Assembly (NCBI GenBank): GCA_040289115.1
Contig: PSKS01000004.1
Span: forward strand, 36,064 to 100,063
Reading direction: 5' to 3'
Source of the DNA: Chloroflexota bacterium
GTDB taxonomy: Bacteria > Chloroflexota > Dehalococcoidia > JAUQQI01
Length of the DNA: 64,000 nt
Shown: positions 1 to 64,000 of the stretch, in pieces
Layout of the letters: every line of letters begins with the position of its first letter
Position numbering within the stretch: the stretch's first letter is position 1
Translations under genes and position numbers: made by a program
Notes under the pieces: generated by a model
What the model saw: the letters and a program-made list of their open reading frames with translations, nothing else
The model's database searches: none
What the model was told of the DNA's origin: nothing

Positions 1-696
1 AACATCTTGGCTCCACCCAGTCCCGAACACCCCCTGGGAACCGACGACGTGGGCCGGGATCTTTTAAGTCGGCTGCTCCACGCCGGCCGAATATCCTTGA
101 GCGTTGGGTTTGGGGCGGCCGTTTTGACGGTGGTTATCGGGGTCCTGGTGGGGGCACCGGCAGGCTATTATGGCGGCCGGCTGGATGTCCTCCTCTCGGG
201 CCTGATCAACGTGATGTTGGCGATCCCCATCCTGCCGCTGGCCCTGGTCTTGAGCTCCTTCGTTCAGACGAACTTGACCTTTGTGATTTTTATCATCGGC
301 GGGCTTTCCTGGCCGGCAGTGGCCCGGATAATGCGGGCCGAGTTTCTCTCCCTCCGGGAGCGGGAATTCGTAGATGCGGCCCGGGTGCTGGGGGCCGGGT
401 CGGGCCGGATTATTTTTATTCATATTTTGCCCAACACCCTGGCCCCAATCATTGTGGCCGCAACCCTTCAGGTGGCCAACGCCATCCTCTTAGAGTCGGC
501 CCTAAGCTTCTTGGGTTACGGGGTCCAGCCGCCCCAGGCTTCGTGGGGGAATATGCTCCAGGACGCCCAACGCTACCTGCGAACGGTTCCGGAGCTGGCC
601 ATTTACCCTGGAGCCCTCATCTCCCTGACGGTGATAAGCATTAATTTCCTGGGTGACGGCCTCCGGGAGGCCCTCGACCCTAGGCTTCAGGTTTGA
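1..696 (+). CDS. ABC transporter permease, DppC/OppC family (5' partial, runs off window start)
   Basis: Translation shows the BPD_transp_1 permease signature (AIPILPLALVLS..., ILPNTLAPIIVAATLQVANAILLESALSFLGYG). The frame is open to position 1. Confidence 0.85.
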   Translation, partial: NILAPPSPEHPLGTDDVGRDLLSRLLHAGRISLSVGFGAAVLTVVIGVLVGAPAGYYGGRLDVLLSGLINVMLAIPILPLALVLSSFVQTNLTFVIFIIGGLSWPAVARIMRAEFLSLREREFVDAARVLGAGSGRIIFIHILPNTLAPIIVAATLQVANAILLESALSFLGYGVQPPQASWGNMLQDAQRYLRTVPELAIYPGALISLTVISINFLGDGLREALDPRLQV

Positions 697-703
697 CCGG
701 CCT

Positions 704-1132
704 TTAAGGTTTTATCTGTTGGAACGCCCCTATGGCTGCCGAAACCTCATCCAGCAGGCCCAGGGTCGCCCCCTCGGTTTTAATCGTCCGGTAAGCCAGT
801 TTGGCAAGGCCGCCGGCAATGTGGACGTGGGCGCTGCGACGCCGCTCGTCCAGGACGCCCTCCAGCCGTTGCCGGACCGCCTCAGGGTCAGCCCGAAGGA
901 TATTGCGGACCGAGGCTCGGGTAAGTCCGAGATACTGGGCGATCTCCTCTTGGGTCCGGTTGAAGTGTTCCCGCAGGACCACTGCGTAGGCGGCCTCCAT
1001 CAGGCTGGGTACCCAGGTGAGGTTTCGCAGCTCGAAGAGTCGCCGGGGCCCGCCGATAAGCTCAAGGGACTTTAAGAAGACTACCAGGGAAAGTCCGTCG
1101 GGTTTGATGTCTTGGGGCTTAACCTCCTGCAT
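704..1132 (-). CDS. Helix-turn-helix domain protein, putative transcriptional regulator co-operonic with the KaiC-like ATPase
   Basis: 142 aa with an HTH-like segment (EEIAQYLGLTRASVRNIL). Its start overlaps the upstream ATPase gene by 14 nt, implying translational coupling. Confidence 0.5.
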   Translation of the reverse strand: MQEVKPQDIKPDGLSLVVFLKSLELIGGPRRLFELRNLTWVPSLMEAAYAVVLREHFNRTQEEIAQYLGLTRASVRNILRADPEAVRQRLEGVLDERRRSAHVHIAGGLAKLAYRTIKTEGATLGLLDEVSAAIGAFQQIKP

Positions 1133-2024
1133 AAGTTTCTTCCCTACCTCCCAGGCGTGAGATTGGCGGACCTACCTTAACCAGGCCCGTTTCGGTGATT
1201 TCCAGCAGGTGGGTGGCGGTGCTGTGACCGCACAGCCGGCAGCCGTCGATCCGGAGCATCCGAACGACCTCCCCGATGGGCCGGTGGTAGAGCCGAGCCT
1301 CAGCCGGGGTCTGGATGAGCCTCTTGGCCAGCACAATAGTGCAGTCGACGATATGGCTTACGGCGTAGCCTCCGGCCGCCTCGGCCGTGAACTCTTCATG
1401 ACCGGTTCGTTTCTGGGAGACGAAGATGGCCGTCTGGTACCACCGCTTCATAAAGTTAAAGAGCTGACGCACCACCTGGCGGGCGAAGATCTCTTTGGCC
1501 TCGAAAAGACCGGTTACTGAGTCGATGACCACCGACTTAGTATCGAAACGCCGGATGGTGTGGGCCAGGGTTGCTAGGAGAGTGGGTAGGTCGTCCCGCA
1601 ACTGGGCGTGGGAGGCCGCGTCGACAAGAACGATCCGGTCCTGAATCTGAGCGAAATCTATACCCATAGCCGTCGCGCGGGTCCGAAGCGCGCCGGCCGT
1701 GAAAGGACCGGGGGCCTCGACGGTAATAAAACAGACCGGATACCCAAGGGACGCCTGTTTGACCGCGAACTGCTCAGCCATGAGGGTCTTGCCAGTATCG
1801 GCCACCCCCGTAAGGTTAATCACGCCCAAGGCGGGATAGCCGCCGAGGGGTACCTTCTGGGGAACCCCATTCTCAAACCGGGTGGTGTAAAAAAGCCCGT
1901 CCAGGCCCTCGACACCGGTGGGAATTCCAAAGAGACGGGGCGCCCGTTTACCCGCCTCCCGCAAAACCTCAACAGCCTCTTCCACGGGCCTGACCTCGGG
2001 CCGGGCGACGCTGTGCTCGTCCAT
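1119..2024 (-). CDS. KaiC/RadA-like RecA-superfamily ATPase
   Basis: KaiC-type N-terminal signature GIPTGVEGLDGLF, followed by a Walker A motif (LTGVADTGKT), Walker B (VVIDSV) and a C-terminal CRLCGH motif. A GGAAGG RBS lies upstream. Confidence 0.6.
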   Translation of the reverse strand: MDEHSVARPEVRPVEEAVEVLREAGKRAPRLFGIPTGVEGLDGLFYTTRFENGVPQKVPLGGYPALGVINLTGVADTGKTLMAEQFAVKQASLGYPVCFITVEAPGPFTAGALRTRATAMGIDFAQIQDRIVLVDAASHAQLRDDLPTLLATLAHTIRRFDTKSVVIDSVTGLFEAKEIFARQVVRQLFNFMKRWYQTAIFVSQKRTGHEEFTAEAAGGYAVSHIVDCTIVLAKRLIQTPAEARLYHRPIGEVVRMLRIDGCRLCGHSTATHLLEITETGLVKVGPPISRLGGREETYAGG

Positions 2025-2039
2025 CTCCCACTACCTTCC

Positions 2040-2085
2040 GAATCTGGTTGCGGGCAAGCTAAATACTAAATATAATGCTCACGTC
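2040..2085. promoter_or_regulatory. AT-rich segment with consensus-like -10 hexamers (TATAAT on +, TATATT on -). Candidate promoter for the KaiC-like gene or an outward promoter of the IS remnant
   Basis: TATAAT at 2071-2076 with TTGCGG 17 nt upstream. Local GC is much lower than the flanking coding sequence. Confidence 0.2.
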
Positions 2086-2256
2086 ACACCCAGTAAAGCC
2101 GGTTCTCAATCTCCCAGTGCCCACGCAAATCCCCAGGGCTTTCTTTGGGCTAAGATGCCGAATCGACCCGCCTGCTGCCCACAAAACCTCCTGCACCTCC
2201 CAGGCCGACCAAGCCTCGAAAACTGACACCTACGCCGTCGAATAAGGCCGCAAAAC

Positions 2257-2430
2257 TTAAGCCCTGGCCCAGAGCCACATTCCTCGCAGCGAGGCCTGCC
2301 CGTTGATGGCGGCTAAGATGAGGGCCGCCAGGAGGCTCTGGATAGGGTAGCGGCGCCCGTGCCCGCCCCTGAGGTCAGGGACGGCGGCCAGCACATCGAG
2401 TAAACTGCGCCTGGTATCAGCCTCTTGCAT
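2257..2430 (-). mobile_element. ISAs1/H-repeat-family (IS4-like) transposase N-terminal fragment, a truncated remnant
   Basis: Minus-strand translation MQEADTRRSLLDVLAAVPDLRGGHGRRYPIQSLLAALILAAINGQASLRGMWLWARA followed by a stop. It matches the conserved N-terminal module of ISAs1/H-repeat transposases (..IPDYR...L.DILL..I.AV.SGA..W..I). No DDE domain follows in any frame. Confidence 0.5.
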
Positions 2431-2502
2431 GGCGACACCTCCTCAACACCTTCAACCCAAGAATAGCCCAACTTCAGAGGGGGTTATAATTGGGTCGGGA
2501 AG

Positions 2503-3027
2503 ATGGCGCGTCTTGTCGGGTTGGGCTTTGTCCTGCTGGTGGCCTTTGGCCTCCTGGGGCTTTTGGGCTTCGGCCTGGTACGTCAGGGCAGCTCGGCGGC
2601 TCTCGTCCCCATCCGGGCCCGGCCCGCCCCGGACTTTAGCCTCACCCTATTTGACGGCGGCCGATTTGACCTGAGCGCCCAGCGGCACAAGGTTGTCGTG
2701 GTTAACTTCTGGGCCTCCTGGTGCGTCCCCTGTCGGACCGAGGCGCCCGTTCTGGAGTCGGTTTGGCGCCGATACCAGGACCAGGGGGTAGTCGTGGTGG
2801 GCGTAAACATCTGGGACAATGAGGCCGCCGCCCGGGCCTACATTAAGGAGTTCGGCCTAACGTTTCACAACGGCCCGGATCCCGCTGGGTCGGTAGCGGT
2901 CGACTACGGGGTGACCGGGATCCCCGAAACGTACTTAATATCCCCGGACGGCACCATCCGCCGGAAGTGGAACGGCCCCCTCACCGAGGCCGCCCTGGTT
3001 GCCCTGATCGAGGAGGTTCGCCGATGA
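2503..3027 (+). CDS. TlpA/ResA-family thiol-disulfide oxidoreductase (thioredoxin fold), membrane-anchored
   Basis: N-terminal TM segment. WCVPC active-site motif in the context FWASWCVPCRTEAP. Confidence 0.85.
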   Translation: MARLVGLGFVLLVAFGLLGLLGFGLVRQGSSAALVPIRARPAPDFSLTLFDGGRFDLSAQRHKVVVVNFWASWCVPCRTEAPVLESVWRRYQDQGVVVVGVNIWDNEAAARAYIKEFGLTFHNGPDPAGSVAVDYGVTGIPETYLISPDGTIRRKWNGPLTEAALVALIEEVRR

Positions 3028-3581
3028 AGGCCTCCCGCCGGGACTTTCTCCTCCTGGCTGGCTTCACCATCCTGGGAGCCGCCGGCTGCCAGAACCTTGG
3101 GCGGCTCGGCCGGTTTCTTCCGGGAGCGTCCGGCTCGGCGGCTTCGTCCACCCCAGCCGAGCCGGAAGACCTGGCCCCGGATTTCACGTTGAAGCTCTTT
3201 GACGGGGGCGAATTTAAGCTGAGTGCCTACCGGGGCCGGCCGGTGGTCCTGAACTTCTGGGCCTCCTGGTGCGGACCCTGCCGGGCTGAGGCCCCGGTGC
3301 TGGAAAACGCTTGGCAGCAGTACCAGGACCAGGGAGTTATGCTTGTGGGCCTCGCCGTCCAGGACCGGGAAGAAAGCGCCCGGGCCTTCATCCAGGAGTT
3401 CGGGCTTACCTACCCGATGGGGCTAGACGTGGGTGACCGGGTCGCAACCCTCTACCAGATTACGGGCCTCCCCACCTCGGTCTTTATCGACGGCCAGGGT
3501 CGAATTCGCCACCGGTGGGTGGGAGCTATCAGCAAGAACCGGGTCGGTCTCCTCATCGAGGACCTGCTGGTCGGCGGGTAG
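3024..3581 (+). CDS. TlpA-family thiol-disulfide oxidoreductase paralog, probable lipoprotein
   Basis: ATG at 3024 overlaps the upstream stop (ATGA). RRDFLLLAGFTILGAAGC is a signal peptide with a lipobox Cys. WCGPC active site. Confidence 0.85.
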   Translation: MKASRRDFLLLAGFTILGAAGCQNLGRLGRFLPGASGSAASSTPAEPEDLAPDFTLKLFDGGEFKLSAYRGRPVVLNFWASWCGPCRAEAPVLENAWQQYQDQGVMLVGLAVQDREESARAFIQEFGLTYPMGLDVGDRVATLYQITGLPTSVFIDGQGRIRHRWVGAISKNRVGLLIEDLLVGG

Positions 3582-3595
3582 GCCGGGGGGCGGCC

Positions 3596-4060
3596 TTGGA
3601 ATGGATTGACCTGGTCCGGATTGTCCTGCGGTGGGTGCATGCCGTCGCGGCCCTTTTCTGGGTGGGAGGTTCCCTCTTCTTGTTTTTGGTTTACCGGCCT
3701 GCCGTCCGGCTCCTGCCCGAGGGGACCCGCTCCCTGATGGAGAAGGCCGTCCGGCAGCGTTTTCGGGAGCTGGCGAACACAGCCATCGTTGCCCTGCTGG
3801 TCTCAGGGATGATCCTTACCTTCGACCGGCTCTCCTCCCCGGCGGCCACCACCCCCTACGTGCTGGTGCTGGGGGCCAAAGTGCTCCTCGCCCTCCTGGC
3901 CTTTTACCTGGCCCTGGAGCTGGGCGGCGGCCGACGGATTACCGTCCGCATTGGCCGGCAGGCTGTCGGAGCCCCGGAGTTCATCCTGGCCGCCGGGCTT
4001 GCCATCTACCTGCTGGTGGCGGTGCTCCGGTGGCTCTACGAGCGGAGCCTTGGGCCTTAG
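3596..4060 (+). CDS. CopD-like membrane protein (4 TM)
   Basis: VHAVAALFWVGGSLFLF resembles the CopD motif H-x6-W-x-GG. Hydrophobic profile consistent with 4 TM helices. The start is uncertain (TTG 3596 or GTG 3635). Confidence 0.4.
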   Translation: MEWIDLVRIVLRWVHAVAALFWVGGSLFLFLVYRPAVRLLPEGTRSLMEKAVRQRFRELANTAIVALLVSGMILTFDRLSSPAATTPYVLVLGAKVLLALLAFYLALELGGGRRITVRIGRQAVGAPEFILAAGLAIYLLVAVLRWLYERSLGP

Positions 4061-4066
4061 GCGGGC

Positions 4067-4582
4067 TCAGTGGCGGGGACGGCAGGCTGACCACAAGCCC
4101 GCCCCACTACTTCGGGCCTCGGCTTCGGCCGCCAGCAGCCGATTCATGTATTTGGCCGCCGGCTCAGCCCGGTAAACGGTGGCGTAACCCTCCCGGATAA
4201 GTTGCTCGTTAACCAGGGTGTCCTCGACCCAGACCCAGCGCAATAGCCGACCGTAGCGGTCCCGGTCCCGCCGGTCGGCCTCAAGGCGGACCCTTTTACC
4301 CTCGACCAGCTGGCGGTTGCGCTCGGTAGCTTCCCGGCCGTAGCACTCGGCAGTTCCGTGCGTCTCCGGGGCATCAACCCCCAGGTAGCGAACATGCTCG
4401 CCCCCCTCAATCACGATAGTATCGCCGTCGATCACCCGCAGGACCCGGTAGAATTCCCGGCTAGTCTCAACCGGTTCGGCGACCAGGCCGCCCCAGAAGG
4501 CCCGGCCGACCAGTAACCCCAAGACCAGGCCGATGGCGATGCCGGCGACCAGGAAACCAAGCTGCCTTCTCACGGGACCCAA
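4067..4582 (-). CDS. Thermonuclease (SNase/micrococcal nuclease) family protein, membrane-anchored
   Basis: N-terminal TM segment followed by SNase motifs (VIDGDTIVI, YLGVDAPE, RLLRWVW). Confidence 0.8.
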   Translation of the reverse strand: MGPVRRQLGFLVAGIAIGLVLGLLVGRAFWGGLVAEPVETSREFYRVLRVIDGDTIVIEGGEHVRYLGVDAPETHGTAECYGREATERNRQLVEGKRVRLEADRRDRDRYGRLLRWVWVEDTLVNEQLIREGYATVYRAEPAAKYMNRLLAAEAEARSSGAGLWSACRPRH

Positions 4583-4736
4583 TTGAGTTTACCCTAAAGG
4601 ACTTGGTCGCGGGTTGGCTCAGCAGTGCCCATAAGCGTGGCTTGCTGTCGGCTGAGCGGCACACTTTTCACCAAGAAGGCGGACGATGGCCGAAAAGGAT
4701 TCCCTGGAGCTGGCCTATGAGGTGGCGGACCGCTAG

Positions 4737-6101
4737 CGCTGGTTTTACAAAGTTTTCGACAACCTGGGCGTTCGGGACCCCAAGACCCTGCGCATCGGGC
4801 CCCATTTGGCGACATCTTGGAGGCCGATAAGCCCAACCACCTGGGAGCTGGAGCTGCGAAAGGACGTGGTCTTCCACAACGGCGACCCCTTCACGGCCGA
4901 GACGGTCAAGTTCAACTGGGAAAGGATAACCAACCCCGAGCAGAAAAGCCCCCAGCGGGGAAACCACGAGCAGATCGCCGGGGTTGAAATCGTCGACACC
5001 CACAAGGTCCGGGTCCACACCAAATCCCCCTACCCCATCTTTGTTGAGCGGCTGCAAAACTTTCAGCTGGTCCCCGAGAAGGTCGTAAAAGCCAAGGGGG
5101 ATGCCTGGTTTGCCGAAAACCCCATTGGAACGGGGCCGTATAAGTTCGTCGAGTGGAAGCGGGACCGCTACATCCTGGTGGAACGCAACGACAACTACTG
5201 GGGACCCAAGCCCGCCTTTAGGTACTTTAAGTATGTGGTCATCCCCGAAGTTACCACCCAGATCGCCGAGCTTTTAAACGGCAACATCGACGTGATGCGG
5301 GCCGTCCCCACCGACCAGGTAAACACCATTAATAACTCCGGCCGGGCCAAGGTGGTAAGCCAACGGATCCTGCGCACGGGCTTTGTAGGCCTCGACGCCA
5401 AGGGGCGGACAGCCCCCAGCCCCTTCATGGACGTGCGTGTTCGGCACGCTGCCAACCACGCCGTAAATATCGAAAGCTATATCAAAAACCTCCAGCCTGG
5501 GGGCGACCGGGCCCCAGCCTTGGTGAACCCGATGGCCTTCGGGTACGACCCGGCCATTAAGCCCCACGAGTACGACCCCGACAAGGCCAAAGCGTTGCTG
5601 GCCCAGGCCGGCTACGCCCAGGGCTTCGAGGTAACCTTTAACCGTACCAACGCCTCCATTCTGCCCAATGCCCGGCTGGTGTTCGAGGCGATGCAGCGGG
5701 ACCTGGAGAAGGTAGGCATCCGGGTGAAGTTTCAAGTCCACGAGGACCGGGCCTTCACCGATATGGTCTCCCAGGGCAAGGGCGGCCCCATGTACGAGTG
5801 GTCCTGGGGCTACTACTCGGTGTTCGATGCCGACGGCATCCTCTGGGACATGCTCCACTCGTCGAGTCCCTTTAGCTACTACCAAAACCCGGAGCTGGAC
5901 CGGCTCTTGCTCGAGGGCCGGTCGACCCTGGATGAGGAGACCCGCAAGCAGGTCTATTCCCGGGCCCAGCAGATCATCCGGGATGAGGCCCCGGCCATCT
6001 TTATGTGGGGCTTTCACCAGCTCTGGGCGGTGAGCACGGCCGTGAACTGGATGCCCGACCCGGACGAAATCGACAAGTTCTACACGGCCAAACCGGCGTA
6101 A
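4737..6101 (+). pseudogene. ABC transporter substrate-binding protein, family 5 (peptide/nickel, DppA/OppA-like), 5'-truncated with no signal peptide
   Basis: Family-5 SBP homology begins right after an in-frame TAG at 4734-4736 (RWFYKVFDNLGVRDPKTLRIGPHLATSWRPIS, compared with DppA from memory: YNRLVEF...IPGLAEKWEVS). About 60-80 N-terminal residues including the signal peptide are missing. The first ATG (4806) would give a protein lacking a leader. Confidence 0.6.
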
Positions 6102-6124
6102 AGAGACGGGCCCGGGCCGACCCG

Positions 6125-7042
6125 ATGAGCACATACCTTGCCCGGCAGGTCATCCAGCTGGCCATTGCCGTTTGGGGCATCTCGGTCATCGTCTTTGTGG
6201 TTAACTTTGTCATCGGCGACCCGATAAACGCCCTGGTGCCCCCAGAGACTCCGGAGGAGACCCGGCAGCTCCTGCGCCACCAGTACGGGTTCGACCGGCC
6301 GATCCTGGTCCAGTACCTGGACTTTGCCCGGGGGGCGGTGGTAGGCAACTTCGGCGAGTCGTATCTTTTTAGAAAGCCGGCCCTGGATCTGGTTCTCGAG
6401 CGGCTTCCGGCGACCCTGCAGCTTACCGTGGCCGGGATGGGGGTGGCGACCTTAATCGCCATCCCGGTGGGGATCATCTCGGCCTACTGGCGCTATTCCC
6501 TTATCGACAACATCGCCACCCTCGTCGCCGTGGCCGGTCAGGCAATGCCCATCTACTGGCTGGGGCTGATGCTCATTTTGCTCTTTTCCGTGCACCTGCG
6601 CTGGCTTCCGGCCTCAGGGTACGGCACACCCCAGCACCTCATCTTACCGGCCTTCTGCTTAGGGGTCTTCACCGCCCCGGTGGCCATGCGGCTGGTTAGA
6701 TCCGGCATGCTCGACGTCCTCGCCCAGGACTACATCCGGACCGCCCGGGCCAAAGGCCTGACCGAATGGGCGGTGGTGATGCGCCACGCCCTGCGCAACA
6801 CCATGATCCCGGTGGTGACCGTGCTTGGGCTGCAGTTCGGGCAGCTTATGGGCGGGGCCGTTATTACCGAGACGGTCTTTGCCTGGCCGGGAGTTGCCCT
6901 GCTGCTTATAAACGCCATCTACCGCTCGGATATTCCGGTGATGCAGGCCGCGGTCATTATCCTGGCCCTCATCATTGCCGGGGTAAACTTCCTGGTGGAT
7001 TTGGTCGTGGCCGTCCTTGACCCGAGGATCAGGCTGAAATGA
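6125..7042 (+). CDS. ABC transporter permease, DppB/OppB family
   Basis: MSTYLARQVIQLAIAVWGISVIVF is a typical DppB N-terminus. BPD_transp_1 region present. Confidence 0.9.
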   Translation: MSTYLARQVIQLAIAVWGISVIVFVVNFVIGDPINALVPPETPEETRQLLRHQYGFDRPILVQYLDFARGAVVGNFGESYLFRKPALDLVLERLPATLQLTVAGMGVATLIAIPVGIISAYWRYSLIDNIATLVAVAGQAMPIYWLGLMLILLFSVHLRWLPASGYGTPQHLILPAFCLGVFTAPVAMRLVRSGMLDVLAQDYIRTARAKGLTEWAVVMRHALRNTMIPVVTVLGLQFGQLMGGAVITETVFAWPGVALLLINAIYRSDIPVMQAAVIILALIIAGVNFLVDLVVAVLDPRIRLK

Positions 7043-7989
7043 ACCGCCCGATATCCGATGGCGTATCCGCGGCGGCCGGCACCCTGATCCTTCCGACCCG
7101 CCGGGCGATGCCGGGCTGGCGGAAGGTGCTGCGGCGCCTCTGGCAGCTGCGGACCGCCACATTAAGCGGGGTCTTCCTGGTGGTGCTGGTGTTTGTGGCC
7201 GTTTTTGCGGATTTTATTACCCCTTACAACCCCTACGAAGGGGAGCTGGTGAACCGGCTCCGCCCACCCATCTGGGAGCACGGGGGAAGCTGGGAGCACA
7301 TCCTCGGCACCGACCAGGTGGGCCGGGATAACTTGAGCCGGCTCATCTTCGGGGCCCGGGTGTCGCTGGCGGTAGGCTTTCTAGCCACGGTAGTGGCGGC
7401 GGCCATCGGGGTGGCCCTGGGTCTGGCGGCAGGCTACATTGGGCGGCTGACAGACACCGTAATTTCGACGGTTATAAACATCCAACTTACGGTCCCGTTT
7501 ATCCTGCTGGCCCTGCTCTTTATCGGGGTAGTGGGACCCGGGCTGGTTATCGCCAACTACATCGCCGTGAACGTCATCATCGTGCTGGGGGTCGCGTCCT
7601 GGCCCATCTACGCCCGGGTGATTCGGGCCGAGGTGTTTAAGTTGCGGGAACTGGACTTCGTTACAGCGGCCCGCTGCCTGGGCTTCTCCGACGCCCGGAT
7701 CCTCCTGCGCCACATCCTGCCCAACGCGTTCAACCCCATCATCGTGCTTAGCACAGTCCAGGTCGCCCGATTTATTATCGCCGAGGCTTTCTTAAGCTTT
7801 CTGGGCCTGGGCACTCCCCCGCCAACCCCGACCTGGGGAAGCATGCTCGCCGACGCCCGGCAGTTTATGTTCGACAAGTGGTGGCTGCCTACCTTCCCGG
7901 GGCTGGCGATCTTCATCACAACCCTGGCGATTAACCTCTTCGGGGACGGCCTGCGGGACTGGCTCGACCCATATTCCCGGAATATTTAG
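7039..7989 (+). CDS. ABC transporter permease, DppC/OppC family
   Basis: Start overlaps the upstream stop (ATGA). DppC-like N-terminus and EAA-like loop. Paralogous to the partial gene at 1-696. Confidence 0.9.
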   Translation: MNRPISDGVSAAAGTLILPTRRAMPGWRKVLRRLWQLRTATLSGVFLVVLVFVAVFADFITPYNPYEGELVNRLRPPIWEHGGSWEHILGTDQVGRDNLSRLIFGARVSLAVGFLATVVAAAIGVALGLAAGYIGRLTDTVISTVINIQLTVPFILLALLFIGVVGPGLVIANYIAVNVIIVLGVASWPIYARVIRAEVFKLRELDFVTAARCLGFSDARILLRHILPNAFNPIIVLSTVQVARFIIAEAFLSFLGLGTPPPTPTWGSMLADARQFMFDKWWLPTFPGLAIFITTLAINLFGDGLRDWLDPYSRNI

Positions 7990-8052
7990 CCTTTGGGCCC
8001 ACGGCCCTGAGACCGAGCTAGACCCGGCCTGGGGGGTGGCAGCTTCCAAGCC

Positions 8053-10344
8053 CTAGGCCGGGCCGCTTTTCAGGGCCCGCCAGAGGCGCTCGGGGGTGAT
8101 GGGCAGTTCGGTAATGCGAACCCCGATGGCATCCCGGACGGCGTTGGCCACCGCCGCCAGGCCGGGAACGATGGGGGGCTCCCCAACTCCCCGGGCCCCG
8201 AAGGGCCCCGCCTCCGACGGCACCTCGACCAGTTCCACCTCGAAGGCGGGCACATCCAGCGCCCGGGGAAGAGCATACTCCAAGAACGTTGCAGTTATAA
8301 GCTCCCCCTGCTCGTCGTAAACGAGCTGTTCCATCAGAGCCCAGCCCAGGCCCTGGGTGGCTCCGCCGTGGACCTGGCCCTCAATGGTCAGGGGGTTAAT
8401 GGCCCGGCCCACATCCTGCACCGCCAGGAATCGGCCGGGCCTTACCAGGCCGGTGTCCGGGTCCACCTCGACCTCTACCACCTGGGCCGTAAAGCCCGGC
8501 GCCTGCCGGCCGATGCTCGACTCCCCTTCGGCGACGATGGGCGCAAGCCCCCGCTGGCCGGCAAAGGTCTTCTGGCCCAGCTCCTCGAGGCTTATCCCCC
8601 GTCCCGGCACTCCCCTCACCGAAACGAATCCATCCTTAAGCTCCAGGTCCTCGGGGTTGGCTTCCAGGTACTCGGCCGCCGCCCGCAGAATCTTCTCCCG
8701 GGCCGCCTGGGCCGCCCGGACCACCGCCGCCCCGACGGTGTAGGTTATCTTGCTGCCACCGCTGGCCCCGGCAAAGGGTCCGAGGGCAGTATCCCCCGAG
8801 ATTACCCGAACCTTCTCGGGGGGCAGCCCCAGGATCTCGGCCGCCAGCAGGATAAAGGCCGTGTCCGTGCCGTTGCCCAGGTCAATGGAGCCCACGTGAA
8901 GCTGGAGAGTGCCGTCCTCCTCCAGGCGACAGACGGCCGTGGCCGGGCCGAGGCCGCCAGGCCAGCCTCCCAGGGCTAGGCCGACCCCGCGTCCATCTCC
9001 CGGGCGCCGGTTCCGCCAGATGGGGTGGTCCCGGACGGCCGTGAGGCAGGCTGCCGCCCCAATCTCGGGCCACCGCCGATCAGCGGCCGCCGGGATGCGG
9101 TCCCCCTTGCCGGCCACGTTGCGGATCCGGAATTCTAGGGGGTCCAGCCCCAGCCGGCGGGCCAGCTCGTCTATCTGCGACTCGATGGCAAAGGTTGCCT
9201 GGGGCGCGCCGGGCGCCCGGTAGGCCCCGGTGGCCGCCTTATTGGTTAAAATCTCCCAGGTTTGAATCCGGAGGTTTGGCCAGCGGTAGTAGCCCCCGAG
9301 CAGCATTGCCATTATGCCGGAGAGGCCAGCCCGGTATATGCCCGAATCAATGTAAATGTCGGCATCCAGGGCCGTAAGGGTGCCGTCCTGCCGGACGCCG
9401 GTCTTGAGGCGGACGATGGTGCCGGGGGCCGGGGTTGTGGCCAGGAAGTCCTCGGTCCGGGTGAGGGCAATCAGCACCGGCCGCCGGACTGCCAGGGCGG
9501 CCGCAACTGCCAGGGGCTCTAAGGTACCGTACTTGGCCCCGAACCCGCCCCCGATTTTCATGGGCACAACCCGGACAGCCGTCTTCGGAAGCCCCGTAAT
9601 GTCAGCGATGAGGTCCCGAACGATGTACTGGCCCTGGGTGCTGGTGTAAACGGTTAGGCCCTCGCCAAGAGGATCCGGGACGGCCACCGCGGCGTGGGGC
9701 TCCAGGTAACTCTGGTGGACGAACTGTGTCCGGTACGTGGTCTCCAGGACCAGGTCGGCTTCGGCAAACCCGGCCTCGACGTCGCCCCAGCCGAAGACCG
9801 CCCGGGCGGCGAGGTTGCCCCCAACCGTCATCTGCTGGGCGGCGTTAATGGGCCCGGCGTGGACGTCTGCATCCTGGCGCTTTTCGCCCGGAACGCCCCC
9901 GGGCCAGACCAGGGCCTCCCGGTCGGTAAGGGCGGCGAGGGGGTCGACCACCGGCCTGAGGGGCTCGTACTCGACCTCAACGGCGTCGGCCCCATCCCGG
10001 GCCGCCAGCTCGTTTTCGGCCAGAACCAGCGCTACCGGCTGGCCCCGGAAAATTACCCGGTCCCGGGCCAGGATCAGGCGGGAGCGGGTGGTCGGCTCCG
10101 GCTGGATGGGCAAATCGACGCCCGTAAGGACGGCCACAACCCCAGGCACCCGCCGGGCCCGGTCGGTGCGGACCGCCCGGATGCGGGCATGGGCGTACGG
10201 GCTGAGCACCGGTCGGCCGAAGAGCATACCCGGCAGACGGAGATCTGCCGGATACCGGGCCGCGCCGGTGACCTTCTCCTTCCCGTCAACCAGCGGGATC
10301 CTTCGGCCGATGTACGTGGTCGTGGGTGCGAGCCTGGAAGTCAT
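8053..10344 (-). CDS. Xanthine dehydrogenase/aldehyde oxidase family molybdopterin-binding subunit (CoxL/XdhA-like)
   Basis: 763 aa. N-terminal Ald_Xan_dh_C-like region (YIGRRIPLVDGKEKVTGAARYPADL) and C-terminal Mo-cofactor binding regions (GGGFGAKY-like). Confidence 0.85.
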   Translation of the reverse strand: MTSRLAPTTTYIGRRIPLVDGKEKVTGAARYPADLRLPGMLFGRPVLSPYAHARIRAVRTDRARRVPGVVAVLTGVDLPIQPEPTTRSRLILARDRVIFRGQPVALVLAENELAARDGADAVEVEYEPLRPVVDPLAALTDREALVWPGGVPGEKRQDADVHAGPINAAQQMTVGGNLAARAVFGWGDVEAGFAEADLVLETTYRTQFVHQSYLEPHAAVAVPDPLGEGLTVYTSTQGQYIVRDLIADITGLPKTAVRVVPMKIGGGFGAKYGTLEPLAVAAALAVRRPVLIALTRTEDFLATTPAPGTIVRLKTGVRQDGTLTALDADIYIDSGIYRAGLSGIMAMLLGGYYRWPNLRIQTWEILTNKAATGAYRAPGAPQATFAIESQIDELARRLGLDPLEFRIRNVAGKGDRIPAAADRRWPEIGAAACLTAVRDHPIWRNRRPGDGRGVGLALGGWPGGLGPATAVCRLEEDGTLQLHVGSIDLGNGTDTAFILLAAEILGLPPEKVRVISGDTALGPFAGASGGSKITYTVGAAVVRAAQAAREKILRAAAEYLEANPEDLELKDGFVSVRGVPGRGISLEELGQKTFAGQRGLAPIVAEGESSIGRQAPGFTAQVVEVEVDPDTGLVRPGRFLAVQDVGRAINPLTIEGQVHGGATQGLGWALMEQLVYDEQGELITATFLEYALPRALDVPAFEVELVEVPSEAGPFGARGVGEPPIVPGLAAVANAVRDAIGVRITELPITPERLWRALKSGPA

Positions 10345-10477
10345 GCCCCAAACCTCTCCAGTCCAGGTTTTGCAGAAAAGCCCAACCGGGAATATCCCCC
10401 GGTTACTTAAAGCCTACGATGACCTGCCGCGCCCGTCAAGCCGAGACCAATGTGCCGCCCGGTTTAAAATATCTGGT

Positions 10478-13324
10478 GTGCTGACAGTAAGGCCGACTGC
10501 AAAGCAGGGTTATGGTCCGCCGGAAGAGCAGGTTAATAAGAGCCACCAGGTCGGCTGGTGCTTACTGGGCGTAGCTCTGGTAGCCCTGGCCTTCGGCCTC
10601 CGGGTCTACGAGCTGGCAACCAAAAGCATCTGGCTGGACGAGGCCTTAAGCTTCCACCGGGCGGCCAGCTTCGACCAGGCCATATCGGGCCTCATCGTAA
10701 CCGGCGGGGTCCCCAGCCGGGATACCCAGCCGCCCCTCTACTTCGTCCTCCTCTACGGTTTTCTTCGGCTGGCCGGGGATTCGGACTTTGCGGCCAAGTT
10801 TCTTTCGGCCTTCTTTTCGGTCCTAACCGTTCCGGTGCTGGCGGCAACCGGCCGAAGGCTCGGGGGCAGCCGGGTCGGGCTTCTAGCCGCCCTCTTAGCC
10901 GCTCCCTCGCCCCTCTACGTCTGGTACGCCCAGGAAGTCCGAATGTATACCCTGCTGGTCTTCTTTTCGGCCCTGGCCTTTTACCTTGGCCTCAGGTCGG
11001 CCGATGGGCTGCTCCGGGGTGCCTACCGGTCGGGGATGGCCTGGGCGGGGGCTGCTTTTCTGGCCGCCAGCCTGGGAGTTCTCACCCAGTATCTGGCCGT
11101 TTTTGTGGTTCCGGCCCTGGGGTTCGGCCTGGTGGCAGCCCTCGCCCGACGAAGGCGTACCCTCATCCTGGGCGGAAGCGCCTTTCTGGCCCTAGCCGGT
11201 CCCCCCCTCCTGGTGGAGGTCCTCTGGGGCCGGCTGATCACCGGGCCCACGCCCCAGTTCCGGGAAGTTTCTCCGCCTGTAATCTTGTGGGACCTCCTTG
11301 GCCGAGCGGCCGCCGGCCTTGCCCTGGAGGGACCCCTTCTGGACGGGCTAGCCGCGGTCCTACTGGGACTGATGCTTGGGGGGCTCCTTAAAGGCCCGGA
11401 GACGCCGGGACGCTGGTGGTTGGCAGGACTGGTGCTCCTCCCGGCGGCGGCCGTTGCCTTAGTGGGAGCCCAGCGGCCGGTGATCTCCAACGTCCGGCAC
11501 CTGATCTTCGCCACACCTGGCCTCTACTTGGCCGTCGCCCTCGGCCTCGAGGCCCTACGCCGCCGCTTCCCGGCAACGGCCCCCGTCCTGCTCGGCATCC
11601 TGGCCGCCGGGGCCGCACTTGGCCTTATCCGTTACTTTGATCCAGCCCTTCAGAAGGACGATTTCCGGTCCCTGGTGGCGTATCTTCAGCAAAACGTCGG
11701 ACCAGAGGACCTGGTGCTCGTCCATGAGGCCACGGTTCTGCACGTTTTTGAGCACTATGACCGTGGCTTCCTGCGGGTGGAGGCTTTGCCCCCCTTCGGG
11801 GAAGCCGTCGGCAGCCGGCTTTCGGCCGACTTCGTAGCCCGGCTCGAGCGGCTAAAAACCACCCACCGTCGGGTCTGGTTTGTTTACTGGCCCCGCAGCA
11901 TCGCCGGCGACCCGGCGGGCCTTATCCCCGCTTGGCTGGACAGTAACCTGTTTGCCGTCTCGGACCGAACCTTTGCCGGCCGGGGAATGGGGGTGGCCGT
12001 CCGGGCCTATGTTGCCCGCCCGCCGACCGAAAGGATGGTTCCAGCCGAGGTTCATGTGGCCGATTTAAGGTCGGCCGATGGACTGAAAATCATGGGCTGG
12101 GAGGTTGCCTCGGCCCCGACCGCCGACGGCCGCGTCGAGCTAAGCTTTTATTTCAGGGCCGAAGGAAAATCCCTGCCCGATTACCGACTGATAGTCCGGT
12201 TGGTGGACGCCCAGGACCACCTCTGGGCTTACTTTGACGGCCGGCCCATCCCCACCTGGCCCACCGACCGGTGGCCCTTGGGCGAGGTCGTCCGGGCCGA
12301 CTTGCCCCTCAGGCTGGCGCCCGGAACTCCGGCGGGCACCTACCGGCTCGAGGTCGGCCTCGCCCCTGGGACGAACGGCGGCCCGGTTCCCCTTCTGGAC
12401 GCTGTCAAGAATCCGGCGGGTACGCTGGTGGGGCTGGGGGAGGTGACCCTCCCCGGTGCCCACCGCCACCGTCCCGACTTCGACCGGGCCGTTCCGGACA
12501 GCCTGGGCATCGGCTGCCGGTGCGGACTAAAACTCAGGGAACTGAGCCCGGCGTCCCGGAAAATCCTTGCCGGCCAGTTGCTTACGGTTCGCGGGTACTA
12601 CCAGCTTACCGGGCCCATTGAACCAGCAGCCTATCGGCTGGCCCTGGAGCTCCGCCGAGGGGATGAGGCGGTAGCCGCTGGGGTGTGGCCTTTGGGCCCC
12701 ATCTCCCCTGCCGGCCCCAGGCCCACGGTTGGGGACTGGCTGGCTGGGGCCTATGACCTGCGGGTGCCCGTAACCGTCGGGCCGGGGGAATACCGGCTGG
12801 TCGGCCGGCTTCTCGGCCCCGAGGGCCGCCCGGAGACCTTGGCGGAAAGCTTCGGCCGGGTCCTGACCGAGGTGGACCTCGGCCCAGTTCAGGTCGTTAT
12901 CCCGGAACAGCGCTTCGACCCGCCTCACCCGGCCCAGCCGGCGGACGTCTATTTCGGCAACCTGCTCCACCTGCTCGGCTATACCCTGGAAACGGGTGGT
13001 GAAGACCGCCTGCGGGTAACCCTTTACTGGCGGGTGCTGGGAAGCTCGGAGGGTAAACTTAAGGTTTCGGTCCAGCTCTTTGCCGGCCTAAAGCTGGTGG
13101 CCCAGGACGATGCCGTTCCGGTCGGCTGGACCCGGCCGGCCTCCACCTGGGTTCCCGGAGAATACCTAACGGACCCCCATGAAGTTGGCCTGCCGCCGGG
13201 CGTGAAGCCGGGGGAGCTTACGATGCGGGTCATCCTTTACGACGAGGCCAGCGGCTGGCGGGTAAACGCCGCCCAGGCCGGTCAAATTAAGGACGCTGCC
13301 GAGTTCCCCATCGGGGTGCGGTAA
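10478..13324 (+). CDS. GT-C superfamily glycosyltransferase (ArnT/PMT-like, GT39/GT83 type) with three C-terminal ~115-aa repeat domains
   Basis: Multi-TM N-terminal region with WLDEALSFH in the first loop (conserved DE of the PMT/ArnT family). The long soluble C-terminus contains 3 internal repeats. The start is ambiguous: there is no canonical start codon in frame between 10481 and the first TM; GTG 10478 is the nearest, and upstream sequence has non-coding-like third-position composition. Confidence 0.7.
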   Translation: MLTVRPTAKQGYGPPEEQVNKSHQVGWCLLGVALVALAFGLRVYELATKSIWLDEALSFHRAASFDQAISGLIVTGGVPSRDTQPPLYFVLLYGFLRLAGDSDFAAKFLSAFFSVLTVPVLAATGRRLGGSRVGLLAALLAAPSPLYVWYAQEVRMYTLLVFFSALAFYLGLRSADGLLRGAYRSGMAWAGAAFLAASLGVLTQYLAVFVVPALGFGLVAALARRRRTLILGGSAFLALAGPPLLVEVLWGRLITGPTPQFREVSPPVILWDLLGRAAAGLALEGPLLDGLAAVLLGLMLGGLLKGPETPGRWWLAGLVLLPAAAVALVGAQRPVISNVRHLIFATPGLYLAVALGLEALRRRFPATAPVLLGILAAGAALGLIRYFDPALQKDDFRSLVAYLQQNVGPEDLVLVHEATVLHVFEHYDRGFLRVEALPPFGEAVGSRLSADFVARLERLKTTHRRVWFVYWPRSIAGDPAGLIPAWLDSNLFAVSDRTFAGRGMGVAVRAYVARPPTERMVPAEVHVADLRSADGLKIMGWEVASAPTADGRVELSFYFRAEGKSLPDYRLIVRLVDAQDHLWAYFDGRPIPTWPTDRWPLGEVVRADLPLRLAPGTPAGTYRLEVGLAPGTNGGPVPLLDAVKNPAGTLVGLGEVTLPGAHRHRPDFDRAVPDSLGIGCRCGLKLRELSPASRKILAGQLLTVRGYYQLTGPIEPAAYRLALELRRGDEAVAAGVWPLGPISPAGPRPTVGDWLAGAYDLRVPVTVGPGEYRLVGRLLGPEGRPETLAESFGRVLTEVDLGPVQVVIPEQRFDPPHPAQPADVYFGNLLHLLGYTLETGGEDRLRVTLYWRVLGSSEGKLKVSVQLFAGLKLVAQDDAVPVGWTRPASTWVPGEYLTDPHEVGLPPGVKPGELTMRVILYDEASGWRVNAAQAGQIKDAAEFPIGVR

Positions 13325-13335
13325 GGGGTGTGCCG

Positions 13336-15531
13336 ATGTCCCACCGAGACGTCCCCTGGCTGGCCACTTTAGCCTTCATCCTGCTGGGTACGGTTTACGG
13401 GGCGCTGGTTCCCCTCTATGAATCCCCGGACGAGCCCCAGCATATCGCCCTGGTGGCCCACCTGGCCGAGGCCTGGTCCTGGCCCCGGCAACAGCCGGGA
13501 ATGGTTACCCCCTGGCTTCAGGAGGCAAGCCAGCCGCCCCTCTACTACGGGCTCCTGGCTGGGCTCACCCGCTTATTTGGGTGGCCCACCGACGACCTGG
13601 AGAAAACCTTCCGGCCGAACCCCTTTGCCCGGCCCGGCGACCTTTCGGCCGAGGCCAACAAGAACGTTGCCCTCCACGGACCTCGGGAAAGCTTTCCCTG
13701 GTCGGGGCCGGTCCTGACGGTCCACCTCTGGCGGGAGGTATCCCTCCTGCTGGCGGCCGCCACCATCCCCGCCCTCTACGGTTTGGGCCGTACCCTCTTT
13801 CCGCACCGGCCAACTTGGGCACTAGGGGCAGTCCTGCTGGCCGTGTTCAACCCGGCCTTTGTCTTCAACATGGCCCGGGTGAGCAACGACGCCCTCGTAG
13901 TTCCCCTGGCTACCTGGGGCCTCTGGATTCTGGCCCGGTTAGGGTCCCGGAAGGACCCGGCCTGGGGCCTCGCCGCGGCTGCCGGCATCCTGGCGGGCCT
14001 AGCCGGCCTGGCCAAGCTGAGCGGCCTGGTCCTGCTGCCCGCGGCCGCCCTGGTGGTACTGATTCGGGCCATCCACTACCGCCGGTCACCGCAGGAGGCC
14101 CTCCTGGAGGGAATTTGTTTGCTCGCCCCGGTCGCCTTGGTCTGCGGCTGGTGGTTCTGGCAGAACTTTAGCTTTTACGGCGACCCAACGGGCCTTAACG
14201 TTATGGTCGAGGTGGCCGGACCCCGCCGGGAAAGCTCGGGGCTTTGGGTCGAACTCCGGGGAACGGTTTGGTCCTACTGGGCCCTATTCGGCTGGATGAA
14301 TCTGGGGCCCGAGCCCGCCGTTTTGCATCTGCTGGAAGTTGCCACGTTCCTGGGCCTGGGGGCGGCCGCGGTTTTCACAATCCGAAGGTCCAGTCGGGCC
14401 GACCCTGGGCTTTTCGGCGGCCTCAGCCTGCTCTGGGTCTATGTGGGCCTGTTGGTTGCCGCCTTCATCCGGTGGACCAGCCTTACACCCGCCTCAGACG
14501 GCCGGCTCCTTTACCCGGCGGTGGGGCCTGTGGCCCTTCTGCTGTTTATCGGCTGGGAGGCCTTTACCGGCCGCTGGCTCCTGACCCGGCCCATCCCCTG
14601 GCTGCTGGTTGCTGGGCTGGGTCTGCTGACCGTGACAGCCCCCTTTAGGTACATCCTTCCGGCCTACGCTGGTCCCGAACCCACTGAGACGGTGCCCGCC
14701 GGTGCCAGGCCGGTGAACGCCACCTTCGGGAATCACCTTCGGCTCATCGCCTACGAGCCAGGCGCGGCCGGTCCGGGCGAGTCCCTGCGGCTTACCCTTT
14801 ACTGGGAGTGCCTGACGCCCACGGCCGAGCCCTGGGCCCTCTTCTTCCACCAGGTTGGGGATGCCGGCGGGGCGGCCGTGCCCAACCTGGATACCTTCCC
14901 CGGCCGGGGCCTGATGTCCACTACCGACTGCCGGCCCGGGTATCGTTTTGCCGACCGCTACGCCTTTCGCATCACTGGGGTCCCGGAGGGAACGGTTGTG
15001 GTCAGGCTGCGGGTTGGGCTTCGGGTTCCGCCGGTTGGGGGCGAGGCCGTGCCCGTTACCGGGCCAGCGGGCAGGCCCCTTGAGGCCCTCGTTATCGAGG
15101 CCGGTAAGGTTCGGGGGTGGGGCGGGGCGGGGGGAACCACCCAGGGCCCGGCCCTTGGGCCCCTCCGGCTGAAAGACTTCGACCTTCCGAAAGCCGCCCG
15201 GGCGGGGGAAACGCTGCCGGTCAGAACCGTCTGGGAGGTTGCCGGGCCGACTGCCGACGACTGGCGGTTCTTCGTCCATCTGGGGGACCCGACCAGGCCG
15301 CCCCTGGCCCAGGCCGACGGGCCCCCGGCCAATGGGAACTTCCCGGCCCAGTGGTGGGAGGTCGGGGATATCCTGGTGGACCGGCGGGAAATCCCCCTGC
15401 CCCCAGATTTACCCCAGGGCCGATACCCGGTCACCGTCGGCCTTTACCGGCCCGACGGCGTGCGGGCAACCGCCGAGGGCTCCGGCTTATCTTACATTCG
15501 CCTCGGAGAGGTCGAAGTTGCGGGTTATTGA
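13336..15531 (+). CDS. GT-C-like polytopic membrane glycosyltransferase paralog with two C-terminal repeat domains
   Basis: About 440 aa polytopic membrane region (YESPDEPQH loop motif). The C-terminal soluble region has 2 copies of the same repeat family as the upstream gene (LRLTLYW..., ..RYPVTVGLYRPDG). Only 11 nt separate it from the upstream gene, with an AAGGGG RBS. Confidence 0.65.
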   Translation: MSHRDVPWLATLAFILLGTVYGALVPLYESPDEPQHIALVAHLAEAWSWPRQQPGMVTPWLQEASQPPLYYGLLAGLTRLFGWPTDDLEKTFRPNPFARPGDLSAEANKNVALHGPRESFPWSGPVLTVHLWREVSLLLAAATIPALYGLGRTLFPHRPTWALGAVLLAVFNPAFVFNMARVSNDALVVPLATWGLWILARLGSRKDPAWGLAAAAGILAGLAGLAKLSGLVLLPAAALVVLIRAIHYRRSPQEALLEGICLLAPVALVCGWWFWQNFSFYGDPTGLNVMVEVAGPRRESSGLWVELRGTVWSYWALFGWMNLGPEPAVLHLLEVATFLGLGAAAVFTIRRSSRADPGLFGGLSLLWVYVGLLVAAFIRWTSLTPASDGRLLYPAVGPVALLLFIGWEAFTGRWLLTRPIPWLLVAGLGLLTVTAPFRYILPAYAGPEPTETVPAGARPVNATFGNHLRLIAYEPGAAGPGESLRLTLYWECLTPTAEPWALFFHQVGDAGGAAVPNLDTFPGRGLMSTTDCRPGYRFADRYAFRITGVPEGTVVVRLRVGLRVPPVGGEAVPVTGPAGRPLEALVIEAGKVRGWGGAGGTTQGPALGPLRLKDFDLPKAARAGETLPVRTVWEVAGPTADDWRFFVHLGDPTRPPLAQADGPPANGNFPAQWWEVGDILVDRREIPLPPDLPQGRYPVTVGLYRPDGVRATAEGSGLSYIRLGEVEVAGY

Positions 15532-15567
15532 CAGGGCCGGTCGGCAGTTGTAACCTCTAGGTACGGG

Positions 15568-17136
15568 ATGGTCTTATCGCAACCCCTTTACCGTCGCTGG
15601 CGCTCACAAACCTTCGCCGAGGTGGTCGGCCAGGACCACGTCACCCGGACCCTGCGCAACAGCGTCCGCTCGGGCCGGCTTCACCACGCCTACCTTTTTG
15701 CCGGACCCAGGGGCACCGGGAAGACTTCCACCGGTCGGATCCTGGCCAAGGCTGTGAACTGCCTGGAACTGAGCCCCCAGGGCGAGCCCTGCAACCGCTG
15801 CCGCATCTGCGTCGAGATGAACGAGGGCCGCTCCCTGGACCTCATCGAAATCGATGCCGCCAGCAACCGCAAGATCGAGCACATCCGGGACCTCCGGGAG
15901 GCCGTAAGGCTTGCCCCTGTTACGGCCCGCTACAAGGTCTACATTATCGATGAGGTCCACATGCTCACCAACGAGGCAGCCAATGCCCTCCTTAAAACCC
16001 TGGAAGAGCCGCCCCCGCAGGTTATCTTTGTCCTGGCCACCACCGAGCTCCATCGGGTTCCGGCCACCATCGCCTCCAGGTGCCAGCGGTTTCTCTTCCG
16101 CCGGATACCCCCGGCGGCAGCCCGGGCCCGGCTCGAGGCCATCTGCTGGGCCGAAGATATCCGGATAAGCCCTCAGACCCTGGACCTCATCATCAACCTA
16201 TCCGGGGGAAGCCTCCGGGATGCCGAAAACCTGCTGGACCAACTGGTGGCCCACTTTGGAACCGAGGTCGACCACGAAGCTGCCCGCGAGCTTCTGGGCC
16301 ACGTCGAGGACGCCCGGGCCTTGGAGCTCGTTCAGGCCCTCTTTGCCGGCGACGTTCCCCAGGCCATCCGGCTAGTCAATGCCGTCCGGGAGGATGGCTA
16401 CGACCTGCGTCAGTTTAATCGGGAGGTGGTGGGGCATCTGCGGTCGATGCTCCTGCTGGCCTATGGCCTGGACGACGAGGTGGAGGCCGGCCCGGCCACT
16501 GTGGAGGTTCTGCGCCCCCTGGCGGGGACCGTCGAGCCGGCAACGCTGGCGGGGCTAATCAAGGCCTTTAATGCCGTCAACTTCGGGGCCGACCCCGGCT
16601 GGCCCCTGCCCTTGGAGCTGGCCATCGTTGAGGCCGGCCGGCTTTTTAAGGTTCCGGCTCGGGACGAAACCACCTCAGTTCCCGCCCCAGTCACCGTCCG
16701 CCCCGGCGACGGGCCCACTTCAGCGCTTGCGGAGACCGAACGCCCGGCGGAGTCGGTAAAGATGCCGGAGGCCCCCACTTTGCCGGCGGCTGACCTTCCG
16801 GCCGACTTTAAGGGCCGCCTCACCGAGGCCCTCCGAAGCCGGGGTGGGGAGGGCCGGAAGGTTGCGGGCCTACTGGACTGGTGCGAGGAGGTGGATGTTG
16901 ACGGCGACCGGCTGGTGTTTGTCTTTTCGAACCGGCTCTTCCGGGATAAGGCCGCAGACCCCGTCAACCGGCGGGTCCTGGACCAGGCGGTCCGTAAGCT
17001 CACCGGCCGCCGCTACGAGCTTGAATTCGACCTCCGGACCGAGGACCGAACCTCCAGGCTAGAACGGGCCAAGGCCGACCCGGTGGTCCGGTTCCTGGAG
17101 GAGGAGTTCGGCGGGGAAGTTCTGGACGTAAGATAA
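15568..17136 (+). CDS. dnaX: DNA polymerase III subunit gamma/tau
   Basis: AAA+ clamp loader motifs (LFAGPRGTGKTS, zinc module CNRCRIC, IIDEVHMLT). Confidence 0.9.
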   Translation: MVLSQPLYRRWRSQTFAEVVGQDHVTRTLRNSVRSGRLHHAYLFAGPRGTGKTSTGRILAKAVNCLELSPQGEPCNRCRICVEMNEGRSLDLIEIDAASNRKIEHIRDLREAVRLAPVTARYKVYIIDEVHMLTNEAANALLKTLEEPPPQVIFVLATTELHRVPATIASRCQRFLFRRIPPAAARARLEAICWAEDIRISPQTLDLIINLSGGSLRDAENLLDQLVAHFGTEVDHEAARELLGHVEDARALELVQALFAGDVPQAIRLVNAVREDGYDLRQFNREVVGHLRSMLLLAYGLDDEVEAGPATVEVLRPLAGTVEPATLAGLIKAFNAVNFGADPGWPLPLELAIVEAGRLFKVPARDETTSVPAPVTVRPGDGPTSALAETERPAESVKMPEAPTLPAADLPADFKGRLTEALRSRGGEGRKVAGLLDWCEEVDVDGDRLVFVFSNRLFRDKAADPVNRRVLDQAVRKLTGRRYELEFDLRTEDRTSRLERAKADPVVRFLEEEFGGEVLDVR

Positions 17137-17151
17137 GCGTGGGGGAAAGTT

Positions 17152-17475
17152 ATGTTTGACCCGAAGCTGTTTAAAAAGGCCCAGCAGGAAGCCCTAAAAC
17201 TTCAGGAGCGGCTCAAAAAGGCCCAGGAGCAGTTGGCCCAGGAGGAACTTGAGGCCACCGCCGGGGGCGGGGCGGTGCGGGTCGTGATAACCGGCGACCT
17301 CACGGTAAAATCTATACGGATAGACCCCGAGATCGTCGACCCGAACGACGTCGAGGGCCTGGAAGACCTGATTCTGGCCGCCGTAAACCAGGCCATCGAG
17401 AAGGCCCAGGCCCTGGCGGCGGAGCGCCTGGGGAGCGTAACGGGGAATTTTAAAATTCCGGGGCTGGGATTTTAA
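17152..17475 (+). CDS. ybaB: Nucleoid-associated protein YbaB/EbfC
   Basis: 107 aa YbaB-like protein (MFDPKLFKKAQQ..., VVITGDLTVKSIRIDPEIVDPNDVEGLEDLILAAVNQA). Confidence 0.9.
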   Translation: MFDPKLFKKAQQEALKLQERLKKAQEQLAQEELEATAGGGAVRVVITGDLTVKSIRIDPEIVDPNDVEGLEDLILAAVNQAIEKAQALAAERLGSVTGNFKIPGLGF

Positions 17476-18090
17476 GTGGACCTGAGTACTGTCCCCGTCG
17501 CCGAGCCGGTTAGCCGGCTCATTGCCGAGCTGGAAAAGCTGCCCGGTATCGGGCCCAAGACCGCCCAGCGGCTGACTTATTACATCCTCCGCCAGCCCGA
17601 AGTGGAGGTCCGGAGTCTGGCCCAGGCCCTCCTGGACGTGAAGACCCGGGTGCGGTTCTGCGCCGAGTGCTTCAACATCTCCGAAGACGACCTCTGCCCC
17701 ATCTGCCGCTCACCGGACCGGGACCGCGCGGTCATCTGCGTGATGGAGGAGCCCCTGCATGTCCTGGCCCTGGAGCGGACGGGCAAATACCGGGGGCTCT
17801 ACCACGTCCTCCACGGGGTGATCTCCCCCCTTAATGGTGTCCTGCCGGAAAACCTCAAGATCGCTGAGCTCATCGAGCGGGTTCAGCGGCACCCGGTTCG
17901 GGAGGTCATCCTGGCCACAAACCCCAACCTGGAAGGGGATACGACGGCAAGCTATATCTTCAAACTGCTTGCCCCCCTCGGCGTAAAGGTGAGCCGGCTG
18001 GCCCGGGGCCTGCCCTCCGGCGGCGAGCTCGACTACGCCGATGAACGAACAATGGTCGAGGCCCTCGACGGCCGCCGACCCCTCAATTGA
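17476..18090 (+). CDS. recR: Recombination protein RecR
   Basis: GTG start. HhH motif (LEKLPGIGPKTAQRL), C4 zinc finger (CAEC...CPIC) and a Toprim domain. Confidence 0.9.
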   Translation: MDLSTVPVAEPVSRLIAELEKLPGIGPKTAQRLTYYILRQPEVEVRSLAQALLDVKTRVRFCAECFNISEDDLCPICRSPDRDRAVICVMEEPLHVLALERTGKYRGLYHVLHGVISPLNGVLPENLKIAELIERVQRHPVREVILATNPNLEGDTTASYIFKLLAPLGVKVSRLARGLPSGGELDYADERTMVEALDGRRPLN

Positions 18091-18102
18091 GCCCCCGAAT
18101 CG

Positions 18103-18867
18103 ATGACCCGCTTCCACGTCTACCACACCGAAGCGGTTATCCTGCGGCGGCTCGACCTCGGCGAGGCCGACCGGGTCATCGTCATCTTTACCCCGGGCCG
18201 GGGCAAGGTTGAAACCATCGCCAAGGGCGTCCGCCGGATCACCAGCCGCCGGGCCGGCCACTTAGAACCCCTCACCCGGGCCAGGCTTCTTCTGGCCCAG
18301 GGCCGTCAGCTGGACGTCATCACCCAGGCCGAGGCCTTAGACCTTTTTCCCAACCTGCGCGCCGACCTGGGGCGGACGGCCGCGGGCTTCTACCTGGCCG
18401 AGCTGGTGGACCGGTTTACCGAGCCACAGCAGCCGAACCCCGGCCTCTACCGCCACCTGGTGGAAGGCTTAAAACTTCTCGACCTGGGCCAGGACCCCGA
18501 CCTGGTCCGCCGCTACTTCGAGCTCCGCCTCCTGGACGCGGCGGGCTTCCGCCCGGAGCTTCACCGTTGCCTGGAGTGCGGCCGGGAGCTCAAGCCCACC
18601 GCCAACTACTTTTCTCCGGCCAGCGGGGGAGTCCTCTGCCCCGACTGCGGGGGCCGGAATCGTCCGGTAAGCGTCGCCGCCCTTAAGGTCCTACGGTTCA
18701 TCCAGTCGGCGCCGGCCTACGACCAGGTCGCCCGCCTCCGGGTTCGGCCCGGCCTCATGCGGGAGCTGGAGCTTTTGCTCCGGGACTATCTGAGGTTCCT
18801 CCTGGAGCGGGACCTTAAATCCGCCGCCTTCCTCGACGGCCTGCGCCAGCTCTCGGCCGGAGGCTGA
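18103..18867 (+). CDS. recO: DNA repair protein RecO
   Basis: RecO N-terminal OB fold (EAVILRRLDLGEADRVIVIFTPGRGK) and a C-terminal zinc motif (CLECG...CPDCGG). Confidence 0.85.
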   Translation: MTRFHVYHTEAVILRRLDLGEADRVIVIFTPGRGKVETIAKGVRRITSRRAGHLEPLTRARLLLAQGRQLDVITQAEALDLFPNLRADLGRTAAGFYLAELVDRFTEPQQPNPGLYRHLVEGLKLLDLGQDPDLVRRYFELRLLDAAGFRPELHRCLECGRELKPTANYFSPASGGVLCPDCGGRNRPVSVAALKVLRFIQSAPAYDQVARLRVRPGLMRELELLLRDYLRFLLERDLKSAAFLDGLRQLSAGG

Positions 18868-18874
18868 GCCGGGG

Positions 18875-20008
18875 GTGGGAACGCCGTGGCGGGTTCTGAT
18901 TACCGGCGGGGCCGGCTTCATCGGTTCCCACCTGGTCGATGAGCTGGTGGCCGCCGGCTACGAGGTGACGGTCATCGACTCCCTCGAGCCCCAGGTCCAC
19001 GGCCCCAACCGCACCCCACCACCCTACCTTAACCCGAAGGCCCGCACCGTCTGGGCCGACCTGGCCACCGAGCCGGATGTGCTGGACCGGCTGCTGCCCG
19101 AAGTCGACGCCGTGGTGCACCTGGCCGCCCTGGTGGGGGTCGGCCAGTCCATGTATGAGGTCGCCCGCTACGTCCGGACCAACACCCTGGGCACGGCGAC
19201 CCTCTTGGAAAAGCTTATCCGGCAGCGGGACCGGATAAGGAAACTGGTGGTGGCCAGCTCCATGGCCGTCTACGGTGAGGGAGCTTACGTCTGTCCTAAC
19301 TGCGGCCCGGTCTATCCCCCGGGCCGGACGGAGGCCCAGCTGGCGGCCCGGGACTGGGAGATTCGATGTCCCGCCTGCGCCGCCGTTCTGGAACCCCGGC
19401 CCACCCCCGAAGACAAGCCGTTAAGGCCCGAGTCGGTCTACGCCGTAACCAAGCGGGACCAGGAGGAGCTGGCCCTTACGGTAGGCCGGGCCTACCGGAT
19501 ACCCACCGTCGCCTTGAGGTTTTTCAACGTTTACGGGCCCCGCCAAGCCCTAAGCAACCCCTACACGGGGGTTGCGGCCATCTTCTCGGCCCGGCTGCTT
19601 AACGGTCGCGCCCCGGTCGTCTACGAGGACGGCCGCCAGACTCGGGATTTCGTCCACGTTCGGGACGTGGTCAGGGCCTGCCGGCTTGCCCTAGAAAGGG
19701 ACGGGGCCGATTACGAGGCCGTAAACGTGGGGACCGGCAGGCCTATTTCGGTCCTGGAGGTGGCCTCGACCTTGGCCTGGGCCCTGGGCCGGCCGCTGAA
19801 GGCCGAAATCACCGGCCGCTACCGGGCAGGGGATATCCGCCACTGCTACGCCGACATTACCAGGGCCCGCCGGCTTCTCGGTTACGAGCCCGAGGTGACC
19901 TTCGAGGCGGGGATGGCTGAGCTTGCCGCCTGGGTCACCACCCAGGCGGCCCAGGACCGCTGGGCCGAGGCGGCCGCCGAACTGGAACGTCAGGGGCTCA
20001 CCCGATGA
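18875..20008 (+). CDS. NAD-dependent epimerase/dehydratase (extended SDR) with an inserted Cys4 zinc-ribbon-like segment
   Basis: GTG start. Rossmann motif GGAGFIGSHL. Insertion CPNCGPVYPPGRTEAQLAARDWEIRCPACAAV between core SDR segments. YxxxK region present. Confidence 0.8.
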   Translation: MGTPWRVLITGGAGFIGSHLVDELVAAGYEVTVIDSLEPQVHGPNRTPPPYLNPKARTVWADLATEPDVLDRLLPEVDAVVHLAALVGVGQSMYEVARYVRTNTLGTATLLEKLIRQRDRIRKLVVASSMAVYGEGAYVCPNCGPVYPPGRTEAQLAARDWEIRCPACAAVLEPRPTPEDKPLRPESVYAVTKRDQEELALTVGRAYRIPTVALRFFNVYGPRQALSNPYTGVAAIFSARLLNGRAPVVYEDGRQTRDFVHVRDVVRACRLALERDGADYEAVNVGTGRPISVLEVASTLAWALGRPLKAEITGRYRAGDIRHCYADITRARRLLGYEPEVTFEAGMAELAAWVTTQAAQDRWAEAAAELERQGLTR

Positions 20009-20685
20009 TTCCTATCTCCGACGAGGACATCCGCCGAAAGAAAATCTTTCCCCTCATTAACCTGGCCCTCATCGCCATCAATATCCTGGTCTTTTTCTAC
20101 GAGGTCAGCCTGCCCACGGCCCGCCTTGAGGCCTTCATTTCAGCCTTTGGGGTTGTACCCTTTGAGATCGTCACCGGCCGGGACTTGCCCCCACCGGCAC
20201 CGGGCCCGGTCTGGCTCACTCTCCTCACCGCCATGTTCATCCACGGGGGCCTGCTGCACATTGCCGGTAACATGCTCTACTTGTGGATCTTTGGGGATAA
20301 CGTCGAGGACGCCATGGGCCACACCAGGTATTTAATTTTTTACCTGCTATGCGGGGTAATCGCCAGCCTGTCCCAGGTCCTCTCGGACCCCCTATCCCGG
20401 GTTCCGAGCATTGGGGCCAGCGGGGCCATTGCCGGGGTGCTGGGGGCCTACATGGTGATGTTTCCCCAGGCCCGCATCCGGACCCTGCTCTTCATCGGGC
20501 CCTTCTTTACCCTGGGTCGGGTACCGGCCCTGCTGGTGATCGGCCTCTGGGCCGTTATCCAGTTCTTTTCCGGAATCGCCTCGCTGGGCGTGCCGACCCA
20601 GCAGACCGGGGGCGTGGCCTACTTTGCCCACATCGGCGGGTTCGTGGCCGGGGTCGTCTTAGTCTGGTTTTTCCGCCGCCGTTAA
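20005..20685 (+). CDS. Rhomboid-family intramembrane serine protease
   Basis: Start overlaps the upstream stop. GASGAIAGVLGAY contains the catalytic Ser (GxSG) and FAHIGGFVAG the catalytic His, in a multi-TM protein. Confidence 0.85.
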   Translation: MIPISDEDIRRKKIFPLINLALIAINILVFFYEVSLPTARLEAFISAFGVVPFEIVTGRDLPPPAPGPVWLTLLTAMFIHGGLLHIAGNMLYLWIFGDNVEDAMGHTRYLIFYLLCGVIASLSQVLSDPLSRVPSIGASGAIAGVLGAYMVMFPQARIRTLLFIGPFFTLGRVPALLVIGLWAVIQFFSGIASLGVPTQQTGGVAYFAHIGGFVAGVVLVWFFRRR

Positions 20686-20691
20686 AGGGCC

Positions 20692-21624
20692 TCAGTCGGT
20701 TTCGGGGGCCGGCAGGAGCCGCTGACTCTCCGGACCGGTTAGGAACTCGTAGAACCGGGCGGCCAGGGGCGAGAGGGGCACGGTCCGGCTCCGACCGAGG
20801 AAAACCGGCTGGCGCACGGTCAGGTCGCTGAACCGCAGCACCTTAAACTGGACCTTAAGCTCTCGCGCCGCCGAGGCCGGCAGGATGGCCGCCACCAGCT
20901 CGACAGTCAGACTGGCGACGGCCGCCTGCAGGCTGCCGGTTTCCAGCCAGACCTGGTCGGCCGAAAGCCCAAGCCCCCGCCGGTGGAGGGCCGCTTCTAG
21001 GGCCAGACGGGTCCCCAGGCCCGGGCCGGGCAGGACCAGGCGGGTCTCCTGCAGGTCGGCAGCTTCCAGCCAACGGCGTTTGGCCCAGGGATGCCGGTCG
21101 GAAACGACCGCTACCAGCTCCTCCTGGAAGAGCAGGTCCAAGTCCAGCTGTCGTCCGCCCAGTTGCTGGCCCAGAAAGGCCAGGTCCAGCTCCCCCCGGT
21201 TTAGCATGCCGGCCAGGGTCGACGCGTCCCCGGTAACCATCTGGAAACAAAGGTTCGGGGATTGGCCCCGGAAGCCGGTCAGAACTCGGGGCAAGAAGAC
21301 CTCGGCCGAGATAACCCCGACCCCAACCTTAAGGGCCCCACCAACCCGGCCCCGCAGGGCTTCTAGGTGGGTGTGGTAGCGTTCGGCGTGGGCCAGGAGC
21401 TCCCGGGTTGGACCGATGAGGGCCTCGGCCGCGGCGGTGGGGACCCGCCGCCCCCCCTGTCGGTAAAAGAGCTTAAAGCCGAGCTTGCGCTCCAACCCCC
21501 GGATTTGCTGGTAGACGGCCGCCTGGCTTAAATGTAGCCGCCCCGCAGCCCCACGAATGCTCCCGGTCTCAACCACCGCAAGGAAAATGTGCAGACGGTA
21601 GAGGTCCGGCACATCCGGATACAC
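20692..21624 (-). CDS. LysR-family transcriptional regulator
   Basis: N-terminal HTH (LHIFLAVVETGSIRGAAGRLHLSQAAVYQQIRGLE) and a C-terminal LysR substrate-binding domain. Confidence 0.85.
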   Translation of the reverse strand: MYPDVPDLYRLHIFLAVVETGSIRGAAGRLHLSQAAVYQQIRGLERKLGFKLFYRQGGRRVPTAAAEALIGPTRELLAHAERYHTHLEALRGRVGGALKVGVGVISAEVFLPRVLTGFRGQSPNLCFQMVTGDASTLAGMLNRGELDLAFLGQQLGGRQLDLDLLFQEELVAVVSDRHPWAKRRWLEAADLQETRLVLPGPGLGTRLALEAALHRRGLGLSADQVWLETGSLQAAVASLTVELVAAILPASAARELKVQFKVLRFSDLTVRQPVFLGRSRTVPLSPLAARFYEFLTGPESQRLLPAPETD

Positions 21625-21675
21625 CGATTCCTCCCCATCCGGTTATCTGGGCCCAACCCCGTGGCAGCGGTTAGG

Positions 21676-22686
21676 TTAACTGGACCGGCGGACCGTGAAC
21701 TCGATGAGGGCTGCCAACATCTGCCGGGCGGGCTGGTCGGGCAAGTTTTCTAGGGCGGCCCTGGCGGCCCCGGCGAACTGCTCGGCCACGACGTAGGCGT
21801 CGGCCAGCACACCGCTGGACCGGATCTCTTCGGCCAGCTCGTCTACCTCGGCCGGAGTCACCCGACCCTCGAGGATCCGACGCAGGCGTCCATCTTCAGG
21901 GTACCGTTCCAGGTAAAGAATCGTGGGCAGGGTAAGGACCCCCTGAAGCAGGTCATTACGGGCGGGCTTACCCAGCTGTTCCTGGCTGGCGCTAAAGTCA
22001 AGGATATCATCCACCACCTGAAAAGCCATACCTAGATTGTAGCCGTAGCCACGCAGGGCGTCAAGAGCCGGTTCCGGTGCCCCGCTTAGGATACCCCCGG
22101 ATTCGGCCGCCGTCGCAAAAAGGGCGGCCGTCTTGCCCTCCACCCATTTAAAATAATCCTCCCGGCGGCTGTTAGGGTCCTTGGCACCGAAGGCCTGGCG
22201 CAGCTCCCCGGTGCAGATCACCATCAGCGTCCGGGCAAAGAGGGTCATGGCCCGCAGGTTTTCGGTGCTGGCCACGAGGTCGGCTGACTTAGCAAAAAGG
22301 TAATCCCCAACCAGCACGGCAGTTCCGGCGCTGGCCACGCTGTTTATCGTCGGCTGGCCCCGCCGAACCTCGGAGCGGTCCAGGACGTCGTCGTGGACCA
22401 GGGTGGCGGTGTGCAGAAGCTCCATCGCCGCGGCCATGGGTACCAGCTTGTCCAGCCGGTAGTCGAAAAGCTTTCCGGCTAGCAGGGTAATGCTGGGCCG
22501 GATCCGCTTGCCGCCGGGCCTCAGCACGTGGGCTACCAGCTGGGCCAGCAGGGGATAGTCCACCCGGGCCACCGCCTTGAGGGTTTCCTCCACCAGGGCG
22601 AGGCCATCGGCAACGGCGGCGTGGATCTCCTCAAGTCCAGTCAATTTAAAGCGTCCCCCGGCAAACCCGAGCCAACGGCAACCCAT
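21676..22686 (-). CDS. Polyprenyl diphosphate synthase (hepta/octaprenyl type, trans-IPPS)
   Basis: FARM motif LVHDDVLDRSEVRRG and second Asp-rich motif QVVDDILD. Start uncertain (ATG 22686 or TTG 22647). Confidence 0.85.
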   Translation of the reverse strand: MGCRWLGFAGGRFKLTGLEEIHAAVADGLALVEETLKAVARVDYPLLAQLVAHVLRPGGKRIRPSITLLAGKLFDYRLDKLVPMAAAMELLHTATLVHDDVLDRSEVRRGQPTINSVASAGTAVLVGDYLFAKSADLVASTENLRAMTLFARTLMVICTGELRQAFGAKDPNSRREDYFKWVEGKTAALFATAAESGGILSGAPEPALDALRGYGYNLGMAFQVVDDILDFSASQEQLGKPARNDLLQGVLTLPTILYLERYPEDGRLRRILEGRVTPAEVDELAEEIRSSGVLADAYVVAEQFAGAARAALENLPDQPARQMLAALIEFTVRRSS

Positions 22687-23465
22687 TTCAGGGCGAAAAG
22701 TTGGCAAGCGTTGGCCGTCGTCTGCGCTATTACCGCCTCCACCGGGGCCGACCAAAGCCCGGCCAGAACCCTGACCACCTCCACCAGGTAGGCCGGTTCG
22801 TTCCGCCGGCCCCGCCAGGGCTGGGGCGGAAGGTAGGGGGCGTCGGTCTCCACCACCACCCGGTCTCGGGGAAGCCGGGCCACTACCTCCCGGAGCCGGT
22901 CGTTCTTCGGGTAGGTGATGGCCCCGCCGACGCCGAAGTAAAACCCAAGGGTCCCCGCCTCCTCAGCCGCGGCCAGGTCGCCACTGAAGGCGTGGAACAC
23001 CCCCCGCAGGCGCGGCCCCAGCCGCCGGCGCTGCGCCCGGAGCAGCTCCAGCATCCGGGGCCAGGCCTCCCGGGTGTGGACCACCACCGGCAAGTCCACC
23101 TCCACCGCCAGCTCCAGCTGGGCGATAAACGCCTGCTCCTGGACCTCCGGCGGGAAGTACATCCGGTAAAAATCGAGCCCGACCTCCCCAATGGCGACCA
23201 CCTTCGGCCGGCCCGCCAGGTCGGCAAGGGCAGCCAGGGCGCCGGCGTCCAGCCGGCCGGCACTGCCGGGGTGGAAGCCTACGGCCGCGAAAACCCCGGG
23301 CTCGGTTGCCGCAATCTCCAGGTTCTCCCGGGCGGTGTCCAGGTCCAGGGCCGCACTTACGAAGACGTTTACCCCCGCCTGGCGGGCGCGGGCAAGGACC
23401 GCCCCCAGGTCTTCCCGGAACTGTGGGTCGAAGAGGTGCAGGTGGGTGTCTGCCAGCGACTGCAT
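22641..23465 (-). CDS. TatD-family metal-dependent DNase/hydrolase
   Basis: N-terminal DTHLHL motif, TIM-barrel TatD signature residues (HTREA, ETDAPYL). Confidence 0.85.
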   Translation of the reverse strand: MQSLADTHLHLFDPQFREDLGAVLARARQAGVNVFVSAALDLDTARENLEIAATEPGVFAAVGFHPGSAGRLDAGALAALADLAGRPKVVAIGEVGLDFYRMYFPPEVQEQAFIAQLELAVEVDLPVVVHTREAWPRMLELLRAQRRRLGPRLRGVFHAFSGDLAAAEEAGTLGFYFGVGGAITYPKNDRLREVVARLPRDRVVVETDAPYLPPQPWRGRRNEPAYLVEVVRVLAGLWSAPVEAVIAQTTANACQLFALKWVAVGSGLPGDALN

Positions 23466-23511
23466 CTAAAGCTTTGCCCAGGGTGATTTTAACATAGAAC
23501 TTCGGACCCGA

Positions 23512-24336
23512 TTAGGCCGGCTGGTAACTTACGATGCGGTCCAGCCGGAAGGTTCGGGACTCCCCCCGCAGGTAGCAGAAGGCCACCAGGTAGACCGCGC
23601 CACCCTGGGCAAAGACGTCCAGGGGTTCGATAAGCCAGCTGGTGGGGGTTCCCCGACCGTCGATGTAGTGGACCACCAGGGGGCGGCGGAGCCGCACCGC
23701 CTCCTCCAGGTCGGACGGCATGCGAACTACGGGTCGCATCTCCGGGTAAACCGGCCCGCCCTGCAAAGGAAAGATCCGGTTGGGGTCGATTTCCGCCGAG
23801 CCCGTCAGGTCAAAAACCAGCCGCTCCAGTACCGCCTTCGTCGTATAGGCATCGCTGAGGGCGCGGTGGGGATGGGCGGGACCAAGGCACAACTCCTGGG
23901 CGATCGCCCGAAGGCTGTTGGAACCGAACCGGTAATAGCGCCGGGCCAGCTTAAGGGTATCCAGGGCCGGGTTCCCAGGGTAGGGGACCCCAAGCCGGCT
24001 GAGCTCGGCGGCCAGAAAGTTTAAATCGAAGGGCGCGTTGTGGGCCACGAGGGTGGCCCCGGCGATCAGCTCAAGCAGCCTGGGTAAAAGCTCCCCAAAG
24101 CTGGGGGCACCGGCCAACATCCGGTCGGTCAGGCCGTTTACAGCCGCCGCTCCCGGGGATATCGGCCGCCCCGGGTTAACCAGGCTCGAAAACTCGGCCT
24201 CCACCTGCCTGTTGCGGACCCGAACCAGGCCAACCTCGCAAATCCGGTCTCCCCCGAAAGGGTCGAGGCCAGTGGTTTCAAAGTCTAAATAAACCAAGAC
24301 CGCCGGCTCCGGCCGGAAACCACCGTACTCGGTCAT
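23512..24336 (-). CDS. DEDDh 3'-5' exonuclease (DnaQ-like) fused to a C-terminal WYL domain
   Basis: Exo I motif VYLDFETTGLD, Exo II region LVAHNAPFDLNFL, Exo III HRALSDA. C-terminal part (WLIEPLDVFAQGGAVYLVAFCYLRGESRTFRLDRI) matches the WYL domain consensus. Confidence 0.7.
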   Translation of the reverse strand: MTEYGGFRPEPAVLVYLDFETTGLDPFGGDRICEVGLVRVRNRQVEAEFSSLVNPGRPISPGAAAVNGLTDRMLAGAPSFGELLPRLLELIAGATLVAHNAPFDLNFLAAELSRLGVPYPGNPALDTLKLARRYYRFGSNSLRAIAQELCLGPAHPHRALSDAYTTKAVLERLVFDLTGSAEIDPNRIFPLQGGPVYPEMRPVVRMPSDLEEAVRLRRPLVVHYIDGRGTPTSWLIEPLDVFAQGGAVYLVAFCYLRGESRTFRLDRIVSYQPA

Positions 24337-24416
24337 GCTGCCCGCTGCAAAGGCATTCGCCGAGTTATATCATAAAGCCACCAGGCTCAACAGCCGCCCG
24401 AAAGCCGAGCCGGAAT

Positions 24417-24445
24417 TTGCCAAACTGGCCCGGGCTGGCTAGAAT
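24417..24445 (+). promoter_or_regulatory. Sigma70-like promoter upstream of htrA-like gene (TTGCCA-N17-TAGAAT)
   Basis: -35 TTGCCA at 24417-24422, 17-nt spacer, -10 TAGAAT at 24440-24445. GGAGG RBS at 24469-24473 precedes GTG 24482. Confidence 0.4.
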
Positions 24446-24481
24446 CTATCCGCCGGATACTTGGCTGGGAGGTGGTCCCGG

Positions 24482-25624
24482 GTGCGGCCAGGGTTGTGGC
24501 CCGTTGCAACGGCCGTCATTTTAAGCCTAGTTTTCGGGGGCATCGCCGGCGGGTTCGCCGGAACGGTGGCCAGCCTGCTTATCGCCCGGCTGGAGCGCCC
24601 CGTCGCCCAGCCAGCAGGTCCGGGCCAACCGCCCGTGCAGACCCAGGTAACCCTTACGGAAGAGTCGGCCGTTATCCGGGCGGCGGAGAAGGCCGGCCCA
24701 GCGGTGGTGACCATCGAGACCTCGGCTTCGACCGGCCGAAGCCTCTTTCGGCTGAGCACCGAGGTAGGCTCTGGGGTAATCTTCGCTCCCCAGGGGTTTA
24801 TTCTCACCAACCGCCACGTGGTCGAAAACGCCCGCCAGCTCACCATAACCCTGGCCGACGGCCGCCGTTTCCCTGGCCGCCTCATCGGGATCGATCCCTT
24901 CGACCAGTCGGACCTGGCCATCGTCAAAGTTGACGCCGACGCCGGGCTCCCCGCCGCCGAAATCGGCGACTCAAGCCAGCTGCGGGTCGGCCAGCTGGTG
25001 GTGGCCATCGGCAGTCCCTTGGGCACCTTCCAGAACAGCGTGACCAGTGGGGTGATAAGCGCCCTGGGCCGCACCGTCCAGGTTCAACGTCCGGGCCGGG
25101 GCCTGGTCCAGCTCCGGGACCTGATTCAGACCGACGCCGCCATCAACCAGGGCAACAGCGGCGGGCCCCTGGTAAACTCCCTGGGCCAGGTGATCGGCAT
25201 CAACACGGTGGTGGCCGGGGAGGCCCAGAATATCGGCTTCGCCATCCCGATTAACGTGGCCAAACCCATCATGCGCTCTGCCGTGGAAGAGGGCCGCGTC
25301 CGACGGCCCTGGCTGGGAATCTGCTACTTTATGGTGACCGGGGAACTTGCCAACCAGTTCCAGCTCCCGGTAGACTATGGGGCGTATGTATACTGCCAGG
25401 ATGCCAACCAGCCGGCGGTCCTCCCCGGCAGTCCCGCCGAGCGGGCCGGCCTCCGGGAACGGGACCTCATCCTGGAGGTTAACAACCGCCGACTGGACAG
25501 CCGCTACGCCCTGGTGGATGCCCTTGCCCAGGCTCGGGTTGGCGAAAGGGTGACCCTCACCGTGCTCCGCTCAGGCCTAACATTCCAGGTCGAGGTGGTG
25601 CTGGGGGAGATGCCTGCCCGCTAG
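24482..25624 (+). CDS. HtrA/DegP-family trypsin-like serine protease with C-terminal PDZ domain
   Basis: N-terminal TM anchor. Catalytic triad regions (TNRHVV; D; GNSGGPL) and a PDZ-like C-terminus. Start GTG 24482 (alternative TTG 24461). Confidence 0.85.
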   Translation: MRPGLWPVATAVILSLVFGGIAGGFAGTVASLLIARLERPVAQPAGPGQPPVQTQVTLTEESAVIRAAEKAGPAVVTIETSASTGRSLFRLSTEVGSGVIFAPQGFILTNRHVVENARQLTITLADGRRFPGRLIGIDPFDQSDLAIVKVDADAGLPAAEIGDSSQLRVGQLVVAIGSPLGTFQNSVTSGVISALGRTVQVQRPGRGLVQLRDLIQTDAAINQGNSGGPLVNSLGQVIGINTVVAGEAQNIGFAIPINVAKPIMRSAVEEGRVRRPWLGICYFMVTGELANQFQLPVDYGAYVYCQDANQPAVLPGSPAERAGLRERDLILEVNNRRLDSRYALVDALAQARVGERVTLTVLRSGLTFQVEVVLGEMPAR

Positions 25625-25730
25625 CCTGGACCGGACAAGCGGCCAGCAGTCCGGCACCCCCGCCGGCGAAACGGTGCGAGATGAGGTCCGTAAAAAGCTG
25701 TTTAGCAACCTTGAGAGGAGGAGTTTAACC

Positions 25731-27545
25731 GTGCGCCTAGGACTTGCGTTTTTAAGCCTGGTTTTGGGCCTGATCCTGCCCATCCTGCCGGCCTTCGGGC
25801 CCCAGGGGCCCACTGTGGCGCAGGCGGCCGAAGACTGGGACATTCCCGGAGGCCACTTCTTCACTCAAACCCGGGGCAACGCCCCTTCGGGCGGTTACGC
25901 CGTCCGGGACGATGTGGTGGCCCCCTTTTGGAGCGAGTTTAGGCGACTGGGTGGGGTTCAGGCTGTGGGTTATCCGGTCTCAAGGCGCTTTGTCTGGAAC
26001 GGCTTCGTGGTCCAGGCCTTCCAGAAGGCGGTCTTTCAGTGGCGGCCGGAGGTGGGCCGGGTCTACTTCGTAAACGTCTTTGACGAGTTTACCAACCTGG
26101 GCAAGGACGGCTGGCTTGAGGTGGTAAGGTCGACCCCAAGGCCGGCCCAGTTCAACGAACAAGGTCTTAGCTGGGACCAGATTATTGCCCAGCGGCTAAG
26201 GCTTTTGGATGATTATCCGGCCATTCGGGCGGCATATTTTGGGGTTGGGGACTGGCTTAATTTAAATGGCCTGCCCATGGCCCCGGTGAAGGATTACGGC
26301 AACGTCCGGGTCTTGCGGGCCCAGCGGGTCATCATTCAGCAGTGGCTGGTGGACGTGCCCTGGGCCCGGGCGGGGCAGGTGGTCTTTGCCAACGGGGGCG
26401 ACGTGGCCAAGGAGGCCGGCATCATTCCCCAGGCCGCAACCCAGCCCGAGGACCCGGCGGCCTACGGTCCGGCCCCGGTGACTAACCCGCCGGGGGGCAC
26501 CCCGCCGGCCCCCTCGGCCCTCGGCTACGGGATGCAGATCGACCCATTCAATGACCTTAACCGGGCCATCGGCCTGGTGCGGCAGGCCGGGTTCAACTGG
26601 GTTAAAGTCCAGGTCCGGTGGGAGGATCTGGAGCCCGTTCGGGGCCAGGTGGCCTGGGATAAGCTCGACCCCGTCGTGAGCGCCGTGAGCGGTGCCGGGC
26701 TGAACCTGCTCTTCAGCGTGGTGACGGCCCCCCGCTGGTCCCGGCCGGCCGACACCGACTTCTCGGTTCCCGGACCCCCGGCCAACCCCCAGGACTACGC
26801 CAACTTTGTCGGGGCCCTGGCCAGCCGCTACCGAGGTAAGGTTCAAGCCTACGAGATCTGGAACGAGCAGAACCTCTGGTACGAGTGGGGCGGTGCCGGC
26901 CGCCAAAACGCCGCCCAGTATGTGACCCTACTCCGGGCCGCCTACGGGGCCATCAAGGCGGCCGACCCAGGGGCCCTGGTGATCACTGGGGCACCGACCC
27001 CGGCCGGGACGGTTAACATAAATGGCCAGCTTCTGGCCATCGACGACTTAGACTACTTCCGCCAGATGTATGCCGCCGGGATGAAGGGCTACTTCGACGG
27101 GGTTGGGGTCCACCCCAGCGGCTACAACAACCCGCCCGACGACTTTGTTGGGCAGCTGAGCCCGAAGCCCCGGACCTGGAACGGCACCACCCATCCCTCG
27201 TTCTTCTTCCGGCGGTTCGAACAGTACTACCAGGTGATGGTGGAAAACGGCGACGCCGGTAAGAAGCTGTGGTTTACCGAGTTCGGCTGGGCCTCCTCCC
27301 CCAATCCGTACCCGGAGTATGCCTACGCCCGGGACAACTCCGAGCAGGACCAGGCCAGCTACCTGGTTCGGGCCTTCCAGATCGGCCGGGAGCGGGGCTA
27401 CGTGGCCGTGATGTTCGTTTGGAACCTAAACTTTGCCTCCTCGGCCGACCCCCAGGACCGGTATGCGAAGCGGGCGTTCTCGATTCTAAACCCGGACTGG
27501 ACTCCCCGCCCGGCCTACCTGGCCCTGGCGGCAATGCCGAAATAA
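25731..27545 (+). CDS. Secreted glycoside hydrolase, clan GH-A (GH5-like) catalytic domain preceded by LGFP-like repeats
   Basis: GTG start after a GAGAGGAGG RBS. Signal peptide VRLGLAFLSLVLGLILPILPAFG. Two LGFP-like repeats (VGYPVSRRFVWNGFVVQAFQKAVFQW and LPMAPVKDYGNVRVLRAQRVIIQQW). Catalytic signatures EIWNEQN (acid/base) and WFTEFGW (nucleophile). Confidence 0.7.
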   Translation: MRLGLAFLSLVLGLILPILPAFGPQGPTVAQAAEDWDIPGGHFFTQTRGNAPSGGYAVRDDVVAPFWSEFRRLGGVQAVGYPVSRRFVWNGFVVQAFQKAVFQWRPEVGRVYFVNVFDEFTNLGKDGWLEVVRSTPRPAQFNEQGLSWDQIIAQRLRLLDDYPAIRAAYFGVGDWLNLNGLPMAPVKDYGNVRVLRAQRVIIQQWLVDVPWARAGQVVFANGGDVAKEAGIIPQAATQPEDPAAYGPAPVTNPPGGTPPAPSALGYGMQIDPFNDLNRAIGLVRQAGFNWVKVQVRWEDLEPVRGQVAWDKLDPVVSAVSGAGLNLLFSVVTAPRWSRPADTDFSVPGPPANPQDYANFVGALASRYRGKVQAYEIWNEQNLWYEWGGAGRQNAAQYVTLLRAAYGAIKAADPGALVITGAPTPAGTVNINGQLLAIDDLDYFRQMYAAGMKGYFDGVGVHPSGYNNPPDDFVGQLSPKPRTWNGTTHPSFFFRRFEQYYQVMVENGDAGKKLWFTEFGWASSPNPYPEYAYARDNSEQDQASYLVRAFQIGRERGYVAVMFVWNLNFASSADPQDRYAKRAFSILNPDWTPRPAYLALAAMPK

Positions 27546-27596
27546 CGTTCGAATGGTGATGGGACGGGTTCTGCTATATTACTACGGGGCAGAAAC

Positions 27597-28166
27597 ATGC
27601 GCATCATCAGCGGCACCGCCAAAGGACGCCAGCTTAAGGCCCCGAAGGGCGGCCGAACCCGGCCCACATCCGACCTGGTCCGGGGGGCCGTCTTCGACAT
27701 GCTTACGAGTATGCGGGCACCCCTTGTGGGCGGGCGGATTCTGGACCTTTACGCCGGGAGTGGGGCCCTGGGCCTGGAAGCCCTGAGCCGGGGGGCCAAA
27801 TGGGTGGACTTCGTGGAGCAGGACCCGCAGACGGCCGAAACCATCAAGCAGAACCTGGCTGCCCTGGGGTTTTCTGACCGGGCTAAGGTTTACAAGCTGG
27901 CCGTCCGCAAGGCCCTCCGGGTCCTGGATGGGGCGTATGATATAATCTTCATGGACCCACCTTACAACCTGCCGAACTTTGCCGGCGCCGTTGAGGAGGT
28001 GGTTCGGTCCGGGCGGGCCGGACCCGGCACGGTGCTGGTGGTGGAACACCCCCGGCATGTGGTCCTTCCGGATAGGTTAGACGGGTTTGCCCTCGTGCGG
28101 CACCGGGTCTACGGCGGTACCGCTGTCTCAATCTATGTGAGCCAGGGGGACGAAGACGTCAGGTGA
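27597..28166 (+). CDS. rsmD: 16S rRNA (guanine966-N2)-methyltransferase RsmD
   Basis: Rossmann SAM-binding region (LDLYAGSGALGLEA) and DPPY motif. Confidence 0.85.
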   Translation: MRIISGTAKGRQLKAPKGGRTRPTSDLVRGAVFDMLTSMRAPLVGGRILDLYAGSGALGLEALSRGAKWVDFVEQDPQTAETIKQNLAALGFSDRAKVYKLAVRKALRVLDGAYDIIFMDPPYNLPNFAGAVEEVVRSGRAGPGTVLVVEHPRHVVLPDRLDGFALVRHRVYGGTAVSIYVSQGDEDVR

Positions 28167-28657
28167 GCATCACGGCCCTTTACCCCGGGACCTTCGACCC
28201 GGTTACCCTGGGGCACCTGGATGTGGCCACCCGGGCGGCTCGACTCTTCGACCGGCTGGTGGTCGGGGTGTATGATGCCCCCCCGAAAAACCTGCTTTTC
28301 AACACCGAGGAGCGGGTCCGGCTCTTTCGGGAGGCGGCCAGCCACCTCCCCAACGTGGAGGTGCTCCCCTACAGCGGGCTTACGGTGGATTTTGCCCGCA
28401 AGATCCACGCCAAGGTCATCATTCGGGGCATCCGGGCGTTCGACGACTTTCTTTACGAGTACGAGATGGCTTTAATGAACGCCAAGATGGCCCCGGAAAT
28501 CGAGACGATAATCTTAATGACTAAGCTGGAATACTCGTACTTTTCCTCGACCCGGGTGCGGGAGATCGCGCCCCTGGGCGGGGATATCTCAGATCTGGTG
28601 CCGCCGAACGTTCTGGCGGCGGTAAAGGCCAAACTGGCCGAAAGGAGCCGGCGATAG
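28163..28657 (+). CDS. coaD: Phosphopantetheine adenylyltransferase
   Basis: GTG start overlapping the rsmD stop. YPGTFDPVTLGHLD is the HxGH nucleotidyltransferase motif. About 160 aa. Confidence 0.9.
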   Translation: MSITALYPGTFDPVTLGHLDVATRAARLFDRLVVGVYDAPPKNLLFNTEERVRLFREAASHLPNVEVLPYSGLTVDFARKIHAKVIIRGIRAFDDFLYEYEMALMNAKMAPEIETIILMTKLEYSYFSSTRVREIAPLGGDISDLVPPNVLAAVKAKLAERSRR

Positions 28658-28710
28658 ACCTACTCGAGCTTATCGACGAACTGGAAGCGGCCATCGTAAA
28701 CGCCTTCCGA

Positions 28711-29199
28711 GTGCCGGTCGTCGGGAAGGTGCTGGTCGATGAGGCCGAGGTATTGGACCTGATCGACCAGCTCAAGGTTGCTGTGCCCCGGTCGGTGCGG
28801 GAGGCAAAAACTGTCCTGCAGGAGCGGGAGCGCATCCTGGAGCAGGCCCGGGCCGAGGCCGAGCGCATGCTGGCCGAAGCCCAGCGGTACGCCGCGGCCA
28901 AGGCCAGCCAGAGCGAGGTCGTCCTCATCGCCCAACGGCAGGCCGCCGAGCTCCGGCAGGAGGCCGAGCGGGAAGCCGAACGGCTGATCGAGGAAGCCCG
29001 TCGGCGGGCTGCCGAGCTGGTTGGCCGGGCCGAGGAGGAGGCGGCCCGGCGGGAGGCCGAGGCCGACCGCTACGTTCGGGAGGTCTTGACCGACCTGGAG
29101 GGCCGCCTTACCGGCGCCCTGGCGGCCGTTAAAAAGGGTCTTGGGGCGGCGGAGCGTTCCCATGCGGCGGGAAGGAGGGTTGGTCGAAATGCAATATAA
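28711..29199 (+). CDS. Hypothetical Ala/Glu/Arg-rich coiled-coil protein
   Basis: Highly helical low-complexity sequence (AEAERMLAEAQRYAAAKAS...EAEREAERLIEEARRRAAEL). The in-frame open reading continues upstream to the coaD stop without a canonical start codon, so the start is uncertain. Confidence 0.4.
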   Translation: MPVVGKVLVDEAEVLDLIDQLKVAVPRSVREAKTVLQERERILEQARAEAERMLAEAQRYAAAKASQSEVVLIAQRQAAELRQEAEREAERLIEEARRRAAELVGRAEEEAARREAEADRYVREVLTDLEGRLTGALAAVKKGLGAAERSHAAGRRVGRNAI

Positions 29200-29713
29200 C
29201 GTGGCACAGCTCTTGAAACAGCCGGTCGGTTCGACCCGAAGCTACCAGTTTGATGAGCAGCTGGAGCCGGTAGATGGGCTTCCCCGGCGGGCCGTGGCCA
29301 GGGTCCGGCTGACCCGGACCAACCGGGGGATTCTCGTCCAGGGGGCGGCCCGGGTGGAAGTCCACTGCCAGTGCAGCCGCTGCCTGGAGGAGTTTGATAC
29401 CGAGCTGGAGTTCGCCTTCGAAGAGGAATACCTGCCGACCCGGGACATCGTCACCGGTGCCCTGCTGCCCCTGCCCGAGGACGACTCGGTGTTCCTCATC
29501 GACGAAGGCCACATTCTGGACTTTAAAGAGGCCATCCGCCAGTACACGGTGATAAACACCCCGATCCGGGTTCTCTGCCGGCCCGACTGCGCCGGGCTCT
29601 GCCCCACCTGCGGCCAGAACCTGAACCTGGGCCCCTGCGCCTGCCCCCGGGGAGCGGTTGACCCGCGCCTGGCGGCCCTGGCCAAGCTGCTCGACGGCCT
29701 GTCTACAGTTTGA
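29189..29713 (+). CDS. DUF177/YceD-family protein (large-subunit rRNA accumulation protein)
   Basis: ATG after a GGAAGGAGG RBS. Cys-rich C-terminus (CRPDCAGLCPTCGQNLNLGPCAC) typical of YceD. Conserved position immediately upstream of rpmF. Confidence 0.85.
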   Translation: MQYNVAQLLKQPVGSTRSYQFDEQLEPVDGLPRRAVARVRLTRTNRGILVQGAARVEVHCQCSRCLEEFDTELEFAFEEEYLPTRDIVTGALLPLPEDDSVFLIDEGHILDFKEAIRQYTVINTPIRVLCRPDCAGLCPTCGQNLNLGPCACPRGAVDPRLAALAKLLDGLSTV

Positions 29714-29740
29714 AGCGACCTCCGGAAAGGAGCTAGCAAA

Positions 29741-29923
29741 GTGGGAGCCGTACCGAAGAAGAAACCCAGCAAGCGCCGAACGGCAAATCGGCGGGCCCAT
29801 TTCAAGGTGGACCCGGGCCACCTGGTCCCCTGTCCCCGCTGCCACCGTCTCCGCCTCTCACACCGGGTTTGCCCCCACTGCGGCCACTACCGCGGCCGGC
29901 AGGTCCTGGAAGTCGAGGGCTGA
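29741..29923 (+). CDS. rpmF: 50S ribosomal protein L32
   Basis: 60 aa with a GTG start. KKKPSKRRT...CPRCH...CPHCGHYRG is the L32 zinc-ribbon type. Confidence 0.9.
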   Translation: MGAVPKKKPSKRRTANRRAHFKVDPGHLVPCPRCHRLRLSHRVCPHCGHYRGRQVLEVEG

Positions 29924-29930
29924 GGCGGCG

Positions 29931-30854
29931 GTGGGGGTTGCCCTCCTCTTCCCGGGCCAGGGTTCCCAGGTGGTGGGGATGGGCCGGGACCTTTACGAGG
30001 CGTCGCAGGCGGCCCGGCAGCTCTATTCCCGGGCCGACCGGCTTCTAGGCTTCGGTCTGAGCCGGCTCTGCTTCGAGGGGCCTGAAGAGGCCCTGACCCG
30101 GACGGAGAACGCCCAGCCGGCCATCTTTATTACCAGCCTGGCGTGCCTGGCGGCCGCCCAGGAGTCCGGGGTTATTCAACTGCCGGATGGGGTGCGCTTC
30201 GTGGCCGGCCACAGCCTTGGGGAGTATACGGCCCTGGTGGCGGCGGGGGCCCTGGATTTCGAGGCCGGCCTCAAGCTGGTTTGGGAACGGGGCCGGCTCA
30301 TGCAGGCGGCCTCGGAGGCCACCCCAAGCGGCATGGCGGCCATCCTGGGCCTGGCCGAGGAGGCGGTTTTGGAAGTTTGCGCCGAGGCCGGGGTCGAAGT
30401 GGCCAACTGGAACGCACCGGGTCAGCTGGTTATCAGCGGGCCCAAGGATGCCCTGGAACGGGCCGCCGAGTTGGCCCGAAGCCGGGGGGCCCGTCGGGTG
30501 GTCTTTCTTAACGTCAGCGGGGCCTTTCACTCCCGGGTAATGGCCCCGGCGGCCGCGGGCCTGAAACCCCTCATCGACGCCGCCCCTCTCCGGCCGGCCC
30601 AGGTGCCGGTTGTGGCCAATATCACCGCTCGGCCCATGGTGAGCCCCGAGGAGATACGGGCCGAGCTGCGGGAGCAGATCCTGCGGCCCGTGCGCTGGCA
30701 GCAGTCGATGGAATATATTATCAAGCAGGGCGTTCGACGCTTCATCGAACTGGGGCCCGGGAAGGTTCTCAGCGGGCTTCTGCGTCGGGTCGACCCGAGG
30801 GTCGAGGCCGTTGCCATCGACGGCCTGGCTGCCCTGGGCCAGCGGGTAAGTTAG
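29931..30854 (+). CDS. fabD: Malonyl CoA-acyl carrier protein transacylase
   Basis: LLFPGQGSQVVGMG N-terminal motif and GHSLGEYTALVAAGAL active-site Ser. GTG start 29931. Confidence 0.9.
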   Translation: MGVALLFPGQGSQVVGMGRDLYEASQAARQLYSRADRLLGFGLSRLCFEGPEEALTRTENAQPAIFITSLACLAAAQESGVIQLPDGVRFVAGHSLGEYTALVAAGALDFEAGLKLVWERGRLMQAASEATPSGMAAILGLAEEAVLEVCAEAGVEVANWNAPGQLVISGPKDALERAAELARSRGARRVVFLNVSGAFHSRVMAPAAAGLKPLIDAAPLRPAQVPVVANITARPMVSPEEIRAELREQILRPVRWQQSMEYIIKQGVRRFIELGPGKVLSGLLRRVDPRVEAVAIDGLAALGQRVS

Positions 30855-30858
30855 GGCT

Positions 30859-31614
30859 GTGGAGCGGCTACGTCTTGACGGCAAAGTCGCGGTGGTCACC
30901 GGCTCGTCGCGGGGTATCGGCCGGGCCATCGCCCTGAAGCTGGCCGACCGGGGGGCCAAGGTTGTGGTAAATTACCGGACCAGCCAGGCCGAGGCTGAGG
31001 AGGTGGCCTCGCTGATTCGCAAGTGTGGGAGCGAGGCGGTGACCTTCAAGGCCGACGTGAGCCGGCGGGAGGAAGCCGAAGCGCTGATTCAGGAGGCACT
31101 GGGCCGTTTCGGCCGGCTGGATATCCTGGTGAACAACGCCGGCCTGATTCGGGACACCTTGCTGGTGCGGATGTCCGACGAGGACTGGGACCTGGTAATG
31201 GACGTGAACCTTAGGGGAACTTTCTACTGTTGCCGGGCGGCCGTTCGGCCCATGATCCGTCAGCGCTGGGGACGCATAATCAACATGAGCAGCATCGTCG
31301 GGGTACACGGCAACGTGGGCCAGGCCAACTATTCAGCGGCCAAGGCCGGCGTCATCGGTTTTACCAAGAGCCTGGCCAAGGAGGTAGCCTCCCGAAACGT
31401 AACCGTCAACGTCGTTGCCCCCGGCCTCATCGAGACGGACGTAACCACAAAGCTCAACGAGCGGGTTAAAGCGGAGCTCTTTAAGCGGATTCACCTGGGC
31501 CGTCTTGGGACGCCCGAAGAGGTCGCCGAGCTGGTGGCCTTCCTGGCGTCGGATGCGGCCGGATACATCACCGGTCAGGTCTTGCTTATTGACGGCGGCA
31601 TGAGTCTCGGCTAA
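30859..31614 (+). CDS. fabG: 3-oxoacyl-[acyl-carrier-protein] reductase
   Basis: Classical SDR motifs: TGSSRGIGRAIA cofactor-binding motif, NNAG, and YSAAK catalytic Tyr/Lys. 251 aa. Confidence 0.9.
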   Translation: MERLRLDGKVAVVTGSSRGIGRAIALKLADRGAKVVVNYRTSQAEAEEVASLIRKCGSEAVTFKADVSRREEAEALIQEALGRFGRLDILVNNAGLIRDTLLVRMSDEDWDLVMDVNLRGTFYCCRAAVRPMIRQRWGRIINMSSIVGVHGNVGQANYSAAKAGVIGFTKSLAKEVASRNVTVNVVAPGLIETDVTTKLNERVKAELFKRIHLGRLGTPEEVAELVAFLASDAAGYITGQVLLIDGGMSLG

Positions 31615-31626
31615 TTTAAACATAGG

Positions 31627-32085
31627 ATGGCCGCCGAAAAGAAGCCCGGCTGGCGACGTCAGGCCCGGGTCTTGGCGTTCAGGGTGCTTTTCGAGCACGA
31701 CCTGACCGGCCATAACCCGGCTAAGGCGCTGGAATATCACTTGGCCGAGGAGCCGCTGCCGGCGGATGCGGCCGAATTCGCCCGGGGCCTGGTGTATGGT
31801 ACCCTGGCCCACCGGGAGGAGCTTGATGAGGTCATTCGGCGGTTCGCCCCGGCCTGGCCTTTCGAACAGATGAACGCGGTGGATAAAAATATACTCAGGC
31901 TTGCCCTTTACGAGGTCCTGTTCGAGAATCAGGTACCGGTAAAGGCGGCCATAAACGAGGCCGTCGAGCTGGCCAAGCTCTTCGGCACCGACGCCTCACC
32001 GAAGTTTGTTAACGGCGTATTGGGGGCCGTTGTCCGGGCCTACGGGCGAGTGCCCGGTGCCTCGGGCAGCGGAAACAAAGCCTAA
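31627..32085 (+). CDS. nusB: Transcription antitermination factor NusB
   Basis: RRQARVLAFRVLFE..., ILRLALYEVLFENQVPVKAAINEAVELAKLFGTDASPKFVNGVLG matches the NusB family end-to-end. Confidence 0.85.
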   Translation: MAAEKKPGWRRQARVLAFRVLFEHDLTGHNPAKALEYHLAEEPLPADAAEFARGLVYGTLAHREELDEVIRRFAPAWPFEQMNAVDKNILRLALYEVLFENQVPVKAAINEAVELAKLFGTDASPKFVNGVLGAVVRAYGRVPGASGSGNKA

Positions 32086-32111
32086 CTAAAAACCTGGCAA
32101 CGACAGGTCCT

Positions 32112-32127
32112 GGGGTCGGCCGACCCC
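32112..32127 (+). other. GC-rich perfect palindrome/hairpin in the nusB-acpP intergenic region with no U-tract
   Basis: GGGGTCGGCCGACCCC forms a 6-bp stem with a 4-nt loop. No T-run follows, so it is more likely a processing/attenuation element than an intrinsic terminator. Confidence 0.25.
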
Positions 32128-32167
32128 GGGCTGAAGCAACCCAAAAATCTCCAAGGGGGGTGAATCT

Positions 32168-32434
32168 ATGGCAACAGTCTACGAACGGGTAAAGCGCATA
32201 ATCGTTGAGGAGCTTGGGGTGGATGAAGACCAGGTCACGCCGGATGCCTCGTTCATCGAAGACCTAAACGCCGACTCCCTGGACCTGGTCGAGCTCATCA
32301 TGCGGCTTGAGGAGGAGTTCAGCAAGGAGGGGCGCCAGATCACCATCTCCGACGAGGAGGCCGAGCGGATTCGCACCGTGCGGGATGCGGTAGAATTTAT
32401 AAAAGAACACGGCGTCGAAGACGATGAGGAGTGA
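32168..32434 (+). CDS. acpP: Acyl carrier protein
   Basis: [13 protein letters not shown] contains the phosphopantetheine-attachment Ser (DSL). 88 aa with a small insertion relative to typical 77-aa ACPs. Confidence 0.9.
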
Positions 32435-33153
32435 AGGTGACCCAGGTCGCCGATGAGAAACGGATGACCATTTTTGAGCACCTGGCCGAGCTGCGGATGC
32501 GGCTCATCCGCAGCTTTGTGGCCCTGGCTGTGGCAACCTTATTTTCCCTCCTTTTCACCCGGCCGATTTTTGAGATTTTAAAGGCGCCGGCCTACCCCAT
32601 CGACCTCATCTTCATCGACCCCACTGAGGGGATGGGGTCGTATTTCCGGGTGGCCCTGCTGGCCGGCGTCATCCTGGCGATGCCGGCCATCGTCTACCAG
32701 GCGGCTATGTTTGTAATGCCGGGCCTTACGCCCGCGGAAAAGCGGTACCTCTTCTGGCTGCTACCTGGGGCGACCCTAAGCTTCGTCATTGGGGTGGTCT
32801 TCGCCTATGCGGTCCTGATGCCCCCGGCCATTACGTTCCTTCTGGGCTGGCCGGGGGAAGATATCGCCCGGCCGCAGATCAGGCTCTCCAGTTACATAGA
32901 CTTCGTAACCCGTTTTCTCTTCTGGGTTGGGGTGGTCTTCGAGACGCCCCTTATTATTTACTTCCTGGCCAAGGTGCGGGTTGTAAGCCCCCAGCGGCTA
33001 GCCAGCTTGCGAAAATACGCCATCGTTGGGGCCTTTGCCCTGGGGGCCATCATTACGCCGACCTTCGACCCGGTCAACCAGACCCTGGTTGCCGTCCCGC
33101 TGATCCTGCTGTATGAGGTGGGCATCTTCCTGGCCAAGCTTGCCTACCGCTAG
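32431..33153 (+). CDS. tatC: Twin-arginine translocase subunit TatC
   Basis: [17 protein letters not shown] is a TatC N-terminal motif, followed by 6 TM segments. GTG 32431 overlaps the acpP stop; alternative start ATG 32464. Confidence 0.85.
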
Positions 33154-33162
33154 CCGCCGCCC

Positions 33163-33672
33163 TTGGGCCGAGCGGGGCGCGAGCTCCTAATCACCCTCAT
33201 CGCCTACTGGCGAAACCTGAATGCCTGGTGGAGACGGCAGACGGCCTGGGGTCGGCGGCTTTATGCTACCCTGGCCCTGATCTACCTGGTAGGTGCCCTC
33301 TGCTACTGCCTGGGGGTGGCTAGCCTGGTCCTTATACCCTTACCGACGGCCACCACCGGACCCACTGCCGAGGGCCGGGGGGTGCCGACTGTAAGCCCTA
33401 CGGCCGAACCGGCGGACGAGGCATCGCCCACCCCACTGCCTTTATCCACCGCCGTTTCGGCCGTTACCCCTGTGCCAACCCCAAATTCCGCCCCCACCCG
33501 TGTTCCAAGCCGGACGCCCACGGCCCAGCCCCCTCGGAGTCCGACCCCGACGCCTTCCCCAAGCCCGACCCGGACCCTCCAACCGGCTCCAACCTGGACC
33601 CCTGGCCGCACCGTTACCCCGACTCCCACCGCTTTGGCCAGCCCCCAGCCAACCCCGACAGCTATCCGCTAG
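33163..33672 (+). CDS. Membrane-anchored Pro/Thr/Ser-rich low-complexity protein (mucin-like)
   Basis: One TM segment ([22 protein letters not shown]), then about 110 aa of PT-rich repeats ([29 protein letters not shown]). Confidence 0.5.
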
Positions 33673-34406
33673 GCTTCCCCAGCCAGGGCCGCCAGCTGGG
33701 CCTTAAGGAGCTGGCGGATACCCACCTCGGCCAGATCGAGAAGCTGATGCAGCTGTTTCCGGCTGAAGGGTTCGGCCTCGGCGGTACCCTGAATCTCCAC
33801 CAGCCGGCCGTCGGCGGCCATCACCACGTTGAGGTCAACTTGGGCCTGGGAATCTTCGGCGTACTCTAGGTCTAGCACAGGTACCCCGCCGACGATGCCC
33901 ACACTCACGGCGGCGACTGCCTGCTTGATAGGGTCAGTTGCCAGGAGCCCCTCAGCCCTTAGTCGACCCACCGCCCGGACCAGAGCAACCCAGGCCCCGG
34001 TGATGGCTGCCGTCCGGGTTCCGCCGTCGGCCTGGAGCACATCGCAATCGACAATGAGGGTGCGTTCGCCCAACTTGTCCAGGTCGACCACGGCCCGCAG
34101 GGCCCGGCCGATGAGACGCTGAATCTCCTGCGTCCGGCCGGATGGGCGGCCCTGGACGGCCTCCCGGGGCGAGCGGGTTGGGGTGGCCCGGGGCAACATC
34201 CCATACTCGGCGGTCACCCACCCCCGGCCAGTACCAGCCAAAAAGGGCGGCACCCGCTCCTCCACCGTCACGGTGCACAGCACCCGGGTTCGGCCCTGCT
34301 CGATTAGGGCCGAGCCCTCGGGAAATTCCAGGGGGTCTAGGCTGATTCGAACCGGCCGGAGCTGATCGGGCGCCCGACCGCCCGGCCGGTCGGAAACCCC
34401 GACCAT
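33669..34406 (-). CDS. rph: Ribonuclease PH
   Basis: [16 protein letters not shown]-terminus and [18 protein letters not shown] active-site region. Full-length RNase PH. Confidence 0.9.
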
Positions 34407-34417
34407 TGGCGGCCCCT

Positions 34418-34759
34418 CTACCTACCGAGCAGGTCGGCGATGTTATACGCCAGCAGCACCGGGATGAAGATCGCCAGCAAAAGCAGGTGAATTAAAAAGC
34501 CCACTACGAAGCCCTGCCGGTCGCCGTTGCGGTAAAGCCACTCCCAGCTGGCTCGCATCACGGCGGCCGGGGCAATGAGTCCCACCCCGTAGAGGGCCAG
34601 GTATCGGACGGCCACCCCCACCTTCCAGGGCAGGAAATGGACGGCCGAATGGACCAGGATAACGGCCCAGGTGACGAACTGGACCAGAACCCAGCCTGTC
34701 AGGCCGGTGGCCAGGATGGCCGCCACCCAAACCCCGGTGCGCCGGTAGTCCACGGTCAC
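34418..34759 (-). CDS. Hypothetical small integral membrane protein (3-4 TM)
   Basis: 113 aa, strongly hydrophobic, coding-like GC3. No recognisable family. Confidence 0.4.
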
Positions 34760-34780
34760 CGTTAGCCCTCAAAACTGGCC

Positions 34781-35926
34781 TCAGGTGCGGGCCGGGGCCG
34801 GACCCCGCTGGTCGATGGGGATATATTCGAGGTCCATCGGGCCCACATACTCCAGGAGCGGGCGGATGAGGACGGCGTCCCGGTACTGCTCGATGCACTG
34901 CAGGACCCAGCCCGGTACCCGGCCGATGGCGAAGATGGGCACGAAGAGGTCTTCAGGGATGCCCAGCAGGTAATAGACGACCCCGGCGTAGAAGTCCACG
35001 TTTACGTAGATGCCCCGCTCCTGGTAGGGCCGCATTACCTCTTCGACCTTCTGCAGGATCTGGAACCAGTGGGGTTGGTTCCGCCGCTCGGCTACCTCCT
35101 TGGCCAAGGGCCTTAGCAACTTCGCCCGGGGGTCCTCCACCTTGTAGACCCGGTGGCCGAAGCCCATCACCCGGTCACCCCGGGCCAGCCGCTCCCGGAC
35201 GTAGGCTTCGGCCCGGTCGGGTGACCCGATCTCCTCGGCCATGCGCATCACCGCCTCGGCCGCCCCACCGTGCCACGGACCTTTAAGGGCGCCGATGGCC
35301 CCCACGATGGCCGAGTGCAAGTCGGACATGGTGCTGACGATCACCCGGCCGGTGAAGGCCGAGGCGTTGGCCCCGTGCTCAGCATGCAGGATGAAGTCCA
35401 CGTCCAGGGTCCGGGCGTCTTCCGGGTGGGGTTCCTCCCCAAACAGCATCCAGAGGAAGTTGGCGGCGTGGCCCAGGTTGGGGTTGGGGGGCACCGGCTC
35501 CAGCCCCTGTCGGATCCGGTGGTGGTAGGCAACGATGGTAGGAACCTGGGCTGTAAGTCGGATACCCTTGCGCAGGGTGGCCGCCTCGGAGTTGTCGTTT
35601 ACCTCGGGGTCGAAGGCGGCCAGGACCGAAACACCGGTGCGGAGTACGTCCATGGGGTGGGCGTGCTTAATCAGCCGGATAACCTGGACCACCTCGTCCG
35701 GAATCTGCCGGCTGACCCGCAGGGCCGCGTCGAACTCCTCCAGCTCGGTCCGGGTGGGGAGATGGCCGTACAGCAAAAGATAGGCCACCTCTTCGAAGGT
35801 GGACTTGGTCGCGAGGTCCTCAATCCGGTAGCCCCGGTAAAGGAGTATGCCTTTCTCCCCGTCGATGTAGCTTGATTGGGTTTCGGCAAGCACCACACCT
35901 TTAAGGCCGGTATTTTTGGTCGGCAT
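34781..35926 (-). CDS. Citrate synthase (small type II-like / 2-methylcitrate synthase-like)
   Basis: GYRIEDL, HAEHGANAS (catalytic His) and GFGHRVYK motifs. Confidence 0.9.
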   Translation of the reverse strand: MPTKNTGLKGVVLAETQSSYIDGEKGILLYRGYRIEDLATKSTFEEVAYLLLYGHLPTRTELEEFDAALRVSRQIPDEVVQVIRLIKHAHPMDVLRTGVSVLAAFDPEVNDNSEAATLRKGIRLTAQVPTIVAYHHRIRQGLEPVPPNPNLGHAANFLWMLFGEEPHPEDARTLDVDFILHAEHGANASAFTGRVIVSTMSDLHSAIVGAIGALKGPWHGGAAEAVMRMAEEIGSPDRAEAYVRERLARGDRVMGFGHRVYKVEDPRAKLLRPLAKEVAERRNQPHWFQILQKVEEVMRPYQERGIYVNVDFYAGVVYYLLGIPEDLFVPIFAIGRVPGWVLQCIEQYRDAVLIRPLLEYVGPMDLEYIPIDQRGPAPART

Positions 35927-35992
35927 TGGGTCCTCCTTTTTCTGGTCTGCTTCGGTCGGGGAAGGACCAAACCTGGCCTGCCCCCGTTGCCT

Positions 35993-37009
35993 TTAGCCTT
36001 CTTCCTTAAGCCACCGGGCCACATCCTTAGCGTGGTAGGTTATGATAAGGTCGGCCCCGGCCCGCTTGATACCGTAGAGAATCTCCAGGGCGGCCCGCCG
36101 CTCGTCCAGCCAGCCGTTCCGGGCGGCGGCCTTTACCATGGCGTACTCGCCGCTCACGTTGTAGGCCGCCAGGGGATGGTCGAAGCGCTGGCGGACCACC
36201 CGGATAACGTCCAGGTAGGCCAGGGCCGGTTTGACCATTATAATGTCGGCCCCCTCGGCGATGTCCAACTCGACCTCCCGCAGGGCCTCCCGGACGTTGG
36301 GCGGGTCCATCTGATAGGCCCGGCGGTCCCCAAACTGGGGGGCCGAGCCGGCCGCTTCCCGGAAGGGGCCGTAGAAGGCCGAGGCGTACTTGGCGCTGTA
36401 AGCCATGATGGTCACCTGCCCGAAGCCCGCCTCGTCGAGGGCCCGGCGGATGGCCCCAACCCGGCCGTCCATCATATCCGAGGGCGCCACGATGTCCGCG
36501 CCGGCCGCGGCCTGGGAGACGGCAGTTCGGGCCAACAGTTCTAAGGTTTCGTCGTTTTGAACGTAGCCATCCCGGACGACCCCGCAGTGGCCGTGACTGG
36601 TATATTCGCACAGGCAGACGTCGCAGATAACTGTAAGGTCGGGCACAAGGCCCTTAATCACCTTCACGGCCCGCTGGATAATGCCGTCCTCGGCCCACGC
36701 CCCCGACCCCACCTCATCCTTGTGCGCCGGGATGCCAAAAAGTAAAACCGCCCGGATGCCAAGCCGGGCGATGGCCTCCACCTCGGCGGGCAGAAGGTCT
36801 AGGGACCAGCGGTACTGACCAGGCATGCTTTCGATCTCCTGGCGTGTGCCGCGGCCTTCGATAATAAAAAGGGGGTAGATAAGGTCCTTGACGGAAAGGC
36901 GGGTTTCTTGAACCAGTTCCCGAAGCGCCGTGGTTCGCCGCAGGCGGCGGAGACGGACTGCCGGAAAACCACCGGTAAGAGAGCCGCGGAGACTCGTCGC
37001 CTCAAGCAT
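35993..37009 (-). CDS. hemB: Porphobilinogen synthase (delta-aminolevulinic acid dehydratase)
   Basis: RLRRLRR-like N-terminal arm, active-site Lys regions (IMVKPA...). YTSHGHCGV instead of a Cys-rich Zn site suggests the Mg-type. Confidence 0.9.
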
Positions 37010-37190
37010 CGGCCCGACCTCCCGAGTATGATAGCATTGGACCTGACAAAGGGCCCCCGTCGTCGCCCCGTAATTTTTAATGGGACCGATAGGTTCCGTC
37101 TATTACTGAGGGCTTCATCCCAACGGGGGACGTTACCCCTCTGAGTATATATCATATAACGCTGGCAGCTAACCCAACGCGGAGGCGACA

Positions 37191-37829
37191 ATGGCGGAGT
37201 TATATCATCCCCGGCTTATAGCCTACCTGGAGGACCTCGTCCCACCCCGCCACCCGGTTCTGCAGGAGATGGAGGAGCGGGCCCGCCGGACGGGCTTCCC
37301 CATCATTGGACCGGTGGTCGGTCAGCTCTTTTACCTGCTCGGCCGGATAAGCGGCGCCCGGCGGGTGTTCGAACTCGGCTCCGGTTTCGGCTACTCCACC
37401 GCCTGGCTGGCCTTGGCCGTCCGGGACAACGGGGGTGGTGAAGTTTACCACGTGGTTTGGGACGCGGAGCTTTCCCGCCAGGCTCAAGATTACCTGGGCC
37501 GGTTGGGACTGGCCGACTTGGTTCGGTTCCGGGTTGCTGAGGCCGTTGCCGAGCTCGACCGTACCCCCGGCGAGTTCGACTTAGTCTTCAACGACATCGA
37601 GAAGCCGGACTACCCCCGGTCGCTGCCCGTCATTAAAAGGCATTTGCGGCGGGGCGCGCTGATGCTGGTGGATAACATCCTCTGGTCGGGCCGGGTTTGG
37701 GATGAGCAGGCCAACGACCCCGCAACCCGGGGCGTCCGGGAATTCACCCGCCTCGTCTTTGCCGACCCAGACCTCGTCGCCAGCATTATCCCGGTCCGGG
37801 ATGGGGTGCTGGTTGCCTGGCGGAAATAG
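37191..37829 (+). CDS. Class I SAM-dependent O-methyltransferase (family 3, caffeoyl-CoA OMT-like)
   Basis: VFELGSGFGYSTAWLA SAM-binding motif. Family-3 OMT length and layout. Confidence 0.8.
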   Translation: MAELYHPRLIAYLEDLVPPRHPVLQEMEERARRTGFPIIGPVVGQLFYLLGRISGARRVFELGSGFGYSTAWLALAVRDNGGGEVYHVVWDAELSRQAQDYLGRLGLADLVRFRVAEAVAELDRTPGEFDLVFNDIEKPDYPRSLPVIKRHLRRGALMLVDNILWSGRVWDEQANDPATRGVREFTRLVFADPDLVASIIPVRDGVLVAWRK

Positions 37830-37891
37830 GACCCCGGTCGGCCCCCATGGGCTATAATGGGAGAAGCTAAAGTCTAAAGACGAGGGTCCGC

Positions 37892-38581
37892 ATGGTCGAC
37901 GTTATGGGAATTTTCGCCCACCCAGACGACCCCGAGTTTGGGGCCGGCGGAACTTTTGCCCGCTGGGCCCGGGAAGGGCGCGAGGTGATGTACGTCATCA
38001 TCACCGATGGCAGTAAGGGAACGGAGGACATGGAGCTGGCGGGCGAACGGCTCGCCCGCCTCCGGGTTGAAGAGCAGCGGGAGGCGGCCCGCATCCTCGG
38101 CGTTAAAGAGGTCCTTTTCCTGGGCTATGAAGATGGGACCCTTCAGCCTACCATCGAGCTTCGGCGGGAACTGGTTAAGCTTATCCGCCTTTACCGGCCC
38201 CAGTGGGTGGTTTGCCCCGACCCGACCGCCCGCTACCTGGCCGACCGCTATATTAACCACCCAGACCACGTCGCCACCGGGGAGGCTGTCCTGGCGGCGG
38301 TCTTTCCGGCTGCCCGCAACCGCCCCAGCTTTCCCGAGCTCTTGAAGCAGGGCCTTGACGTTCACACCGTTGAGGAAGTCTACCTTTCGGGGCCCCGGGA
38401 GCCCAACTTTTTTGTGGACATCTCGGAGACCCTGGAGCTTAAGATTCGGGCCCTACGGGCCCACCGCAGCCAGATCGGAGAGCGCCCGATCCACGAGTTC
38501 GTCACCCGCTGGGCGGAAGAGGTGGGCAAGGTTGCGGGAGTAACTTACGCCGAGGCCTTCCGCCGTCTCCGACTGGTCTAG
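37892..38581 (+). CDS. PIG-L/LmbE-family N-acetylglucosaminyl deacetylase
   Basis: FAHPDDPEFGAGGT is the AHPDDE zinc-binding motif of the PIG-L family. HPDH second motif. Confidence 0.8.
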   Translation: MVDVMGIFAHPDDPEFGAGGTFARWAREGREVMYVIITDGSKGTEDMELAGERLARLRVEEQREAARILGVKEVLFLGYEDGTLQPTIELRRELVKLIRLYRPQWVVCPDPTARYLADRYINHPDHVATGEAVLAAVFPAARNRPSFPELLKQGLDVHTVEEVYLSGPREPNFFVDISETLELKIRALRAHRSQIGERPIHEFVTRWAEEVGKVAGVTYAEAFRRLRLV

Positions 38582-38720
38582 CGAGACCTGGGCTTACCCC
38601 CTGGAAACCAAAAGAGGGCAATAAGCAGGCCAATGGCCAGTAAGGTGCCAAGGTCCAACGGCATAACCGCATCCCCTAGTTCATATCGGCCGTGGGAACC
38701 CGGCCCCACAGGGAGGACAG

Positions 38721-38945
38721 ATGACCGAGGCGGAACGACTGCTTAGGGCGGCCCGCCGCCCGGACGGCACCCTTGCCCTGGCTGAACTTAAACGGCTAGT
38801 TCTTTCCCGCCGGCGGCGCCGGGCAACCCTGCTTGCCCTGGAGGAATTACTCGCCAGGGAGGGATTGCTTTACGCCTGGCTCCACATTATGGGTGGGGCC
38901 AAGGCCCAGACTTCTACCGGGAGGTCAAAAGGTGAGCGGCAGTAG
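38721..38945 (+). CDS. Hypothetical small Arg-rich protein (doubtful)
   Basis: 74-aa ORF with mixed third-position composition and no family resemblance. Overlaps the start of the downstream DapA-family gene. Confidence 0.15.
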   Translation: MTEAERLLRAARRPDGTLALAELKRLVLSRRRRRATLLALEELLAREGLLYAWLHIMGGAKAQTSTGRSKGERQ

Positions 38946-39831
38946 CGACCTGGCCGGGGTGCTTCCCATCTTGGTCACTCCCTTCGACGCTGACGGCCGA
39001 TTGGACGAGGAAAGCCTGCGTGGCCTGGTGGAGTTCTTCATCGAAAGGGGTTGCCACGGCCTGACGGTCTTAGGAATCGCTGGGGAGGTCCACAAGCTCT
39101 CCGATGCGGAGCGGCAGCGGGTGGTCGAGGTGGTGGTCCACCAGGCCCGGGGGCGGGTGCCGGTGGTTGTTGGCACGGGCCATTCGGGGTTTGAGGTTGC
39201 GGTGGAATTAAGCCGGGCGGCCGAAGCTGCCGGGGCCGATGCCCTGCTGGTTATGCCTCCGTACGTTATCCGGCCCGATGCTGAGGGCATTTATGAATAT
39301 TACCGGGCCATTGCCGAGGCGGTAAACATTCCCATCGTGGTCCAGGATGAGCCCACGACCACCGGGGTGAACATGCCCGCGGCCCTCATCGCCCGGTTGG
39401 CCGAGGTCCCGGGCGTGGCCTACGCCAAGGTGGAGGCTCAGCCCACTCCGCCTAAGTTCACCGCCATCCGGAAACTTTCGGCCGACCGGCTCGGCCTTTT
39501 CGGCGGCCTCGGGGGCCTTTATTTTTACGAAGAGCTGTGCCGGGGCGCTCGGGGAATAATGACGGGATTCGGGTTTCCGGAGGTCCTGCTCGAGATTTAT
39601 AACCGCTTCCGGGGGGGAGATCGGGACGGGGCGGAGGCCGTATTTTATAAATACCTTCCCCTGATCAAATTTGAGGCCCAGCCTGGCATCGGCCTGGCCA
39701 TCCGCAAGGAAATTCTCCGGCGGCGGGGGGTGATAAGGTCGGCCCGCCTCCGCCGACCGGCCCAGCTTCCCGACCCGGAAACGTGGGCCGAACTGGATCG
39801 GCTGATGGAACGACTTGGCCTCGCCTACTGA
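38932..39831 (+). CDS. DapA-family (dihydrodipicolinate synthase/N-acetylneuraminate lyase family) Schiff-base lyase
   Basis: GTG after a GGAGG RBS. GVLPILVTPFDADGRLDEESL N-terminal motif, GTTGE-like region and active-site Lys region (AYAKVEAQP). Confidence 0.8.
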   Translation: MSGSSDLAGVLPILVTPFDADGRLDEESLRGLVEFFIERGCHGLTVLGIAGEVHKLSDAERQRVVEVVVHQARGRVPVVVGTGHSGFEVAVELSRAAEAAGADALLVMPPYVIRPDAEGIYEYYRAIAEAVNIPIVVQDEPTTTGVNMPAALIARLAEVPGVAYAKVEAQPTPPKFTAIRKLSADRLGLFGGLGGLYFYEELCRGARGIMTGFGFPEVLLEIYNRFRGGDRDGAEAVFYKYLPLIKFEAQPGIGLAIRKEILRRRGVIRSARLRRPAQLPDPETWAELDRLMERLGLAY

Positions 39832-39845
39832 AAGGAGGAGGGCCG

Positions 39846-40982
39846 ATGAACGGGTCCTTTGAGGTGGTTGTCATTGGGCTCGGGATAATGGGGAGCGCCA
39901 CCGCCTACCACCTGGGCCGGCGGGGCGTAAGGGTGCTAGGTCTCGACTGGCTCAGGCCGCCCCACTGGGTAGGCTCCTCCCACGGCCGCTCCCGGATCAT
40001 CCGGGAGGCCTACTACGAGCACCCGGTTTACGTCCCCCTGGTTCGCCGGGCCTACGAGCTCTGGGCCGAACTGGAGGCCGAATCGGGCCGCCGGCTCTTT
40101 TTACAAACTGGCGGCCTTAATTTAGGCCCGCCGACCGGGGAGCTGGTTTCGGGCAGTCTCTTAAGCGCCCGCACCCACGGCCTGGCCCATGAAATCCTTT
40201 CGGCCGAGGAAGTCCGGACCCGCTTCCCCGCCCTACGTCCAGACCCGGAAATGGTGGGGGTTTGGGAGCCCCGGGCCGGGGTGCTCTTCCCGGAGGCCGC
40301 CGTCGACACCCTGCTGGGCCTCGCCCGGCGGCACGGGGCCCGGCTGAGGTTCGGCGAAAGGGTTATCGACTGGCAGGTCGACGGCTCCGGGGTGCGGGTC
40401 CGGTCGGACGCGGCCGAGTACCGGGCCGGGCGGCTGGTGATTGCCGCCGGGCCCTGGGCCCCCAAGCTCTTGCCCAACCTGCCCCTCCAGGTCGAGCGCC
40501 AGGTGATGTTCTGGTTTGGGCCCCGGGCAAACCCGGAACAGTTCCGGCCGGGAAGGCTGCCCGTATTTATTGTCGAATACGCCCCCGGGGCCCACTTTTA
40601 CGGGATTCCCGACCTGGGTGAGGGGGTTAAAAGCGCCCGCCACCACGGGGGTGAGGTCGTCGACCCCGATTCGGTCGACCGGGAGGTCAAAGAACCCGAG
40701 GTCGAGGCCGTCCGGGAACTGCTTCGGCGTTACCTGCCCGATGCCGACGGCCCCCTCCAGCTGGCGGCCGTTTGCCTTTATACCAACACCCCCGACCGCC
40801 ACTTTCTAATCGATTTCCACCCGGCCTACCCGCAGGTGCTCATCCTAAGCCCCTGCTCGGGCCACGGGTTTAAGTTCGGGCCGGTCATTGGGGAGGTTGC
40901 CGCCGACCTGGTTACCGCGGGCCGGAGCCCCCACGACGTCGGCTTTTTCGGCCTCAGTCGGCTGGGCCGGGTTCCCGGGTAG
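39846..40982 (+). CDS. FAD-dependent oxidoreductase, DAO family (monomeric sarcosine oxidase/D-amino-acid dehydrogenase-like)
   Basis: VVVIGLGIMGSATAYHL dinucleotide-binding motif and C-terminal HGFKFGPVIGE motif typical of MSOX/DAO enzymes. Confidence 0.8.
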   Translation: MNGSFEVVVIGLGIMGSATAYHLGRRGVRVLGLDWLRPPHWVGSSHGRSRIIREAYYEHPVYVPLVRRAYELWAELEAESGRRLFLQTGGLNLGPPTGELVSGSLLSARTHGLAHEILSAEEVRTRFPALRPDPEMVGVWEPRAGVLFPEAAVDTLLGLARRHGARLRFGERVIDWQVDGSGVRVRSDAAEYRAGRLVIAAGPWAPKLLPNLPLQVERQVMFWFGPRANPEQFRPGRLPVFIVEYAPGAHFYGIPDLGEGVKSARHHGGEVVDPDSVDREVKEPEVEAVRELLRRYLPDADGPLQLAAVCLYTNTPDRHFLIDFHPAYPQVLILSPCSGHGFKFGPVIGEVAADLVTAGRSPHDVGFFGLSRLGRVPG

Positions 40983-40984
40983 CT

Positions 40985-41728
40985 TCAGCGGGAAGCGAGG
41001 CCGCCGAAACGCCGCTCCCGGCGGGCATAGGCTTCCAGGGCCCGGGCGACTTCGGCCTCGTCGAAGTCTGGCCAGAGGACGGGGGTAAAGTAATACTCGG
41101 CGTAGGCGGCCTGCCAGATGAGGAAGTTGCTGAGCCGCTGTTCTCCTGCCGTCCGGATGATCAGGTCGGGGTCGGGCAGGCCGGCCGTGTGAAGGTAGCT
41201 GGCGAAGAGCTCTTCGGTTACCTCTTCGGGCCTCACCCCGGCAGCGATAATCCGGCGGACGGCATCCAGGATTTCGGCCCGGCCGCCGTAGTTAAAGGCC
41301 ACGGCCACGGTAATCCGGTCGTTATGCTTCGTCAAGTCGATGGCCCGGCGGACGGCCGCCTGGAGGTCCGGGTCTAAAACCTCCAGATTACCGATGTGCA
41401 GGAGCCGGGCCCCCTGCCGGTGGAGGTTCTCTACCTCCCGGTCCAGGACCTCTTTTAAGATCTCCATCAGACCCTGGACCTCCTCCTCCGGCCGGGCCCA
41501 GTTCTCCGTGGAGAAGGCATAGAGGGTAAGATACTTCACCCCGTGGCAAGCGAAACACTCGATGACCCGGCGGATGTTTTCGGTTCCCGCCCGGTGCCCC
41601 GCCAGCCGGGGCAGGCCCCGCCGCAGGGCCCACCGGCCGTTGCCATCCATGATGATGGCCACGTGGCACGGGATGCGCGCCGGTACCGGCCGCTCCAGGG
41701 CCTGGGTGCGCACCTGCCGTCCGATCAT
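40985..41728 (-). CDS. uppS: Isoprenyl transferase (undecaprenyl diphosphate synthase)
   Basis: [13 protein letters not shown] and [20 protein letters not shown] cis-IPPS motifs. Confidence 0.9.
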
Positions 41729-42282
41729 TCTTCGAGAATCTCTTTCTCTTTTTCCTTCTCCAGGGTATCGAGGAGGCCGATGTATTTATCCGTGAGCTTC
41801 TGGAGGCGCTCCTGGGCCCGTCGGTGGTCGTCTTGGGAGATGAGCTTCTCTTTCTCCAGCTCCCTTAGGTCCTCGAGGGCCTCCCGCCGGACGTTCCGGA
41901 TGGCGACCCGGAACTCCTCAACCTTGCGGTGGACCAGCCTGACCAGTTCCCGCCGCCGCTCCTCCGTGAGCTGGGGCAGCACGATCCGGATCACCCGGCC
42001 GTCATTGCTGGGGTTAAGGCCCAGCTCCGACTTCATTATGGCCTTCTCGATCATGGGGATCGCGTTCGGGTCGAAGGGCTGGATCACCAGCAGTCGGGGT
42101 TCCGGGGCGGTAATGGTCGAAAGCTGCATCAGGGGCGTGGGCTGCCCGTAGTAGTCCACGGGCAGACGCTCCACCAGGGCGGGTGATGCCCGGCCGGTCC
42201 GGATGCTCACCAGCTCCCGGCGAGCCGCCTCGATGACCTTCTGCATTTTGACCTCAGCCTCTTTTAAGACGTCCTCAATCAA
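41725..42282 (-). CDS. frr: Ribosome recycling factor
   Basis: TTG start ([15 protein letters not shown]) after a GGGGG RBS. Full RRF homology. The listed ORF extends further upstream artificially. Confidence 0.9.
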
Positions 42283-42298
42283 CGCCGAACACCCCCGG

Positions 42299-43576
<1,278 letters not shown>

Positions 43577-43577
<1 letters not shown>

Positions 43578-44374
43578 TATCCTTCCCCTTCTTCGGTCGG
43601 CTCGGCGGTGTAGGTCATCGGCTGGTCGAACCCAACCTCAAACTCGGCCTCCTCGGAGGCCACCTGGGCCTCGTAGAGCTGCCGGCCTTCAATGACGGCA
43701 TCGGCGATTTTCTGGGTTATCAACCGGATAGACCGGATGGCGTCGTCGTTAGCCGGGATCGGGTAATCGATAAGGTCCGGGTCGCAGTTGGTGTCGCAGA
43801 TGGCCACGATAGGAACCCCAAGCCTTCGGGCCTCCCGGACGGCGATGTGCTCCCGGCTCGGGTCGATGATGAAGAGGGCATCGGGTAGCTCCCGCATCTC
43901 CCGGACCCCGCCGAACATCCGGTTGAGCTTAAAGAGCTCCTTCTCCAGCTTCTGCCGCTCCTTGGTGGGCAGATAGTGAAACTCGCCCTTGGCCTTCCGG
44001 TCCTCAAGGCGGGCCAGGTAGTCGATCCGCTTCTGGATAGTGGCCCAATTGGTGAGCATCCCGCCGGGCCAGCGGTGGTTGATGTAGAACATCCCGCACC
44101 GCTTGGCCTCTTGTTCGACGGTATCCTGGGCCTGCTTTTTCGTTCCCACAAACAGGATGGTACCACCCCGGGCCACTAGGTCTCGGACGAAGTTATAAGC
44201 CTCTTCGAGTTTGATGAGGGTCTGCTGGAGGTCGATGATGTGGATGCCGTTGCGTTCAGTGAAGATGTACGGGCGCATTTTGGGGTTCCACCGGCGGGTC
44301 TGATGGCCGAAGTGGACCCCGGCCTCCAGCAGCGCCTTCATCGGAACGAGTTGCTGTGCGGTTTGGGCAGTCAT
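43577..44374 (-). CDS. rpsB: 30S ribosomal protein S2
   Basis: [19 protein letters not shown] and full S2 homology. GGAAGGAGG RBS upstream. Confidence 0.9.
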
Positions 44375-44491
44375 TTATACAAACCTCCTTCCGTTAGTCC
44401 TCCGCCCCCGTCATCCCGCCCCGGGACCCTCGGCGGGCACGGCCGTGGCAGTCGGGGGGCGTGCGTTCTGGCCGAATCGGGCTTTCGCCCT

Positions 44492-45901
44492 TCAGAGAAT
44501 ATAGCGGCTTAAGTCTTCGTTCGCCAGCAGCCCGGCCAGCCGGTTGCGCACGTACTCGGCGTCGATGAGCACCCGCTCGCCCCGCCGATCGGGGGCGCTG
44601 AAGCTTATCTCCTCCAGGACGGCCTCCATCACCGTGTAGAGGCGGCGGGCGCCGATATTCTCATACCGCTCATTGAGCCGGGCCGCCGTGCGGGCTAGCT
44701 CGATGATGGCGTCCTCGGTGAACTCCAGCTCCACCCCCTCGGTGGCCAACAGGGCCTGGTACTGCCTGACCAAGGAGTTCTCGGGCTCGACCAGGATCCG
44801 CCGGAACTCCTCCTCACCAAGGGGATGGAGCTCGACCCGCAGGGGGAATCGGCCCTGAAGCTCCGGAATCAGGTCCGACGGGCGCCGGTCGTAGAAGGCG
44901 CCGGCGGCGATGAACAGGATATGGTCGGTGCGGACCGGGCCGTAGCGGGTCAGGACGGTGCAGCCCTCAACGATGGGCAGCAGGTCCCGCTGAACCCCTT
45001 CGCCGGAAACGTCCGGCCCAACCTCCACCTCAGGGCCGGCGATCTTGTCGATCTCGTCGATAAAGACGACCCCCAACTCCTCCGCCCGGCGCAGGCCCTC
45101 TTCGATCACCTCGTCGAGGTTGATAAGCTTAGAGGCCTCCTCCCGGGTCAGGATCCGGCGGGCCTCCCGGACCGACACCCGGCGGGCCCGACGCCGCCGG
45201 CTGTAGTCCTCATACTGCTCGATGAACTCGGCGAAGGACTCCCGGAGCTCATCCACCGAGACCCCTGGGCCAAATTCCAGGTTGTACCGGTCGTAGTCGC
45301 CCACCTCGATTTCGATGATGTGGTCGTCGAGGGCCCGGGCCTTCACCAGGTCGGCAACCCGCTTGCGCACCGCCCGCATCCGGGCCTTATCCGACTTGAT
45401 CAGGTCGGGGTCGTCCAAAAGCTCCAGGGGCAGGGACTGGGCCCGCAACCGGCCCTTAGCCCGGGCTCGCTTCGGGCTGGAAATGAGCTGCTGGTAGATG
45501 TAATTTACCAGCCGTTCGTCGGCCAGGGACTCGGCCTTGGACTGCACCTCCCGGAGCCGCTCCTCGTAGACCATCCCCACGCTGACGTCGACCAGCTCGT
45601 GGATGATGGATTCGACGTCCCGACCGACGTAACCGACCTCGGTAAAGCGGGTCGCCTCGACTTTGACAAAGGGGGCCCCAATAAGTTGGGCCACCCGCCG
45701 GGCGATCTCGGTCTTCCCGACGCCAGTAGGGCCGATCATCAGAATGTTTTTGGGCAAAATGTCCCGGGCAAGCTCAGGGGGGAGCATCCGGCGGCGGTAC
45801 CGGTTGCGGAGGGCGATGGCAACTGCCCTTTTGGCCGCCTCCTGGCCGACTATGTATTTATCAAGCTGCCGGACGATCTCTTTAGGGGTCAGGGTTTTCA
45901 T
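44492..45901 (-). CDS. hslU: ATP-dependent protease ATPase subunit HslU
   Basis: [33 protein letters not shown], Walker [15 protein letters not shown]-domain, C-terminal [12 protein letters not shown]. Confidence 0.9.
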
Positions 45902-45951
45902 GGCCGATACAGGTACTGTCCAAAGAGCAGTTTACCACAACCGACTGCCCC

Positions 45952-46353
45952 CTACAATGCCGCCGGCAGCAGGGTCACCGCCAGCTCCCGCCGCCGCGGG
46001 CCCTCGAATTCCACCAAAACCACCCGCTGCCAGGTCCCCAAAACCAGCCGGCCGTCGGCGACGGGCAGGGTCAGAGAAGTGCCAATGAGGGCCGAGAGGA
46101 TGTGGTGGGGCACGTGGGCGGGGTTGTGGGGATGACGGTACCGGAGCTTGGGCACCATTTCAGTAAACGCATCTAGTATGTCCAAGTCGGTGCCGGGGTC
46201 CAAGTCCGCCAGGGTGAGGGCCGCCGTGGTGTGGAGCAGCAACAGGTGACAGAGACCGGACTTAAATGCGGCCTCCCCAATCAGCGCATTCAGCCGCTCG
46301 GTAATGTCCAGGACTTCCCGGTGGCGGGTAGTGTCAACGCTGAGCTTTTTCAT
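45952..46353 (-). CDS. YjbQ/UPF0047 family protein (secondary thiamine-phosphate synthase-like)
   Basis: 133 aa: GLCHLLLLHTTAALTL...GTWQRVVLVEFEGPRRRELAVTL matches the YjbQ family. Confidence 0.75.
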   Translation of the reverse strand: MKKLSVDTTRHREVLDITERLNALIGEAAFKSGLCHLLLLHTTAALTLADLDPGTDLDILDAFTEMVPKLRYRHPHNPAHVPHHILSALIGTSLTLPVADGRLVLGTWQRVVLVEFEGPRRRELAVTLLPAAL

Positions 46354-48437
46354 GGCGAGGAGCCTTTCGATTCGGGCCCCAGCTCCTCCAAACTGTACTC
46401 CAAATGATACGGCACGTCGATGACGATGGTGTTGGGCCGGAAGAAAAGGCGAAGCTTAAGCCGCAGGGCCGTCTGATTGTGCAGGAAGAGCTCCCAGAAA
46501 TGTTTCGGCACGTACTCGGAAAGGACCACCGTTATCGGCCGGCCGGGGTCCAGCTTATCCAGGGCGTCGATGTAGGCCAGAAGGGGTTCAATAAGGGCCC
46601 GGTAGGGCGAATGGATGATCTCCAGGGGGATGCCCAGGCCCAATTGCTCCCAGCGCCGGCGAAGCTGCTCGGCTTCATGGACGTCGTCGGTAACGTGGAC
46701 GGCCACTACGTCGGGCGAGAACGACCGGGCAAAGGTTATGGCCCGCAGGGCCTGGCGGTCCAGGCGGGCGATGGGCACCACCACCAGGGGCGGCCGCTCC
46801 GGCCGGAGTTCAACATCCAGCCGGTCCAAGGTAAGCAGGTCCTCCGCGAACCGGTAGTGGCGGTGGACCGACCACATCAGGCCGATGAGAACCGGGATTA
46901 AGACGACCACCATCCAGGCGCCCAGGGTAAACTTTGAGATGCCAACAACCACCAGAACGGTGCCCGTTGCCAGGGCCCCCACCCCGTTGACGGCGGCCCG
47001 CCAGCCCCAACCCGGTTCCCGGTCCCGGAGCTGATACCAATGGCGGACCAGCCCAAGCTGACTCAGGGTAAAGGCCAGGAAGACGCCCACCGTATAGAGG
47101 GGTATCAGCCCGGTGACGCTGGCCTGATAGGCAGTCACCAGTAGGCTTGAGACGACGGCCAGGAAGATAATTCCGGTGCTGTAGGCCAGCCGGTCGCCCC
47201 GGTACTGGAACTGGGTGGGCAGGAATCGGTCCCGGGCTAGGATGCTGGCCAGCCGGGGGAAACCATTGAAAGCGGTGTTAGCCGCCAGGATCAGGATCAC
47301 CGCCGTGGCAAACTGCAGGTAATAATAAAAGGGGCTCTCCCCCACCAGCGTCCGGGCAATCTGGCTAAGCACCGTCTCCACCTCGTGGGGATCAGGAACC
47401 ACCCCTAGGTAGGCCGAAAAGAGGCCTATCCCCAGGAAGATGGTTATAAAGAGGGTGCCCATGCCGACCAGGACCAGCTGGGCATTGCGGACCTCGGGGG
47501 GCTTGAAAATCTGCACGCTGTTGGATACCGCCTCGATGCCGGTCAAAGCGACGGCACCGGAGGAGAAAGCCCGCAGGATAAGCAGCAGGGTGAGCGACTC
47601 GGGGTGGTAGGCTTCCAGCCACTCGGGCGGGGGCACGTAAACAGGTGTATCCCCCGTCGCCAGCCGCCAGAGGCCGACGCCGAAGAGGCCGAAGAGGCCC
47701 AGGACGTAAAGATAGGTCGGGATGGCAAAGACGGAGGCGGATTCCCGGGTGCCCCGCAGGTTTATAACGGTGATAAGCCCGATCAGGAATACGGTCAAGC
47801 CAACCCGGTATTTAAAGAGCTCGGGAAAGGCCGAGGTTATGGCCGCAACCCCGGCAGACGTCGAAACCGCCACCGTCAAGATGTAATCTGTCAGCAGGGC
47901 CGCCGCAGCAGTAAGGCCCGCCAGGGTCCCCAGGTTCTCATAGGCGACGTGGTAGCTTCCCCCGCCGGCCGGATAGGCCCGGATCACCTGAAGGTAGCTC
48001 AACACGACGATAACGACCAGGGCCACAATGGGAATCGAGATGGGCAACGTCAGGGCCAGGGCGGCGACACCGGCGGTGACCAGCACCCGCATGATCTCCT
48101 CGGTAGCGTAGGCCGAGGACGAAATGTTGCCCGAGGCGAGGATGGCCAGCCCCTTGAGCTTGCCCACCCGCTCCGAAAGCTCCAGCTCGCTGGGTATCCG
48201 CCGCCCGATCAGGGCCCGACGGACCGCCTCGAAGAGCTTGCCCAGGGTCGATTTGGGGGCCAGCACCTGCTCAGTGGCGACCAACTCGCCCGGGGCCCGC
48301 CGGCGGAACTCGTGGGCGAATGGGCGCACGATGCGGACGTAGCGGGTGCCCGGCCGCTGGCCCGTTACCAGCTCCCGCTGTTCCAGGTCAGGTGAAGGTA
48401 TCTTGACGGACTCCTGCCGACTCCGTTCTTCAGCCAT
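46350..48437 (-). CDS. APC-superfamily amino acid permease with N-terminal extension and C-terminal ~200-aa cytoplasmic domain
   Basis: 12 TM core (GNISSSAYATEE..., GGSYHVAYENLG). Soluble C-terminal domain of unknown function. Start at the internal Met (MAEERS). Confidence 0.7.
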   Translation of the reverse strand: MAEERSRQESVKIPSPDLEQRELVTGQRPGTRYVRIVRPFAHEFRRRAPGELVATEQVLAPKSTLGKLFEAVRRALIGRRIPSELELSERVGKLKGLAILASGNISSSAYATEEIMRVLVTAGVAALALTLPISIPIVALVVIVVLSYLQVIRAYPAGGGSYHVAYENLGTLAGLTAAAALLTDYILTVAVSTSAGVAAITSAFPELFKYRVGLTVFLIGLITVINLRGTRESASVFAIPTYLYVLGLFGLFGVGLWRLATGDTPVYVPPPEWLEAYHPESLTLLLILRAFSSGAVALTGIEAVSNSVQIFKPPEVRNAQLVLVGMGTLFITIFLGIGLFSAYLGVVPDPHEVETVLSQIARTLVGESPFYYYLQFATAVILILAANTAFNGFPRLASILARDRFLPTQFQYRGDRLAYSTGIIFLAVVSSLLVTAYQASVTGLIPLYTVGVFLAFTLSQLGLVRHWYQLRDREPGWGWRAAVNGVGALATGTVLVVVGISKFTLGAWMVVVLIPVLIGLMWSVHRHYRFAEDLLTLDRLDVELRPERPPLVVVPIARLDRQALRAITFARSFSPDVVAVHVTDDVHEAEQLRRRWEQLGLGIPLEIIHSPYRALIEPLLAYIDALDKLDPGRPITVVLSEYVPKHFWELFLHNQTALRLKLRLFFRPNTIVIDVPYHLEYSLEELGPESKGSSP

Positions 48438-48512
48438 CTCGATGTAATTATAATCTTGCCCTGGCCGGAGGGTGGGCAGGTCTGGCATCATAACTGGTGG
48501 AGGGTTTGCGCC

Positions 48513-49712
48513 ATGCCGGGTCCCCTTGAAGGGTTGCGGGTCCTCGACTTCACCTGGAAGCTGGCCGGCCCCTTTTGCACCATGATTTTGGCCGACTTGG
48601 GGGCCGAGGTCATCAAAATTGAGCCGGTGGGCATCACCGAGGATGAGCGGGGGGCCGGACCCTATGTTCAGGGCGTAAGCACCTATTTTTTCAGCATTAA
48701 CCGGGGCAAAAAGAGCGTAAGTCTTAATTTAAAACATCCAACCGGGGTCGACATCGTCCGGCGGCTGGTGCCCAAGGTCGATATTCTGGTCGAAAACTTC
48801 ACCCCGGGCACCATGGGTCGGTTAGGCCTCGGCTACGCCGAGCTCGAACCCTTAAACCCGGGGCTTATTTACGCCGCCTTGTCCGGCTTCGGCCAGACGG
48901 GGCCGTACCGAAACCGGCACGCCGTCGACGTCATCATCCAGGGGATATCAGGCCTGATGAGCATTACCGGCGAGCCAGGGCGTCCTCCGGTCCGGGTTGG
49001 GGTTTCCCTGGCCGACCTGACCGGGGGAGTCTTTGCGGCCATTGGGATCCTTGCCGCCCTAGAGGCCCGCCACCGCACCGGCCGGGGTCAGTACGTGGAC
49101 GTGGGGATGCTGGATGCGGTGCTGGCGCTCCTGGAGAACCCCATCGTCCGCTATGCGGCCACGGGGCAGGTTCCGGGGCCTCTGGGCAGCCGCCACCCCC
49201 TGATAACCCCCTTTCAGGCCTTCCCCACTAAGGACGGTTACATCGTTGTGGCCGGGGTTCGGGACTGGCAGCTTTTCTGTGCCAAGCTCGGCCGGTTGGA
49301 CCTGATGTTTGACGAGCGGTTTCAGACCAACGAGTCCCGGACCGAACACCACGCCCAGCTCGAGCCCATCCTCGAGGAAATCTTCCGGCAGAAGACCACG
49401 GCCGAGTGGCTTTCGGAGCTGGAAGAGGAGGTGGCCTTCGTTGCCCCGGTAAACACCATCGACCGGGTGCTAGCCGACCCCCACGTTCAGGCCCGGGGCT
49501 CCATTCTGGAGCTACCCCTGCCCGGCGGCCGGGAAGGCTCCCTGAAGGTCCCGGCCCCGCCCCCTAGGTTCTCCCGCACGCCCACCCGGGTGGAACGTCC
49601 GGCCCCCATCCTTGGGGAGCACACCCTGGAGGTCCTCACCGGCCTGGCCGGACTCTCCCCCGCCGAAGTCGAGGAGCTTGCGGCCGAGGGGATCGTGGGC
49701 CTCGGCCGTTAA
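48513..49712 (+). CDS. CoA-transferase family III (CaiB/BaiF family)
   Basis: LEGLRVLDFTWKLAGPFCTMILADLGAEVIKIE N-terminal signature. Catalytic Asp region (GISGLMSITGEPGRPP). Confidence 0.8.
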   Translation: MPGPLEGLRVLDFTWKLAGPFCTMILADLGAEVIKIEPVGITEDERGAGPYVQGVSTYFFSINRGKKSVSLNLKHPTGVDIVRRLVPKVDILVENFTPGTMGRLGLGYAELEPLNPGLIYAALSGFGQTGPYRNRHAVDVIIQGISGLMSITGEPGRPPVRVGVSLADLTGGVFAAIGILAALEARHRTGRGQYVDVGMLDAVLALLENPIVRYAATGQVPGPLGSRHPLITPFQAFPTKDGYIVVAGVRDWQLFCAKLGRLDLMFDERFQTNESRTEHHAQLEPILEEIFRQKTTAEWLSELEEEVAFVAPVNTIDRVLADPHVQARGSILELPLPGGREGSLKVPAPPPRFSRTPTRVERPAPILGEHTLEVLTGLAGLSPAEVEELAAEGIVGLGR

Positions 49713-49800
49713 GACGATTTTTAGACACCTCTTAGCGGGTTGCTAAGAAAACGGGTGGTATAGTTTAATCGAAATTCAACGGATTGGGGCTGAGGGGAAT

Positions 49801-52404
<2,604 letters not shown>

Positions 52405-52434
52405 GCAAAGCCAGAAACCAGCCGGAGGAGACCG

Positions 52435-53556
52435 ATGGAGTTACAGCGGGACCAGGTTCACCGGATCGCCGCCTTCAGGCCCAGGCAGGGAAATGTGCTC
52501 AGCTTGGTCCTGGACATCTCGCCGCAAGAGAGCCAGAATCGGACGTACCACGTGGTCCGCAAAAGCCTCTTTGACGAGCTGCGGCGCAAGGTTCCCGAAG
52601 AAGGGCGGCGGCTTCTCGAGGCCGAGGTCGAAAAAATCGATGATTACTTCGAGCGCCACTTCACCCCCCATGGCCTCGGGATTGCCGTTTACTCGTGCAT
52701 CCCCGAGGACTTCTGGGAAGTCGTTTTCCTTCACACCCGGCCCCGGGACCAGGCCCACTACGACACGATTCCATACATTCGGCCCCTGGTGGACCTGCTC
52801 GACGAGTACGACCGGTACGCGGTGCTTCTGCTGGATAAGGCCCGGGCCAGACTCTTTTTCATCGAACTGGCAAAAATCGTCGAGGCCGACGAGTTCGCCG
52901 ACCTTATCGTCAAAAAGCATAAGCAGGGGGGCTGGTCCTCGGCCGATTTCCAGCGCCACCACGAGACCCACGTCGTCTGGCACGTTAAGCGCACCCTCGA
53001 AGAGCTTCGGGACTTCGAGGCCCGTCACCCCTTCGACCGGCTGGTGGTGGCCGGCCCGACGGAAGTCCTGAGCACCTTCGTGGACCTTTTGCCCAAAGAG
53101 CTTGAATCGAAGCTTGCGGGCACCTTCACCGCCCAGATCATTGCCCCGCCCGAGGAGATCCTTTACAAGACGCTGGAGCTGGAGCAGGCCCTCGAAAGGG
53201 ACGAGGAACTCAGTCTGGTAGAGCAGACCCTGGAACTGGCCGCCAAAGGCGGGCCGGCTGTGGTGGGCCTAGCTGACACGGTCGGGGCGGCCATGCAGAA
53301 CCGGATAATGCGCCTGCTCATAACCGAGACCTTCCGACCCGAAGGGTACGAGTGTGCCAACTGCGGCTTCATCGGCACCCGGCCCAACGGGAGCGCCTGT
53401 CCCTTGTGCGGCGGCCCCCTGGTGCACGTAAACGACCTCATTGAAAGCCTCATCCGGGCGATGCTCCGGCAGCAGGCTTGGGTGGAACTGGTTCGGGGCA
53501 AGGGGGGCGAAAGGCTCGACGCCGTGGGCGGAATCGCCGCCCTGCTGAGGTTCTGA
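52435..53556 (+). CDS. Bacterial eRF1/Pelota-like protein (baeRF1-type) with GGQ-to-GGW substitution and C-terminal Cys4 zinc ribbon
   Basis: Central segment LIVKKHKQGGWSSADFQRHHETHVVWHVKR parallels the eRF1 GGQ loop ([29 protein letters not shown], from memory). Flanking segments parallel eRF1 domain 2/3. CANCGF...CPLCGG zinc ribbon near the C-terminus. 30-nt gap after clpB with a GGAGGAG RBS. Confidence 0.6.
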   Translation: MELQRDQVHRIAAFRPRQGNVLSLVLDISPQESQNRTYHVVRKSLFDELRRKVPEEGRRLLEAEVEKIDDYFERHFTPHGLGIAVYSCIPEDFWEVVFLHTRPRDQAHYDTIPYIRPLVDLLDEYDRYAVLLLDKARARLFFIELAKIVEADEFADLIVKKHKQGGWSSADFQRHHETHVVWHVKRTLEELRDFEARHPFDRLVVAGPTEVLSTFVDLLPKELESKLAGTFTAQIIAPPEEILYKTLELEQALERDEELSLVEQTLELAAKGGPAVVGLADTVGAAMQNRIMRLLITETFRPEGYECANCGFIGTRPNGSACPLCGGPLVHVNDLIESLIRAMLRQQAWVELVRGKGGERLDAVGGIAALLRF

Positions 53557-53623
53557 ATCCGCGGGCGTGGCCTGTTTATAATTATCCGGTTCGGCTGACC
53601 AAACCCCGCATCAGGAGGAGTAG

Positions 53624-54712
53624 ATGCGCATCACCCGCGTCACGGCCGCCGCTTACCGTGTCCCCACCAGGGCCCCCATAACCGACCAAGTCATCTACCG
53701 GGAGGTGGTGCTGGCCCGGGTTGAGACCGACGCCGGCATCGTCGGTACGGGGATGACGGGCGGGGTCCTGCGGTTCGCAACCCGGGAGTTTATAAACCGG
53801 GAGCTGGCCCCCCTTTTGGTCGGGCGGGACCCCCTGGATACCGAGGGGATCTCGGCCCTCATCCACCGCACCTTTAACCCCCGGGGCAACTCCGGGGTCG
53901 TCATCTTCGGCCAGAGCGCCGTTGACATCGCCCTTTGGGATATCAAAGGCAAGTATTTAAATCAGCCGGTCTGGCGCCTCCTTGGGGGCCACTCAAGGCG
54001 GGTCCCCGCCTACATAACCTTCGGCCTCCTGGAGTACGACCGGGAGCAGCTGGTCGAGGCCGCCCGCCACTGGGTATCCCAGGGGCACACCCGCCTCAAG
54101 ATGGTGGTGGCCATCGGCGGGGCCGAGAACGTGGCCGAAGACGCCGAGCGGGTCCGGCTCGTCCGGGAAGCCGTCGGCGACGGGGTCGAGCTGATGGTGG
54201 ACGCTAACCACCTTTTTGACTACGCCTCGGCCCTGGAGCTCTGCCGTCGGCTGGAGCCTTTCAACATCCGCTGGTTTGAGGAGCCCGTCTACACCAACGA
54301 CGTCAACCTGCTCCGCCGGCTTCGGGCCCACACCACCATTCCCATCGCCGCCGGCCAGCAGGAGCACCGTTGGCGGCACCGGGACCTTATCGCCGGGGGT
54401 GCGGTGGACATCGCCCAACCCAACGTCTGCTACGTTGGCGGCTATACCGAGGGCCGCAAGGTTGCTGACTTGGCCGACAGCTTTAACTTAAAGATCGCCA
54501 ACGGGGGCGGCTGGCCCCACCACAACGCCCATCTTTACGCGGCGGTGGCCAACGGCTGGCGGGTGGAGTTCCACGTGCCCATGTGGTATACGGGGGAGAT
54601 TTTATTTAAAAATACCTTCCGGCCCGAGGCGGGCTGGGTGGAGCTTCCCGACCGGCCTGGCCTTGGCTTCGAGCCCAACGAGGACGCCCTCCGGGAGTAC
54701 GAGGAAAAATAG
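53624..54712 (+). CDS. Enolase-superfamily enzyme (mandelate racemase/muconate lactonizing enzyme family)
   Basis: N-terminal capping domain and barrel metal ligands (KMVVAIGG..., MVDANH, FEEP, AGQQEH). Confidence 0.8.
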   Translation: MRITRVTAAAYRVPTRAPITDQVIYREVVLARVETDAGIVGTGMTGGVLRFATREFINRELAPLLVGRDPLDTEGISALIHRTFNPRGNSGVVIFGQSAVDIALWDIKGKYLNQPVWRLLGGHSRRVPAYITFGLLEYDREQLVEAARHWVSQGHTRLKMVVAIGGAENVAEDAERVRLVREAVGDGVELMVDANHLFDYASALELCRRLEPFNIRWFEEPVYTNDVNLLRRLRAHTTIPIAAGQQEHRWRHRDLIAGGAVDIAQPNVCYVGGYTEGRKVADLADSFNLKIANGGGWPHHNAHLYAAVANGWRVEFHVPMWYTGEILFKNTFRPEAGWVELPDRPGLGFEPNEDALREYEEK

Positions 54713-54714
54713 CC

Positions 54715-56313
54715 GTGCCTGCCTTCGACGTCCTCATCAAAAACGGCACCATCATCGACGGTACTGGCCGGCCCGGGTTCCGGGCCGACGTTGGGGTGCT
54801 GGGCGACCGCATCGCCGCAGTGGGCGACCTGAGGGGCCCAGACGTGACCGCCGCCACCGTTGTCGACGCCGCCGGAAAGGTGGTCTGCCCGGGCTTCATC
54901 GACACCCACGTCCACTCGGACCTGATGCTCCTGGCCGACCCGGTCCACGAGGCCGCCCTCCGGCAGGGGGTAACCACCGAAATCCTCGGCCAGGACGGCC
55001 TCTCTTATGCGCCCCTCTCGCCCGAAAACCTGCGGGCTTACCGGCGCTACCTGGCCGGCCTCAACGGCAACCCCGACCTGCCCTACACCTGGTCCACCGT
55101 GGCCGAGTTCCGGGCCTGCTTCGACCGGACGGTGGCCGTAAACACCGCCTACCTGGTTCCCCACGGGGCGATCCGGCTGGAGGCAGTGGGCTTCCGGGAT
55201 GCCCCGCTGGTTGGGGAGGCCCTTGAGCGGGCCCGGCGGCTCCTGGCCCAAGGCCTGGAGGAGGGGGCGGTGGGGTTCTCCACAGGTTTAAGCTATTACC
55301 CGTGCTCCTGGGCGGATACCGAGGAGCTGGTGGAGCTTTGCGGGGTGGTCGCCCGCTACGACCGGCCCTACGTAGTCCACCTGCGGACGGTCTTCCGGGG
55401 CGAGCCCTCCGACCCGGTGGCGGAGGCCCTGGAGGTCGGCCGCCGGTCGGGAGTTAAGGTCCATTTCTCCCACTTCCGGACCGGCCCCTCAACCGCCGGG
55501 CAGGTGGCGCAGCTTATGGCCCCCATCGACCGGGCTAAGGCCGAAGGGATCGACTGCACCCTGGAGACCTACCCTTATCCCACCGGCAGCAGCCAGGGGC
55601 TGATGTTTCTGCCCCCCTGGGCCCACGACGGCGGCCCCGACGCCCTGCTGGCCCGGCTTAAGGACCCCGAAATTCGCCGCCGGCTGGCGCGGGAAATTGA
55701 CTACGCCTACATGGGTTCGGCCCGGGGTACCCGGGGCTGGCACGAAATCGTCTTCAGCTACCTGCCGAAAAACTCCGACCTGGTGGGCCTCACCTTTGTG
55801 GAGGCGGCCGCCCGGCGGGGGAAGGAGGTCCCGGACCTTCTATGCGACCTTCTGCTGGAGGAGGAGTTCCGGGTGGGCTTCTGGGGCCTACCTCCCGAGT
55901 CGGCTGTCTGGGAGCAGATCGACCGGGACATAATGACCCTGCTGAGCCGCCCGGACTACATGGTGGGAAGCGACGCCATCTGGGTGGGCCAGCAGCCCCA
56001 CCCCCGGGCCTACGGCTGTTTCGCCCGGATTCTCGGCCCCCTCCGCCGCCGATATGGGGTCCCCCTGGAACTACTCATCAACCGGATGACGGCCGTGCCC
56101 GCCGCCCGCTTCGGTCTGCGGGACCGGGGGGTGCTGGCCCCCGGGAAGTTTGCAGATATCGCCGTCTTCGACCCGGAAACCATTACGGATACGTCAACGT
56201 ACGAAAATCCCCGGAGTCTGGCCGTAGGGGTGGAGTGGGTACTAGTTAACGGCCGGGTGGCCCTGGCCGGCGGCCGGCCGACGGGGGTGCTAGCCGGCCG
56301 CCCCGTCCCGTAG
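54715..56313 (+). CDS. N-acyl-D-amino-acid deacylase (D-aminoacylase) family amidohydrolase
   Basis: GTG start. DVLIKNGTIIDGTG...PGFIDTHVHSD metal-binding HxH motif. Full-length D-aminoacylase homology. Confidence 0.8.
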   Translation: MPAFDVLIKNGTIIDGTGRPGFRADVGVLGDRIAAVGDLRGPDVTAATVVDAAGKVVCPGFIDTHVHSDLMLLADPVHEAALRQGVTTEILGQDGLSYAPLSPENLRAYRRYLAGLNGNPDLPYTWSTVAEFRACFDRTVAVNTAYLVPHGAIRLEAVGFRDAPLVGEALERARRLLAQGLEEGAVGFSTGLSYYPCSWADTEELVELCGVVARYDRPYVVHLRTVFRGEPSDPVAEALEVGRRSGVKVHFSHFRTGPSTAGQVAQLMAPIDRAKAEGIDCTLETYPYPTGSSQGLMFLPPWAHDGGPDALLARLKDPEIRRRLAREIDYAYMGSARGTRGWHEIVFSYLPKNSDLVGLTFVEAAARRGKEVPDLLCDLLLEEEFRVGFWGLPPESAVWEQIDRDIMTLLSRPDYMVGSDAIWVGQQPHPRAYGCFARILGPLRRRYGVPLELLINRMTAVPAARFGLRDRGVLAPGKFADIAVFDPETITDTSTYENPRSLAVGVEWVLVNGRVALAGGRPTGVLAGRPVP

Positions 56314-56367
56314 GTCTCGGGCCGGTGGTAGAATTAGGCGGGACTGGCAGACTGGAGGAGGTTGACA

Positions 56368-57867
56368 ATGACCGGGGTTTATAAAAACTACATTGACGGG
56401 CGGTGGGTGGATTCGGTTACCGAGCGGACCTACCCCAACATCAACCCGGCCACCGGCGAGGTTTTAGGCTACTTTCCCCGCTCCGGGCCCGAAGATGTGC
56501 GCCTGGCGGTGGAGGCCGCCCAGCGGGCCTTTGACTCCTGGCGAAAGGTACCGGCCCCAAGGCGGGCCGAAATCCTCTTCCGGGCGGCCGAGCTTCTGGT
56601 TAAGCGCAAAGAGGAGTTTGCCCGGCAGATGACCATGGAGATGGGCAAGGTCCTTACCGAAGCCCGGGGGGACGTTCAGGAGGCCATCGATATGACCTAC
56701 TTCATCGCCGGCGAGGGTCGCCGCCTCCACGGCTACACCACCCCCTCAGAGCTTCCCGACAAGTTCGCCATGTGTGTTCGAATGCCCATCGGGGTTGTGG
56801 GGTGTATAACCCCCTGGAACTTCCCGATGGCCATACCCTCCTGGAAGGTCATCCCGGCCCTGGTCTGTGGCAACACAGTGGTCTTTAAGCCGGCTGAGGA
56901 TACACCCCTTTCGGCTTATAACTTCGTTAAAACCCTGGAGGAAGCCGGCCTGCCGCCCGGGGTGCTCAACATGGTGGTGGGGTTTGGCGAGGAAGCCGGG
57001 GCGGCCCTGGTGGAGGTCCCCGGTGTCCGGCTCATCTCCTTTACAGGCTCCACCGAGGTGGGCACCGAAGTCGCCGAAAAGTGCGCTCGCCTAGGCAAGC
57101 GGGTCTCCCTGGAGATGGGCGGCAAAAACGCCATCGTCGTCCTGGACGATGCCGACCTCGACTTGGCCTTGGACGGCATCGTGTGGAGCGCCTTCGGGAC
57201 TTCCGGCCAGCGGTGCACGGCGGCCAGCCGGGTCATCGTCCAGCGGGGAATTGCCGAGGAGCTCACCGTCCGGCTGGTAGAGCGGGCCCGAAGGCTTAAG
57301 CTGGGCAACGGCCTTGACCCGGAAACGGAGCTGGGCCCGGTTATCAACGAACAGCAGCTCCGGCGGATCGCCGGGTATATGGAGGTGGCCCGCCAGGAAG
57401 GGGCTGAGATCCTGTGCGGGGGCGAGGTTGCCCGGGAGGGCGAGCTGGCCAAGGGCTTTTTCTTCAAGCCAACGGTTTTAGGTAACTGCCGGCCGGAGAT
57501 GCGGGTCTGCCAGGAGGAGATCTTCGGCCCAGTAACTTCGGTCATCGTCGTCGATAGCCTTGAGGAAGCCGCCCGGGTGAACAACGCCGTCCCCTACGGC
57601 CTGGTGGCCTCCATTTACACCCGAGACGTTAACAAAGCCTTTAAGTTCATCGAAGAGAGCTATACCGGCATCGTTTACGTCAACGCCGGGACCATCGGGG
57701 CCGAGGTCCACACCCCCTTCGGGGGCACCAAGGCCACCGGAAACGGCCACCGGGAGGCCGGCGAGCAGGTTCTAGACGTCTTTAGCGAGTGGAAGACGAT
57801 TTACATCGACTACTCGGGCCGGCTCCAGCGGGCTCAGATCGACGTGGCGCCCGTGGCCCTGGGCTGA
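56368..57867 (+). CDS. NAD(P)-dependent aldehyde dehydrogenase
   Basis: ITPWNFP, catalytic Glu (LEMGGKNA) and catalytic Cys (GQRCTAASR) motifs. GGAGGAGG RBS 7 nt upstream of ATG 56368. Confidence 0.85.
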
Positions 57868-59090
57868 AGGTCCTGCCGAGCGACGAAGGCTTCGGAGTAG
57901 CGGCCGATAACCTCAAGGCCGGCCTGAAGCCAGGTTGAGTCGCCGGCGGCCTCGGCCGCCAGCCAGAAGTCCACATCCCACATCCCCACCTGGACGATGC
58001 CGTGGTTAAGGACCACCTGAACCAGGTCGCCGATGTCCTCGGGGGTAAACGAAAACTTGTAGTCGGCGTGGAACTTGGCCCACACCTCCGGCTCCCAAGG
58101 TGCCCCCTGAAGCTCCGAAATAATGACCCCCTTCCCTCGCCGCTGCATCTCCACCCGAAGGATATCCAGGGTGTTGTAATCCCGGGGATGGGTGGCGTTC
58201 ACCGGAAACTCGCCCCAGATGGTGGGCTGGACGACCTTCTTGTAAAGGTGGAGGCCCAAAAGGTCCGCCGCCTCGAAAAGGGTCCGGCGGGACGGAAACA
58301 TCCACCAGGGCCCCACCGCCCACCTGGCCAGGAAGCGCCAGGGGACCGTCTCTCGGAGCTGGTCCAGCAGGCGCAAAAACCAGGCGCTGGGCACAAAGGT
58401 TGTCAAAACCAAAAGCTGGTCCGGGGCCAGGAACCGGCGGACATGGTTCGAAACCTCTACCAGGTAATCGGGGTGCAGGTAGCGAAAAAGGCCGTCGTAC
58501 ATCACCGGGTCCAGGGCCTCGTTTTCGACGAAGACCCAGCTCCCCACCTTGCCGTAGCGCCTTAAGATGGCCTCGACCGCCTTAAAGATTCGCTCGGTTT
58601 CCCGGGCACTCGGCCGGAAGGGACCGAACCTGGGAAGCTCCATCCCCTGGGGCGGGTAGAACTCCGGGTAGCCGGGAAGTTTAAGGCCCACCGAGAGGTA
58701 AACCTCCTTGCCCCGGCTTAAGGCCGCGTTGATGACCGCATCCGGTTGGCGGAAGCCGTCGGCCTCTTCGGCGGCCGCAATGGGCACCCCAAAACGGTAG
58801 CCTTTAAAGGGCAGGTCCAGCAGTCGGCCCAGCACCGCCTCAAGCCGGGGCCGGCGACCGGTGGCCTTACGGTAATAGTCAACCAGCCTGGAAGGGACTA
58901 TGGTGGTGAAAAATCGGGCCCGCTGGGGGCGTCGGTCCGGAAACCGCGGCCAGCCCAGAAGGGGGTCCAACAGACGGTCGTATTCACCAAGCCGGAGGCC
59001 GGCCAGAAATAGGCCCCCAACAAGCACTGAACTAAGGAACCGGCGCCGTCCCATCCCCCCACTACCCCTAACGGTCTGAAAACCGGCCAT
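57834..59090 (-). CDS. Secreted hypothetical protein with Tat-like signal, possibly a TIM-barrel glycoside-hydrolase-like fold
   Basis: [19 protein letters not shown] signal. VFVENEALD and IISELQG segments are reminiscent of clan GH-A acid/base and nucleophile motifs, but the match is weak. Confidence 0.45.
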
Positions 59091-59093
59091 AAT

Positions 59094-59801
59094 TTACGCC
59101 GAACGGCGGAGGCGGGAGCGCACCCACTTTAGGTCCTGGGGCCGTAAAAGCAGGAGCCCGGCGACAAGCACCCCCACCGTGACCACCGCCGGCACCACCC
59201 AGTCAACTAAGGGCAGAAACTGGACCCAATACTGGTATACGAAGCTGTCGTGGACCAGCATTCCCCCGGCAACCCAGGCCAGGATGCCCGACCCCAGGTA
59301 GACAAAGCCGGGAAATTGGTCGAGGATACTGGCTACTAGCCGGCCGCCAGCCATCAGGATGGCGATGCTCAGAATCAGACCGAAAACCAGCACCGGGATG
59401 TTGCCCTTGGAGGCGCCGGCAATGGCCAGCACGTTGTCCAGGCTCATTACGATGTCGGCGATGATTATCGTCTGAACGGCATCCCAGAGGCCAGTGACGG
59501 CCTCGGCCACGTGGGTTCCATCGCCATGGGCAACCTCAACGGGCCTGAGCAGTTTTACGGCGATCCAGATCAGGATGAGGCCCCCGATAAACTGGAGCAG
59601 GGGCAGGCCCAAAATGAGAGCCGCCACCGCCGTGAGAGTGATCCGCAATACCATGGCCCCCAAGGCCCCCAGGGCCACGGCGATGTTGCGCTGGTGCCGG
59701 GGTAGCCGGTAGGCCGCCATCCCGATGACCACGGCATTGTCGCCCGCCAGGGCAAGGTCAATAACCACTATGCCTAAGATGTTTGGAAGCAGCTCGATCA
59801 T
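59094..59801 (-). CDS. TerC-family integral membrane protein
   Basis: LAGDNAVVIGMAA and MSLDNVLAIAGA duplicated TerC motifs. 7 TM. Confidence 0.8.
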   Translation of the reverse strand: MIELLPNILGIVVIDLALAGDNAVVIGMAAYRLPRHQRNIAVALGALGAMVLRITLTAVAALILGLPLLQFIGGLILIWIAVKLLRPVEVAHGDGTHVAEAVTGLWDAVQTIIIADIVMSLDNVLAIAGASKGNIPVLVFGLILSIAILMAGGRLVASILDQFPGFVYLGSGILAWVAGGMLVHDSFVYQYWVQFLPLVDWVVPAVVTVGVLVAGLLLLRPQDLKWVRSRLRRSA

Positions 59802-59824
59802 TACGGAAAGCCTGGCCTTCCGGC

Positions 59825-61375
59825 CTACTCGCTAGATTTTACCACGCGGATACCCTTTAGCAGGGCCAAAACCCGACCCTTAAACAGCCCGGCCTCGGGG
59901 GTCCGGAGCAGGTAAAGCACACCCCAGTAGGCGGCCAGTCCCGTCCCACCCCCAACCCCCACCTGCCACAGGTTTACGGCCAGCCCCCCGAGCAATCCGG
60001 GCGGGACCGCCCCGGAGCCGACGGCAGCGACGGCGGCGGCCGCTGCCCCCGCCACCAGCCCCCGCCCCACTGCATCTCCCAGGGGCCGCAGGTTCCGGCC
60101 CAGCAGGGACCGCCCGACCCAAACCATCACTACGGCGTGGGATACCCATTGGACGGAGTTGGCCAGGGCCAGGCCCGGCATCCCCAGGGGACCGAGCAGG
60201 GCCACCGCCGTTACCCCGTACAAGAGGACCGCAAAGACCCCGACCACTACCGGGGTTACGGTGTTCTGCCGGGCATAGAAGGCGTAGATGAGCTGCTGGT
60301 CCAGGGCCGCCGCCGGCAGACCCGGCAGGTAGGCTAACAGAGCCAGGGCAGTGCGGTCGGTATCTGCCGGGCCGAACTGGCCCCGCTCAAAGAGCAGGCC
60401 CACCAGGGGCCGACGCAGAACCAGCATTACCACCGCCAGCCCCCAGGTAAGGAGCCAGACCCAGCGGACCATCGCCGTAAGGGTTGCCTCGTAGTCGGAC
60501 CGGGTGTCGTCAGCGGCCTGACGGGTAAGGGTGGGCAGGGCGGCCAGGCCGATGGAGCCCCCAACGAAACCGATGGCGAACTGGATGATGTTGGTGGCAA
60601 AGCGCATTGCTGTCAGGTCCCCGGGGCCGGTGAAAGAGGCTAGGTAGGTGTCAAGGGCGACCCCGGCGGTGGAAACCAACAGGCCCAGGAAGACCGGAAC
60701 GTAGAGCCGGCTAACCTTCCGCAGTCCGGGATGGGCCAAGTTGAGTTCAAGGTTCACCGGAAGGCCCCTAAGACCCCCCGCCTGCCAAAGGAGGTGGGCC
60801 AGGGCGCCCGTGGTGAAGCTTAAGGCCAGGGCGGCCACCCCTAACTGCCGAAAAAAGACGGCGCTCAGCCCGAAGACCAGGTTGAGGACAGCCGCCCCGA
60901 AGGCCGGGAAGACAAACCGGCGCCGGGCCACGCTTACCCCAGCCAGAACGCCCCCCAGCGAGAGGCAGGGCAACACCGGCGCCATCAGCCGCAGCAGCTC
61001 TCCGGCCAGCCTCCGGTCTTCGGGGAGGTAACCGGGTAGGATAAATTCGGCCAAGGGCATGGCCAGCAGCCACAGGAGGACGGTCACCACGGCCAGGCCG
61101 ACGGTGACTGCAATAAGGAGGGTGCCGACGAGCCGGCCGCCCTCCTTGGGGTTCTCCGCCAGGTAGTTGGTTATAACGGGGACCAGGGCGGCCGTGACGA
61201 CCCCCCCGACCAGCAGGTCGTAGAGGGTGGTGGGGACCCGGGCGGCGGCGGTGAAGAGGTCGGTCTCCCGGGTGCGGCCGTAAAGGGCGGCGATAAGCTG
61301 CTCCCGGACCAGACCCAGGACCCGGGAGCCCAAAGACCCAGCCATCAGGATCAGGCTGGCCGTGGCGATGCGCAT
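59825..61375 (-). CDS. murJ: Lipid II flippase MurJ (MviN)
   Basis: SRVLGLVREQLIAALYG...DLFTAA N-terminal MurJ signature. 14 TM. 516 aa. Confidence 0.85.
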   Translation of the reverse strand: MRIATASLILMAGSLGSRVLGLVREQLIAALYGRTRETDLFTAAARVPTTLYDLLVGGVVTAALVPVITNYLAENPKEGGRLVGTLLIAVTVGLAVVTVLLWLLAMPLAEFILPGYLPEDRRLAGELLRLMAPVLPCLSLGGVLAGVSVARRRFVFPAFGAAVLNLVFGLSAVFFRQLGVAALALSFTTGALAHLLWQAGGLRGLPVNLELNLAHPGLRKVSRLYVPVFLGLLVSTAGVALDTYLASFTGPGDLTAMRFATNIIQFAIGFVGGSIGLAALPTLTRQAADDTRSDYEATLTAMVRWVWLLTWGLAVVMLVLRRPLVGLLFERGQFGPADTDRTALALLAYLPGLPAAALDQQLIYAFYARQNTVTPVVVGVFAVLLYGVTAVALLGPLGMPGLALANSVQWVSHAVVMVWVGRSLLGRNLRPLGDAVGRGLVAGAAAAAVAAVGSGAVPPGLLGGLAVNLWQVGVGGGTGLAAYWGVLYLLRTPEAGLFKGRVLALLKGIRVVKSSE

Positions 61376-61860
61376 CAGCCGTGGCGCTCCATGATTTTGC
61401 GGATGATCTCCGACGTGGAGTAACCGGGCGCAAACTCCAGCGTCCGGACCTCACCCCCGTAGGCCCTGACCACCTCGGCCTCTGGCCAGCGGTCGGGCCC
61501 TACCCCGGCGTAGTCACCCCCCTTAACGTAGACATCCGGACGGATAAACTTAACCAGTTCGGCGGCCGTGTCCTCGTCGAAAATGACCACAAAGTCCACG
61601 GACCCCAGGGCCGCCAGCACCTCGGCCCGGGACGCCTCATCCTGAATCGGCCGCCCCGGGCCTTTAATCCGCCGGACCGAGGCGTCGGAGTTAAGGCCGA
61701 CGATGAGCACATCCCCAAGGGCCCGGGCGGCCGTCAGGTAGCGGACGTGGCCGGGGTGGAGAAGGTCAAATACGCCGTTGGTGAAGACGAGCTTTTTGCC
61801 GGCCGCCCGGAGGCTTTCGACCACCAGGCCCAGCTCGGTGCGGGAGAGGACCTTACCCAC
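61375..61860 (-). CDS. D-glycero-beta-D-manno-heptose 1-phosphate adenylyltransferase (RfaE domain II-like cytidylyltransferase)
   Basis: TNGVFDLLHPGHVRYL is the (H/T)xGH nucleotidyltransferase motif. 161-aa standalone domain. Confidence 0.75.
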   Translation of the reverse strand: MGKVLSRTELGLVVESLRAAGKKLVFTNGVFDLLHPGHVRYLTAARALGDVLIVGLNSDASVRRIKGPGRPIQDEASRAEVLAALGSVDFVVIFDEDTAAELVKFIRPDVYVKGGDYAGVGPDRWPEAEVVRAYGGEVRTLEFAPGYSTSEIIRKIMERHG

Positions 61861-62641
61861 CGCCTAAGCTTAGACCGGCCGTCCAAAGGACCCCCAGCAA
61901 CACCCCGACGACCAGGGCCAGTTCAAGCCCCTGGCGGCGGTCAAGGGTGTGGGTGAGGTAGGCGCCGGCCAGCTGGGTGATGGCAAAAAAGGCGAGCATG
62001 AGGGTTCCGCCCCCGGCCACCGTGCTGATGGGCCAGTAGTTTAAGGCCCAGGTGAGCTCCCCCATAACCAGAAAGACCACCAGGTAGTAAACCCAGCCGC
62101 TCTGGCTCGCCGGCTGGTGACCCGCCCGCAGGGCGGCCCAGAGCAGGGCACTGACCGCCCCGATACCGGTGGCTGTGAACAGGCTGCGCTCCCGGGTGCC
62201 GAAGATTGCGGTGAAGATAACCAGCCCCAGCAGGTAAACCAGCAGGCCGTACCAGAGGCGGAAAGGGGATACGGCCGGCTCAAAGTGAGCCCGGCCCTCC
62301 ATCAGGACCGTTAGGGGCAGCAGGCCCAGCCCCGCCCCGACCACCCCCCAAGCCCAGGGGCTCCCCCGGACGATGAACAGCCCTGCGGCCAGCACAAGGG
62401 TCATAAGACCGGGCAGGATGCCCACCGGCGTAAGCCCCCGGCCGAACGGGTTGAAGCGAATACACCCGACCGAAACCACCCCAACCACCCCGGCCGCGGC
62501 CGGCCAGAAATATTCGGCCGGCACGGCCGTCAGGGCCCCAAGGCCACCCGCGGCTACGGCCGTAAGGCCGACGAGGCGGCCGAGGCTGAACCGCCTTACC
62601 CGACGCCAGGGCCTGAACGTTACCGGACCGGCCCGCCTCAT
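61853..62641 (-). CDS. Hypothetical polytopic membrane protein
   Basis: 262 aa with 6-7 hydrophobic segments. Coding-like GC3. No family recognised. Confidence 0.45.
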   Translation of the reverse strand: MRRAGPVTFRPWRRVRRFSLGRLVGLTAVAAGGLGALTAVPAEYFWPAAAGVVGVVSVGCIRFNPFGRGLTPVGILPGLMTLVLAAGLFIVRGSPWAWGVVGAGLGLLPLTVLMEGRAHFEPAVSPFRLWYGLLVYLLGLVIFTAIFGTRERSLFTATGIGAVSALLWAALRAGHQPASQSGWVYYLVVFLVMGELTWALNYWPISTVAGGGTLMLAFFAITQLAGAYLTHTLDRRQGLELALVVGVLLGVLWTAGLSLGGG

Positions 62642-63000
62642 TGGAGCCCCAACTCCGCCAGCCGGTCCTCACTTAGACCCAATACGTGCCCCACCTCGTG
62701 AAGGACCGTCCGCTCGACTTCGACGGCTAGCAGCCTCCGGTCGCCCCCGCAGGCCCGAACCAGCGGGCCCCGGTAAATGACGATCCGGTCGGGCAGAAGG
62801 GGCTCCGCCCCGGCCCGGGCCGGGAGGGGCTGCCCAAAATACTGCCCGAAAAGCTCCTCCGAACCTCCGGGCTCTTCCTCAACAATGACGGCCACGTTCT
62901 CCAACACCGCCCGAAATTCGGGGGGCAGCCGGCGGATGGCCCGCCGAACCAGCCGGTCAAAGAACCTCGGGTCTACAGACGCCCGCACGTACCTGGACAC
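62638..63000 (-). CDS. Metallopeptidase-family protein (minimal zincin, DUF1025-like)
   Basis: HEVGHVLG HExxH motif in a 120-aa protein. Confidence 0.6.
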   Translation of the reverse strand: MSRYVRASVDPRFFDRLVRRAIRRLPPEFRAVLENVAVIVEEEPGGSEELFGQYFGQPLPARAGAEPLLPDRIVIYRGPLVRACGGDRRLLAVEVERTVLHEVGHVLGLSEDRLAELGLQ

Positions 63001-63022
63001 AGCGCTACCCTATCGGTATAAT
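62994..63022 (+). promoter_or_regulatory. Near-consensus sigma70 promoter (TGGACA-N17-TATAAT) upstream of the flippase-like gene
   Basis: -35 TGGACA at 62994-62999, 17-nt spacer, -10 TATAAT at 63017-63022. A GAAGGGGG RBS precedes ATG 63109. Confidence 0.4.
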
Positions 63023-63108
63023 GGCAACGACATGGGTCGGTTTGCAAGCCGCCATTTACCGGCAAAATTTTTTCGAAATATCCCAGCCTGAGGATTGGGG
63101 GAAGGGGG

Positions 63109-64000
63109 ATGGCCCCGGTCGGCCGGGTAAAGGCGGTCCTTAAGCTTACCCGGCGGCGGACGGCCTGGTGGAACTGGGCCGGCACTATCCTGGGCCTCGG
63201 CCTCCTAGGCCTGGTAGTTGCCCGCGCCGACCCGGCGGCGGTCTGGGCCGCCTGGCGGGAAGGAAACCCCGGCTGGCTGGCGGCCGGGGCCATCCTCTAC
63301 TTTCTCGCCCCCTGGCTCCGGGCCTGGCGCTGGCAGCTCCTCCTTGGGGGAATCGCCCGTTTGGGCCGGTGGGAGCTTTTCGGCCTCACCCTCACTGGCT
63401 ACGCCCTGAACAACCTGATTCCCGGGCGGGCCGGGGACCTGGCCCGCATCACCCTTTTGAGCCTCCGCCACGGCCTCCCCTGGCCCACCGTCGGGGCCAC
63501 CGCCCTGGCCGAACGGGTGCTGGACGGCCTGAGCCTGGTGAGCCTGTTGTTCCTGGGCCTGGGCCTTACGCGGTTTCCGGACTGGGGATTTTTAGCCGGG
63601 CTGATCGGGGCGGGGGTCTTCCTGGGGGCTTTGGCCCTGGCCTGGGCAACCTTAAAATTCGGGCCCGAAGGGCCCCAGGGCCTTCGGCGGGTTATCGGGG
63701 AGGTTCGGCGGGGCCTTTCGGGCCTGGGTCAACCCGGAGTTCTGGGGGCCTCGGCCCTGCTCACCCTGGCTAGCTGGGTTATCGAAGCGGGGGTCTTCCT
63801 CTGCGTCGGCCGGGCCCTTAGCCTCGGCTTAGGCCTGCCCGAGCATCTGGTGGTGGCCTCGGTGGGCAACCTGGCCTGGGCCGTGCCCCTGGCCCCCGGC
63901 GGGGCCGGCAGCTTCGACCTGGCGGTGCGGGAGGCGGCCGCCGCCCTGGGTACCGGGGCCGAAGCCGCCGCCTTCAGCCTACTGGTCCACCTGGTACTCT
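63109..64000 (+). CDS. Lysylphosphatidylglycerol-synthase-TM-region-like / flippase-like (UPF0104) membrane protein, 3' partial
   Basis: YALNNLIPGRAGDLARI is the hallmark motif of the UPF0104/MprF TM-domain family. The ORF has no stop within the window. Confidence 0.55.
   Translation, partial: MAPVGRVKAVLKLTRRRTAWWNWAGTILGLGLLGLVVARADPAAVWAAWREGNPGWLAAGAILYFLAPWLRAWRWQLLLGGIARLGRWELFGLTLTGYALNNLIPGRAGDLARITLLSLRHGLPWPTVGATALAERVLDGLSLVSLLFLGLGLTRFPDWGFLAGLIGAGVFLGALALAWATLKFGPEGPQGLRRVIGEVRRGLSGLGQPGVLGASALLTLASWVIEAGVFLCVGRALSLGLGLPEHLVVASVGNLAWAVPLAPGGAGSFDLAVREAAAALGTGAEAAAFSLLVHLVL

Follow-up and report, generated by a model that had tools for sequence, protein, structure and literature searches.

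Which reaction is carried out by the two large membrane proteins encoded side by side in this Chloroflexota locus, and on which acceptor? ORF analysis of the 64-kb stretch of DNA studied here (the window) places P1 (10478..13324) and P2 (13330..15531) as two adjacent genes on the + strand, with products of 948 and 733 aa, close to the sizes of about 950 and 730 aa given by the first-pass annotation. P1 is read in a single frame from a GTG at 10478 to the stop at 13322-13324, and its length is the same as that of a 97%-identical database protein (P0001), while a homologue at 62% identity has 944 aa. For P2, which ends at 15531, the candidate starts are the GTG at 13330 (733 aa) and an ATG at 13336 (731 aa), the latter version being 100% identical to NCBI C4315_06830 (P0043) from a Chloroflexota MAG. 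Homologues, above-threshold Pfam matches and confident structure models confirm both as real genes. Between the genes lie 5 nt if P2 starts at the GTG and 11 nt if it starts at the ATG, and this gap holds a G-rich Shine-Dalgarno-like run (TAAGGGGTG). The pair had been described as translationally coupled; the closeness and the shared strand are borne out, but since the genes do not overlap, coupling is judged from the sequence to be plausible at most.

Profile searches, predicted structures and Foldseek comparison show P1 and P2 to be members of the GT-C superfamily by family and by modelled fold, as had been proposed. Both exceed the gathering threshold of Pfam PMT_2 (PF13231, 26.1 bits), P1 with 50 bits (5e-13) and P2 with 35 bits (2e-8). 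For Pfam PMT (PF02366, 22.7 bits), P1 lies above the threshold (37.5 bits, 2.4e-9) and P2 below it (14.1 bits). P1 is termed PMT_2/PMT-like and P2 is assigned to the PMT_2/DUF2142-like type. The AlphaFold models have a pLDDT of 84.5 for P1 and 94 for P2 (pTM 0.89). In Foldseek searches the top match of P1 is ArnT (5ezm; E 4e-8, TM-score 0.55), with an alignment of 592 columns that is longer than the membrane part of P1 by itself; P2 matches ArnT, ALG12/9, Pmt1/2/4, STT3, PglB and AftD. All matches to the membrane parts of the two proteins are GT-C enzymes (ArnT, Pmt1/2/4, ALG9/12, STT3/PglB/AglB and AftD). At the level of sequence, the family profiles of P1 and P2 reach the solved structures of Pmt4, Pmt2, Pmt1 and TMEM260, the P1 profile matching Pmt4 at 4e-7 and Pmt2 at 4e-6. 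Between the two membrane domains themselves, an 18-residue stretch alone can be aligned by pairwise BLASTP (E 0.024), from which it follows that P1 and P2 fall into separate GT-C subfamilies, with no close paralogy between them.

The P1 membrane domain (aa 1-386, 10478..11635, +) is predicted from AlphaFold helices to contain eleven transmembrane (TM) helices with the N-terminus inside. The topology of both proteins was modelled from such helices and judged by the positive-inside rule. In P1, K+R make up 18 of 64 residues in the inside loops and 10 of 108 in the outside loops; across the two proteins the shares range over 27-28% in the short inside loops and 7-9% outside. The 11-TM, N-in/C-out arrangement thus obeys the rule; in it, both the C-termini and the catalytic loop would face the exterior. 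The extracytoplasmic position suggested earlier is therefore favoured by the model.

The acidic motifs to which the first-pass annotation had drawn attention are present in the first outer loop of both proteins and are conserved in both families. In P1, the motif WLDEA (aa 52-56, 10631..10645, +) contains D54/E55 at nt 10637-10642; D54 shows no variation in alignment A1 and reaches at least 90% conservation in A2. The motif lines up with VVWDEAHFG in Pmt2 and VVFDEVHFG in Pmt1/Pmt4, which contain the catalytic loop-1 “DE”, and D54/E55 are accordingly a candidate catalytic acidic pair. In P2, the motif YESPDEPQH (aa 30-38 in the 733-aa numbering, 13417..13443, +) is a putative catalytic or metal-binding site, in which conservation across 47 homologues is 90% or more for E29, D32, E33 and H36 (731-aa numbering). 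Furthermore, P2 R133 aligns with the Arg of Pmt1 “LMRFFS”, and P1 has K106 at the matching column against Pmt4, Pmt2 and Pmt1, where most P1 homologues have Arg.

The soluble C-terminal part comprises 562 aa in P1 and about 288 aa in P2. In P1 it begins with an alpha/beta domain (from about aa 390 or 396 to 515, 11645..12022, +), absent from the earlier description, which lies between the membrane part and the repeats. It is delineated by AlphaFold secondary structure and resembles in Foldseek the soluble domain of ArnT-type enzymes, with no Pfam match found. Three beta-sandwich repeats follow, all on the + strand: repeat 1 (12038..12463, AlphaFold strands at aa 526-658), repeat 2 (12509..12907, strands at aa 684-807) and repeat 3 (12911..13321, strands at aa 820-944), the last matching the P2 repeats in BLASTP at E 1e-5 to 1e-7. 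P2 has an 11-TM core and two such domains, repeat 1 (14689..15129, +, strands at aa 458-592) and repeat 2 (15145..15528, +, strands at aa 610-729). Alignment A5, which includes repeats 1 and 2 of P1 and repeat 1 of P2, and pairwise BLASTP between P1 and P2 repeats (E 1e-4 to 1e-7) relate these copies, and the three in P1 and two in P2 are one beta-sandwich family. The C-terminal regions are thus truly repetitive, as first described. With regard to the designation as a paralogous pair, the kinship holds for the repeats and was overstated for the membrane domains.

Several observations bear on what the beta-sandwiches may bind. P2 repeat 2 matches RbmA, transglutaminase C-terminal barrels and the Wzt carbohydrate-binding domain 6o14 in Foldseek, and the lists for P1 and P2 also include many protein-binding Ig/FnIII domains. 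The five repeats have no Pfam match at E up to 10 save MalQ_N at 0.057, and the repeat profile has no significant match among PDB sequences. The same profile matches 25,615 cluster representatives; in a sample of 46 top matches the module is joined to PMT_2, PMT, PTPS_related, TMEM260-like, YfhO and STT3 cores, with weak matches to Wzt_C, NPCBM_assoc and DUF4832. Where the repeat resembles known families at all, the likeness is weak and leads to modules found in proteins that handle glycans (Wzt_C, NPCBM_assoc and ENGase Ig-like). Going by fold resemblance and sub-threshold HMM matches, the domains may bind carbohydrate.

The pair is surrounded by housekeeping genes, a MoCo dehydrogenase and then dnaX-ybaB-recR-recO, and the local context is therefore uninformative about the pathway. 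Profile searches of all ORFs in the window found no GT2, GT4, Wzy_C or donor synthase gene. A polyprenyl-phosphate-sugar synthase, for which a search nearby had been suggested, is thus not found in the window; such genes do flank the relatives. Three other features should be noted. An NAD-dependent sugar-nucleotide epimerase/dehydratase (18875..20008, +; Pfam Epimerase and GDP_Man_Dehyd) lies on the same strand as the pair, downstream of dnaX-ybaB-recR-recO. It matches the profile of the GMD-type neighbours of relatives at 1e-52, falls under every NCBIfam equivalog cut-off and is possibly linked in function to P1/P2. On the - strand, genes for a trans-polyprenyl diphosphate synthase (21676-22755) and TatD (22641-23465), identified by Pfam and profile match and together spanning 21676..23465, correspond to genes that also head GT-C clusters in distant relatives, as judged by cluster order. 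The sole flippase-like ORF in the window (LPG_synthase_TM, 63022..64000, +; profile match 8e-11) lies 48 kb from P1/P2 and runs past the window end; L087 shows the complete gene and the cluster behind it. Its family is called “flippase-like” in NCBIfam TIGR00374, and the gene may encode a flippase that handles a lipid-linked sugar.

In relatives, such genes are found in association with glycan-assembly genes. At least 532 genome matches were obtained, with full-length relatives at 29-46% identity, and among the matches listed all are from Chloroflexota, mostly Anaerolineae. At least two GT-C genes are present in 54 of 79 loci, with up to seven in succession. In 18 of the 79, the gene immediately upstream of a P2-like gene is P1-like, and the P1-P2 pair itself is conserved at 62% identity. 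P2-family genes mostly have no P1-like neighbour, their partners varying among P2-like, YfhO-like and P1-like genes. Recurrent neighbours include a GT2 of GtrB/ArnC/PgfS-like type that has two TM helices at its C-terminal end, as well as flippase-like LPG_synthase_TM, GT2, GT4, Wzy_C, YfhO, GDP-mannose 4,6-dehydratase and phosphomannomutase genes; GT2b adjoins GT-C genes in 10 of 79 loci and the flippase-like gene does so in 7. The GT2 neighbours are PgfS-like at 2e-57 and ArnC-like at 3e-72, which is below the cut-off of the ArnC model, and the YfhO-type neighbours show a weak likeness to PgfM1/PgfM2 of the S. mutans protein-glycosylation machinery. The recurrent array order is GDP-mannose pathway, TatD, polyprenyl synthase, GT2, GT4, several GT-C genes and Wzy_C. 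In databases the relatives are labelled “glycosyltransferase family 39 protein”, “ArnT family” or “4-amino-4-deoxy-L-arabinose transferase-like”, and no paper on these proteins came up in searches of the literature. P1 and P2 do not stand out within this family, which is very large, annotated and experimentally unstudied.

The likeliest role of P1 and P2 is to take a sugar carried on polyprenyl phosphate and add it to a glycan of the envelope beyond the membrane. A polyprenyl-phosphate (or diphosphate) sugar donor is suggested by family membership and by the GtrB/ArnC-like GT2 genes beside relatives. In the proposed mechanism, the catalytic acidic loop of each 11-helix core would lie at the outer face, where the core would accept a sugar from the flipped polyprenyl-phosphate-linked donor and then pass it to an acceptor outside the cytoplasm. 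The tandem beta-sandwiches, three in P1 and two in P2, would serve as carbohydrate-binding or spacer modules that hold or measure the envelope polysaccharide, comparable with the carbohydrate-binding modules (CBMs) of EmbC, AftD and GT136 ORF12; GT-C enzymes with acceptor-binding CBMs are on record in PMC11127046 and PMC3044687. P1 and P2 would then each catalyse a separate step of elongation or branching on one envelope glycan. Taken as a whole, the reading in which two different and probably co-expressed GT-C enzymes act at distinct steps on one envelope glycan of a monoderm-type bacterium is about as likely as not, the topology, the lipid-linked donor, the glycan acceptor and the cooperation of P1 with P2 being its inferred parts.

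The main rival to the envelope-glycan reading is protein O-glycosylation. Here one or both enzymes would use a polyprenyl-phosphate sugar to attach mannose or another hexose to Ser/Thr residues on proteins that are secreted, anchored in the membrane or part of the S-layer, and the beta-sandwiches would recognise the protein substrate. Parallels are PMTs, TMTC/TMEM260, streptococcal GtrB/PgtC2 and the Pgf systems. We regard it as the less likely of the two. PMTs being the closest solved families by sequence, this alternative is favoured by the best matches, Pmt4, Pmt2, Pmt1 and TMEM260, and by P1, which exceeds the Pfam PMT threshold and carries the loop-1 DE motif. However, no MIR or TPR acceptor-binding domain was found in P1 or P2; for MIR, this holds in Pfam scans at E up to 1, and the TM7-TM8 loop has 35-49 residues. 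Bacterial PMTs, to our knowledge, likewise lack MIR, and its absence therefore excludes the eukaryotic PMT type only, but we also know of no bacterial PMT with C-terminal repeats of this sort. Protein binding is frequent among Ig-like domains, which would suit a protein acceptor, whereas the glycan-handling resemblances of the repeat argue against one. The gene neighbours point in both directions: the PgfS-like GT2, the weakly PgfM1/PgfM2-like YfhO-type proteins and Wzy_C, a family that includes O-oligosaccharyltransferases, are consistent with protein glycosylation, but where as many as seven different GT-C genes stand in an array next to GDP-mannose-pathway, GT2 and GT4 genes, the assembly of a complex glycan is a better fit than a single-sugar modification of proteins. 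A bacterial precedent exists in GT-C enzymes that glycosylate Ser/Thr-rich protein regions (PMC12041528).

It is improbable that P1 and P2 form an obligate heterodimer like Pmt1-Pmt2 for one glycosylation step. PMT-family enzymes function as dimers (PMC12705809), and the adjacency of the genes on one strand, 5-11 nt apart, the maintenance of the pair at 62% identity and the 18 of 79 loci with the same order would fit such a partnership; nevertheless, most P2-family genes have no P1-like neighbour, partners are variable, and P1 and P2 each possess a complete catalytic motif and acceptor-side modules of their own. That the two are ArnT-like lipid modifiers, adding an aminoarabinose-type sugar to a membrane lipid or glycolipid head group and not to a polymer, is very unlikely: ArnT is the top structural match for P1 and among the best for P2, relatives bear ArnT-type names and their GT2 neighbours resemble ArnC, but the NCBIfam ArnT models have no match to P1 or P2 at E up to 1, Arn pathway genes (ArnC-like included) were not found in the window, large tandem beta-sandwiches, which ArnT lacks, would be superfluous for a lipid head-group acceptor, and lipid A is not expected in Chloroflexota, which as far as we know are generally held to be without it.

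Returning to transfer onto an envelope glycan, a broader and distinctly tentative proposal is that the pair is a trimmed-down part of a Chloroflexota-wide extracytoplasmic line, with up to seven GT-C enzymes and beta-sandwich “ruler” or acceptor modules, that builds an undescribed complex envelope polymer. If so, the polymer would correspond in function to mycobacterial arabinan or to wall polysaccharides rich in rhamnose, and the beta-sandwich domain would be a new GT-C-specific family of acceptor-binding modules. P1 and P2 alone are two more GT-C/PMT_2 members, already so labelled by public pipelines. The cell envelope of Chloroflexota is poorly characterised, especially in Anaerolineae, and the analysis brings out a large set of multi-GT-C arrays with recurrent gene order in this phylum, together with a very abundant C-terminal beta-sandwich domain common to them (more than 25,000 protein clusters, no curated family). 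Determination of the glycan product would fill a gap in the envelope biology of a major environmental phylum and add an acceptor-binding module to the GT-C toolkit.

Comparison with known systems places the pair as follows. ArnT (CAZy GT83; Cupriavidus metallidurans 5ezm/5f15) shares the GT-C core and probably also the catalytic Asp in the first outer loop and the polyprenyl-phosphate-sugar donor, and its likeness to P1 (E 4e-8, TM-score 0.55 over about 590 columns) includes the soluble alpha/beta domain. It differs in having 13 TM helices, no beta-sandwich repeats and lipid A as acceptor, and the similarity is structural only, no significant sequence match between ArnT and P1 or P2 having been found. 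By sequence profile (4e-7 to 1.4e-4), no solved relatives come closer than the PMTs (GT39 Pmt1/Pmt2/Pmt4) and TMEM260. They have in common with P1/P2 the N-in/C-out arrangement of 11 TM helices predicted here, the DE motif of loop 1 and the conserved Arg (P2 R133; K106 in P1). However, identity to the PMTs is very low, P2 stays under the PMT Pfam threshold, and P1/P2 have two or three C-terminal beta-sandwiches in place of a loop-5 MIR domain or TPR repeats. EmbA/B/C and AftD (GT53 and related) are likewise GT-C enzymes in multi-paralogue gene sets, and AftD is among the Foldseek matches. The mycobacterial enzymes use a decaprenyl-phosphate sugar outside the membrane, and their C-terminal lectin-like CBMs bind the growing polysaccharide (PMC3044687; PMC11127046). 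They differ in the type of soluble domain, phylum and envelope; AftD is a distant fold match, and no match of P1/P2 to Arabinose_trans Pfam models was found at E up to 1. Three-component systems (GtrA/GtrB/GtrC; CsbB/GtcA/YfhO; C. youngae PPPRS/MATE/GT136 ORF12) combine a GT2 lipid-phosphate-sugar synthase, a flippase and a GT-C enzyme, and in GT136 ORF12 a C-terminal Ig-like CBM binds the polysaccharide acceptor (PMC11127046). Relatives of P1/P2 similarly adjoin GtrB/ArnC-like GT2 and flippase-like genes, but the window has no synthase and its flippase-like gene is 48 kb off, and the arrays of relatives hold many GT-C genes and not one. With the labelled Chloroflexota GT39/ArnT-family proteins there is no difference: family and architecture are the same, and P1 and P2 belong among them.

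The P1 gene (10478..13324, plus strand) encodes 948 aa from a GTG start at 10478 to a stop at 13324, and is followed on the same strand by P2 (13330 or 13336..15531), which encodes 733 aa from GTG 13330 or 731 aa from ATG 13336. The start of P2 is more probably ATG 13336; a G-rich run lies upstream of it, and the NCBI protein C4315_06830 from a Chloroflexota MAG is 100% identical to the ATG version. For P1, the database protein P0001 displays 97% identity at equal length, and a homologue at 62% identity has 944 aa. Long spurious ORFs can arise at the G+C content of the window, approximately 65%; for both genes this explanation was ruled out by homologues, HMM matches and confident folds. The two adjacent genes of about 950 and 730 aa described in the first-pass annotation were recovered, together with both of its quoted motifs, WLDEA at aa 52-56 of P1 and YESPDEPQH at aa 30-38 of P2 (733-aa numbering). 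Adjacency therefore stands, while the translational coupling also claimed is possible and unproven, since the genes lie 5-11 nt apart with no overlap. Scanned for promoters and terminators, 10200-20800 showed no excess of terminator-like sites over shuffled sequence, and none of these sites was located between P2 and dnaX. The terminator scan listed, on the minus strand at 10383-10405, an inverted repeat with a 10-bp stem (TAACCGGGGGATATTCCCGGTTG); it lies in the 133 nt that separate P1 from the divergently oriented MoCo dehydrogenase gene, and could be an operator or attenuator.

The assignment of P1 and P2 as predicted GT-C enzymes is well supported by Pfam, family profiles, confident models and Foldseek. 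The Pfam family PMT_2 (PF13231) matched P1 at 5e-13 and P2 at 2e-8, and PMT (PF02366) matched P1 at 2.4e-9, all beyond the curated cut-offs; matches of P2 to PMT and DUF2142 were sub-threshold. In NCBIfam only far-sub-threshold matches were obtained for either protein (Agl23 and the LA_3751/2 family), so that no curated name applies. Single-sequence searches of the PDB gave Pmt4 at a non-significant E of 0.14 as the best match for P1 and nothing for P2. The PMTs were reached in the PDB by family profiles only, that of P1 matching Pmt4 (4e-7), Pmt2 (4e-6), Pmt1 (1e-4) and TMEM260 (1.4e-4), and that of P2 matching Pmt1 (1.5e-4). It can be observed in the profile alignments that W-x-D-E-A of the P1 family coincides with the catalytic "DE" in loop 1 of the PMTs, and that R133 of P2, invariant across the P2 family, pairs with the Arg conserved in Pmt1 ("LMRFFS"); the matching column of P1 against Pmt4, Pmt2 and Pmt1 holds K106, replaced by R in most P1 homologues. 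AlphaFold models, for which 42 homologues were used for P1 and 47 for P2, reached pLDDT 84.5 and pTM 0.68 for P1, and pLDDT 94 and pTM 0.89 for P2. When the membrane parts were compared with the PDB by Foldseek, GT-C enzymes alone were retrieved, the top match of P1 being ArnT 5ezm (E 4e-8, TM-score 0.55), with ALG9/ALG12, Pmt1/2, Pmt4, STT3A/B, PglB, AglB and AftD among further matches of the models. The GT-C assignment of the first-pass annotation thus held in both the HMM and the structure searches, and judged from sequence the two proteins belong to the GT-C superfamily and to Pfam PMT_2, and would work as other members do. Membership tests placed them outside ArnT proper, outside the Emb/Aft enzymes and outside the eukaryote-type PMTs with a MIR domain.

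When model helices were combined with hydropathy, an 11-TM layout with a cytoplasmic N-terminus suited both P1 and P2. Lys and Arg are abundant in the five short loops that this layout puts on the inner side, accounting for 18 of 64 inside residues against 10 of 108 outside in P1, and for 12 of 45 against 11 of 164 in P2. This enrichment in the 11-TM model points to a location outside the cytoplasm for the acidic first loop, the conserved outer loops 4 and 5 and the entire C-terminal region, as had been predicted for the C-termini. Domain limits and topology rest on secondary structure together with sequence. In P1, TM11 is followed by an alpha/beta domain at about aa 396-515, which is probably covered by the 592-column Foldseek alignment with ArnT and which matched no Pfam family in isolation, and then by three beta-sandwiches (aa 526-658, 684-807 and 820-944). 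In P2, two beta-sandwiches (aa 458-592 and 610-729) come directly after TM11, with no alpha/beta domain. The corresponding nucleotide spans of the repeats are 12038-13321 and 14689-15528.

The five predicted beta-sandwiches form one family. Repeats of P1 and P2 matched each other in pairwise BLASTP at E 1e-4 to 1e-7, and the alignment of all five copies has the common pattern P-T-x-x-W-x-x-G-E...D...L-P-P-G-x-P-x-G-x-Y-x-L-x-V-G-L. Searched copy by copy against Pfam at E up to 10, the repeats gave no match except MalQ_N at 0.057, and the profile built from them gave no significant sequence match in the PDB. Among 1.84 billion cluster representatives, the same profile matched 25,615 at E up to 1e-3 and 15,623 at E up to 1e-10, and the top matches are typically about 950-1,000 aa long and contain three copies. 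In a sample of 46 drawn from the best-scoring matches, the N-terminal parts are GT-C cores of several families: PMT_2 in 23 proteins, PMT in 10, PTPS_related in nine, TMEM260-like in five, and YfhO and STT3 in two each. The remaining matches were weak and fell on Ig-like modules from proteins that handle glycans (Wzt_C, NPCBM_assoc, DUF4832, ENGase Ig-like). Foldseek with the whole models likewise retrieved tandem FnIII/Ig proteins (RbmA, transglutaminase barrels) and the Wzt carbohydrate-binding domain 6o14. Named proteins in the sample come from Chloroflexota or Anaerolineae and are labelled "glycosyltransferase family 39" or "ArnT family". The repeat could become a curated domain family of its own.

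The pair is flanked by a divergent molybdopterin (MoCo) dehydrogenase gene on one side and by dnaX-ybaB-recR-recO on the other, beyond which lie an SDR sugar epimerase/dehydratase and a rhomboid protease, with LysR, a trans-polyprenyl diphosphate synthase and TatD on the opposite strand. The same gene order is conserved in the lineage carrying the 62%-identical P1, including the position of the epimerase downstream of recO. This epimerase (18875-20008, 377 aa) matches the Epimerase model in two stretches, has an insert of about 40 residues near aa 133-176 with a faint zinc-ribbon match, and falls below every NCBIfam equivalog threshold. The first-pass annotation had proposed a search for a nearby polyprenyl-phosphate sugar synthase; none was found within the window, either by Pfam analysis of 40 neighbouring ORFs or by a profile search of all ORFs of 80 aa or more. 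UppS (40985-41728) was rejected for this role as an ordinary housekeeping cis-prenyltransferase. Pfam and profile searches of the window also revealed no GT2, GT4, Wzy_C, YfhO or phosphomannomutase, and P1-P2 do not belong to a compact three-component system here. Elsewhere in the window, an RNase T/DEDD exonuclease with a fused C-terminal WYL domain (23512-24336, minus strand) adjoins TatD, and a 623-aa protein (25674-27545), with only a weak GH5 cellulase-like match (1.5e-6) and none in NCBIfam, may hydrolyse envelope glycans. Directly after ClpB (49801-52404) comes a bacterial eRF1-like protein (baeRF family 10/acVLRF1, 52435-53556), and a single-domain KaiC-like ATPase of 300 aa lies at 1119-2024 (minus strand). 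Outside the window, the related lineage carries a gyrase A intein with a LAGLIDADG endonuclease domain (locus L004, 1-465). From 63022 onward, past the window end, a flippase-like LPG_synthase_TM gene starts a second glycan-type cluster on one strand, corresponding to 1-9533 of locus L087 in reverse orientation. In longer contigs its order is the flippase-like gene, an FAD oxidoreductase, GidB, a 547-aa protein that matched no Pfam family, a 531-aa PMT_2 GT-C lacking C-terminal repeats, Wzy_C, an SDR epimerase and a second Wzy_C, and the cluster may supply partners for P1-P2.

At least 532 relatives of P2 were found; those among the matches listed are all Chloroflexota, including Anaerolineae, Thermoflexales, Ardenticatenaceae, Litorilinea and Roseilinea, the best match among them being Thermoflexus at 46% identity. 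The relatives scan used an 11-sequence alignment and one genome per species. Clustering of neighbours at 79 loci of relatives yielded 188 GT-C ORFs, with two or more in 54 loci and seven in a row in one. In 18 of the 79, a P2-like gene is immediately preceded by a P1-like one; an example is an Ardenticatenaceae locus (L046) in which genes for 942 and 753 aa are 3 nt apart. Many loci share a recurrent order: GDP-mannose 4,6-dehydratase (GMD, often two copies), phosphomannomutase (PMM), TatD and polyprenyl synthase, then soluble GT2, GT4, a P2-like GT-C, further GT-C genes (P1-, P2- or YfhO-like) and Wzy_C. Near P1-P2, the window retains only TatD, polyprenyl synthase and epimerase, and looks like a rearranged remnant of this neighbourhood. 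Anaerolineae loci (L011, L017, L018, L025, L047, L062 and others) carry four to seven GT-C genes in succession, often preceded by GMD-PMM-TatD-polyprenyl synthase-GT2-GT4 and ended by Wzy_C; at the head of the clusters, TatD and trans-polyprenyl synthase keep reappearing. At 10 of the 79 loci there is a 313-aa GT2 with a C-terminal pair of TM helices, the predicted polyprenyl-phosphate-sugar synthase of GtrB type, given its resemblance to ArnC (3e-72) and PgfS (2e-57). A "flippase-like" LPG_synthase_TM protein occurs at seven.

A mechanism is proposed from what is established for GT-C enzymes, from conservation of the catalytic loop, and from the occurrence of GtrB-like and flippase-like genes beside relatives: a sugar on polyprenyl phosphate would be flipped outward across the membrane, and P1 and P2 would each pass it to an extracytoplasmic acceptor. 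That the putative transfer of this lipid-linked sugar is to a polysaccharide has, as a whole statement, about an even chance. Such an acceptor is favoured by the multi-enzyme GT-C arrays, by the nucleotide-sugar and Leloir GT neighbours, and by repeats that resemble glycan-binding modules. The main rival, O-glycosylation of proteins by P1 and P2, is possible though on the unlikely side: it draws on a sequence relation closer to PMT and TMEM260, on PgfS/PgfM-like neighbours, and on neighbouring Wzy_C proteins, whose family includes O-oligosaccharyltransferases. For protein O-glycosylation, PMC12041528 is also relevant. An obligate heterodimer of P1 and P2 is ranked lower, as improbable, and ArnT-like lipid modification is very improbable.

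Public annotation already files the P1/P2 family as GT39 or ArnT-like, and a literature search on these Chloroflexota GT-C families found nothing relevant. Wider interest beyond the pair lies in the abundant, uncurated beta-sandwich module and in the multi-GT-C arrays of Anaerolineae, which, more tentatively, might build an undescribed Chloroflexota envelope polymer. Regarding known systems, the catalytic loop and C-terminus of the PMTs are arranged as in the topology model of P1 and P2. The polysaccharide acceptor is further favoured by the precedent of EmbC, AftD and the GT136 enzyme ORF12, on which CBMs bind the acceptor polymer (PMC3044687; PMC11127046).

What the first reader, a model, noticed from the sequence alone, without database searches (positions are those of the whole stretch)
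52435..53556. Bacterial eRF1/Pelota-like protein with the catalytic GGQ glutamine replaced by Trp (KQGGWS) and a C-terminal Cys4 zinc ribbon
The 373-aa product aligns by eye, segment by segment, with eukaryotic/archaeal class-I release factor domain 2. YAVLLLDKARARLFF corresponds to FGFIVIDGSGALFG, and LIVKKHKQGGWSSADFQRHHETHVVWHVKR corresponds to [29 protein letters not shown]. The glutamine of the universally conserved GGQ peptidyl-tRNA hydrolysis motif is Trp here, with a Gln shifted two positions upstream. A domain-3-like region follows (GGPAVVGLADTVGAAM...), then a CxxC...CxxC zinc ribbon. Bacterial eRF1 homologs are rare and poorly characterised. A GGQ-less variant would resemble Pelota/Dom34 (ribosome splitting without hydrolysis) rather than a release factor.
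Basis: partly seen in the sequence, partly recalled or inferred. Interest (0 to 1): 0.85.

Follow-up and report, generated by a model that had tools for sequence, protein, structure and literature searches.

The report
Release-factor-like ribosome stress protein beside ClpB
This gene encodes a bacterial relative of the archaeal/eukaryotic release factor eRF1, from an already described family (baeRF1 family 10, which includes the mycobacterial ribosome hibernation factor Msmeg1130/Balon); it keeps the Gly-Gly loop but has Trp where the catalytic Gln should be, and it sits in a heat-shock operon with ClpB, so it is an interesting but not new kind of protein.

Summary
ORF 52435..53556 (+) encodes a 373-aa three-domain aeRF1-like protein. 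Its loop KHKQGGWS aligns without gaps to eRF1 KKHGRGGQS, placing Trp167 on the catalytic Gln. The C domain carries an intact Cys4 zinc ribbon.

It is not a rare oddity or a sequencing error.
- It matches Pfam baeRF_family10 at E = 5.9e-37.
- An exhaustive profile search finds 8,322 cluster representatives.
- In the 170-sequence alignment (best 150 of those, the earlier hits, the window), GGW occurs in 82 and canonical GGQ in 1.
- The four Cys are 96-100% conserved.

GGW-type genes lie tightly next to clpB, lon, dnaJ/dnaK, hsp20 or ECF sigma genes in 19 of 29 bacterial loci. Some are fused to anti-sigma zf-HC2 domains.

Most likely this is a heat-shock-co-expressed, codon-independent ribosomal A-site factor of the Balon type. 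Whether the GGW loop still hydrolyses peptidyl-tRNA is unresolved.

Verdict: new member of a known kind, moderate interest.

The parts
52435..53556 (+). Complete ORF (373 aa plus stop): baeRF1 family 10 protein
   Evidence: Pfam PF18854 127.6 bits against a cutoff of 27.1. The exact sequence is in NCBI as 'hypothetical protein C4315_02695 [Chloroflexota bacterium]'.
52424..52430 (+). Shine-Dalgarno GGAGGAG, 4 nt before the ATG
   Evidence: Read directly from the sequence.
52435..52770 (+). N-terminal domain (aa 1-112), aeRF1 N-domain-like fold. It has no NIKS motif, and the helical-hairpin tip (aa 53-54) is variable and indel-rich in the family.
   Evidence: AF2 model secondary structure. Full-length Foldseek alignments to aRF1 and Balon. 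No Pfam eRF1_1 hit. Alignment A2 shows indels at this tip.
52771..53184 (+). Middle (RNase-H-like, release-factor M) domain, aa 113-250
   Evidence: Pfam baeRF_family10 covers 113-250; eRF1_2 covers 128-218 at 24.5 bits.
52915..52938 (+). GGQ-loop equivalent KHKQGGWS (aa 161-168). Trp167 (52933..52935) occupies the catalytic Gln position, and Gln164 precedes the Gly-Gly.
   Evidence: Gap-free alignment to aRF1/eRF1 GGQ. Family statistics. Low-pLDDT flexible loop between strand 147-155 and helix 169-197.
52951..52986 (+). Start of the post-loop helix, QRHHETHVVWHV (aa 173-184). It contains near-invariant Arg174 and a His ladder (H175, H179, H183) where eRF1 has Arg/Lys.
   Evidence: Column counts: R174 161/170, H175 118/170, H179 99/170, H183 134/170. 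Alignment to eRF1 [13 protein letters not shown].
53206..53553 (+). C-terminal eRF1 domain 3 / Pelota-type domain (aa 258-373)
53353..53409 (+). Cys4 zinc ribbon inserted in the C domain (C307, C310, C322, C325)
   Evidence: The four columns are 96-100% Cys in 170 relatives. [quoted passage not shown]
49801..52404 (+). clpB (867 aa), directly upstream with a 30-nt gap and no + strand terminator-like site in the gap. Probable two-gene operon clpB-baeRF10.
   Evidence: Pfam Clp_N, AAA, AAA_lid_9, AAA_2, ClpB_D2-small. Gap and scan. Same arrangement in L001/L011, L003 and L012.
49731..49765 (+). Promoter-like region upstream of clpB: inverted repeat CTTAGC-N5-GCTAAG and extended -10 TGgTATAGT. 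This part is tentative.
   Evidence: Read. Conserved in close relatives only. The repeat pattern is not statistically unusual: 19 of 100 shuffles give at least 2 matches.
53561..53585 (+). Weak terminator-like hairpin plus T/A-rich tail just after the stop codon

Best explanation
The gene encodes a member of bacterial aeRF1 family 10 (baeRF_family10), the Pfam family that also holds the mycobacterial ribosome hibernation factor Msmeg1130 (Balon).

Proposed mechanism:
1. The gene is co-transcribed with clpB as part of the heat-shock/proteostasis response. Operon structure is shown; heat induction is inferred.
2. The three-domain, tRNA-shaped protein enters the ribosomal A site without reading a stop codon. 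This is inferred from the absence of NIKS and an unconserved N-domain tip.
3. Its middle domain places the conserved KHKQGGW loop and the Arg/His helix at the peptidyl-transferase centre, and translation is paused. The C domain with its zinc ribbon faces the factor-binding side, possibly contacting EF-Tu as Balon does. All of this step is inferred.
4. With Trp in place of the water-coordinating Gln, the loop most likely acts as a plug, stacking on rRNA or tRNA bases, rather than as an efficient hydrolase. This is the least certain step.
For: **Family membership**
- Pfam PF18854 E = 5.9e-37.
- Msmeg1130 (residues 10-375, transcribed) scores 124.7 bits on the same model.

**Fold**
- AF2 model pLDDT 87.
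- Best Foldseek hit is 8v9j_z, Msmeg1130 on the 70S ribosome, E = 1.6e-24.
- The family profile hits Msmeg1130 full-length at 3.5e-29.

**No stop-codon reading**
- No eRF1_1 hit and no NIKS motif.

**Loop under selection**
- GG is 80-87% conserved, the Gln position is aromatic in 118/170, R174 is 95% conserved, and the modal loop length equals that of aRF1.

**Stress linkage across phyla**
- clpB in Dehalococcoidia; dnaJ-x-clpB in Anaerolineae; lon in Dictyoglomota, Binatia and others; ECF sigma plus hsp20 in Chloroflexota; dnaJ-dnaK-sigma in L006.
- 19 of 29 bacterial loci have such a neighbour.

**Published precedent**
- Balon homologs bind the A site, lack NIKS and GGQ, and sit in stress operons with Hsp20, DnaK, DnaJ and sigma factors (PMC10901736).
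- A Synechocystis homolog is also seen on hibernating ribosomes (bioRxiv 10.64898/2026.07.03.736309).
Against: - The protein fails the curated NCBIfam hibernation-factor models: 75.5 bits against 480, 37.5 against 320, and 19.2 against 330.
- Pairwise it is as far from Msmeg1130 (14 bits) as from aRF1 (38 bits), so function transfer is across subfamilies.
- Unlike Balon and Msmeg1130 it keeps Gly-Gly, an aRF1-length loop, KKH upstream of the loop and an intact zinc ribbon. Its engagement with the peptidyl-transferase centre may therefore be aRF1-like rather than Balon-like.
- Burroughs & Aravind singled out family 10 as possibly catalytically active.
- No ribosome binding, expression or activity data exist for this subfamily.
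- No HPF/RaiA gene was seen next to it.
Confidence: 0.6

Rival explanations
1. It is an active, stop-codon-independent peptidyl-tRNA hydrolase or rescue factor. The retained Gly-Gly loop enters the peptidyl-transferase centre and hydrolysis is promoted by the backbone at position 167 and/or Gln164. Nascent chains freed from heat-stalled ribosomes are handed to ClpB, Lon or DnaK. This would be a bacterial analogue of Vms1 working with Cdc48.
For: - Gly-Gly and the aRF1 loop length are retained, and KKH-x-x-GG is shared with eRF1.
- Loop conservation is far higher than reported for inactive baeRF1 families, and Burroughs & Aravind proposed family 10 as potentially active.
- Many family members carry GGWSQ, resembling the GGxSQ motif of aVLRF-1/acVLRF-1. 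Pfam acVLRF1 scores 30.5 bits.
- From my own recall of Shaw & Green 2007 and Korostelev 2008: the Gln backbone amide, not the side chain, is the main catalytic contributor in bacterial RFs.
- Tight operons with AAA+ machines.
Against: - The catalytic Gln position is Trp. The downstream Gln of GGWSQ is absent in this protein (GGWSS) and in the lon-linked Dictyoglomota proteins, while present in the clpB-linked Anaerolineae ones. That Gln is therefore dispensable for whatever the proteostasis-linked members share.
- The closest solved homolog is a non-hydrolytic hibernation factor.
- Bulky Trp seems more likely to exclude water than to position it (inference).
Confidence: 0.2
2. It is a Pelota/Dom34-like ribosome-splitting rescue factor. 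It would bind empty A sites of stalled ribosomes and promote subunit dissociation without hydrolysis.
For: - Same superfamily and three-domain architecture, with no catalytic Gln.
Against: - Pelota model TIGR00111 scores only 17.2 bits against a cutoff of 177.65, and Pelota ranks below Balon and aRF1 in every search.
- The Pelota catalytic-loop region is poorly conserved (PMC6514570), whereas here it is strongly conserved.
- Bacteria lack the ABCE1 partner that performs the splitting (established knowledge).
Confidence: 0.08
3. It is primarily a regulator that reports ribosome or translation status to transcription, i.e. an anti-sigma-like partner of a stress sigma factor.
For: - Several family-10 proteins carry an N-terminal zf-HC2 anti-sigma domain: P0010 30.5, P0027 33.9 and P0063 27.1 bits against a cutoff of 22.2.
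- Others follow an ECF sigma gene directly: L006, L015, L017 and L018.
Against: - The window protein has no zf-HC2 extension.
- No sigma factor was identified among its annotated neighbours. These are CoA-transferase and ClpB upstream, and an MR_MLE enzyme downstream.
Confidence: 0.05

Closest known systems
Msmeg1130 (MSMEG_1130), the mycobacterial Balon-type ribosome hibernation factor (PDB 8V9J/8V9L)
   Same: - Same Pfam family: baeRF_family10, 124.7 against 127.6 bits.
- Full-length profile alignment at 3.5e-29.
- Three domains, with no NIKS and no GGQ.
   Different: - Pairwise similarity is very low: 14 bits by phmmer, and a BLASTP match only over the N-terminal 143 residues at 26% identity.
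- The Msmeg1130 loop reads ERAGQM, with no Gly-Gly and no Trp. Its C-domain insert has no cysteines.
- The NCBIfam equivalog cutoff is missed by a wide margin.
Balon of Psychrobacter urativorans (PDB 8RD8/8RDV/8RDW)
   Same: - aeRF1-like three-domain A-site protein found in stress operons.
   Different: - Only 11% identity; the profile E-value is 3e-4.
- Balon has a lasso loop around A2602, a bL27 trap and an HP motif (PMC10901736). None of these could be identified here.
- The protein here has an aRF1-type Gly-Gly loop and a zinc ribbon.
Archaeal/eukaryotic class-I release factor aRF1/eRF1
   Same: - The M and C domains align over 267 residues (4af1, E = 8e-9).
- The loop KKH-K-Q-GG-W-S matches KKH-G-R-GG-Q-S with the same length.
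- The conserved Arg after the loop is retained, and the zinc-ribbon insertion site is the same.
   Different: - The catalytic Gln is replaced by Trp.
- No NIKS motif and no eRF1_1 hit.
- TIGR03676 scores 59.6 bits against a cutoff of 234.7.
- It is bacterial and lies in a heat-shock operon.
Pelota/Dom34
   Same: - Same superfamily.
- Lacks the catalytic Gln.
   Different: - Much weaker sequence and fold match.
- The loop is conserved here and not in Pelota.
- No ABCE1 partner exists in bacteria.
Vms1/ANKZF1-like release factors (acVLRF-1, Pfam PF18859)
   Same: - The M domain scores 30.5 bits against a cutoff of 27.1.
- Many family-10 relatives have GGWSQ, resembling the GGxSQ motif.
- Genomic linkage to AAA+ ATPases parallels Vms1 and Cdc48.
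   Different: - The window protein reads GGWSS, with no Gln.
- It keeps the N and C domains that acVLRF-1 lacks.
- The family-10 match is far stronger.

Membership tests
Pfam PF18854 baeRF_family10 (bacterial aeRF-1 clade, Burroughs & Aravind 2019) | Score above the curated gathering threshold on the family HMM | tested here: met
   127.6 bits against a cutoff of 27.1, E = 5.9e-37, residues 113-250 covering profile positions 1-142 of 143.
Pfam PF18854 baeRF_family10 (bacterial aeRF-1 clade, Burroughs & Aravind 2019) | Classical three-domain aeRF1 architecture: N domain, RNase-H-like M domain and Pelota/eRF1_3 C domain | tested here: met
Pfam PF18854 baeRF_family10 (bacterial aeRF-1 clade, Burroughs & Aravind 2019) | Zinc ribbon, or its degenerate two-strand remnant, inserted in the C domain | tested here: met
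   Intact CxxC-N11-CxxC. 96-100% conserved in 170 relatives.
Pfam PF18854 baeRF_family10 (bacterial aeRF-1 clade, Burroughs & Aravind 2019) | 'Well-conserved glutamine' in the catalytic loop, noted for family 10 | tested here: inconclusive
   Gln164 (QGGW) is present. The second common Gln (GGWSQ, 82/170) is Ser here. The paper's text does not say which Gln is meant.
Balon-type ribosome hibernation factors (NCBIfam NF052288 MSMEG_1130, NF052289 Rv2629, NF052287 AOC03_06830) | Score above the curated equivalog cutoff | tested here: not met
   75.5 against 480, 37.5 against 320 and 19.2 against 330 bits.
Balon-type ribosome hibernation factors (NCBIfam NF052288 MSMEG_1130, NF052289 Rv2629, NF052287 AOC03_06830) | Absence of the NIKS and GGQ motifs | tested here: met
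   No NIKS in the sequence and GGW instead of GGQ. However, the Gly-Gly and the aRF1 loop length are retained, unlike Msmeg1130.
Balon-type ribosome hibernation factors (NCBIfam NF052288 MSMEG_1130, NF052289 Rv2629, NF052287 AOC03_06830) | Balon-specific elements: HP motif, lasso loop around A2602 and bL27 trap | not testable with these tools
   These are described only in figures of PMC10901736. No residue numbers or coordinates were available to map them.
Balon-type ribosome hibernation factors (NCBIfam NF052288 MSMEG_1130, NF052289 Rv2629, NF052287 AOC03_06830) | Fold closest to ribosome-bound Balon homologs | tested here: met
Balon-type ribosome hibernation factors (NCBIfam NF052288 MSMEG_1130, NF052289 Rv2629, NF052287 AOC03_06830) | Binds the ribosomal A site independently of mRNA, with EF-Tu(GDP) | not testable with these tools
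   This needs biochemistry or cryo-EM.
Balon-type ribosome hibernation factors (NCBIfam NF052288 MSMEG_1130, NF052289 Rv2629, NF052287 AOC03_06830) | Located in stress-response operons | tested here: met
   clpB lies 30 nt upstream. lon, dnaJ/dnaK, hsp20 or sigma genes neighbour relatives.
Class-I release factor aRF1/eRF1 (TIGR03676) | Score above the equivalog cutoff | tested here: not met
   59.6 bits against a cutoff of 234.7.
Class-I release factor aRF1/eRF1 (TIGR03676) | GGQ catalytic tripeptide | tested here: not met
   GGW at the aligned position. Canonical GGQ occurs in 1 of 170 aligned sequences.
Class-I release factor aRF1/eRF1 (TIGR03676) | Stop-codon-recognition N domain (eRF1_1, with NIKS and YxCxxxF) | tested here: not met
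   No eRF1_1 hit and no NIKS. The YxCxxxF-aligned stretch reads HYDTIPY.
Pelota/Dom34 (TIGR00111) | Score above the equivalog cutoff | tested here: not met
   17.2 bits against a cutoff of 177.65. Pelota structures rank below Balon and aRF1.
acVLRF-1 (Pfam PF18859, Vms1-like) | GGxSQ catalytic motif, and loss of the stop-codon-binding N domain (replaced by a short N-terminal extension) | tested here: not met
   The motif is GGWSS here, and the N and C domains are both present. The 30.5-bit hit lies under the much stronger family-10 hit.

The most novel reading that the evidence does not exclude
The GGQ-to-GGW change turns the release-factor loop into a water-excluding wedge. It would occupy the peptidyl-transferase centre and protect peptidyl-tRNA rather than cleave it. 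That would define a heat-shock-regulon 'translation pause' factor that works with ClpB, Lon and DnaK. In the anti-sigma-fused and sigma-adjacent relatives, it would also report ribosome status to an ECF sigma factor. This would be a direct link between ribosomal A-site occupancy and the proteostasis response. It would be mechanistically distinct from Balon (lasso loop outside the centre) and from Vms1 (cleavage).
Probability: 0.15. Interest if true: 0.7.

Novelty: new member of a known kind. Interest (0 to 1): 0.35.

Why it matters
**What is already known**
- Bacterial aeRF1 homologs were recently shown to be widespread ribosome hibernation factors.
- Only the Gly-Gly-less Balon, Msmeg1130 and Rv2629 types have solved ribosome-bound structures in the PDB copy searched here. 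A Synechocystis homolog is reported on hibernating ribosomes in a 2026 preprint; its loop type was not examined.

**What this protein represents**
- It belongs to a large, coherent subfamily: the best 150 cluster representatives returned by the profile search all score at least 276 bits.
- That subfamily keeps the ancestral release-factor loop almost intact and swaps only the catalytic Gln for an aromatic residue.
- It keeps the zinc ribbon.
- It is repeatedly placed in operons with ClpB, Lon, DnaJ/DnaK, Hsp20 and ECF sigma factors.

**Why that is useful**
- It is a natural test case for what the GGQ glutamine contributes. It also tests whether family 10 contains active hydrolases, as predicted in 2019, or plugs.
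- It asks how translation arrest is coupled to protein quality control under heat stress.

For this particular gene the result is mainly an improved annotation of a 'hypothetical protein'.

Tried and rejected
- **Word-indexed homolog search.** The single sequence gave only 7 hits. That could have suggested rarity, but the exhaustive profile search showed thousands.
- **Sequencing error or lineage-specific mutation of GGQ.** Rejected: W, F or Y fills that column in 118/170, and GGQ occurs in 1/170.
- **Genuine alternative release factor reading stop codons.** Rejected: no NIKS or eRF1_1, and TIGR03676 is far below its cutoff.
- **The downstream Gln of GGWSQ as the catalytic residue.** It is absent in this protein and in the lon-linked Dictyoglomota proteins, so it cannot explain a shared function.
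- **Heat-shock operator upstream of clpB.** There is an inverted repeat TTAGC-N5-GCTAA, but it has only one exact copy in the window and the pattern is not unusual against shuffles. Its conservation is seen only in near-identical relatives. It does not match the CIRCE, HAIR or CtsR consensus sequences as I recall them. Left as a note.
- **RNA elements.** Rfam found nothing in the whole window.
- **Published data on Gln-to-Trp in GGQ.** Shaw & Green 2007 is not held. Text searches gave only an indirect reference, a title saying that Gln substitutions do not entirely abolish eRF1 activity.
- **Greedy ORF calling in GC-rich loci.** It produced spurious antisense ORFs. It was redone seeded on the match, and only neighbours confirmed by tblastn or Pfam were counted.
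Full report
**Observation**

ORF 52435..53556 on the + strand is intact and encodes 373 residues. A strong Shine-Dalgarno sequence (GGAGGAG, 52424..52430) lies 4 nt before the ATG. Codons 52915..52938 read KHKQGGWS, with Trp167 at 52933..52935. Codons 53353..53409 read CANCGFIGTRPNGSACPLC.

- Against Halobacterium aRF1 (PDB 4af1, E = 8e-9), the stretch kkhkqGGwssadfqr aligns without gaps to gkqrkGGqsaqrfar.
- The family profile aligns to human eRF1 ...FGFIVIDGSGALFG... and ...[29 protein letters not shown]....

Trp167 therefore sits exactly on the catalytic Gln. The Gly-Gly, the upstream KKH, the downstream Ser and the conserved Arg are retained, and the loop has the aRF1 length.

**What family it is**

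Pfam results:

| Model | Score (bits) | Cutoff | Note |
|---|---|---|---|
| baeRF_family10 (PF18854) | 127.6 | 27.1 | E = 5.9e-37 |
| eRF1_3 | 25.9 | 25.8 | at threshold |
| eRF1_2 | 24.5 | 27.1 | just below |
| acVLRF1 | 30.5 | 27.1 | overlaps the family-10 hit |

There is no eRF1_1 hit, and no NIKS motif in the sequence.

NCBIfam gives only sub-threshold matches:

| Model | Score (bits) | Cutoff |
|---|---|---|
| MSMEG_1130 family hibernation factor | 75.5 | 480 |
| aRF1 | 59.6 | 234.7 |
| Rv2629 family | 37.5 | 320 |
| AOC03_06830 (Psychrobacter Balon) | 19.2 | 330 |
| Pelota | 17.2 | 177.65 |

An AlphaFold2 model built on 25 homologs is confident (mean pLDDT 87.2). It shows three domains. 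A low-confidence loop (residues 156-168) lies between a strand and a long helix, which is the topological position of the GGQ loop.

Fold searches:
- Foldseek against the PDB ranks ribosome-bound Msmeg1130 (Balon) first at 1.6e-24. Next come aRF1 (6.7e-21), Psychrobacter Balon (1.4e-17) and Pelota (about 1e-11).
- The family profile matches Msmeg1130 over its full length at 3.5e-29.
- Msmeg1130, transcribed from that alignment, is itself a baeRF_family10 member at 124.7 bits.

The relationship is nevertheless distant:

| Comparison with the window protein | phmmer bits |
|---|---|
| Msmeg1130 | 14 |
| aRF1 M+C domains | 38 |
| Zinc-ribbon/GG-aromatic relatives | 118-264 |

Msmeg1130 has ERAGQM in place of KQGGWS, and a Cys-less insert where the zinc ribbon sits.

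**Size and conservation of the family**

The word-indexed search found few relatives. An exhaustive profile search of 1.84 billion cluster representatives found 8,322 at E <= 1e-3 and 1,687 at E <= 1e-30.

A MAFFT alignment of 170 sequences was built from the best 150 representatives, the earlier hits and the window protein. The consensus loop is VPG[RK]HKQGGWSQAR[FY]QRHH. Column counts:
- The Gln-equivalent column is W in 91, F in 22 and Y in 5.
- Strict GGW occurs in 82 sequences.
- Canonical GGQ occurs in one.
- Gln164 is Q in 80.
- The position two after Trp is Q in 82, but Ser in this protein.

The most conserved columns of all are the four cysteines (96-100%), followed by G207, G278, G304, R174, A369 and R372. 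The helix after the loop carries a His ladder (H175, H179, H183) where eRF1 has Arg/Lys.

**Literature**

Burroughs & Aravind 2019 (PMC6514570) defined the baeRF-1 clade and its families. Their points relevant here:
- Many families replace the zinc ribbon by a two-strand insert.
- Most families look catalytically inactive.
- 'Family 10' has a well-conserved Gln and could be an active hydrolase.
- aVLRF-1 and acVLRF-1 carry GGxSQ, a pattern that GGWSQ resembles.

Helena-Bueno et al. 2024 (PMC10901736) reported the following:
- Balon and the mycobacterial homologs Msmeg1130 and Rv2629 bind the A site without mRNA dependence.
- They lack NIKS and GGQ.
- They recruit EF-Tu(GDP) through a C-domain beta-loop.
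- They occur in about 20% of representative bacteria.
- They lie in stress operons with Hsp20, DnaK, DnaJ and sigma factors.

A 2026 preprint reports a Synechocystis homolog on hibernating ribosomes. The claim that bacterial eRF1 homologs are rare and poorly characterised is therefore out of date.

**Genomic context**

The window comes from a Dehalococcoidia/Chloroflexota metagenome-assembled genome. Upstream, 30 nt away on the same strand, is clpB (49801..52404). The scan found no + strand terminator-like site in the gap. A weak one follows the baeRF10 stop codon. The genes further out are unrelated metabolic genes, so this looks like a two-gene operon.

In the 29 bacterial genome loci retrieved through the loop motif, tblastn and Pfam show these neighbours:

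| Neighbour | Loci and taxa |
|---|---|
| clpB -> baeRF10 | L011, L012 (Dehalococcoidia) |
| dnaJ -> baeRF10 -> clpB | L023, L024, L027, L029, L034 (Anaerolineae), gaps of about 20-30 nt |
| lon -> baeRF10 | L021, L022, L025, L026, L030, L031, L033, L035 (Dictyoglomota, Binatia and an unclassified MAG) |
| ECF-type sigma -> baeRF10 (-> hsp20) | L015, L017, L018 (L017 is labelled a Proteobacteria MAG; for L018 the sigma-like region was read by eye and not run through Pfam, and no hsp20 was seen) |
| BON/YtxH gene | L020 |

That makes 19 of 29 loci. Two metagenomic loci outside this set add to it: L005 has baeRF10 followed by lon, and L006 has dnaJ-dnaK-ECF sigma-(zf-HC2::baeRF10)-ahpC.

The remaining loci sit next to an aminotransferase, an aconitase or an S49 peptidase. 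The retrieval was biased to the GG[WF] loop, so this describes that subfamily only.

The downstream Gln of GGWSQ is present in the Anaerolineae clpB-linked proteins. It is absent from the Dehalococcoidia clpB-linked and Dictyoglomota lon-linked ones. This argues that it is not essential to the shared role. K/R-H-x-Q-G-G-W is constant across them.

**Mechanism**

*Shown:*
- family membership
- fold
- Trp at the Gln position
- a conserved Gly-Gly loop of aRF1 length
- a conserved zinc ribbon
- operon linkage to proteostasis genes

*Inferred:*
- The protein enters the A site in a codon-independent way, since no decoding motifs are present and the N-domain tip is variable.
- Its M domain reaches the peptidyl-transferase centre.
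- It is made together with ClpB under proteotoxic stress.

*Least certain:* the chemistry. Trp cannot coordinate the hydrolytic water the way Gln does. I therefore favour a Balon-like, non-hydrolytic plug that pauses or preserves ribosomes (confidence about 0.6 for a stress-linked A-site hibernation-type factor).

The retained Gly-Gly and the strong loop conservation keep an active-hydrolase reading alive at about 0.2. So does evidence that Gln substitutions do not fully abolish release (a title seen, plus my recall of Shaw & Green 2007 and Korostelev 2008). On that reading, nascent chains would be handed to AAA+ machines. Pelota-like splitting (0.08) and a purely regulatory anti-sigma-type role (0.05) are less likely for this protein.

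**Comparison, novelty and verdict**

The protein works most like Balon/Msmeg1130, and it is a member of Pfam baeRF_family10. It is not a member of the curated NCBIfam hibernation-factor equivalogs, nor of aRF1/eRF1, Pelota or acVLRF-1 as defined by their thresholds and motifs.

The GGW/zinc-ribbon subfamily has no experimental characterisation. The ClpB/Lon linkage and the anti-sigma fusions do not appear in the main text of the two key papers. The family and its possible roles have, however, been described.

Verdict: new member of a known kind, interest about 0.35. It gives a clear and testable question about what a GGW loop does in the peptidyl-transferase centre.

Noticed in passing
P0010, P0027, P0063 (also P0017, P0087, P0098, P0124); L006 5369-7377: A recurrent architecture fuses an N-terminal zf-HC2 anti-sigma domain to a full baeRF family-10 protein. 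Scores are 30.5, 33.9 and 27.1 bits against a cutoff of 22.2. In L006 the gene overlaps the stop codon of an ECF sigma gene, follows dnaJ-dnaK and precedes ahpC. This suggests a link between ribosome status and sigma-factor control.
   Followed up: partly
L015 636-3471; L017 5189-7690; L018 3947-7119: In these MAGs (two labelled Chloroflexota, one Proteobacteria), an unfused QGGWSQ-type baeRF10 gene lies directly after an ECF-like sigma gene. The Sigma70_r4_2 domain is Pfam-confirmed for L015 and L017; for L018 the sigma-like region was read by eye only. One or two hsp20 genes follow in L015 and L017.
   Followed up: partly
window 49731-49765: Upstream of clpB there is an inverted repeat CTTAGC-N5-GCTAAG overlapping a -35-like TTGCTA, followed by an extended -10 TGgTATAGT. 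It is a possible heat-shock operator/promoter, but the repeat pattern is not statistically unusual and is conserved only in near-identical relatives.
   Followed up: partly
window 52951-52986 (aa 173-184): The helix after the GGW loop has a His ladder (H175, H179, H183; conserved in 118, 99 and 134 of 170) where eRF1 has Arg/Lys. It may be an rRNA-contact, metal-binding or pH-sensitive face.
   Followed up: no
window 44492-45901 (-): A second AAA+ proteostasis-type gene (HslU-like: AAA_2, AAA and AAA_5 domains) lies about 4 kb upstream on the opposite strand. It is syntenic in L001 and L003.
   Followed up: no
L036-L039 (Actinomycetes/Gaiellales MAGs): These QGGWSQ-type members lie next to an aconitase gene and have a degenerate ribbon: the second knuckle reads CPLDG instead of CxxC. 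In L039 the gene appears split into two ORFs (6001-6711 and 6671-7156), which points to a frameshift or an assembly error.
   Followed up: no
L008, L010 (P0008, P0012): A sister subclade has a longer loop, (K/R)xGGFAGxEERR, with no Gln. It keeps the zinc ribbon but sits in a different conserved neighbourhood: mutS, NYN, PD-(D/E)XK, a faint S55-peptidase match (all Pfam labels precomputed) and a sensor-like gene.
   Followed up: no
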